Of a stretch of DNA of 32,000 nucleotides, positions 1-32,000 are shown one piece after another. The notes under the pieces are model-generated. The model did no database searches, was not told where the DNA came from, and saw only the letters and a program-made list of their open reading frames with translations. Position 1 is the stretch's first letter. The number at the start of each line of letters is the position of its first letter. Position numbers and translations under genes: made by a program. Origin of the DNA: Elusimicrobia bacterium RIFCSPLOWO2_01_FULL_59_12 (lineage in GTDB: Bacteria; Elusimicrobiota; Elusimicrobia; 2-01-FULL-59-12); contig MGUR01000014.1 in assembly GCA_001800075.1 (NCBI GenBank), positions 18,986 to 50,985 on the forward strand, in the 5' to 3' direction.

Positions 1-1
1 C

Positions 2-460
2 ACGCAATTCACGTATTTCCAGGAAATCGGCGGCATCAAACTGGATCCGATTTCTGTCGAGCTGACCTACGGGCTGGAACGTTTGGCGATGTACTCTCAG
101 AAAAAGAACAATGTCTACGAGGTCCTCTGGGCGCCCGGGATCACCTACGGGGACGTTCATCTGGAAGACGAACGCGAGTATTCGAAGTACAACTTTGAAG
201 CCGCAGAGGTCCAGGTGCTGCGGCGGATGTTCGATGATCATGAATCCGAAGCCAAGCGCTTGCTGGCGATGGATCTGGTTCGGCCGGCCTATGATCAAGC
301 GCTGAAGTGCTCACATCTTTTCAATCTTCTGCAGGCGCGCGGCGCGATCTCGGTCTCCGAACGGGTCGGGTACGTGGCGCGGGTCCGCGGCCTGGCCTGC
401 CAGGTGGCCCAGCGGTATGTGGAAAAAGTTGAAAAAACTAAGGAAACGGCCAAGTTATGA
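2..460 (+). CDS. glyQ: glycyl-tRNA synthetase alpha subunit, C-terminal part (5' end lies outside the window)
   Basis: The frame is open from base 2. The translation TQFTYFQEIGG...ELTYGLERLAMY...YNFE...AISVSER is colinear with the conserved GlyQ core as I remember it from E. coli. The stop overlaps the glyS start (ATGA at 457-460). Confidence 0.9.
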   Translation, partial: TQFTYFQEIGGIKLDPISVELTYGLERLAMYSQKKNNVYEVLWAPGITYGDVHLEDEREYSKYNFEAAEVQVLRRMFDDHESEAKRLLAMDLVRPAYDQALKCSHLFNLLQARGAISVSERVGYVARVRGLACQVAQRYVEKVEKTKETAKL

Positions 461-2559
461 CGGCGAAGGACGCCTTATTGGAAATTGGCTGCGAGGAACT
501 GCCGGCGTCGTTTGTCCCGCTGGGGATCAAACAGCTTCAGGGGATCGCGGAACATTCTCTCCGGGACCATCACCTCGTGTTTAAATCCGTCTGTGTGTAC
601 GGCACGCCGCGCCGCCTGGCCGTCTGCATACAGGAACTTGCCGGGCACTCGCCGGATCAGGAACGGCGCGTTTTGGGCCCTTCCGTGACCAGCGCCAAGG
701 ACGCGGCGGGGCAGTGGAGCGCCGCCGCCCTGGGGTTTGCGCGCAAGCACGGTCTTCGCCCCGCCGATCTCCAGATCGAAAATGGCCGCTTGTGCGCGGT
801 CCTCCAGCTGAAAGGCGTCGGGACACGCGCCCTGCTGGCGGAGCTTTTCCCGCAATGGGTCGCCCGTCTTGAATTTCCCAAAACAATGGTTTGGGAGCCC
901 ACCCAGTTCCGTTTTCCAAGGCCCATTCGCTGGTTCACCGCCCTGTGGGGTTCCGATGGGGTGCTCTTTGCGCTCGCCGGCGTCCGGTCCGGCCGCTGGA
1001 CGTACGGCCTGTCCCAGCAGTCTTCCAAGAAAGTTCCGGTCGCGCAGTGCGGGAAATATGTGGGGCTGATGAAAAACCAATGCGTCCTGGTGGATCCCGC
1101 GGCGCGCCGCGAGGCGATTCATAAATTGTCCGAGCAGGCGGTGCGCCGGGTTCACGGGCAGGTGTTGATGCGCGAGAGACTGCTGGAAGAGGTCGTTCAC
1201 CTGGTGGAGCACCCCGCCGCGATCCTGGGTAATTTTGATCCGGTGCACCTGCAGCTGCCGCGCGAGGTGCTGGTGACCTGCATCGAGCATCACCAGAAGT
1301 TTTTTCCCGTGGAAACCGGGGAGTCGCACAAACTCCTGCCCCATTTTATCGGGATTCGAAACGGTGTATCGGTCCATCAGGAACTGGTCCGGGAGGGCTA
1401 CGAGCGCGTCCTGGCCGCCCGGCTTTCCGACGCGCGTTTTTTCTTTGACCAGGATCGCCGGACGCCTCTGGCCGCGAAAGTCGACGCGTTGCGCGGCGTG
1501 ACGTTCCAGAAAGATCTGGGGACGCTGTTCGATAAAAAGGAACGGGTCAAAGCGTTGCTGGACGCGATGGCCCAAAAATTAAATTGGGGAGAAACCGAGC
1601 GAGGACAGGCCCTGCGCGCGGCGGACCTCAGCAAGGCGGACCTGGTGACGGACATGGTGGGGGAATTTCCCGAGCTGCAAGGCGTCATGGCGCGGCTCTA
1701 CGCGCAGGCGGATAACGAGGATCCCGTTGTCGCCCGGGCCTTGGAAGAGCATTACTGGCCGATCACAATGTCCGGGGCGCTCCCGGGTTCTTCGATTGCG
1801 GCGGCGGTGGCGGTGGCGGACAAGCTGGATACCCTGGCCGGCGATTTCGCCGTGGGTTTGATCCCCACGGGGTCCGCGGATCCGTACGGGCTGCGCCGCG
1901 CGGCCGTCGGTATCTTGCGGATTCTGGAAGCCCAGTCATGGCCGCTCCCGCTGGAGTGGCTGATCGACAAGGCGCTGACCTTCCTGCCGAAAGACGTCGT
2001 GACCAGCCGCGACAAGGCGCATCAAGACTTGCTGCAGTTCATGCAGCAGCGTCTCGCGGCCATTCTGGAAGAACGCGGATTTCAGCATGACGAAGTGGAC
2101 GCCGTCCTGGTCCGGATCTGGGAAATTCCAGAGACCTTGGCCCGGCTGCAGGCGTTGCATGACATCCGCACCCGTCCTGAATTTGGGTCCTTGGCCAGTT
2201 CGTTTAAGCGCGCGCTCAATATTGTCCGAGAAGCCAATCCCAAGGGCGGGATGGGGGTCCTCCATCCGCATTCCGAAAGCGGCGTTCGCGCCGATTTGCT
2301 TCAAGACCCTTCCGAACAGGCCTTATTCCAAACGTTTCAGAATCTCCAGCAGCATCTTGAGCAGCACATTCAGGGCGGCGCCTACGGCCAAGCGTTGGAA
2401 TCCATGGTCACTTTACGCGATCCCCTGGACCGGTTCTTTAAAGGCGTCAGGGTCATGGCGGAGGATTCCTCCCTGCGCGCCAACCGTCTGGCGCTCCTGA
2501 CCGGCATTGTGCGGCTCTTCCTCCGAATCGCCGACTTCTCCAAGCTGCAAAATGCGTGA
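457..2559 (+). CDS. glyS: glycyl-tRNA synthetase beta subunit
   Basis: 700-aa ORF with the typical GlyS N-terminus (LLEIGCEELPA) and downstream GlyS-like blocks (YGTPRRLAV, ADPYGLRRAA). It is translationally coupled to glyQ. Confidence 0.93.
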   Translation: MTAKDALLEIGCEELPASFVPLGIKQLQGIAEHSLRDHHLVFKSVCVYGTPRRLAVCIQELAGHSPDQERRVLGPSVTSAKDAAGQWSAAALGFARKHGLRPADLQIENGRLCAVLQLKGVGTRALLAELFPQWVARLEFPKTMVWEPTQFRFPRPIRWFTALWGSDGVLFALAGVRSGRWTYGLSQQSSKKVPVAQCGKYVGLMKNQCVLVDPAARREAIHKLSEQAVRRVHGQVLMRERLLEEVVHLVEHPAAILGNFDPVHLQLPREVLVTCIEHHQKFFPVETGESHKLLPHFIGIRNGVSVHQELVREGYERVLAARLSDARFFFDQDRRTPLAAKVDALRGVTFQKDLGTLFDKKERVKALLDAMAQKLNWGETERGQALRAADLSKADLVTDMVGEFPELQGVMARLYAQADNEDPVVARALEEHYWPITMSGALPGSSIAAAVAVADKLDTLAGDFAVGLIPTGSADPYGLRRAAVGILRILEAQSWPLPLEWLIDKALTFLPKDVVTSRDKAHQDLLQFMQQRLAAILEERGFQHDEVDAVLVRIWEIPETLARLQALHDIRTRPEFGSLASSFKRALNIVREANPKGGMGVLHPHSESGVRADLLQDPSEQALFQTFQNLQQHLEQHIQGGAYGQALESMVTLRDPLDRFFKGVRVMAEDSSLRANRLALLTGIVRLFLRIADFSKLQNA

Positions 2560-3364
2560 AGCCTGGCTGATCCTGGCCAATGTCGCGCTGCCGCTCTGCG
2601 CCGGGGTGACGTTTTTCGCGCTGGCCCGCTATGTCATGCACATCGCGCCCATGCGGCAGCTGGTGACGGGCGAGATGACGTATAAAGGGGCCATGTGGGG
2701 CTTCGCTTTTTTCGGAGCCTATCTGATGTCCCGGCCGCTGCAGATCCTGCTCGGCCCCCATCCCATCCCCCTGGTCATCAACGAAGTGCGGGAATTCTGC
2801 ATGATGGCGCTTTTCGGGCCGGCGGTTTTTGTCGCGATGATGAGTCTTTGTTTCGGCAGTGATCGGATCCCGCGCAAATTGGTTCTGGGCATTTTCAGTC
2901 TGGGGATGCTGCTGGGGCTGGTCTTTGTGGTGTTGAACGCGCATGCCATGGGGAAGGCGGAGGTCATTTTTCGAATTGGGTCGTACCCCGCCTATGATGG
3001 GCTCTGGTTCAAAAACCCCGACGCGCATGGGAAAGCGCTGATGGCGATCCTGTTTGTGATCCGCTTGATCGATCCAGTCGGGCTGTTGATGCTGGCCGGC
3101 GTGATCGTGTTCCGACATGCGCGCCATTACCCCGCCGCCAAACGATCGGTCTACGACAACATGCCCAAAAAGCTTTACCTGCTCTCGGCAGCCGTCTTTG
3201 CCTTCCCCGTGTCCATGCTGATCACCGGCGTTCTGGTCTTCCTGGGCCATCCGAACCAGTGGTGGATTTATTACCTGGGGGCCCTCCTGGCCGGCTTCCT
3301 GGAGGCGGCCAGTCTTCGCCTCTCCGTCAAAAAGGATGTTCAGGTCAGCGAACACCCCCTGTAA
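2552..3364 (+). CDS. polytopic inner-membrane protein, function unknown
   Basis: The ORF contains about 7 hydrophobic helices. I chose the ATG at 2552 (MREAWLILANV...), which overlaps the glyS stop (ATGcgTGA), rather than the ORF-track start at 2507, which runs 50 nt inside glyS. I recognise no family. Confidence 0.6.
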   Translation: MREAWLILANVALPLCAGVTFFALARYVMHIAPMRQLVTGEMTYKGAMWGFAFFGAYLMSRPLQILLGPHPIPLVINEVREFCMMALFGPAVFVAMMSLCFGSDRIPRKLVLGIFSLGMLLGLVFVVLNAHAMGKAEVIFRIGSYPAYDGLWFKNPDAHGKALMAILFVIRLIDPVGLLMLAGVIVFRHARHYPAAKRSVYDNMPKKLYLLSAAVFAFPVSMLITGVLVFLGHPNQWWIYYLGALLAGFLEAASLRLSVKKDVQVSEHPL

Positions 3365-3430
3365 CGAACCCCCTAAACACCTTTAAAAATCCATTGCATC
3401 CGAAATGAAGCCGGTTATACTGAATTTGCC

Positions 3431-3508
3431 GTCATCCCCGCGGTCGTAAGCGGGGATCCAGTGGCGTTGGCGGAAAAGTCACTGGACCCCGGCCTTCGCC
3501 GGGGTGAC
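3431..3508 (+). repeat. family-A palindromic element, three-hairpin form
   Basis: GTCATCCCCGCggtcgtaaGCGGGGATCCAGTGgcgttggcggaaaagtCACTGGACCCCGGCcttcGCCGGGGTGAC. It has terminal inverted GTCAT/GTGAC ends and three internal stem-loops. It is related to the copies at 22525, 25893, 27359 and 29944. Confidence 0.75.
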
Positions 3509-3518
3509 GAAAGGGAGG

Positions 3519-3881
3519 ATGCCTGTGATAGTCTGCGCCACCAACGAATCCAAAGGGCAGGTGCTGGCCCCGCGGGTGAGAGTCGCCTCTTCTCTTTGGG
3601 CCCGCAGCAAAGGGTTGTTGGGAACGGCGTCGTTGCCGCCCGAGGAGGGGCTTTGGTTAAAGCCGTGCCGTTCGATTCATACGTTTTTCATGCGGTTCCC
3701 GATCGATGTGCTTTTTCTAGACGGCCAGGGCCGGGTGCTGTCCAAGGCCACCGTGGCCCCCTGGAAGATGTCCGGCTGGAAACGGCAGGCCGCCGGCGCG
3801 CTGGAGCTGACGGCGGGAACGCTGGAACGCACGCACACTGAAATAGGAGACCGAATAACATTCTCGAGGATGGAGGATTGA
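3519..3881 (+). CDS. DUF192-family protein
   Basis: The pattern ARSKGLLG...EGLWLKPCRSIHTFFMRFPIDVLFLD...GRV matches the DUF192 pattern (GLMgr...Gmlf...siHm.gM.fplDv.fld). The start is ambiguous: GTG 3504 lies inside the repeat, ATG 3519 abuts GGGAGG, and GTG 3525 has better SD spacing. Confidence 0.7.
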   Translation: MPVIVCATNESKGQVLAPRVRVASSLWARSKGLLGTASLPPEEGLWLKPCRSIHTFFMRFPIDVLFLDGQGRVLSKATVAPWKMSGWKRQAAGALELTAGTLERTHTEIGDRITFSRMED

Positions 3882-3949
3882 AGAGGGTCAAGGATGTTTT
3901 TGTTTTAAAGAGCATTTCCTCGACCATCCGCCATTTTCCATCTTCCATG
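3866..3949. repeat. family-B long imperfect hairpin (GGATGGAGG...GGGTCAAGG / AT-rich loop / CCTCGACCATC...CCATCTTCC)
   Basis: An imperfect stem of about 28 bp, paired by hand, surrounds an AT-rich loop. It starts inside the last codons of the DUF192 gene. The architecture matches the element at 17781-17841. Confidence 0.5.
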
Positions 3950-3967
3950 TCAGTTCATTAGGACTCT

Positions 3968-5737
3968 ATGGCGACTTCTTCCACCAAAGGCGCGGCCAAC
4001 CGGAAAAGCATCAGCGACATTCTGATTGCCCGAAAGCTGGTGACCGACCAGCAGCTTCGCCCCGCCGTCGATGAGGCCGAGCGGATGGACAAGCCGCTGC
4101 AGCAGGTCGTTGTCGAGAAGAAAATACTTGAGAAAAACGCCGTCTTGAAAGCCCTTTCGGAAGAGTGGCGGATCAAGGCGGTCAACCTCGCGGACATGGA
4201 AGTGGACCTGGATGTGGTGAAGGTGGTCCCGGAAGCCACCGCCCGCCGCCACAATGCCGTGCCGTTTGCCAAAGAGGAAAACGTCCTGTTTGTGGCGATG
4301 TCCGATCCGCGCGACTTTTTCGCGGTCGAGGACATTCAGCTGCGCACCGGTTTTGAAGTCCAGCCGTATCTTTCGATGCCCGGGGACGTCGGCGCTCTGC
4401 TCGACAAGGCGTACGGCACCTCCGCCTCGACCACCCCCGACGTCAGCGTCGAAGATATCATCCGGGGCGTAAGCGCCGGCGCCGATGGATCAAGTGACGA
4501 ATTGATGGTGGCACAGGCCATCGAACAGGTGGCCGACGTCGCCGAGGTGTCCGCCGATGCGCCTGAAGTTGAAAAGCTGGTGAACGCCATCATTCTGGGC
4601 GCGCTGCAGCAGAAGGCGTCCGATATTCACATCGAACCCTTTGAGCGAAGGCTCCTTTTACGCTACCGGGTGGATGGAAACCTCCGGGAAGCGCCTTTCG
4701 CGCTTCCCTACAGCTACCGGAACGCGCTGATCGCCAAGATCAAGATCATGACCAACCAGATGGATATCACCGAGCACCGCAAGCCCCAGGACGGCCGCAT
4801 CCAGGTCACGGCCAAAGGAAACCCGATTGAATTCCGCGTGAACGTCATCCCGACGGTATTCGGCGAGTCCTGCGTCATGCGCGTGCTGGACCGCTCCTCC
4901 ATCCAGGTGGAAATGACAAAAATGGGTTTTCTGCCGGACACGCTGGAAAAGTTCAAAGAGGTCCTGGATCGGCCCTACGGACTGATTCTGGTGTGCGGCC
5001 CCACGGGTTCGGGAAAATCCACCACGCTCTATGCCGCCTTGAACAGCATCAATCAGCCGGACGTGAAGATCCTGACCGCTGAGAACCCGGTGGAATACAA
5101 CCTGCCGGGCATCATTCAGATCAACGTCAACCAGGAAATCGGATTCACATTTGCCGAGGCCCTGCGCGCGTTCCTGCGCCAGGACCCGGATATCGTGATG
5201 GTGGGTGAAATCCGCGACAAGGAAACCGCGCAGATCGCGATGGAAGCCGCCATGACCGGCCACCTGGTGTTTTCCACCATTCATACCAACGACGCCCCCA
5301 GCGCGGTCGCCCGCCTGCATGAGATGGGCGTCCCCAACTTCCTGGTGGCTTCCACGATTGAAGCGTGCCTCGCCCAACGCCTGGTTCGCCGCGTCTGCAA
5401 GGACTGCAAGGAGCCGATCAAACCGACCGATGAGATGAAAAAGCTTTTTAATGAAAACAAAATTGATATTTCCAAGGCCACGTTTTTTAAAGGGAAAGGG
5501 TGCGCCACCTGCAATCTGGTGGGCTACAAAGGGCGGCTCGGGGTCCATGAGCTTCTGGTGCTCAACTCGGATATCAAAAAACTGGTCCTCTCGGAGGTCG
5601 CGGCCGGTCCGGTCCGTGAGCTGGCGCTGAAAGCGGGCATGCGGCCGCTGTTTCAGGATGGTTTGATGAAAGTCGCGCAGGGCCTCACCACGGTGGAAGA
5701 AGTGATCTCGGTGGCGACGTCCGGGGAAGGTTCGTGA
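3968..5737 (+). CDS. pilB: GspE/PilB-family secretion or type IV pilus assembly ATPase with an N-terminal T2SSE_N (MshEN-like) domain
   Basis: Walker A GPTGSGKST, Walker B/Asp box DPDIVMVGEIRD and His box TGHLVFSTIHTN are present, as is a tetracysteine CKDC...CATC. The N-terminal roughly 140 aa have the T2SSE_N pattern. Confidence 0.85.
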   Translation: MATSSTKGAANRKSISDILIARKLVTDQQLRPAVDEAERMDKPLQQVVVEKKILEKNAVLKALSEEWRIKAVNLADMEVDLDVVKVVPEATARRHNAVPFAKEENVLFVAMSDPRDFFAVEDIQLRTGFEVQPYLSMPGDVGALLDKAYGTSASTTPDVSVEDIIRGVSAGADGSSDELMVAQAIEQVADVAEVSADAPEVEKLVNAIILGALQQKASDIHIEPFERRLLLRYRVDGNLREAPFALPYSYRNALIAKIKIMTNQMDITEHRKPQDGRIQVTAKGNPIEFRVNVIPTVFGESCVMRVLDRSSIQVEMTKMGFLPDTLEKFKEVLDRPYGLILVCGPTGSGKSTTLYAALNSINQPDVKILTAENPVEYNLPGIIQINVNQEIGFTFAEALRAFLRQDPDIVMVGEIRDKETAQIAMEAAMTGHLVFSTIHTNDAPSAVARLHEMGVPNFLVASTIEACLAQRLVRRVCKDCKEPIKPTDEMKKLFNENKIDISKATFFKGKGCATCNLVGYKGRLGVHELLVLNSDIKKLVLSEVAAGPVRELALKAGMRPLFQDGLMKVAQGLTTVEEVISVATSGEGS

Positions 5738-6906
5738 TGGCGACGGCCGCGGACATCCTGTGCTCTTTTTGCCAGGTCAAGCTGTCGGACGCCGGTCATT
5801 TCTGCCCGCAGTGCGGCGCTCCCGTGGACGGCGCGTGGTCCGGCTCCAACGGCGATACGACCTTCGTGCAGGGGTTGATCAGCCTGGCGCGCGGCTTAAG
5901 TTCCACGCAGGATGTCGACGCCTTGCTGAAACGGATCGGGCAATCGGCGGAGCAGATGCTCCTTTGCGAAGCCTCATCGATCATGCTGCTGGATGATGAG
6001 AAGACCCATCTCTATTTCAAGGTGGCGACCGGTGAAAAAGGCGGCGTGGTGACGCGCTACAAAATCAAGCTGGGAGAAGGGATCGCCGGGGCCGTGGCGC
6101 AATCGCGAGAATCCATCCTGATCAATGACGTCACCCAGGACGCGCGTTTCGCGGCGCGGTACGATCAGATCTCCGGTTTTAAGACCCGTTCGGTCCTATG
6201 CTCGCCAATGATCGCGGGCGGCGAGCTGGTGGGCGTGCTCGAAGTCCTCAACAAAAAGACCCCAAGCGGCTTTACGGAAGGCGACCAGGGCCTCTTGGAA
6301 AGCTTGGCGGGGCTCGGCGCCGTGGCGATCGGGAACGCGCGGGTGATGGGCGGTTTCCGCAACTTTTATTCCAACACGATCGAAATCTTGATCAGCGCGA
6401 TCGAAACGCGCGACCTGCGCATGGCGGGCCATTGTTTCCGGGTGGCCCAGCGCGCCAGCTCCCTGGGGCGCAAGCTGGGGCTGGAAGGGCAAGTCCTGAA
6501 AGATCTGTATTACGCGGCCCTGCTTCACGATATTGGATTTTTGAAAGTGGCGGGCGGATGGAACGCCTCCCGCGTCCTGATCATGGAAACGCCGCATTCC
6601 GAGCAAACCCATCCCTTGATTGGGGCGGAAATGGTCAGCGGCATACATATTTTGAAAGGGGCCTCCGCGCTGATCGCGATGCACCACGAGTGCTATGACG
6701 GCTCCGGTTTTCCCAAAGGCCTCAAGGGCGACGACATGCCGATCGGCGGCTACATCCTGTCCACCATCGAGGCCTGCGAGGAAATGCGCATGCAGGGCTA
6801 TTCCGAAGAGCAAGTGCTTGCCGCCCTTGAAACCGACGCCGGCAAACGGTTCCACCCCCAAGTCGCCGCCGCCTACCACGACGTCCTCCAGCAAGAAACC
6901 CGATAG
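5737..6906 (+). CDS. zinc-ribbon + GAF + HD-GYP domain protein (putative c-di-GMP phosphodiesterase or signalling protein)
   Basis: The N-terminus has CSFC...CPQC. A GAF-like block follows (IMLLDDE...LYFKVATGE...IAG.VA....ILINDV..D.RF). The HD domain has ALLHDIGF and HHECYDGSGFPKGL (an HHExxDGxG[YF]P signature). The ATG overlaps the pilB stop (TGATG); GTG 5734 is an alternative start. Confidence 0.85.
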   Translation: MATAADILCSFCQVKLSDAGHFCPQCGAPVDGAWSGSNGDTTFVQGLISLARGLSSTQDVDALLKRIGQSAEQMLLCEASSIMLLDDEKTHLYFKVATGEKGGVVTRYKIKLGEGIAGAVAQSRESILINDVTQDARFAARYDQISGFKTRSVLCSPMIAGGELVGVLEVLNKKTPSGFTEGDQGLLESLAGLGAVAIGNARVMGGFRNFYSNTIEILISAIETRDLRMAGHCFRVAQRASSLGRKLGLEGQVLKDLYYAALLHDIGFLKVAGGWNASRVLIMETPHSEQTHPLIGAEMVSGIHILKGASALIAMHHECYDGSGFPKGLKGDDMPIGGYILSTIEACEEMRMQGYSEEQVLAALETDAGKRFHPQVAAAYHDVLQQETR

Positions 6907-6911
6907 CCCTT

Positions 6912-6920
6912 TGCTATAAT
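6912..6920 (+). promoter_or_regulatory. candidate extended -10 promoter element TGcTATAAT upstream of mdh
   Basis: This is an exact TGnTATAAT match. The -35 region (caagaa) is poor, as is usual for extended -10 promoters. It would give an mdh leader of about 75 nt containing the 6929-6973 hairpin. Confidence 0.35.
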
Positions 6921-6928
6921 CCCGGCCA

Positions 6929-6973
6929 CCATCGGTAGGGTCGCCAGACGTCTGGCGACCCATTTACCGATGG
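6929..6973. repeat. 45-nt near-perfect palindrome / hairpin
   Basis: CCATCGGTA-GGGTCGCCAGAC|GTCTGGCGACCC-att-TACCGATGG. The central 24 nt are a perfect palindrome, and the outer 9-bp arms are also complementary, leaving a 3-nt bulge. Confidence 0.8.
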
Positions 6974-7001
6974 CCATCACTACTAGAAAAATAAGGAGTT
7001 G

Positions 7002-7931
7002 ATGGTGCGAAAGAAAATTACCGTCGTAGGAGCGGGCAATGTCGGCGCCAGCGCGGCGGCGTGGCTGGCTGAAAAAGGAACATTCGACGTCGTGTTGGTC
7101 GATGTCGTGGAGGGAATGCCGCAGGGCAAAGCCCTGGATCTCCTGCAGGTGGGGCCTATCGTGGGGTCTGACGCCCAGGTGATAGGCGCCAATGATTACG
7201 GCCCCACGGCCGGATCCGATCTTTTCATCGTCACCGCGGGGATTGCCCGCAAGCCCGGGATGAGCCGGGATGATCTGCTCAAAACAAATACCGGAATCGT
7301 GAAAGCGGTCGCCGAACAGATCCGGAAAACATCGCCCAACGCCATTGTGATTGTGGTGTCTAATCCGCTTGACGCCATGTGCTATGTGATGAAGCGGGTG
7401 ACCGGGTTCCCGCGGGAACAGGTGATCGGCATGGCCGGGGTGCTGGATTCCGCCCGGATGGCGACCTTTATCGCGCAGGAAGTCAAAACCTCGGTGAAAA
7501 ACGTGAATGCGTGCGTGCTGGGCGGCCACGGGGACACGATGGTCCCCTTGCCGCGCTATACCACCGTCTGCGGGGTCCCGATCACTGAAATAATCTCCAA
7601 GGAGAAAATCGACGCCCTCCTCAAACGCACGGCCAGCGGGGGCGCGGAGATCGTGGCGCTCTTGAAAACCGGCAGCGCGTTCTACGCCCCCAGCGCCGCC
7701 GCGGTCCAGATGGCCGAGGCCATCCTTTATGACAAAAAACAGGTCCTTCCGTGCGCCGTCTGGCTGCAGGGGGAATACGGTTTAAAAGATGTGTTTGTGG
7801 GTGTCCCTGTCAAATTGGGCGCCCGGGGCCTGGAACAGATTATCCCTTTGAACCTCACGTCCGAAGAACAATCCGCCCTTCACAAATCCGCCGACTCCGT
7901 CCGCGAACTGCAACAAATCACAGGGGTATAA
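7002..7931 (+). CDS. mdh: malate dehydrogenase (LDH-like MDH type)
   Basis: [11 protein letters not shown] Rossmann motif, [20 protein letters not shown] and GGHGDTMVP catalytic His region. AGGAG lies at 6994-6998. The start could be TTG 6999, ATG 7002 or GTG 7005. Confidence 0.92.
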
Positions 7932-7946
7932 CGACGTGGTAAGGGG

Positions 7947-8015
7947 ATGGCGTGGTAACGTGGTAACGATCCGATTGACACACCGCGCTACCACTTTACC
8001 ACGTTACCACGCCAT
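7947..8015. repeat. perfect 20-bp inverted repeat (ATGGCGTGGTAACGTGGTAA / TTACCACGTTACCACGCCAT) with a 29-nt loop
   Basis: Both arms were read directly (7947-7966 and 7996-8015). The arms are built from tandem GTGGTAA heptads, and a third heptad lies at 7936-7942. The right arm ends 2 nt before the coaX ATG. Confidence 0.85.
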
Positions 8016-8017
8016 TT

Positions 8018-8827
8018 ATGATTCTCTTAGCCATTGACGTCGGCAATACGCAAATCACCCTGGGCGCTTTCCTCGGCAAAGCCCTGAAGCGCACCTGGCG
8101 GCTCCCCACCAATCCCCGAGCGACTTCCAAAGAACTGGGAACACAACTCGTTCAACTTCTCAAGAAAGCCTCACCCACCGCCTTCGGCGGTCCCCCCTCT
8201 CCTGGTAGGGGAGGGGGGGGGGGGGAGGTTCTTGGTGTGATCATTGCGAGTGTAGTCCCCCCTATCGACGCGGCTTTAGCCGAGGCGTGCACGCGGTATC
8301 TTCATTGCGCTCCTTTTATGATCGGTCCCCAGACCCAGCTAGGCATCAAAAATCTTTATAAAAATCCCCGCGAAGTCGGCGCTGATCGGCTGGTCAACGC
8401 CGTGGCGGTGGATGCCTTGTTCGGAGGACCGGCGATCGTGGTGGATTTTGGAACGGCTACCACCTTCGACTGCGTCAGTTCTCTGGGAGATTATCTCGGC
8501 GGCGTGATCGCCCCCGGCCTCGAGATTGCGCATGACGCGCTCGCCGCGCGGGCGGCCAAGCTGTCGCGGGTCCCCTTCGAAGTTCCCCGCCGCGTCCTGG
8601 GGAAAACCACAAAAGAAAGCTTGCAAAGCGGGCTCTTCTTCGGTTATATAGCGCTAGTTGAGGGCGTGCTGCAACGCTTGATGAAGGAAATGCGTGTCCG
8701 GCCCAAAATCATCGCTACCGGGGGCCTTTCACGGATCATCGGTCCGCGCCTGAAGCCGGCGGCACGCGTGATGCCCACCTTGACGTTGGAGGGGCTGCGC
8801 ATCGTTTGGGAACGGAGCAACACATAA
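8018..8827 (+). CDS. coaX: type III pantothenate kinase
   Basis: LAIDVGNT, GADR, VVDFGTATT and IATGG motifs of CoaX. The protein contains an extra Gly/Pro-rich segment encoded by a G13 tract (see findings). Confidence 0.9.
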   Translation: MILLAIDVGNTQITLGAFLGKALKRTWRLPTNPRATSKELGTQLVQLLKKASPTAFGGPPSPGRGGGGGEVLGVIIASVVPPIDAALAEACTRYLHCAPFMIGPQTQLGIKNLYKNPREVGADRLVNAVAVDALFGGPAIVVDFGTATTFDCVSSLGDYLGGVIAPGLEIAHDALAARAAKLSRVPFEVPRRVLGKTTKESLQSGLFFGYIALVEGVLQRLMKEMRVRPKIIATGGLSRIIGPRLKPAARVMPTLTLEGLRIVWERSNT

Positions 8828-8843
8828 CAAGGGGGATTTTGTC

Positions 8844-9815
8844 ATGAATAAACGTCAAATCTTAGGCGTCATCTGCGGGCTTAGTCTTTTTGGAAGTTCT
8901 GTGCAGGCAGCGCCACCGACCGACATCAACGATGCGATTGATAAGATCCAGGGCGATTCCGTCCTTCTGAGCAGATGGTTGAGTAACGAGTTTGCACGTG
9001 CCATCCCGTTCAATTCCACCTCAGGGAATGTGGTGCCTTCCCAGTTCAAGCTTTTCGGAATTGGCGTCGGTGTCAGCGCGGTCGTGAGCGGCACCAAGAT
9101 GGATGTGGACGCGCTGCACGCGCTGGGGACTGACGTGATCGACACGGCCCAGATCGACACCTTCAGCCGCCTGCCGATTCCGATGATTTTGGGCCATGCC
9201 AAGCTCGGCCTGCCGTTCGGGTTGGACGCGGGCGTGCGCGTCGGCGGCATCCCTTCGACGGATTCCGACGAGGGTGACACTCACGTGGAGGTCTCAAACA
9301 CGGTCGTGGGTCTGGATGTGAGGAAAAAACTAATTGAGGAAGGCGCCGTAAAGCCCTTCGGCCTGACGGTAGGCCTCAATTACACGCGAGCCAGAGGCCA
9401 CATCAGCGCGACCACGCCCTACAGACCCACGGGGTCATCCGACGTGACATTTAGCGCGGACTCGGTCGGAACAGCACGGTCGGATTGGGACACCCAAAGC
9501 CTTGGCGTGCAGGCGATCCTGAATAAGAAAATTCTGATCCTGAACCCGTATATCGGCGCTTCGGTGAATAAGAACTTCGGGGATGTCGACACGACCATCA
9601 CCAACACCGGGACGGTCACGTACACCCCTACACCGGCTACGCTGCCGTTCGCAACGGCCGGCAGTGCCTCCGAAAAAGCGGACAATGTGGATGTGCGCGG
9701 ATTGTTGGGGGTGGAGCTCGGATTCCTTCCCTTCACCAAACTGACGATTCAGGGTGAGCTGGCCAATCAGAATAAGCTGGCAGGATCTATTGGACTTCGA
9801 GTACAATTCCGTTAA
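8844..9815 (+). CDS. secreted, probably outer-membrane beta-barrel protein, function unknown
   Basis: Sec signal peptide MNKRQILGVICGLSLFGSSVQA|AP. Alternating amphipathic beta-like segments run to the aromatic C-terminal end (...GLRVQFR). SD AGGGGGA lies upstream. Confidence 0.6.
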   Translation: MNKRQILGVICGLSLFGSSVQAAPPTDINDAIDKIQGDSVLLSRWLSNEFARAIPFNSTSGNVVPSQFKLFGIGVGVSAVVSGTKMDVDALHALGTDVIDTAQIDTFSRLPIPMILGHAKLGLPFGLDAGVRVGGIPSTDSDEGDTHVEVSNTVVGLDVRKKLIEEGAVKPFGLTVGLNYTRARGHISATTPYRPTGSSDVTFSADSVGTARSDWDTQSLGVQAILNKKILILNPYIGASVNKNFGDVDTTITNTGTVTYTPTPATLPFATAGSASEKADNVDVRGLLGVELGFLPFTKLTIQGELANQNKLAGSIGLRVQFR

Positions 9816-9840
9816 GCCGTAAGCGCCTTTTCAACCGAAA

Positions 9841-9869
9841 AGCCCGCGGGCAACCGCGGGCTTTTTATT
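9841..9869 (+). terminator. rho-independent terminator
   Basis: AGCCCGCGG-gcaa-CCGCGGGCT followed by TTTTTATT, 25 nt after the stop of the 8844-9815 gene. Confidence 0.8.
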
Positions 9870-9880
9870 GAGCGTGACAA

Positions 9881-11707
9881 ATGTCTGAACTCCGAAGACC
9901 CGACATCCGCAATATCGCGATCATCGCGCACGTCGACCATGGCAAAACGACCCTGGTGGACGCTCTTTTACGGCAGACCGGTGAATTCAAGGTGAAAGCC
10001 GATCAAGCCCAGGAGGCCGTTCTCGACTCCAATCCTCTGGAGCGGGAGCGCGGGATCACGATTCTGGCCAAATGCACCTCCGTCCCTTATAACGGCGTCA
10101 CCATCAACATCGTGGACACCCCGGGCCACGCCGACTTCGGCAGCGAGGTGGAACGCATTCTGAAGATGGTGGATGGCGTGTTGCTGCTGGTGGATGCCTG
10201 CGACGGGCCGATGCCGCAGACCCGGTTTGTGCTGAAGAAGTCCTTGGAGTTGGGACTCTGTCCCATCGTCGTGGTGAATAAGATCGATATGGCCAACGCC
10301 ACCCCCCATGTCGCGCTCGATAAGACCTTTGAGCTCTTTATGTCGCTGGGAGCCACCGATCCCCAACTGGATTTTCCGATCCTCTATGCGTCCGGACGGG
10401 AAGGGTGGGCCACCCTCGACGCGAAGGGGCCCGCCAAGGATATGAAGGATTTGTTCGAAGAAATCGTCAAGCACGTTCCAGGGCCTCTGGTGCATGAAGA
10501 TAAGCCCCTGCAGATGCTGGTGACGATGCTGGACTACAACGACTTTGTCGGCCGGATCGGGATCGGGCGGATATTCAGCGGTAAAATCCAAAAAGGGCAA
10601 TCCGCGGTGCTGGTGCGCACCGACGGCAGCACGGAAAATTTCAAAGTCACCCAGCTGCAGGGCTTTTTCGGCCTGGGCCGCCGTGATGTGGAATCCGCCC
10701 GCGCGGGCGATGTGGTCGCGATCGCCGGATGCGCGGAGGTGAGCGTGGGACAGACCTTCGCCTCCCCGGAAAATCCGGCAGCGCTCCCGCCTCTGGAGAT
10801 CGACGAGCCGACCATCTCCATGGACATCCTGGTGAATGACAGCCCCTTTGCCGGTCAGGATGGAAATTTCCTGACGACCCGGCAGCTTCGGGAACGGTTG
10901 GAGCGCGAGAAGGAAACCAACGTCGGCATGCGGATTGAGGAAGTCGGAACGACCGGTGTGTTTAAAATCTCCGGCCGGGGAGAGCTTCATTTGTCGATTT
11001 TAATTGAAACGATGCGGCGCGAAGGGTTTGAAATGGCGGTGTCCCGTCCGGAAGTGATCTATAAGGAGGAAGGGGGACAGGTCCTGGAACCCGCCGAATA
11101 TCTCATTGTGGATATTCAAAAAGAGCACCAGGGGACTGTCTTGGAATCCCTGGGACGGCGCGGGGCAGAGCTGAAAAACATGGTCGTGGAGGGGGACGAA
11201 CGCCTTCGGCTCGAGTATGTCATCACCGCTCGCGCCTTGATCGGTTTTAAAAATGAGTTGCTGACACGCACCCGGGGCCTCGGGATCATGCACCACAGTT
11301 TTCACGCTTACATACCCAAAAAGGACACGGTCCTGTCCCGTCAGAACGGCGTGATGATCGCCAAGGAGGCGGGCCAGACCACCGGCTATGCTCTGGAGAA
11401 CCTTCAGGAGCGCGGGACGCTTTTTGTGGGGGATGGGGTTCCCGTGTACGCCGGGATGATCATCGGAGAACACTCCCGCGAGACGGATACCATCATGAAC
11501 CCCTGCAAGAAAAAACAGCTTTCAAACATGCGCGCGTCCGGAAGCGACGACGCCATCATGCTGACCCCTCCCCGGATCCTCTCTCTCGAACAGGCCATCG
11601 AATTCATCGCCTCGGACGAGCTGGTTGAAGTGACCCCCAAGAACATCCGGCTGCGCAAAAAGTCCCTCTCCGCGCGCGCCGGAAAACGTCAGGAAGAAAA
11701 CGACTGA
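9881..11707 (+). CDS. typA: translational GTPase TypA/BipA
   Basis: [27 protein letters not shown] and NKID G-motifs. The length (608 aa) and EF-G-like C-terminal domains are typical of BipA. Confidence 0.93.
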
Positions 11708-11718
11708 TATCTCATTCT

Positions 11719-11780
11719 GTCATCCCCGTGGAAGCGGGCCCGCCGGGCAGTGTGGCTGGGCCCGCTTCCGCGGGAATGAC
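11719..11780. repeat. family-A related element, single long-hairpin form
   Basis: GTCATCCCCGTGGAAGCGGGCCC-(16 nt loop)-GGGCCCGCTTCCGCGGGAATGAC. The stem is 23 bp with one mismatch and one G.U pair. It shares the GTCATCCCCG...CGGGAATGAC termini with the other copies and sits just after the typA stop. Confidence 0.65.
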
Positions 11781-11936
11781 AAAGTAAGAGTCCCTCCTCG
11801 TCATCTCGCCATATCTTTACAAACATACATACTAAATCGGATTCATATTTAGATATGAATATAGCGCATACCGCTTTGTACAGATATTCCTTGCGGCCTC
11901 TGGATTACGGTGATAGTGGAATAGTGGAATTAAGCA

Positions 11937-12344
11937 ATGTTAAGAAACCCGCTATTCAAGCTGCTTCTTTTCGGCGCGTTGAGCCTTTGTCTGGGAGGGG
12001 GCTCTGCGCGCGCTTCCTGCGGGGACAATAAGCTCGCGTGCGGGGCCGACGAAAAGTGCTGTGAACACCGCGTCGCCACCTTTTGCGAGGGCGATGCCTG
12101 CTCCTCAGTCCATGCGGAGGGCGAATGTATCCCGAAAGGCCAAAACTGTGGAGAATTCTGGTGCGGCAACCGCCAGTGCCAAACCAGTTGGCTGTTGACG
12201 AAGGATGTCTGCTGTATTTACTATCCCGGGGGCAACATCCCGGAGTATGCCTGCGCTTCGTCTGAACTCAGCTGTCGCGGCAACACCAGCTACCTGACCA
12301 TCCGGCCCACCCTCGCCTCCAGCGAACTTCAGCGCGACCATTAA
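11937..12344 (+). CDS. small secreted cysteine-rich protein, function unknown
   Basis: Signal peptide MLRNPLFKLLLFGALSLCLGGGSARA|S followed by about 108 aa with 14 Cys, including two CC pairs. The gene is preceded by an unusually AT-rich intergenic region. I recognise no family. Confidence 0.6.
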   Translation: MLRNPLFKLLLFGALSLCLGGGSARASCGDNKLACGADEKCCEHRVATFCEGDACSSVHAEGECIPKGQNCGEFWCGNRQCQTSWLLTKDVCCIYYPGGNIPEYACASSELSCRGNTSYLTIRPTLASSELQRDH

Positions 12345-12354
12345 ACCTGCAAAA

Positions 12355-12395
12355 GTGCCATAGTGCCATAGGTGCCCGGCACGGGTGTCCCAGGG
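12355..12395. repeat. family-D element: tandem GTGCCATA x2 followed by AGGTGCCCGGCACGGGTGTCCCAGGG
   Basis: Read directly. The 26-nt right part recurs in inverted orientation at 31669-31694 (rc = AGGTGCCCGGCACGTGTGTCCCAGCG). Confidence 0.55.
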
Positions 12396-12484
12396 CCCAA
12401 ACGTAGTGCGTTATTTTGGATCCCTTCTTTTTTCTTCCACGCATATTCGATAGAATCACCACGGTGCAACATAAGTATCTCCGG

Positions 12485-12766
12485 ATGATTCAACGGATGA
12501 AATCCAAGGGCAAACGGGACTGGTCGATTTATGTCCTGCGCTGCGGGGACGGTTCACTGTATACCGGTATTGCAAAAGATGTGACCGCGCGCCTAGCGCA
12601 GCACACAGCCGGCCGGGGAGCCGCTTACACCCGCACCCACTTGCCCGTCGAGTTGGTCTATCAGGAAACTCGGTTTACCCGCTCAAAGGCCCTCATCCGT
12701 GAAGCCCAACTGAAGCGCCTCCCGCGACCACGCAAAGAACGATTGATCGCACCAAGCCGCTCTTGA
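12485..12766 (+). CDS. GIY-YIG nuclease-family small protein (UPF0213/YhbQ-like)
   Basis: WSIYVLRCGDGSLYTGIAKDVTARLAQH...GAAYTR...LVY.E.F..R..A..RE..LK is the GIY-YIG pattern (here IYV...LYTG). The start is ATG 12485 or 12497; the ORF-track start at 12416 adds an implausible leader. Confidence 0.75.
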   Translation: MIQRMKSKGKRDWSIYVLRCGDGSLYTGIAKDVTARLAQHTAGRGAAYTRTHLPVELVYQETRFTRSKALIREAQLKRLPRPRKERLIAPSRS

Positions 12767-14016
12767 ACCCTCCTCAAAAACGATCCTTCTGGGCCTTGAT
12801 GGTTACGCAGTTCCTCGGGGCGTTCAACGATAACGTTTATAAAACCCTGGTCACCCTCTTGATCCTGCAGTGGGTCGTCGATTCGAGCCGGGCGAAGCAG
12901 CTGGTCGATCTTTCCGGCGCCATTTTCGTCGCACCCTTCCTGCTCTTCTCCATGGCGGCGGGGCGAATCGCCGATCGGACCGGGAAACCCCAAGTGATCG
13001 TGGCCACAAAGTATTGGGAACTGGTCGTCGTCGCAGCCGCCACGTTGAGCCTGTGGTCTCGAAGCATTCCCTTCATGATCACGACGCTCTTTTTGCTGTC
13101 GATGCAGGCGGCGTTCTTCAGCCCGGCCAAATACGGCATTCTGCCGGAATTGATGGGGCCCGACGAACTGTCCCAGGGTAACGGCTGGATCAACATGCTG
13201 ACATTTTTGGCGATTATCTTCGGGACCATGACGGGAGCTTTCTTATCCGGTTCTCTGGTGACCGCTTGCGCTCTGATGGTTTGCGCCAGCGGGGTGGGGG
13301 TCCTGTCGAGTTATTTCATCCTGCCCCTCCCGGCCGCCAAACCGGGAGAGCCGCTGGCCTTCAACCCCCTACGCGAGTTTATCGCCAACTGGCGGCTGAT
13401 GCGCCAGGACCCTTCCCTCCGTCTGGGGGGGATCGCAGTGAATTACTTCTGGTTCATGGGGGCCGTGCTTCAGCTGAATATTTTCGTGTATGCCAAAGAA
13501 ATGATGAATGCAACGGATCAGACATCCGGTATCCTCCTAGTCGCTGTATTAATCGGCATTGGATCGGGAAGTTTTCTCGCCGGGAAGTTATCCGGGAAGC
13601 AGGTGGAATTGGGATTCGTTCCTTGGGGCGCACTGGGCATGAGCGTCTTTGCCATTGATCTGCTGTGGGCCTATCAATCGATGCCTCGCTTGTTATTCGA
13701 CCTCTTCATGCTGGGGTTCAGCGCGGGATTTTATGACATCCCGCTGATGGCGCTTCTGCAATGGCGGAGTCCACCCAGCGATCGCGGCCGCGTCATGGCG
13801 ACGATTAATTTCTTTTCTTTTATCGCGATCCTCGTTGCCAGTGCAGCTCTCTGGGTGATGCACGGGCCGCTGCATCTGAACGCCGCCCAAGTCTTTTGTG
13901 TTCTCGGCGTGCTGTCCCTGGCCGGCATCATGCTGCTCTGCGCGGTCTTTCCCGAGGCCCGCCAGCGCGCCACGGCCCTCCTCCGGAACCTTAAGCCGTC
14001 ATCCCCGCTGTCGTAA
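12763..14016 (+). CDS. MFS transporter, LplT (lysophospholipid transporter)-like
   Basis: About 12 TM segments. The N-terminus FWALMVTQFLGAFNDNVYK resembles the LplT / Aas-MFS N-terminus (...AQFLSAFGDN...). The TTG start overlaps the upstream stop (TTGA). The last 6 codons and the stop lie inside a family-A repeat. Confidence 0.8.
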   Translation: MNPPQKRSFWALMVTQFLGAFNDNVYKTLVTLLILQWVVDSSRAKQLVDLSGAIFVAPFLLFSMAAGRIADRTGKPQVIVATKYWELVVVAAATLSLWSRSIPFMITTLFLLSMQAAFFSPAKYGILPELMGPDELSQGNGWINMLTFLAIIFGTMTGAFLSGSLVTACALMVCASGVGVLSSYFILPLPAAKPGEPLAFNPLREFIANWRLMRQDPSLRLGGIAVNYFWFMGAVLQLNIFVYAKEMMNATDQTSGILLVAVLIGIGSGSFLAGKLSGKQVELGFVPWGALGMSVFAIDLLWAYQSMPRLLFDLFMLGFSAGFYDIPLMALLQWRSPPSDRGRVMATINFFSFIAILVASAALWVMHGPLHLNAAQVFCVLGVLSLAGIMLLCAVFPEARQRATALLRNLKPSSPLS

Positions 14017-14027
14017 GCGGGAATGAC
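13998..14027. repeat. family-A element, minimal single-hairpin form
   Basis: GTCATCCCCGCtgtcgtaaGCGGGAATGAC. The loop sequence (t/g)gtcgtaa is the same as in copy 3431. The TAA in the loop is the MFS stop codon. Confidence 0.65.
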
Positions 14028-14037
14028 GACTTAGGTG

Positions 14038-14066
14038 TTGACCATCTGAAATTCTCCTGTTAGACA
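14038..14066 (+). promoter_or_regulatory. candidate sigma70-type promoter TTGACC-N17-TAGACA
   Basis: The hexamers and the 17-nt spacer were counted directly. The -10 element ends 7 nt before ATG 14074 and there is no SD, so the mRNA may be leaderless. Confidence 0.4.
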
Positions 14067-14073
14067 CATAGCG

Positions 14074-15291
14074 ATGTCTAGACAGACGTATGCATCGTCG
14101 GGGCACGCCTACGTGATCCTCGGCGCCGGCAAGCAGGGCGTCGCGGCGGCGTATGATGTGATTCAGCATGGCCAGGCCGCGCGGGTCACATTGGCCGACA
14201 ATTCGCTTCCCTTTGCCTGCGCCGCAATCAAGAAGCTGAAGCGGATTGCAGCCGCGCCTATTCAGAAGCATCAAATCACGTTAATGGCCGTGTCCGTGGA
14301 CGCCCGTAAAGAATCCGATTTGCGCCGCGTCATCGGAGGACACGATGCGGCGTTGAGCGCGCTGCCTTACTACCTCAACCCGGCGGTCGCCCGCGCGGCG
14401 GTTGCGGAAAAAGTGCACTATTGCGATCTGGGCGGCTATTTCGAGGCGACCCGGGAGATCATGAAGCTCCACGCGAGCGCCCGCAGGGCGGGCGTGACGC
14501 TGGTCCCGGACTGCGGCGTGGCTCCCGGGATGTGCAACAGTTTGGCGGTCAGCGGCATGGAACACATGACCCGGGTCCGCGACGTGCGCATTTATTGCGG
14601 CGGTCTTCCGCTGAAACCCCGCCCGCCCCTGGATTACAAAGTCGTTTTCAATTTGGAGGGGGTTCTCGGGAACTATTTCGGGAAATCCTATGTCCTTCGC
14701 AACGGGAAGGTTCAGCGGGTGCCGTCGTTCTCGGGGCGTGAAGAGATTTCGTTCGGCCGGTTCGGGACACTGGAAGCGGTCACCACCGGCGGGGCAACGT
14801 CCACCTGCCCCTGGACCTTCCGTAAGACGCTCCGCAATTATGACTACAAGACGTTGCGGTACCCCGGCCACTATGACAAAATCCAGTTCTTGAAGGATTT
14901 GGGCCTGCTCGAAACGTCTCACGTGCGCGTGAATGGCTACCGGATCGTTCCCCGGGAGGTGTTTGTGGCGGTGATCGGCCCGCGGCTGGCATTTCCCAGG
15001 GATCGCGATTTGTTGATCCAGCGCGTCGTTGTGTATGGCGAGTTGAAGGGGAAAAAAACGGAAGTGACGTATGATGTTCTCGATACCGGCGACGCCCGGA
15101 CCGGGTTCACCGCGATGCAGCGCACGACAGGCTTTTCGGCGGCGATTATTTTGGAGATGCTGGCCCAGGGCCATATTCTTCAGAAGGGATTTGTCCCCGT
15201 GGAAAAAGCGGTTCCCGGGTACGTGTTTCTCAAAGAGATTCGGAAGCGGGGAATTGATGTGAAGGAAAGGATCCGCATAGAGCAAAAATGA
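14074..15291 (+). CDS. saccharopine dehydrogenase-family NAD(P) oxidoreductase (candidate lysine 6-dehydrogenase)
   Basis: N-terminal Rossmann motif VILGAGKQGVAAAYD. The size of about 400 aa and the C-terminal Sacchrp_dh_C-like region (YPGHYDK, GFTAMQRTTG) fit the family. Substrate specificity is inferred from gene context only. Confidence 0.75.
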   Translation: MSRQTYASSGHAYVILGAGKQGVAAAYDVIQHGQAARVTLADNSLPFACAAIKKLKRIAAAPIQKHQITLMAVSVDARKESDLRRVIGGHDAALSALPYYLNPAVARAAVAEKVHYCDLGGYFEATREIMKLHASARRAGVTLVPDCGVAPGMCNSLAVSGMEHMTRVRDVRIYCGGLPLKPRPPLDYKVVFNLEGVLGNYFGKSYVLRNGKVQRVPSFSGREEISFGRFGTLEAVTTGGATSTCPWTFRKTLRNYDYKTLRYPGHYDKIQFLKDLGLLETSHVRVNGYRIVPREVFVAVIGPRLAFPRDRDLLIQRVVVYGELKGKKTEVTYDVLDTGDARTGFTAMQRTTGFSAAIILEMLAQGHILQKGFVPVEKAVPGYVFLKEIRKRGIDVKERIRIEQK

Positions 15292-16814
15292 AGAAATCGC
15301 TTTTGCAGTCCAGCAGACCCAAACTCCACAGCCATTTTATCAACGGCCGCTGGGGCCAGACGGCCCCCAACGGCAAATCCTTTGAAAACCGGGACCCCGC
15401 CAACGGCCAGCTGTTGAGCGTCTATCCCGAAGCCACCCGGCGGGACGTGGAGGACGCGGTGGCGGCGGCGCGCAAAGCCTTTGGAATGTGGCGTCAAGTT
15501 CCGGTCGCCAAACGCGGGGAGATCCTGCTCAAGGCCATGCGGTTCTTGGAGGAACGCAAAGAACCTTACGCGCATGCGATGACGCGCGAAATGGGCAAAG
15601 TCCTTTCCGAGACGCGCGGCGACGTCCAGGAGGCGGTGGACACCGCGTTTTATTATGCCGGCGAAGGCCGGCGGCTCTTCGGCCAGACGACCCCCTCCGA
15701 GCTGACAGACAAATTCGCCATGTCGGTGCGCGCGCCGGTCGGCGTCTGCGCGCTGATCACCCCTTGGAATTTCCCCATGGCGATTCCTTCCTGGAAAATA
15801 TTGCCGGCTCTGCTTTGCGGGAACACGGTCATTCTTAAGCCCTCCTCGTTTACCCCGGATTCCGCCCGCCATTTGGCGGAGGCGCTGCAAGAAGCCGGCG
15901 TGCCCGATGGGGTGATGAATCTGCTTTACGGCAGCGGGGCGGCGGTGGGGATCTGGCTGACGGAGCATCCCGGGATCGACCTGGTGTCTTTTACCGGGTC
16001 CTCGTTGACAGGGTCCAAAGTCGGAGAGACGTGCGGCCGGATATTCAAGAAATGCAGTCTGGAGATGGGAGGCAAGAACGCCCAGATCGTCATGGACGAC
16101 GCCGATCTTTCGCTGGCGCTGGAAGGGGCCCTTTGGGGCGCGTTCGGAACCACCGGCCAGCGCTGCACCGCGACCAGCCGCCTGATTGTCCACGAAAGGG
16201 TCTTCAAGGAATTTTCCGAACACCTGGTGGCCCGGGCGGAGTCGCTTCGCGTGGGGAATGGCCTGGACCCGAAGGTCCAGATGGGCCCGCTCATCAATGA
16301 CGCGCAGCGCGCCAAAGTTCACCAGTATGTTCAGGTTGGCAAAAACAAGGACGGCGCCACGCTTTTGACCGGGGGTCAGATCCTCTGCAAGGGGGACTTT
16401 GAGAACGGATTTTTCTACGCGCCGACGATTTTCCACGGCGATACGGGCATGACCATCGCGCAGGAGGAGATATTCGGCCCGGTGACGGTTCTGATCAGGG
16501 TGAAATCCTTCGACGAAGCGATTCAGGTGCTCAATGACAGCGTCTACGGCCTTTCGGGGTCCATTTACACCCAGGACGTTAACCGGGTGATGCGCGCGAT
16601 CCGCGATATGCAGACCGGGATCACCTACGTCAACGCGCCGACGATCGGGGCGGAGGTCCACCTTCCCTTCGGAGGCGTGAAGCGTACCGGAAACGGCCAC
16701 CGCGAAGCGGGCGCGCAGGCGCTCGATATTTTTTCGGAATGGAAAGCCGTCTACATCGATTATTCGGGCAAACTGCAGAGGGCCCAGATCGACACGCATG
16801 GGTCCGAGGCGTAA
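15288..16814 (+). CDS. NAD(P)-dependent aldehyde dehydrogenase
   Basis: ALDH motifs ITPWNFP, FTGS, catalytic LEMGGKN (Glu) and GQRCTA (Cys), and EEIFGPV. The start overlaps the upstream stop (ATGA). Confidence 0.9.
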   Translation: MKKSLLQSSRPKLHSHFINGRWGQTAPNGKSFENRDPANGQLLSVYPEATRRDVEDAVAAARKAFGMWRQVPVAKRGEILLKAMRFLEERKEPYAHAMTREMGKVLSETRGDVQEAVDTAFYYAGEGRRLFGQTTPSELTDKFAMSVRAPVGVCALITPWNFPMAIPSWKILPALLCGNTVILKPSSFTPDSARHLAEALQEAGVPDGVMNLLYGSGAAVGIWLTEHPGIDLVSFTGSSLTGSKVGETCGRIFKKCSLEMGGKNAQIVMDDADLSLALEGALWGAFGTTGQRCTATSRLIVHERVFKEFSEHLVARAESLRVGNGLDPKVQMGPLINDAQRAKVHQYVQVGKNKDGATLLTGGQILCKGDFENGFFYAPTIFHGDTGMTIAQEEIFGPVTVLIRVKSFDEAIQVLNDSVYGLSGSIYTQDVNRVMRAIRDMQTGITYVNAPTIGAEVHLPFGGVKRTGNGHREAGAQALDIFSEWKAVYIDYSGKLQRAQIDTHGSEA

Positions 16815-16827
16815 GAAGGAGACCGCC

Positions 16828-17775
16828 ATGGCCTTGCAAGCGCCGCACCAGCAGATCAGCGTCCAGAGCGACAAGGAAAGTTTCCTCGTCCGGTTGTTCG
16901 ATACCCTGTACGCGCGGTACCGCGAACGGATGGCGTACGTCCGGATGTACGAAGAGCTTGTGATGTCCAACGGCGGGACATTCGTCAACGACCACATCGC
17001 CTTCCGCACGCTGGCGGCCGAAAAACCCGCGCTGGGCATTTTCATGATTTCGCGCATTTTCGAGGCGCTCGGCTACAGCTCGGCCGCCTGCTACGAATTT
17101 CCGGACAAACATTTCAGCTCGATCCACTACCAGCATCCGAACCCGCAGTTTCCCAAGCTGTTCATCACCCAGCTAAAAACCTGGGAACTCTCACAACGGG
17201 CCAGGGCCCTCCTTCAGAAATCCCTGAAAACCCACCTGCCGCACCTGTCCGATGCGAATATCGCCAGTCTGTACAACCTGGACAAGGCGTCGCAGGCGGA
17301 ACGGACCCGATTGCTCCGGCTGATGGTGCGCTATTTTGAGGAATTGCCCTGGGAATTGCCGCAGAAGAAAGACGTCCAGGAGCTGGATCAGGAAAGCCAG
17401 TTCGCGGCCTGGGTCCTGGTCAATGGGTACGACGTCAACCACTTCACGGCGTCAATCAATTCTCACGGCGCGGACGCGCTGGCGGATATCGATAAAACGG
17501 TGGCCGCGATGCGCCGGGCGGGAATTCCGATGAAGCCGGAGATTGAAGGCGAGCCGGGAACCCAGCTGCGCCAGAGCTCCACCGAAGCGGTGGTCATCCC
17601 CGTGCCGGTGCGCGACGGGGTGCGAACCGCGGAAATCCCCTGGACCTACGCGTATTTCGAGATTGCCGAGCGGCCGCTCATGAAAAATCCCATGACCGGC
17701 AAGATGGAGCGTTTCGAAGGATTCCTCGGCGGCCAGGCCGCCAACCTCTTCGAAATGACCAAACTGAAGCACTAG
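16828..17775 (+). CDS. DUF1338-family metalloenzyme (HglS/YdcJ-like 2-oxoadipate dioxygenase/decarboxylase candidate)
   Basis: VNDHIAFRT and VNHFTASIN blocks resemble the metal-binding His motifs of DUF1338 as I recall them. AAGGAG lies 7 nt upstream of ATG 16828, 13 nt after the ALDH stop. Confidence 0.7.
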   Translation: MALQAPHQQISVQSDKESFLVRLFDTLYARYRERMAYVRMYEELVMSNGGTFVNDHIAFRTLAAEKPALGIFMISRIFEALGYSSAACYEFPDKHFSSIHYQHPNPQFPKLFITQLKTWELSQRARALLQKSLKTHLPHLSDANIASLYNLDKASQAERTRLLRLMVRYFEELPWELPQKKDVQELDQESQFAAWVLVNGYDVNHFTASINSHGADALADIDKTVAAMRRAGIPMKPEIEGEPGTQLRQSSTEAVVIPVPVRDGVRTAEIPWTYAYFEIAERPLMKNPMTGKMERFEGFLGGQAANLFEMTKLKH

Positions 17776-17780
17776 ATGAC

Positions 17781-17841
17781 GGAAGATGGAGAAGGGTCCA
17801 GGTTTTCTTAATTAAAAAACCTTGACCATCTTCCACCCTCC
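17781..17841. repeat. family-B imperfect hairpin (GGAAGATGGAGAAGGGTCCAGG / AT-rich loop / CCTTGACCATCTTCCACCCTCC)
   Basis: The 22-nt arms were paired by hand with about 5 mismatches. The GGGTC(A/C)AGG...CCT(T/C)GACCATC core and the position just after a + strand stop codon are the same as at 3866-3949. Confidence 0.5.
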
Positions 17842-17870
17842 GACTAACCACTCCCTAATTTTTAGGCGTC

Positions 17871-17938
17871 AAAAAACCCCGATCCTCGCCGCACTTCGGG
17901 CGAGCCCGCCGGTTGAGTGGCGGGTCTCGGGGTTTTTT
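17871..17938. terminator. bidirectional terminator between convergent DUF1338 gene and cspA
   Basis: AAAAAACCCCGA...TCGGGGTTTTTT outer stem encloses two inner hairpins (CTCGCC-gcacttc-GGCGAG and CCCGCC-ggttgagt-GGCGGG). A U-tract follows the stem on both strands. Confidence 0.6.
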
Positions 17939-17965
17939 GGATGCTTCGTGATGCCGGAAAGCGGA

Positions 17966-18172
17966 TTAAGCTTTACGGACGTTAGCCGCTTTAGGGCCTT
18001 TATCGGACGGCACTACGTCGAACTCTACCGTGTCGTTCTCCGCGAGGCTTTTGAAGCCCTCTCCCTGAATGGCGGAGAAATGCACGAAGACATCCGGTGA
18101 ACCATCTTCCGGCGTGATGAAGCCAAATCCTTTGGCATCATTGAACCACTTTACTTTTCCTTTTGTAGCCAC
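17966..18172 (-). CDS. cspA: cold-shock protein (CspA family)
   Basis: 68 aa. [16 protein letters not shown] (RNP1) and DVFVHFSAI (RNP2). Confidence 0.95.
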
Positions 18173-18247
18173 TGTTGTGTATACCTCTACTCTTTTGATG
18201 ATCCCCGCTGCATTGGGGGCCCTCCCCGAGGGCAGGGCACGACTAGG

Positions 18248-18275
18248 ATACTACATTCCGGACAATTGCAATCAA
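18248..18275 (-). promoter_or_regulatory. candidate cspA promoter TTGATT-N16-TAGTAT (minus strand)
   Basis: Read on the reverse complement. It would give a 5' UTR of about 70 nt, consistent with the long csp leaders known in other bacteria. Confidence 0.4.
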
Positions 18276-18300
18276 GAAAAAAAGAATAGAATGAACGCTC

Positions 18301-20217
18301 GTGAAACCGACGCCCCCCCCTGACTATTTCGAGAATCTCCTGGATCTCATCGAGATCGAACGCGACGCCGAGCGGGCCGAGAACGAGCGGAAGCTGGATT
18401 TAATGCCCGTCCAGATGCGCGAGACGCTTGGGAAGACGGTCACGCGGCTGGTATTGGCGCGGGAGGATTTTGGCGTGGGGGGGCACCCCCTCTGGATCCT
18501 GTCCCGGCCCTCCCATGGCGAGGAATACTCTCCGTTCCAGGCGCTCAACCAGGGGGATTTGGTGGCTCTTTCCTTTAATGACACCCCGGGAGCCCCCCGG
18601 GTTAAGGGCACGCTTTATGATATAGACGAATTCGAAATCACGGTGGCGCTGGACGGCAGCCCCGAAACGCCGCCCAAAGGCCGCTGTCAGTTGGATGTCC
18701 TGGGCAGCGAGGCGACCTACAAGCGCATGAAAAAAGCGCTGGTCAACGTCCAGAAGGCCGAAAAGAAGAGCGTCGCGCATCTTCGGGACATCTTCATGGG
18801 GAAAAAAGAAGTCAGTTTTGAGGCGCTGGAAGAACCCCTCTCGTACCAGAACAATAAATTAAACAAGTACCAAAAACAGGCTGTCGAGAAAGCATTAGAG
18901 GCCAAGGACGTCGCTCTGGTCCACGGCCCGCCCGGCACGGGGAAAACCACGGTCCTGGTGGAGATCATTCGGCAATCGGTGGTCCGGGGGGCTCGCGTAC
19001 TGGCCTCCGCGCCGAGCAACATCGCCGTCGATAATCTGCTTGAAAAACTTCTCGACACGGGCCTGCGGGTGGTGCGGATGGGGCACCCGGCGCGGATCCT
19101 GGACTCCCTGCGGCATGCGACACTCTCCGCCCAGGTGGCGGAACATTACGATCAGTCGTCGATTCGCGAATTGGACCAGGAGCGGGAACGTCTCTTGAAG
19201 CAGCGGGCGCGGGCGGAAAGCCGGGGACGGGGGTTGGCCTGGGAGGAACGTCACAGCTACCAGACGGCCGTTCAAAAACTCTGGCAGGCGGCGCGCGACC
19301 GGGAGTACGCCCTGGGCCGGGAAATCCTCGCCCAGGCCGATGTCGTCTTAGTGACGCACGGCGGGATCGCCAAACCCATTTTGAAAAAGCCGTTTGATCT
19401 GTTGATCATGGATGAAGCGTCCCAGGCCACCGAGCCCTTGTCCTGGGTTCCCATCACCCAGACCAAAAAAGTGGTTTTTGCCGGCGACCCGCTTCAGCTC
19501 CCGCCGACGATTTATTCGGACGACGCGAAGAAACGCGGGTTGGGGACCACGCTATTCGAGCGGCTTCAGAAAATTTTGCCGGAAAAGGCCCAGACGCTTT
19601 TGCGGATCCAGTACCGGATGCACGAAACGATCATGGGGTTTTCCTCCCAGCAGTTTTATAAAGGGGCTCTCGAGGCGGATGCGTCGGTGCGCGCGCACAC
19701 CGCGTCGGACTTGCCGCATGTCAAAGACGCCCCGCTGCTTAAGGAGCCGCTCGTTTATATCGATACGGCCGGGTCCGGTTATGAAGAGCGCTGGAATGAT
19801 CTGTTGGAGAGTCGGGAGAATGAAGGAGAAGCTCGGCTGGCGCTGCAGTTGAGTGGAGAATTGCGGGAGAACGGACTGCCGGCCAAGTCCATTGGGATTC
19901 TCACACCGTATGTCGCGCAAGTCCGATTGCTCAAATCCTTGAGCAAGGACCGGACCCTCGAAATCGGCAGCATCGATGGTTTTCAGGGACGGGAAAAGGA
20001 GGCGATCCTGCTTTCCTTGGTGCGAAGCAATCCGCAAGGGGAGGTCGGTTTCCTGGAGGATATCCGGCGCATGAACGTGGCGATGACCCGGGCCCGGCGC
20101 CTCCTGATCGTGATCGGCGATTCCGCGACCCTCTCCCGCCACCCGTTTTATCTCCAGTTCATTGAGTACGCCGAAAAACACAAAGCCCACCGCAGCGCCT
20201 GGGAGTGGATTTCTTGA
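18301..20217 (+). CDS. superfamily-1 helicase, Upf1/IGHMBP2/Dna2-like (AAA_11/AAA_12)
   Basis: Motif I GPPGTGKTT, motif II DEASQ, plus GDPLQLPP, YRMH and the C-terminal block VDGFQGREKEAI...NVAMTRARR. GTG start. TTGCAA-N15-TAGAAT ends 8 nt upstream. Confidence 0.85.
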   Translation: MKPTPPPDYFENLLDLIEIERDAERAENERKLDLMPVQMRETLGKTVTRLVLAREDFGVGGHPLWILSRPSHGEEYSPFQALNQGDLVALSFNDTPGAPRVKGTLYDIDEFEITVALDGSPETPPKGRCQLDVLGSEATYKRMKKALVNVQKAEKKSVAHLRDIFMGKKEVSFEALEEPLSYQNNKLNKYQKQAVEKALEAKDVALVHGPPGTGKTTVLVEIIRQSVVRGARVLASAPSNIAVDNLLEKLLDTGLRVVRMGHPARILDSLRHATLSAQVAEHYDQSSIRELDQERERLLKQRARAESRGRGLAWEERHSYQTAVQKLWQAARDREYALGREILAQADVVLVTHGGIAKPILKKPFDLLIMDEASQATEPLSWVPITQTKKVVFAGDPLQLPPTIYSDDAKKRGLGTTLFERLQKILPEKAQTLLRIQYRMHETIMGFSSQQFYKGALEADASVRAHTASDLPHVKDAPLLKEPLVYIDTAGSGYEERWNDLLESRENEGEARLALQLSGELRENGLPAKSIGILTPYVAQVRLLKSLSKDRTLEIGSIDGFQGREKEAILLSLVRSNPQGEVGFLEDIRRMNVAMTRARRLLIVIGDSATLSRHPFYLQFIEYAEKHKAHRSAWEWIS

Positions 20218-20242
20218 CCGTAAGATGGATTTCTTGTAGACT
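20214..20242 (+). promoter_or_regulatory. candidate promoter TTGACC-N17-TAGACT for the Rieske/cytochrome b operon
   Basis: Hexamers and spacer counted directly. The -35 element overlaps the helicase stop codon. An 11-nt direct repeat TGGATTTCTTG (20206 and 20226) spans it. Confidence 0.35.
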
Positions 20243-20299
20243 CACGCCAGGTTTTGTTTTTATCCCTAATTCCTTGCTTAGACGATAACCTGTAGCCCG

Positions 20300-20866
20300 A
20301 TGGCAGACACACCCATACCGCCCGCACAGCCTGCGACTCCCTCTCCGGCCCCAAGCGCCGCGCCCGTCACGGCTCCGCCCGCCGGGGTCTCTCAAGACAT
20401 GTCTCGCCGTTCATTCCTGAAATTGGGCTGGGCGGCCTTTCTAGGTTTTCTGGCGTCCAGCGCGGGCGCCACGTTAAAATTCATCTTCCCGAACGTCCTC
20501 TACGAGCCGCCGGAAACGTTTAAAGCAGGCCGGCCGGAAGACTACGCCATCGGCGTGAGCCTTCGCTGGGCCAAGGAGCAGCGCGTCTGGATGGTTCGCG
20601 ACGAGCACGGCATCTATGCGATGTGGGCGCGGTGCACGCACTTGGGCTGCACCCCGAACTGGTTTCAGGCTGAAAACCGCTTCCGGTGCCCCTGTCACGG
20701 GTCTAATTTCTCCACGGTGGGTGATGTGATCGCCGGCCCCGCGCCGAGGCCGCTGTACCGCTGCGGGATCCAGCGGCTTCCTTCCGGCGAGCTCCTGGTG
20801 GACAAAAGTATTCTGGAAGGACGGCCCGGGCTCCGTGAGAAACCGCAATTTTTCGTCGCCGTCTGA
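20300..20866 (+). CDS. Rieske [2Fe-2S] subunit of a cytochrome bc/b6f-type complex
   Basis: Tat-like SRRSFLKLG plus a TM segment. Cluster-binding boxes CTHLGC and CPCHGS. There is a Pro/Ala-rich N-terminal extension; the alternative start ATG 20399 would begin directly at MSRRSFL. Confidence 0.88.
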
Positions 20867-22512
20867 TGAAACTCCCCCTGCCTCCCCTCCCCAGCGCGGA
20901 AGAACTCAGAAAGAAAATCATCGATTCGCAGATCTGGCGTTCCATGTTTCGCGGCGGCCTTTGGAAGGACACGCCGCGCGACCGCGCCCAGCACATCCTC
21001 GGCAACGTCTGGCTTCACCTGCACCCGTCCCGCGTCCGCAAGCACGGGCTCAAGTGGACGTATACGTTCGGGTTGGGGGGCCTTTCCTTCTTTCTCTTCC
21101 TGGTCCTGACGGTCACCGGCGTGCTCCTGATGTTCTACTACCGCCCCACCGTGGAACTGGCTTACCGCGACATGAAGGATCTGGAATACGCCGTCAGCAT
21201 GGGCAGTTTCCTCCGCGCCATGCACCGATGGTCCGCGCACGCCATGGTGCTGATCGTGATCCTGCACATGGCCCGGGTGTTCATGACCGGCTCCTACAAA
21301 AGCCCGCGCGAATTCAACTGGTCGGTCGGCGTGGTGCTTCTGACCCTGACGCTCCTGCTCTCCTTCACCGGCTATCTGCTGCCCTGGGACCAGCTGGCGC
21401 TTTGGGCGGTCACGGTCGGGACCAACATGGGGGCCGCCACGCCGCTTCTGGGGGCCGAAGGGCCCTTCGCGATCCTGGGTCGGGGAAACGACGTCCGTTT
21501 TGTGCTGCTCGGCGGCAAGGCCGTGGGCGCCAATACGCTCCTGCGTTTTTATGTGCTGCATTGTGTGGCCCTGCCCCTGATCGCGGGCGCGCTGATGATC
21601 GTGCATTTCTGGCGCATCCGCAAAGACACCTTCTCCGGCCCGGTCATCAAACCCGAGCAGCTTCCGCATGATAAGGTCGACACCTGGCCGCATCTGATCG
21701 TCCGCGAATACATCGCGGCGCTTTTGTGCATGGTCGTCCTGTCCGCCTGGTCGCTCTGGATCAAAGCGCCGCTGGAGGAAATCGCCAACCCCACGGTGAC
21801 CCCGAACCCCTCCAAGGCCCCGTGGTACTTCACGGGTCTCCAAGAATTGCTGGTCTATTTCGATCCCTGGATCGCCGGGGTTGTTCTCCCGACCCTGATC
21901 ATCATCGGGCTGATGGCCATCCCTTATCTGGACCCGGACAAAAACCGGGGCGTGGGCTCCTACGCCTTCAAGGAACGGCCTTTCGCGCAGACATTTTTCG
22001 GGCTCGGCATGGCGATGTGGTTCATCCTGATCGCCATCGGATCCTTCCTGCGCGGCCCCAACTGGGACATCTACTGGCCGTGGGAAAGCTGGTCGGTCCA
22101 CAAACCGCCGCCGCCCGCGACCTGGAGTCCTCCTTTGGTGTGGGGGGCCCTGTGCGTCGGCGCCTATTTCGCGCTGGGCATGATACTCCCGCGGCTGGGT
22201 AAACCTGATTTTGATTGGAAGAAAGCGCTTCGCAACGGCGCCGCGGCGGTCGTCGGGGCCTCCACCGTTCTCAAACTGGCCGCGGACCTTCGCTGGGCTC
22301 AGGCGGGCTGGCTGATATTCTTCGGTTACCTGTATTACGTGCTCGGGATCCTGGTGCCGCGGAAGCACCTGGCCAATCTCGACAAGGTCCGGTATGCGGT
22401 CACGATGATGCTGGTCCTGCTCACGCTCGGCGTCCTGATGAAAATGGGCGTGCGGCTCGGGTTCGCCATCAAATATGTCCTGACCATTCCCCAGTTCAGC
22501 TTGAACATCTGA
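20866..22512 (+). CDS. cytochrome b (fused b6-like + subunit IV-like + extra C-terminal helices)
   Basis: His-containing helices ([17 protein letters not shown], ...[11 protein letters not shown]), [10 protein letters not shown] and the Qo-site region KAPWYF. It is 548 aa, longer than classical cytochrome b. The start overlaps the Rieske stop (TGATG). Confidence 0.9.
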
Positions 22513-22524
22513 TGCGCTACCTTC

Positions 22525-22592
22525 GTCATTCCCGCGCAAGCGGGAATCCAGTGTCGTCAAAGCCTCTGGACCCCCGCTTTCGCGGGGGTGAC
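22525..22592 (+). repeat. family-A palindromic element, three-hairpin form (intercistronic)
   Basis: GTCATTCCCGCgcaaGCGGGAATCCAGTGtcgtcaaagcctCTGGACCCCCGCtttcGCGGGGGTGAC. It lies between the cytochrome b stop and the multihaem cytochrome start. Confidence 0.8.
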
Positions 22593-22604
22593 GGTTTATG
22601 ATCT

Positions 22605-23900
22605 ATGTATAGGAAACTTTTCTTCTGGGGCAACGTGGTCCTGTTCGTCCTTTTGATCCTGGCGATCGCCAAGGACACGTTCCGTCCCTGGATGCCCTAT
22701 CAGCGCGCCTACCGCCGGATGCAGGCGGCGGCCGAAGCCGCACCGGAAGCGCGCCGGATCATTCTCGGCCGCCCGATCCAAATCAAACAGACGATTCTGA
22801 CGGATCTGGGGGAGGTCGACCGCTGCATCACCTGCCACCAGGGGATGGATCCGATCGCCACGCCGACCCTGGCCAACGCCTTCACGGACAACCCGCACAA
22901 GGCGCACCCGAGCGATTTTCTGAAGAACCATCCCCCCGAGACATTCGGCTGCGTGACCTGTCACCGCGGGCAAGGCCTGTCCACCACCTTTATCGACGCG
23001 GGCCACACGCCCCGCGACGAGGCTCAAAAAGCGGCGTGGAAGAAAAAACATGGTTGGGAGCCCGCGGACCACTGGGAGTACCCGATGCTGACGGGTCCCT
23101 ATCTCCAGGCGTCGTGCGTCAAGTGCCACGGGGACTTCGAAAGCCTTCACGGTTTGGAGGCGGCGGTTCGGGGCAAGCGCTTATTGCGGGCGCACGGCTG
23201 CATGGGTTGTCACCAATGGCGGGGGGAGGGCGGTCCGGTCAGCGTGGATCTGGCGGAGGAGACGGCGAACAAGCCGCTCTCCCGCATCGATTTTTCCAAC
23301 ACGGGGCTGGACCCGGAGGATCGGACGCTGTTGAACTGGATCCGCCTGCATTTTGTGAAGGACCCCTGGGCCCTGGTGCCGGGCGATCCGGCGGCCAAGT
23401 ATAACGCCGAGCCAATCGCTCCCTCCGGCATGCCGGATTTCCGCGATGAACTCTCCGAAGAGGACGCCGCAGCGCTGACGACGTATATCCTTTCGGGCCA
23501 GTCCGCCAACATTCCGCACACCTATCATGTCAGCGGTCCGAAAGAGCCGACGTTCCAAAGCCTGAGATTCGGTTCCCGCGCGCAGGCCGGCAAATGGGTG
23601 TATGACCAATACGGCTGCGCCGGGTGCCACGGATTGAACGGGAAAGGCGGCCGCCGGAACTTCAATTACACTGGAGGGCTTGAACCCGCTTTGGTCAAGT
23701 CCGTAGCGACCTTCACGCGGGAGGAATTGCGCGAGAAGATCGAAGACGGCGTCATGGTGGTGACCAAAGAGGATCCCCAGGGGCCTACGCCGCCGTTGTA
23801 CATGCCCCCGTGGAAAGATAAAATCAAAGGCGAAGAGATGGAAGCGCTTCTGGACTATTTATTCAGCATCGGTGAGAAACAAGAGGAATGGGGAGGATAA
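22605..23900 (+). CDS. membrane-anchored pentahaem c-type cytochrome
   Basis: N-terminal TM segment (LFFWGNVVLFVLLILAIA). Five CxxCH motifs: CITCH, CVTCH, CVKCH, CMGCH, CAGCH. The last sits in a class-I-like monohaem domain. Confidence 0.85.
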   Translation: MYRKLFFWGNVVLFVLLILAIAKDTFRPWMPYQRAYRRMQAAAEAAPEARRIILGRPIQIKQTILTDLGEVDRCITCHQGMDPIATPTLANAFTDNPHKAHPSDFLKNHPPETFGCVTCHRGQGLSTTFIDAGHTPRDEAQKAAWKKKHGWEPADHWEYPMLTGPYLQASCVKCHGDFESLHGLEAAVRGKRLLRAHGCMGCHQWRGEGGPVSVDLAEETANKPLSRIDFSNTGLDPEDRTLLNWIRLHFVKDPWALVPGDPAAKYNAEPIAPSGMPDFRDELSEEDAAALTTYILSGQSANIPHTYHVSGPKEPTFQSLRFGSRAQAGKWVYDQYGCAGCHGLNGKGGRRNFNYTGGLEPALVKSVATFTREELREKIEDGVMVVTKEDPQGPTPPLYMPPWKDKIKGEEMEALLDYLFSIGEKQEEWGG

Positions 23901-23904
23901 TTCA

Positions 23905-24516
23905 ATGAGACGTTTTATGCGCGGGTCATGGGTTTTGGGATGGATCGGGGCTCTGGCGTGCCTCTCGGGCGGCGTATCGCGCCTTTCGGCGGAAGACACC
24001 GCCGCGGCCCCGAGTGCCTCGTATGAAGCGGAGAAGGCCAAAGCGCTGGCCAACCCGTACCCCAACGATTTTGGACCGACCCTCATCGACGCGTCGAAAT
24101 ACCCGGCCGAAATCCAGGCCACGTACAAAACCCTTCTGACCGTCAAATGCGCGCGGTGCCACCAAGCCTCCCGGCCGTTGAACTCCCAGTTCCTCGAACC
24201 CTACGGGACCAAGGCCGAGAAGGCCGCCAAGCTGGTCGAGTGGAAGCAGAAAAATCCCGAGATCTTCAAAGACAGGGCTGTCTGGCAGCCGGAAGCGAAT
24301 ATTTGGGAGCGCTACGTGAAGCGCATGATGGCCAAGCCGGGGTGCAACATCCAGCCCGCGGAGGGCAGGAAAATCTGGCAGTTCCTGACCTACGATTCCG
24401 AGCAGCGGAAAACCGGCGCCAACGCGGCCGGCTGGGAAAAGCAGCGCCGCCAGCTCCTCGCGGATTTCAAAGCCAAGCACCCGGCCCGTTACAACGAGCT
24501 GTTCGAAACGCGCTGA
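23905..24516 (+). CDS. secreted protein with a single CxxCH haem-binding motif
   Basis: GGAGGA lies 6 nt before ATG 23905. Signal peptide MRRFMRGSWVLGWIGALACLSGG..., one CARCH motif. The ORF-track start at 23872 overlaps the upstream gene. Confidence 0.65.
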   Translation: MRRFMRGSWVLGWIGALACLSGGVSRLSAEDTAAAPSASYEAEKAKALANPYPNDFGPTLIDASKYPAEIQATYKTLLTVKCARCHQASRPLNSQFLEPYGTKAEKAAKLVEWKQKNPEIFKDRAVWQPEANIWERYVKRMMAKPGCNIQPAEGRKIWQFLTYDSEQRKTGANAAGWEKQRRQLLADFKAKHPARYNELFETR

Positions 24517-24588
24517 CGTTCAACCCCCTCCCCCGGTTGTTTTAGGTAGTGAATTTCGTCGAGATACCTGCTATAACAGGACCCACAG

Positions 24589-25884
24589 ATGGCTGATGAA
24601 AAGTTTGACAGCATTGTCGTAGGCGCCGGCCCGGCGGGCGTGTCCGCAGCCCTCACCATGGCCCAGGCGGGCCTGAACGTGGCGCTTCTGGAACGCGGCG
24701 AATACGCCGGGGCCAAAAACGTCCAGGGCGCGGTGCTTTATTCCAAAATGCTGGAGGATGTCGTTCCGGAGTTCTGGAAGGACGCGCCGCTGGAACGCGC
24801 GATCGTGGAAGAACGGCTCTGGGTGTTGACGGAGGATTCCGGCATCCAGGTCGGCTACAAATCCGCCAAGTACAACAGCGTCCCCGCCAACTGCTACACC
24901 ATCATCCGCGTCGAGTTCGACAAATGGTTCGCCAAGAAGGCGGAAGCGGCCGGCGTGACGCTGATCACCGGCGTGACGGTCGACGACGTGCTGAAGAAGG
25001 ACGGCGATATCATCGGCGTGAAAACCACGGAGGGCGACCGGCTGTTGGCCGATGTGGTCATCGCCTGCGATGGGGCCAATTCCATCATTTCCCAGAAGGC
25101 GGGCCTGCACCGGGAGTGGAAGCCGGAAGAAGTCGCCCTGGGCGTCAAAGAGGTGCTTTTTCTTCCTCGGGAAAAAATCGAAGACCGTTTTAATCTGGAA
25201 GGCGATCAGGGGAGCACCACCGAAATGCTGGGGGATATCACCCAGGGGATGCTGGGGTATGCGTTTCTCTACACCAACAAGGAGTCGCTGGCGCTCGGCG
25301 TGGGTTGCGCCGTCGATGATTTTCAGCGCACCCGTATCAAGCCTTACGAGTTGCTGGAAGAGATCAAACGCCATCCGATGATCCGGCGGCTGATCGCCGG
25401 GTCCAAGACCCTGGAATATTCAGCCCACTTGATCCCCGAAGGGGGCTACAACTCCATGCCGCCGCTTTATACGGGCGGGATGCTCTTGGCCGGGGACGCG
25501 GCCCAGATGATCAATCCGACGCATCGCGAAGGGTCCAATTTGGCGATGGCATCCGGCAAGCTGGCGGCCGAAACCGTGATCGAAGCGAAAAAGCGCAACA
25601 ACTACTCCGCCCGATCCCTGGGGCTCTATCGCAAGAAGCTGGAAGAGTCATTCGTTTTGAAGGACATGGACGATCACAAGGATATCGAGGAAAAAGTCCG
25701 CCAGAACCGGGATATCATGACAATCTACCCCAAGCTGGCGTGCGAGTCCGCGCATGAATATTTCATTGTGGACGGGCTTCCGAAACGCGACCATCAACGG
25801 CGCATCATCCGGCGCATCCGCCGGCAGCGCGGCATTTTCCAGATGATCAAAGACTTCATGAGTTTAAGGCACGCGATCGGGTAG
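24589..25884 (+). CDS. fixC: electron-transfer-flavoprotein:quinone oxidoreductase FixC
   Basis: FDSIVVGAGPAGVSAALTMAQAG FAD fingerprint. It is colinear with FixC as I recall it (ERGEY.G.KNVQGA.LY...). It is followed by fixX. Confidence 0.88.
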   Translation: MADEKFDSIVVGAGPAGVSAALTMAQAGLNVALLERGEYAGAKNVQGAVLYSKMLEDVVPEFWKDAPLERAIVEERLWVLTEDSGIQVGYKSAKYNSVPANCYTIIRVEFDKWFAKKAEAAGVTLITGVTVDDVLKKDGDIIGVKTTEGDRLLADVVIACDGANSIISQKAGLHREWKPEEVALGVKEVLFLPREKIEDRFNLEGDQGSTTEMLGDITQGMLGYAFLYTNKESLALGVGCAVDDFQRTRIKPYELLEEIKRHPMIRRLIAGSKTLEYSAHLIPEGGYNSMPPLYTGGMLLAGDAAQMINPTHREGSNLAMASGKLAAETVIEAKKRNNYSARSLGLYRKKLEESFVLKDMDDHKDIEEKVRQNRDIMTIYPKLACESAHEYFIVDGLPKRDHQRRIIRRIRRQRGIFQMIKDFMSLRHAIG

Positions 25885-25892
25885 TCTTATTC

Positions 25893-25966
25893 GTCATTCC
25901 CGCGAAAGCGGGAATCCAGCGTCTTTAAACGCCGCTGGATCCCCGCTAACTACATGCGGGGATGAC
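25893..25966 (+). repeat. family-A palindromic element, three-hairpin form (intercistronic, fixC-fixX)
   Basis: GTCATTCCCGCgaaaGCGGGAATCCAGCGtctttaaacgcCGCTGGATCCCCGCtaactacatGCGGGGATGAC. Confidence 0.8.
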
Positions 25967-25981
25967 AGCTTGTGAGGAACT

Positions 25982-26281
25982 ATGGCTGAAGAACCCAAAC
26001 CGATGTCCCTGGAAGACAAATTAGGCCTGCTGACGTATAAAAACGACCACCAGACCCACATCAAGCTGCTGGACGCCAATGTCTGCCTGAAATGCCCCGA
26101 CAAACCCTGCGCGACGGGGTGCCCGGCGGGCGTGTATGTCTGGGACGAGCCGCAGAAGAAAATCGTGGTGTCCTATGAAAACTGCATCGAGTGCGGCGCG
26201 GCCCGGATGCTCTGCCCGTACAACAATATCGAGTGGCAACCGCCCCGGGGCGGCTTCGGGGTGTCGTACAAATATGGATGA
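25982..26281 (+). CDS. fixX: ferredoxin-like protein FixX
   Basis: 99 aa. The Cys pattern C..CPDKPC...CPAG...CIECGA....CP is typical of FixX. The gene lies directly downstream of fixC. Confidence 0.85.
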   Translation: MAEEPKPMSLEDKLGLLTYKNDHQTHIKLLDANVCLKCPDKPCATGCPAGVYVWDEPQKKIVVSYENCIECGAARMLCPYNNIEWQPPRGGFGVSYKYG

Positions 26282-26378
26282 AAAGGAATAGCAAGGAATA
26301 TCATGGAAGATCACGGAAAAAGATAGTCCCTCCTAGTCCATTCTATTCCTTGATAGTCCCTGTTCTTCCCTGAGATTT

Positions 26379-26669
26379 ATGAGCGAATCCTCCGCAGTTC
26401 CATCGCCACGACCCCCAAAACACTTTACGCCCGCAGAGATTGCGGAGTTGAAAGTCCGCGTGGAAGCCGTGCTGGACAAGATCCGCCCGGCGATCCGGAT
26501 GGACGGCGGAGACGTGGATCTGGTGGATATCACGCCCGATGGCGTCGCGGTGGTCCAGTTGACGGGTCATTGCGAGACCTGTTCGCTCTCGCCGATGACC
26601 ATGAAGCTGGGCGTGGAACGGATGATCGCGGAAGAAGTGCCGGAAATTACCGGAGTGGAATCAGTCTAG
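26379..26669 (+). CDS. NifU C-terminal-domain (Nfu-type) Fe-S cluster scaffold/carrier protein
   Basis: VLDKIRPAIRMDGGDVDLVDI...V.L.G.CETCS.S..T.K.GVE pattern with the CxxC pair. Confidence 0.8.
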   Translation: MSESSAVPSPRPPKHFTPAEIAELKVRVEAVLDKIRPAIRMDGGDVDLVDITPDGVAVVQLTGHCETCSLSPMTMKLGVERMIAEEVPEITGVESV

Positions 26670-26704
26670 CGGCAACGTGATAACGCTTTTCCCTTACCAC
26701 GGTG

Positions 26705-27334
26705 TCACTTTGCCGCGTTGCCCCGGCTGTAGCTCTTAAGCTCCTTCACGTACTGCCCGCCGTCGTACTTAACCTGCCCCACGCCTTCCGCATACCACGC
26801 GTCTTCATCGATCACTTCCTTGCCGCGCTTCTCGTGATAATGCAGTTTGATGCAGTGAAATTTTCCCGCCGGGACGTCGATCTCTTCAAAGCCGACGACT
26901 TCCCCGTCGAAAATAATCGGTTTGTCCACCCACGCCACTTTTAAGCGGCCTTCCCAGTGGACCTTCGTCCCGGGTTGGAGCGGGTAGATGACCCGCGGCA
27001 CGGCCGGCGTAAACCGGGTGAATACCTCAGGCGTGTAGCCTTTGCTGAGTCCCAGTTTGTAGATAAAAATGCCCTTTTCCGACCGGGTCAGGAACTCCCG
27101 CATCTTCCCGCGTTTGTCCTTCTGTGTCAGGATCATTCCGGACTGTCCCTTTTCCTCCCAGGAACCTTCCACAACGACTTTCATCGTAAAGCGGTCTTTT
27201 TTTTCTTTGTTCAGGGTGTCGTATTCCCAGGAAAATCCTTTTTCCAGAGGAAAGTAAGAGTCGCTAGGAGCCTTCTCCGCCCAACCCGATGCGAGAACCC
27301 CGAACATCAGCCCCATCACCACAAGCCGTTTCAT
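26705..27334 (-). CDS. secreted protein, function unknown
   Basis: I place the start at ATG 27334 (MKRLVVMGLMFGVLASGWA|E signal peptide). The 29 extra codons of the ORF-track start (27421) are read from a family-A repeat. TATAAT ends 6 nt upstream of the ATG. Confidence 0.6.
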   Translation of the reverse strand: MKRLVVMGLMFGVLASGWAEKAPSDSYFPLEKGFSWEYDTLNKEKKDRFTMKVVVEGSWEEKGQSGMILTQKDKRGKMREFLTRSEKGIFIYKLGLSKGYTPEVFTRFTPAVPRVIYPLQPGTKVHWEGRLKVAWVDKPIIFDGEVVGFEEIDVPAGKFHCIKLHYHEKRGKEVIDEDAWYAEGVGQVKYDGGQYVKELKSYSRGNAAK

Positions 27335-27358
27335 GGGTGGATTATACCTTCCCAGGTT

Positions 27359-27474
27359 GTCATCCCCGCAAGTCGTTAGCGGGGATCCAGTCCCGGCCGA
27401 CGCTGGATTCCCGCCCTCCACACGACTGGGCGTGCGCGCTGGAAGTGTGGCGTGCGCGCTTTCGCGGGAATGAC
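27359..27474 (+). repeat. family-A palindromic element, expanded form
   Basis: GTCATCCCCGCaagtcgttaGCGGGGATCCAGTcccggccgacGCTGGATTCCCGC-(48 nt containing GGCGTGCGCGCT x2)-GCGGGAATGAC. It lies between divergent genes. Confidence 0.75.
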
Positions 27475-27532
27475 GACTTCATTTGTATCTATAAATAGAT
27501 GCGTTTATTGCTGTAAAAGTTTTGTTACGTCA

Positions 27533-27561
27533 TTGAAACCGGGGGGGTCGGGGGCTAGACT
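27533..27561 (+). promoter_or_regulatory. candidate promoter TTGAAA-N17-TAGACT for the rotor-stator cassette
   Basis: Hexamers and spacer counted directly. The spacer is G-rich (G7 and G4). The -10 element ends 9 nt before ATG 27571 and there is no SD, so the leader is absent or very short. Confidence 0.4.
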
Positions 27562-27570
27562 TGTCACGAA

Positions 27571-29472
27571 ATGAAAACTAGTCCAAAAATAAGGCTGGTT
27601 CTCACTTCAGCCATGTCCCTGTGGCTGGGGGCGGGCGTGATGCTGCCCGCCGCCGAAACGCAATCCCCCGACATGCAGCTCCTGGAGCAGGAATCCAAGT
27701 TTGAGCGTGAAAAAACGCAGTACCTCCAGGATAACGTTCTCGACAAGATCCTTGGGCCGGGCAAGGCGGTCGTGATCGTGGATGTGGAGATGGGGCTGGA
27801 AAGCCGCGCCACCGAGATGGGCATGGGCAAGAGCAAGAGCGACAAGAAGAAGAACGAAAGCGAAGACGGCGGCGGCCCCGTCGCTCCTTCCCGCGTGCTG
27901 GTCCCCGGGGTCCCGATGCCGAGGTCGGTCGCCCAGATCGAGGAAGACCGCGGCGGTTCCATGCAGGAAGCCGGCGGGCAGATGCAGCAGAAAAAGCTGG
28001 ACGTGCGCACCACGATCAAGAAGCTGCTGGTGACGGTCCTTTACGACAAACGCGTGCCGTCGGACAAGCTCCAAGCGGTGAAGCAGGCGATCATCGCGCT
28101 GTTGAAAGTCACCGAGTCTCAGATGGTGTTTACGCCGACGACCTTCACGGAAACGGTCTGGGAGCAGGTCCTCACCCCCAAGTGGATCATTCCGCTCGCG
28201 CTGGCGTTGTGGCTGCTGCTTTTTTTGTGGGGGCCGGTGGCCAGTTTTTTCCGCCGTCTGAACAGGGCGCTTGAAGACAAGACCCAGATGATCACGCAGA
28301 CGACCCAGATGAAGCAGGAGAGCGAATCATCCGAAGAGGCCGAAGCCGAAGGCGAAGGGGGGGGCGGCGGGGGCGGCGGTCTCGGTGAAGGGGGAGAGCT
28401 TCTCGAGGAAGAAAAGAAAGAGGGTGAGGACGAGATGAAAAAATTCGAGCCGTTCAAGTATGTCAACCCGGAAAACTTGAAGCGCCTGGCGTATCTGATC
28501 CGCAAGGAGGAACCCTGGATCATCGCTCTGGTGCTCTCCTACCTCAAACCGGAGTTTGCCAAAGAAGTGCTCGGCTCCATGCCTCCCGAACTCCAGGCGC
28601 GCGTCGCGATCGAAACCGCCACCATCCGGCAAACCTCTCTGGAGCAGGTCATGTCCATCGACGACTACATCAAGAAAAAGATCGATTTTGTCCTCGGCGG
28701 CCTTGAGAATCTGCTGAAGATCATGGACGAAGCCGACAAAACGACCCGGGAGACGATCTTAGAGTATTTGAAGAACGAAAAACCCCAGCTGTACGAGCGG
28801 GTCCGCGAGGAGGTCGTCCTGTTTGAAGATCTGCTCAAGTTCCCCGACGCCGCCATCCAGATCATCGTTCGGGAAGTCGGCACGGAGTCCCTGGCCCGCG
28901 CGTTGAAAGGGGCGTCCCCCGATTACCTGAACAAGTTCTTCCTCAACATGTCGGCGGGCGCGGCCGCCCTCCTGAAGGAGTCCATGGACTATGGCCGTCC
29001 GTTAACGCCCGAACAGATTGACGAAGAGCGCAAGAAGTTGATGGATGCCGTTTCGAAAGCGGAGCGTGACGGGAAAATCAACGTCCGGAAGCGGCGCAAA
29101 ATGAGCATGTTGGAGGGTGAAGAAGCGGTGGAGGACTCCATGTCCTCGGTTCAATTGGGACAGACCAAATCATCCGGGACGCCCGCAACGCCGCAGGGAG
29201 ACCCCCAGCAGGCGGCGGAGCACTTTCAGACAGGGATGGCCTTCTATCAGCAGGGCCAGTACGCCGAGGCCATTCAAAGCTTTCACTATGCCCTCCAGGC
29301 CCAGCCCAATCAGTGGCAGGTTTATCAATACCTGGGAGCGGCCTACTACGCCCAGGGGATGGGGACTCAGGCGATGGGGGCCTACGAGCGGATGCTGGAG
29401 TTGAACCCCAACGACCCCGGCCTGCGCGACTGGGTCAATCAATTGAAGGCGCAGCAGGGGGCCGCCCGGTGA
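27571..29472 (+). CDS. chimeric FliF-like (ring segment) / TM / FliG middle + C-terminal domain / TPR protein
   Basis: Hydrophobic N-terminus. The periplasmic segment has FliF/YscJ-family-like strands (ILGPGKAVVIVDVEM; KKLLVTVLYD). TM helix WIIPLALALWLLLFLWGPVASFF, then an acidic/Gly linker. FliG_M-like EPWIIALVLSYLKPEFAKEVLGSMPPELQARVA and FliG_C-like LFEDLLKFPDAAIQIIVREV..LARALKG....FLNMS.GAAALLKE. C-terminal TPR-like repeats (AFYQQGQYAEAIQSF..AL...P). Confidence 0.8.
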   Translation: MKTSPKIRLVLTSAMSLWLGAGVMLPAAETQSPDMQLLEQESKFEREKTQYLQDNVLDKILGPGKAVVIVDVEMGLESRATEMGMGKSKSDKKKNESEDGGGPVAPSRVLVPGVPMPRSVAQIEEDRGGSMQEAGGQMQQKKLDVRTTIKKLLVTVLYDKRVPSDKLQAVKQAIIALLKVTESQMVFTPTTFTETVWEQVLTPKWIIPLALALWLLLFLWGPVASFFRRLNRALEDKTQMITQTTQMKQESESSEEAEAEGEGGGGGGGGLGEGGELLEEEKKEGEDEMKKFEPFKYVNPENLKRLAYLIRKEEPWIIALVLSYLKPEFAKEVLGSMPPELQARVAIETATIRQTSLEQVMSIDDYIKKKIDFVLGGLENLLKIMDEADKTTRETILEYLKNEKPQLYERVREEVVLFEDLLKFPDAAIQIIVREVGTESLARALKGASPDYLNKFFLNMSAGAAALLKESMDYGRPLTPEQIDEERKKLMDAVSKAERDGKINVRKRRKMSMLEGEEAVEDSMSSVQLGQTKSSGTPATPQGDPQQAAEHFQTGMAFYQQGQYAEAIQSFHYALQAQPNQWQVYQYLGAAYYAQGMGTQAMGAYERMLELNPNDPGLRDWVNQLKAQQGAAR

Positions 29473-29696
29473 TTCGACTGCATCGCTTGAACGGGGCGGA
29501 GATCGTGGTCAATGCGGAACTCATCGAGTCGGTGGAGGGGCTCCCCGACACGGTCATCGCGCTGGCCACCGGCAACCGCCTGATCGTCAGGGAATCTGTC
29601 ACGGGCGTCATTGAACGCATCGTGGAGTACCGCAAAACCGTTTACGCGGGAGCCGCGTACTCCCCTGAGTTGTTGAAAAGAGAGGCCCGCCACTGA
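29469..29696 (+). CDS. flbD: flagellar protein FlbD family
   Basis: VIRLHRLNGAEIVVNAELIESVEGLPDTVIALATGNRLIVRESVTGVIERIVEYRK is colinear with FlbD (MIKLTRLNG.EF.LN..LIE.IEETPDTVI.L.NG.K..VKES..EVI.KI..Y) as I recall it. The GTG start overlaps the upstream stop (GTGA). Confidence 0.78.
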   Translation: MIRLHRLNGAEIVVNAELIESVEGLPDTVIALATGNRLIVRESVTGVIERIVEYRKTVYAGAAYSPELLKREARH

Positions 29697-29744
29697 GTCG
29701 TTGGCGGGTCCGCCGATGCCGTACTGGCGGAAAGGAGAGCGAAC

Positions 29745-29927
29745 ATGTCGCTAACCAACGTCGCAATGCTCGGGATCCTGATGGGGTTGGTATTCCTCGT
29801 TGTGGGGTTCCTCATGGAAGGGCCGCAGGCGGGCGCCGAACCGGCGTGGAACCGGGCCAAGCACGTTCACAAAAAAACGAAAAGGCGCATCGGCCGCGTG
29901 CCGCATTTACACCGTCACGCGGCGTAG
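29745..29927 (+). CDS. 60-aa single-pass membrane protein with a very basic tail, function unknown
   Basis: A good SD (AAAGGAG) lies 8 nt upstream. TM segment VAMLGILMGLVFLVVGFLM, then KHVHKKTKRRIGRVPHLHRHAA. I recognise no homology. Its position inside the flbD-motA interval argues that it is real. Confidence 0.45.
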   Translation: MSLTNVAMLGILMGLVFLVVGFLMEGPQAGAEPAWNRAKHVHKKTKRRIGRVPHLHRHAA

Positions 29928-29943
29928 CGGCCGTTCGTTTAGC

Positions 29944-30013
29944 CGTCACCCCCGCGGACGCGGGGGTCCAGTGGCGTTGACGTCCCTGGATCCGCCAGAC
30001 GTCCGACGGATGA
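29944..30013 (+). repeat. family-A palindromic element, degenerate three-hairpin form (intercistronic)
   Basis: GTCACCCCCGCggacGCGGGGGTCCAGTGgcgttgacgtccCTGGATCCGccagacgtccgaCGGATGAC. It lies between the small membrane protein and motA. Confidence 0.65.
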
Positions 30014-30033
30014 CAAAAATGGAGGAGTTTTAG

Positions 30034-30810
30034 ATGGATATCGCAACGCTCGTAGGGATTGTCGTCGGCATGGGGCTGGTCATCGTCGCGATTCTGCTCG
30101 GGGAAGGGATCGCCGGGTTCAAACCTTTCCTGAACTACGAGGCCTTCCTGATCGTGATGGGAGGGACGTTCTGCGCGCTGCTGGTGAACTATCCCATCGC
30201 CCAGGTCTTCGGCATCTTCAAGGTCTTGAAGAAGGTCCTGACGTCCAGCGGGGAGGACACCTCCGAGATCGTCACCACGTTTGTGAACTTCGCCAAAAAG
30301 GGCCGGACGGAAGGGTTCCTCGCTTTGGAAGGCGACGTCAAACTGGTGAAAAACGATTTCTTGAAGCGCGGCGTCCAGCTGGTGATTGACGGCTCCGACC
30401 AGGAATTCATCCGCAACATGATGGACACCGAACTGGGGTTCATCCGCGAGCGGCATAAAGTGGGACAGGAAATATTCAATTCGCTGGGCACCTACAGTCC
30501 GGCCTTCGGCATCATCGGAACGGTCTTAGGCATGATCCTGATGCTGAACTCCATCTCGGATGTCGAAGAGGTGCCGCGAAAGATGGCGCTGTGCCTGGCG
30601 GCCGCGTTTTTTGGTCTGGGGTCGGGGTACATGTTTTTTCTCCCGATGGCGGGCAAGCTGCGGCGCCGGTCGGAGGAAGAGCTTTTGGTCAAGGAAATCA
30701 TCATCCGGGGCGTCCTGCTGCTGCAAAGCGGGGTCAGCCCCAGCATCATGGAAGCCAATTTAAAAGCTTATCTCGAACCCGCCAAGCGAGCCCTGATTCG
30801 GAGCCAATAA
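30034..30810 (+). CDS. motA: flagellar-type stator protein MotA/PomA
   Basis: 258 aa with four TM segments. Cytoplasmic loop GRTEGFLALE (Arg91/Glu99, matching the spacing of E. coli R90/E98). Conserved prolines in SPAFGIIGTVLGM and FFLPMAGKL. Confidence 0.88.
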   Translation: MDIATLVGIVVGMGLVIVAILLGEGIAGFKPFLNYEAFLIVMGGTFCALLVNYPIAQVFGIFKVLKKVLTSSGEDTSEIVTTFVNFAKKGRTEGFLALEGDVKLVKNDFLKRGVQLVIDGSDQEFIRNMMDTELGFIRERHKVGQEIFNSLGTYSPAFGIIGTVLGMILMLNSISDVEEVPRKMALCLAAAFFGLGSGYMFFLPMAGKLRRRSEEELLVKEIIIRGVLLLQSGVSPSIMEANLKAYLEPAKRALIRSQ

Positions 30811-30814
30811 ACGC

Positions 30815-31615
30815 ATGAAACGCGAAATGATCGATGCCTCAGACCCGCGGGTGACCTTGATCGGCCACCCCGCGCCGGCCTGGCTGGTCAACTACGCGGA
30901 CCTGATGACCGAACTGTCCTGCTTTTTTATCATCCTCTATGCGCTGTCGGCGTCTCTGAACAAGGACGTGCAGAAGGCGAAAAAAGAGGTCGAAGAGACG
31001 ATGAAGCAGGAGCAGGTGCAGGGCCAGGTGAAAGTCGACAAAGAGGGCATGAAAATCACGCTCGAAGAGCAGGGGGAAAACGTTTTCTTCAACAGCGGTT
31101 CGGCCGATCTGTCACCCCGCATGAAGGAGATCATGGCCAAGATCGTGCCCTCGCTCCGCACCCTGGCCAAAGAAAACCACCAGATCATCGTCGAGGGCCA
31201 CACCGATGACGTCCCGATTCATAACCCCCAGTTTCCGTCCAATTGGGAATTATCCACCGCCCGCGCGACCAGCGTCGTGCAGTACATGATCCGAGGGCTG
31301 CAATTCCCGCCGGATCGTTTAGGGGCGATCGGATACGGGCAGTTCCAGCCGGTGGTCCCCAACGATTCCCCCGAAAACCAATCCCGGAACCGCCGCGTCG
31401 TGTTTTTTGTGAAGAACGCCCCTGCGAAATTCAAATCGGAGAAAGAAGCCGCCCGGGAAGAAAACGTGCAGGAACACGCCCCGCCCGCCGCGGAGGATGC
31501 GGCTGGATCCGAAGGCGAATCGGCGCCGCCCCTGCCTGCCGGACAGGCCGGCGCTGAAGAACAAGACGTTTCCAACCCCATCCCGGAAGCGGACAGCCAG
31601 CCCGTCAACGAATAA
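30815..31615 (+). CDS. motB: flagellar-type stator protein MotB (OmpA-like C-terminal domain)
   Basis: N-terminal AWLVNYADLMTELSCFFIILYA contains the conserved channel Asp. OmpA_C block FFNSGSADL...VEGHTDDVPI...SNWELSTARA..V......RL.A.GYG...P...N......NRRV. Acidic low-complexity tail. Confidence 0.88.
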   Translation: MKREMIDASDPRVTLIGHPAPAWLVNYADLMTELSCFFIILYALSASLNKDVQKAKKEVEETMKQEQVQGQVKVDKEGMKITLEEQGENVFFNSGSADLSPRMKEIMAKIVPSLRTLAKENHQIIVEGHTDDVPIHNPQFPSNWELSTARATSVVQYMIRGLQFPPDRLGAIGYGQFQPVVPNDSPENQSRNRRVVFFVKNAPAKFKSEKEAAREENVQEHAPPAAEDAAGSEGESAPPLPAGQAGAEEQDVSNPIPEADSQPVNE

Positions 31616-31635
31616 TTCCTTATGTTACGTGTTAC

Positions 31636-31692
31636 GGTGCCTGGCACACAGCTAAAACCTACGCGTCCGCTGGGACACACGTGCCGGGCACC
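31636..31692. repeat. family-D inverted repeat GGTGCCTGGCAC / GTGCCGGGCACC with a 33-nt loop
   Basis: 12-bp stem including one G.U pair. Each arm is itself the palindrome GTGCC-N-GGCAC. It is preceded by tandem GTTACGT/GTTACG, and the right part is homologous (inverted) to 12370-12395. Confidence 0.55.
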
Positions 31693-32000
31693 TGTGGTAC
31701 ATATAAAAAAGTAGCGGGGTGGAGTCGGACCTAGCATTTCGGCAGGTGCTTAAATGTCCCCCGACCTCCGGCTGATTTCGGGGGTCCGGCGGGGGTAGGA
31801 TCGCGGCCATGGCCCCGCCACCTGCTTCCGAAGGAACCCGGCCGCGGCAGGCGGCCGAAGCGCTGAAAGTCCGGGTCAACGATCCTGCCCGCCCCACCTT
31901 AGACCTCGCCCGCGACCTCCAATCCCACCTGGACGCCTACCCTCAAAGCCAGAAAGAGCTATCTGAAAGCTGGGTGTTCCCCAGAAGCGTCCTTATTTAA

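What the first reader, a model, noticed from the sequence alone, without database searches (positions are those of the whole stretch)
27533..31615. Compact rotor-stator cassette built around a single FliF(ring)-TM-FliG(M+C)-TPR polypeptide
The first gene (27571-29472, 633 aa) reads as a natural chimera. It has an N-terminal hydrophobic anchor and a periplasmic segment of about 170 aa whose beta-strand blocks (ILGPGKAVVIVDVEM...; KKLLVTVLYDKRVPSDKLQAVKQAI) resemble only the last ring-building part of FliF/YscJ-family proteins. One TM helix and an acidic/poly-Gly linker follow, then FliG middle and C-terminal domains, with no FliG N-domain. The N-domain normally docks FliG onto the FliF C-terminus, and here the link is covalent. 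The protein ends in 2-3 TPR-like repeats at the end where canonical FliG simply terminates. The gene is overlapped (GTGA) by flbD and followed by a 60-aa basic membrane protein, motA and motB. Within the window there is no fliM/fliN, export gate, rod, hook or filament gene. The upstream neighbour is a divergent secreted protein and the downstream 400 nt look non-coding. Laboratory FliF-FliG fusions in Salmonella are known to be functional. A naturally fused protein that also lacks the FliF N-terminal ring domains and carries TPRs, packaged with its own stator, suggests one of two things: a minimal ion-driven membrane rotor used for something other than a flagellum, or a strongly derived basal body. 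I do not know of a described system with this architecture.
Basis: partly seen in the sequence, partly recalled or inferred. Interest (0 to 1): 0.85.

Follow-up and report, generated by a model that had tools for sequence, protein, structure and literature searches.

The report
Non-flagellar FliF–FliG rotor with stator
An uncultured Elusimicrobiota bacterium encodes a single protein that fuses the ring-forming end of the flagellar protein FliF to the torque-receiving part of FliG, next to its own MotA/MotB stator; it appears to be the core of an undescribed, non-flagellar ion-driven motor that is common in this phylum.

Summary
ORF 27571-29472 (633 aa) has six parts in order:
- a signal peptide or membrane anchor;
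- a periplasmic domain with the FliF RBM3/beta-collar fold (Foldseek: the top 19 PDB hits are all FliF S-ring/RBM3);
- one transmembrane helix;
- an acidic/poly-Gly linker;
- FliG_M and FliG_C domains, with no FliG_N;
- two C-terminal TPR repeats.

FlbD overlaps the stop codon (GTGA). A conserved 60-aa membrane protein follows, then a flagellar-type MotA and MotB.

The fusion is not an assembly artefact. At least 165 GTDB species genomes, almost all Elusimicrobiota, encode it.

The compact five-gene form seen here is a minority clade: 7 of 80 loci, plus this window. In the other 73 loci the same rotor lies directly downstream of a PorV/PorQ-family outer-membrane protein carrying TPRs. That protein is often preceded by a cargo gene ending in a T9SS-like C-terminal domain, including 12,000-15,000-aa giant proteins. 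A cytoplasmic coiled-coil protein and then FlbD-MotA-MotB follow the rotor.

No other flagellar gene was seen in the window or in nine annotated neighbourhoods. One preprint notes that non-flagellated Elusimicrobiota carry motAB, flbD and fliG and calls their role enigmatic.

Most likely this is a flagellum-independent rotor-stator driving an envelope machine, possibly one that handles surface proteins. Function remains inferred. High interest.

The parts
27571..29472 (+). 633-aa fusion protein: signal/anchor, FliF RBM3/collar-like domain, TM helix, linker, FliG_M, FliG_C, TPR
   Evidence: ORF. 100% identical to P0001 from Elusimicrobia bacterium RIFCSPLOWO2_01_FULL_59_12. Domain evidence.
27571..27654 (+). 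N-terminal hydrophobic segment (aa 1-28); either a Sec signal peptide or TM1
   Evidence: Hydrophobic window at residues 7-25. AF2 helix 5-19. Whether it is cleaved was not determined.
27667..28155 (+). Periplasmic FliF RBM3 + beta-collar-like domain (aa 33-195). It includes a disordered loop, aa 85-139, that carries the invariant P112/P115/P117 motif 'PGVPxP'.
   Evidence: Foldseek ranks 1-17 and 19 are FliF S-ring/RBM3. Profile against PDB gives FliF, then SpoIIIAG. PF08345 hits in 21 of 39 relatives. Invariant columns.
28177..28254 (+). Transmembrane helix (aa about 203-228)
   Evidence: Hydrophobic window 206-224, score 2.24. AF2 helix begins at residue 203. G221, P222 and F226 are invariant.
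28336..28440 (+). Acidic/poly-Gly flexible linker followed by a short helix (aa 256-290). It occupies the position of the FliF C-terminal peptide and FliG_N.
   Evidence: pLDDT below 50 for residues 256-277; sequence.
28480..28686 (+). FliG middle domain (aa 304-372); EHPQR motif changed to E313-E-P-W...R353
   Evidence: PF14841, E 1.4e-18. Alignment to T. maritima FliG 1LKV. Column counts.
28765..29082 (+). FliG C-terminal domain (aa 399-504), with an invariant Gly-Gly hinge (376-377) upstream and a torque helix at 455-474
   Evidence: PF01706, E 1.7e-28. 1LKV, E 2e-40. K455, F456, M460, S461, A464, K469, E470 and Y474 are invariant or nearly so.
29200..29466 (+). Two TPR repeats plus a capping helix (aa 544-632); cytoplasmic
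   Evidence: TPR_2/TPR_1 at 548-615. pLDDT about 95.
29469..29696 (+). FlbD/SwrD-family stator accessory protein; its GTG start overlaps the rotor gene's stop (GTGA)
   Evidence: PF06289, 83.7 bits; sequence.
29745..29927 (+). 60-aa single-TM protein with a basic tail, specific to the compact clade
   Evidence: TM at residues 6-24. Homologues at the same position in L001 and L011, and in 6 of 7 compact GTDB loci.
30034..30810 (+). Flagellar-type MotA stator subunit
   Evidence: PF01618. Full-length match to C. sporogenes MotA 6YSF/8UCS, E 4e-48, and to PomA. R91 and E99 correspond to E. coli R90/E98, and the two conserved prolines are kept.
30815..31615 (+). MotB: plug, TM helix with the channel Asp ('YADLMT'), OmpA-like peptidoglycan-binding domain
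   Evidence: PF13677 and PF00691. YADLMT present in 45 of 46 family MotBs.
26705..27334 (-). Divergently transcribed secreted DUF3108-like protein. It is conserved at this position in the compact clade; a link to the cassette is uncertain.
   Evidence: PF21347, 36.4 bits. Present in 5 of the 6 compact GTDB loci that have upstream sequence, and in P0022's contig.

Best explanation
The cassette encodes the core of a flagellum-independent, ion-driven rotor-stator.

Proposed assembly (inferred from the parts):
- The 633-aa protein oligomerises through its periplasmic FliF-RBM3/beta-collar domain into a ring just outside the inner membrane.
- Each subunit crosses the membrane once and places a FliG middle + C-terminal domain on the cytoplasmic face.
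- This builds an MS-ring-like and a FliG-ring-like structure from one polypeptide. The non-covalent FliF(C-terminus)-FliG(N) joint is not needed.
- MotA/MotB units are anchored to peptidoglycan by MotB's OmpA-like domain and assisted by FlbD. They conduct ions through the MotB Asp channel and push on the FliG_C helix, turning the ring.
- There is no type III export gate, rod or FliM/FliN switch.
- The C-terminal TPRs, the altered FliM-binding patch and the small membrane protein dock other partners.

In most Elusimicrobiota the same rotor is co-encoded with a PorV/PorQ-family outer-membrane barrel carrying periplasmic TPRs. It is also co-encoded with proteins that end in a T9SS-like C-terminal domain, some of 12,000-15,000 aa, and with a cytoplasmic coiled-coil protein. 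The most likely output is therefore mechanical work on cell-surface proteins: secretion, anchoring or movement along the surface. That would be analogous to the GldLM-driven T9SS/gliding apparatus.

In this window's clade only the motor core lies at the locus.

What is shown: the domain identities, their conservation, the gene linkage and the partial conservation of the rotor-stator charge interface. What is inferred: ring formation, rotation and the output.
For: - Domain identities.
- The fusion is genuine and under selection. There are 336 homologues at E <= 1e-3 in a capped search. Relatives occur in 165 GTDB species genomes. The alignment is continuous across the junction, with invariant residues in every domain.
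- The stator is of flagellar type and looks functional. It gives a full-length match to solved MotA/PomA. The basic residue at the E. coli R90 position is kept in 49 of 49 family MotAs, and the MotB Asp motif in 45 of 46.
- The interface appears to have co-evolved. FliG's D288 equivalent is E470 in 39 of 39 sequences. The R281 equivalent is G or N in 39 of 39, and its MotA partner E98 is Q in 40 of 49.
- Gene order is conserved. The order rotor-FlbD-(small TM protein)-MotA-MotB occurs in 7 compact loci. The order PorV/Q-like, rotor, coiled-coil protein, FlbD, MotA, MotB, lipoprotein occurs in most of the other 73.
- Partner A passes NCBIfam PorV_fam: 96.5 and 136.2 bits against a cut-off of 90. 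PGAP names it a PorV/PorQ family protein.
- The upstream giant proteins end in an FlgD_ig/T9SS-type-A-CTD-like domain.
- A TPR-less paralogue sits with its own MotA and two MotB genes, about 6 kb downstream of a CHU_C (type B CTD) protein.
- No flagellar gene is present in the window or in nine annotated neighbourhoods.
- Uzun et al. (bioRxiv 10.1101/2022.07.08.499144) report motAB, flbD and fliG in Elusimicrobiota lacking flagellar structural genes.
Against: - There is no experimental or structural evidence that the protein forms a ring or rotates. No multimer modelling could be run.
- The query itself has no significant sequence hit to FliF. Foldseek TM-scores are low (0.25-0.46) because of the long loop and the helices.
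- The rest of this genome could not be searched. A canonical flagellar regulon elsewhere is not excluded for this organism, and some Elusimicrobiota do have flagella.
- The PorV-like, CTD-bearing and coiled-coil partners are absent from the 32-kb window and from within 10 kb in the four compact-clade loci I could inspect. The surface-protein function is therefore extrapolated from relatives at 36-46% identity.
- Three of the five classical FliG charge residues are not conserved.
- Core T9SS components (SprA/Sov, GldK/L/M/N) were not looked for.
Confidence: 0.6

Rival explanations
1. It is the rotor of a true but strongly derived flagellum. The organism is flagellated, and fliF and fliG have fused and shed domains.
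For: All five genes belong to flagellar families. The flbD-motA-motB order is a normal flagellar arrangement in spirochaetes and Firmicutes (my own knowledge). A few Elusimicrobiota have full flagellar gene sets. Laboratory FliF-FliG fusions are functional (PDB 8z4d is such a fusion).
Against: - RBM1 and RBM2, which seat the export gate, and FliG_N are missing.
- The EHPQR FliM-binding motif is altered.
- The 80 related loci were screened only with HMMs for the cluster's own gene families, and the flanking genes those HMMs identified are PorV/Q-like, CTD-bearing and coiled-coil proteins.
- Nine Pfam-annotated neighbourhoods show no flagellar gene.
- The phylum-level survey finds these genes in genomes without structural flagellar genes.
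Confidence: 0.1
2. The ring is a static or only partly moving scaffold. MotAB energy is used Ton/Tol-like, to drive conformational work on an envelope partner rather than continuous rotation of a rotor.
For: 5:2 MotA-family motors power non-rotating outputs in Ton, Tol and other systems (my own knowledge; reviewed in the abstract listed). Three of the five FliG charge residues are lost. The TPRs and a cytoplasmic coiled-coil partner could tether the ring.
Against: The proteins are of the flagellar MotA/PomA type, not the ExbB/TolQ type. The FliG_C torque helix, the Gly-Gly hinge and one charge pair are conserved. The RBM3/collar fold is known from rotating MS-rings and from the static SpoIIIAG ring, so the fold alone does not decide the question.
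Confidence: 0.2
3. The fusion is an assembly or frameshift artefact, or the compact cassette is a decaying relic.
For: The source is a metagenome-assembled genome. The junction contains a low-complexity poly-Gly/acidic stretch.
Against: The same architecture is found in hundreds of independent assemblies, including a closed 2.7-Mb chromosome. MotA is 91% identical and the rotor 69% identical between the window and L001, with intact ORFs and conserved order. Invariant residues occur in every domain.
Confidence: 0.02

Closest known systems
Flagellar MS-ring/C-ring rotor (FliF + FliG) with the MotA5B2 stator
   Same: It shares the RBM3/beta-collar fold of FliF, the FliG_M and FliG_C domains with the Gly-Gly hinge and torque helix, a flagellar-type MotA/MotB with the channel Asp and an OmpA-like anchor, and the FlbD accessory protein.
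   Different: FliF and FliG are one polypeptide. RBM1, RBM2, the FliF C-terminal peptide and FliG_N are absent. The FliM-binding motif is altered. TPRs are added at the C-terminus. No export gate, rod, hook, filament or FliM/N genes are nearby. In relatives the rotor is linked to PorV/PorQ-like and CTD-bearing proteins.
Engineered Salmonella/Vibrio FliF-FliG fusions (e.g. PDB 8z4d/8z4g)
   Same: A covalent FliF-FliG link that still forms rings. 8z4d is hit by both halves of the query.
   Different: The laboratory fusions keep full-length FliF and FliG (945 aa). The natural protein keeps only RBM3/collar, the second TM helix and FliG_MC.
Type IX secretion / Bacteroidota gliding machinery (GldLM/PorLM motor, PorV shuttle, CTD cargo such as the giant adhesin SprB)
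   Same: A MotA-family ion-driven motor is co-encoded with a PorV/PorQ-family outer-membrane barrel and with very large proteins ending in a T9SS-like C-terminal domain. This holds in relatives, not in this window.
   Different: The motor is MotAB acting on a FliG/FliF-type ring, not GldL5M2 acting on a PorKN ring. No SprA/Sov, GldK or GldN was identified. The phylum is Elusimicrobiota. T9SS is regarded as confined to Bacteroidota/FCB (abstracts).
SpoIIIAG ring of the sporulation channel
   Same: An RBM3-like fold with a beta-collar insertion that forms a large ring outside the flagellum. It was the fifth-best profile hit.
   Different: It has no FliG and no stator, and is not known to rotate.

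Membership tests
FliG (TIGR00207 / Pfam FliG_N, FliG_M, FliG_C) | FliG middle and C-terminal domains | tested here: met
   PF14841 67.4 bits (cut-off 25); PF01706 99.4 bits (cut-off 23.3). 1LKV, E 2e-40 over residues 293-506.
FliG (TIGR00207 / Pfam FliG_N, FliG_M, FliG_C) | N-terminal domain that binds the FliF C-terminus; full-length equivalog score | tested here: not met
   The only FliG_N hit is 17.2 bits (cut-off 25) and falls on the M domain. TIGR00207 scores 138.5 bits against a cut-off of 226.7 and covers only profile positions 109-328.
FliG (TIGR00207 / Pfam FliG_N, FliG_M, FliG_C) | EHPQR FliM-binding motif and charged torque-helix residues (E. coli K264, R281, D288, D289, R297) | tested here: inconclusive
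   The motif reads E313-E-P-W...R353, so E, P and R are kept while H and Q are changed. D288 becomes E470 (39/39). R281 becomes G or N (39/39). D289 becomes S, E, A or T. The K264 position (residue 446) is basic (R or K) in 26 of 39 sequences.
FliF / YscJ (PF01514, PF08345) | RBM3 + beta-collar ring-building domain followed by a TM helix | tested here: met
   Foldseek ranks 1-17 and 19 are FliF RBM3/S-ring. The profile against PDB puts FliF on top. PF08345 is hit in 21 of 39 relatives and exceeds its gathering score in the paralogues P0334 and P0380. The query alone gives no Pfam hit.
FliF / YscJ (PF01514, PF08345) | RBM1 and RBM2 domains (PF01514) and a C-terminal FliG-binding peptide | tested here: not met
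   There is no PF01514 hit. Only about 30 residues precede the RBM3-like domain.
Flagellar stator MotA/MotB | MotA_ExbB channel domain, the cytoplasmic R90/E98 pair, conserved prolines; MotB plug, channel Asp, OmpA-like domain | tested here: met
   The best NCBIfam models are MotP, MotA and PomA (208-224 bits), but all fall below their equivalog cut-offs of 340-394. This is therefore a stator of flagellar type, not an ortholog of a named stator.
FlbD/SwrD (PF06289) | FlbD domain encoded next to motAB | tested here: met
   83.7 bits against a cut-off of 24.7.
Bacterial flagellum (as a system) | Type III export gate, rod, hook, filament, FliM/FliN | tested here: inconclusive
   None are present in the 32-kb window or in nine annotated neighbourhoods. 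A phylum survey says most free-living Elusimicrobiota lack them. The rest of this genome could not be searched with these tools.
Type IX secretion system | PorV/PorQ-family outer-membrane protein and CTD-bearing cargo | tested here: not met
   Absent from this window. In relatives, NF033709 scores 96.5 and 136.2 bits against a cut-off of 90. TIGR04183 scores 25.0 against a cut-off of 23 in one small protein, and 18.9-20.7 in two of the three giant proteins tested; the third (L008) has no TIGR04183 hit. FlgD_ig scores 24-30 bits.
Type IX secretion system | SprA/Sov translocon, GldK/L/M/N (PorK/L/M/N) core | not tested
   Not searched for. None were annotated in the inspected neighbourhoods.

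The most novel reading that the evidence does not exclude
Elusimicrobiota possess a previously unrecognised cell-envelope machine. In it, a one-polypeptide FliF-FliG ring driven by MotAB is independent of any type III secretion system. It powers the export, anchoring or surface movement of CTD-tagged proteins, including 12,000-15,000-aa giants, through a PorV/PorQ-like outer-membrane partner. This would be the first non-flagellar use of the FliG/FliF rotor. It represents either a descendant of the flagellar motor or a surviving relative of its pre-flagellar ancestor.
Probability: 0.4. Interest if true: 0.95.

Novelty: new variant of a known kind. Interest (0 to 1): 0.85.

Why it matters
The FliG/FliF rotor is known only from flagella. 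A stand-alone rotor-stator that lacks the export apparatus, rod and switch would show that the torque-generating core can exist and be selected for on its own. That bears directly on how the flagellar motor evolved: motor first, or secretion system first.

It also offers a much simpler system for structural and biophysical study of rotor-stator coupling: one rotor protein, MotA, MotB and FlbD.

The linkage in relatives to PorV/PorQ-like proteins and giant CTD-bearing proteins suggests a new secretion or gliding-type apparatus outside Bacteroidota. It would also give a first functional context for some of the giant genes of the PVC-related phyla, and a candidate explanation for motility of flagellum-less, magnetotactic Elusimicrobiota.

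Tried and rejected
- Pfam and NCBIfam on the query alone gave no FliF hit. I had to use family members, a profile and a structure model.
- Rfam on 26000-32000 returned nothing.
- The promoter/terminator scan was no better than shuffled sequence.
- The apparent 'second rotor copies' in several loci are unrelated TPR proteins.
- A Partner A HMM searched against all window ORFs matched only the rotor's own TPRs.
- Six of the seven literature searches found no description of the architecture or of the PorV link: FliG/MotA/Elusimicrobia, giant genes, non-flagellar FliG, FliF-FliG fusion, Elusimicrobia + T9SS/PorV, and FliG + PorV. Only Uzun et al. is relevant.
- The giant-gene preprint mentions no motor, and Meheust et al. 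say nothing on motility.
- I could not determine whether compact-clade genomes carry the PorV-like and coiled-coil partners, or flagellar genes, elsewhere.

Full report
**Source and gene layout.** The window comes from an uncultured Elusimicrobiota genome. The 633-aa product of 27571-29472 is 100% identical to a hypothetical protein of 'Elusimicrobia bacterium RIFCSPLOWO2_01_FULL_59_12'. The rest of the window encodes GlyS, a PilB-like ATPase, a GAF-HD protein, malate dehydrogenase, CoaX, BipA, a Rieske/cytochrome b/c complex, FixC/FixX and NifU. It holds no flagellar gene.

**C-terminal two thirds of the 633-aa protein.** This part is unambiguous.
- Pfam gives FliG_M (304-372, E 1.4e-18), FliG_C (399-504, E 1.7e-28) and TPR repeats (548-615).
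- Residues 293-506 align to the Thermotoga maritima FliG_MC crystal structure at E 2e-40.
- There is no FliG_N. TIGR00207 aligns only from profile position 109 and scores below its cut-off.

**N-terminal third of the 633-aa protein.** This part has no Pfam hit on the query itself, but four independent lines identify it as the last ring-building module of FliF.
- 21 of 39 family members hit PF08345 YscJ_FliF_C, best E 3e-6. More distant paralogues exceed Pfam's gathering score.
- A profile of the first 250 residues searched against all PDB sequences returns FliF as the four best hits, all over the RBM3 region, and SpoIIIAG as the fifth.
- AlphaFold2 models give helix 33-60, a long strand 66-82, a disordered loop 85-139, a long strand 141-159, helix 164-178 and strand 185-190. 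This is the alpha-beta-beta-alpha-beta ring-building motif with a collar-like insertion. pLDDT is about 90 outside the loop. A TM helix follows from residue 203.
- Foldseek against PDB ranks FliF S-ring/RBM3/collar structures at positions 1-17 and 19 (E 3e-6 to 1e-2, probability 0.87-1.0). PrgK and EscJ appear among the later ranks. TM-scores are low (0.25-0.46) because the model carries a long loop and long helices, so the ranking rather than the superposition carries the argument.

RBM1, RBM2 and the FliF C-terminal peptide are absent.

**The fusion is not an artefact.**
- A capped search found 336 homologues.
- 39 of these, down to 36% identity, align continuously through the TM helix and linker and have invariant residues in every domain.
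- A scan of one genome per GTDB species found relatives in 165 genomes. The best 80 are almost all labelled Elusimicrobiota, Endomicrobia or similar, and include a closed 2.72-Mb chromosome.
- A profile of the N-terminal domain alone finds 457 clusters at 50% identity in 1.84 billion representatives. These include TPR-less fusions of 470-570 aa that are also from Elusimicrobiota.

**The stator is of the flagellar kind.**
- MotA aligns over its full length to the solved Clostridium sporogenes MotA (E 4e-48) and to PomA. It keeps the R90/E98 equivalents and both conserved prolines.
- MotB has the plug, the 'YADLMT' Asp motif (45 of 46 family members) and an OmpA-like domain.

**The rotor-stator interface is partly conserved and appears to have co-evolved.**
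- In the FliG part, the Gly-Gly hinge (G376, G377) and most of the torque helix are invariant.
- The equivalent of E. coli D288 is E470 in 39 of 39 sequences, and MotA's R90 equivalent is K or R in 49 of 49.
- The other classical pair is lost on both sides. FliG R281 is G or N in 39 of 39, and MotA E98 is Q in 40 of 49; the window's clade keeps E.
- The FliM-binding EHPQR motif reads E-E-P-W...R, which is consistent with no FliM.

**Genomic context changes the picture of a 'compact cassette'.** I built HMMs for each neighbouring gene family and scanned 80 species-representative loci with up to 10 kb of flank.
- Seven loci, 66-70% identical to the window's protein, share the window's layout: rotor, FlbD, small TM protein, MotA, MotB. 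They usually have a divergent DUF3108-like gene upstream. The FixC/FixX genes seen upstream in the window and in three related contigs (L001, L011 and P0022's contig) were found by Pfam annotation, not by this census.
- The other 73 loci have a ~515-567-aa protein immediately upstream wherever sequence is available. This holds in 66 of 66 loci after correcting three ORF-merging artefacts.
- That upstream protein has a signal peptide, passes NCBIfam's PorV/PorQ family model (96.5 and 136.2 bits against a cut-off of 90) and is named accordingly by PGAP. It ends in TPRs.
- Downstream of the rotor comes a 457-1,201-aa protein with no signal peptide, a proline-rich N-terminus and coiled coil. It is therefore cytoplasmic.
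- FlbD-MotA-MotB follow in 38 of 52 non-compact loci with at least 6.5 kb of downstream sequence. A ~220-230-aa protein, a lipoprotein in at least L003, often comes next.
- Upstream of the PorV-like gene, 31 of 56 loci carry an ORF ending in an FlgD_ig/T9SS type-A-CTD-like domain. Eighteen of these run off the fetched locus. Three have called lengths of 12,492, 14,788 and 13,779 aa.
- In an Endomicrobiia-like subgroup the CTD protein is small (128-153 aa), a 1,600-1,855-aa coiled-coil/TPR protein is inserted, and MotAB lies beyond 10 kb.
- A TPR-less paralogue (L092) sits with its own MotA and two MotB genes. A CHU_C (T9SS type B CTD) protein lies about 6 kb upstream, separated from the rotor by five genes.

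**Mechanistic reading.**
- Shown: a protein combining the ring-forming, collar-bearing periplasmic module of FliF with the torque-receiving FliG_MC; a dedicated flagellar-type stator and FlbD; conservation and linkage across a phylum.
- Inferred: the protein forms an inner-membrane ring. MotA5B2 units anchored to peptidoglycan turn that ring by acting on FliG_C. The covalent link makes the FliF-FliG_N joint unnecessary.
- With no RBM1/2, export gate, rod or switch, the output cannot be a flagellar filament.
- In most lineages the co-encoded PorV/PorQ-like barrel, the CTD-bearing proteins (sometimes giant) and the cytoplasmic coiled-coil partner point to work on surface proteins. This would be analogous to the GldLM-driven T9SS/gliding machinery.
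- For this window's clade, only the motor core and a clade-specific 60-aa membrane protein are at the locus. Its output partner is unknown.

**Rival explanations.**
- A derived flagellar rotor in a flagellated cell is disfavoured by the missing domains, the context and the literature, but is not excluded for this genome.
- A non-rotating, Ton/Tol-like energiser cannot be excluded with these data.
- An artefact or relic is refuted by the conservation.

**Literature.**
- Uzun et al. (bioRxiv 10.1101/2022.07.08.499144) noted that free-living Elusimicrobiota lacking flagellar structural genes carry motAB, flbD and fliG homologues. They called the role unclear.
- They did not describe the FliF-FliG-TPR architecture or the PorV/CTD/giant-protein linkage.
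- No paper in the searchable library does either. The library omits most subscription journals, so prior description elsewhere cannot be excluded.

**Verdict.**
The cassette is the reduced form of a larger, phylum-wide cluster. Its function is still inferred.
- It is a new variant of a known kind, a flagellar-type rotor-stator.
- There is a substantial chance that it defines a new envelope machine.

Noticed in passing
L003 1-8088, L008 1-7952, L010 1-7974 (also L030, L041, L042, L048, L060, L061, L077, L087, L091): Giant genes (called products of 12,492, 14,788 and 13,779 aa) lie directly upstream of the PorV/PorQ-like gene and the rotor. Each ends in an FlgD_ig/T9SS-type-A-CTD-like domain. 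The giant-gene preprint does not mention this linkage.
   Followed up: partly
L092 (contig_50604 of ERZ25039590), 2115-13630: A TPR-less FliF-FliG fusion (496 aa, with PF08345 on record) has its own MotA and two tandem MotB paralogues. Upstream are a CHU_C (T9SS type B CTD) protein, a TPR protein, an ABC transporter and a Tricorn/PD40 protein. This looks like a second motor family in the same phylum.
   Followed up: partly
P0380 (847 aa, JGI contig of 211 kb): A histidine kinase (HisKA + HATPase_c) is fused in front of the FliF-like + FliG_MC module. It is either a sensor-coupled rotor protein or a merged gene call.
   Followed up: no
window 29947-29966: A stable 8-bp G+C hairpin (ACCCCCGC-GGAC-GCGGGGGU) lies between the 60-aa gene and motA. 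The 66-nt region folds at -33.8 kcal/mol, z = -2.85 against shuffles. It has no T-run and might set the rotor:stator expression ratio.
   Followed up: partly
window 26705-27334 (-): A secreted DUF3108-like protein is transcribed divergently from the rotor gene. It is conserved at this position in most compact-clade loci (L013, L014, L016, L017, L018, P0022's contig) but not in L001/L015. It could be a clade-specific partner, or simply inherited synteny.
   Followed up: partly
MotA of window (30034-30810) versus relatives: MotA is far more conserved than its neighbours. It is 65-91% identical across loci whose rotor proteins are only 35-69% identical. The E98-equivalent residue is Q in 40 of 49 family MotAs, alongside G or N at the FliG R281 position.
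   Followed up: yes
window 3968-6906: A PilB/MshE-type secretion ATPase (T2SSE + MshEN c-di-GMP-binding domain) is followed, with a 4-nt overlap, by a GAF + HD-domain protein. This is type IV pilus-related and separate from the motor cassette.
   Followed up: no
L023 (JBGFRZ010000082.1) and L068 (CALRXP010000100.1): One locus carrying the full extended cluster is labelled 'Ignavibacteria bacterium', and one is labelled 'Candidatus Endomicrobium trichonymphae'. These are probably binning or labelling issues. If they are real, they would indicate spread beyond free-living Elusimicrobiota.
   Followed up: no
window 20695-22560 (-), 15180-17057 (-), 24571-25374 (-): Long antisense ORFs (up to 625 aa) lie opposite genuine genes (cytochrome b, aldehyde dehydrogenase, FixC). 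The one tested (20695-22557) has no Pfam hit. These are shadow ORFs typical of ~60% G+C DNA.
   Followed up: partly
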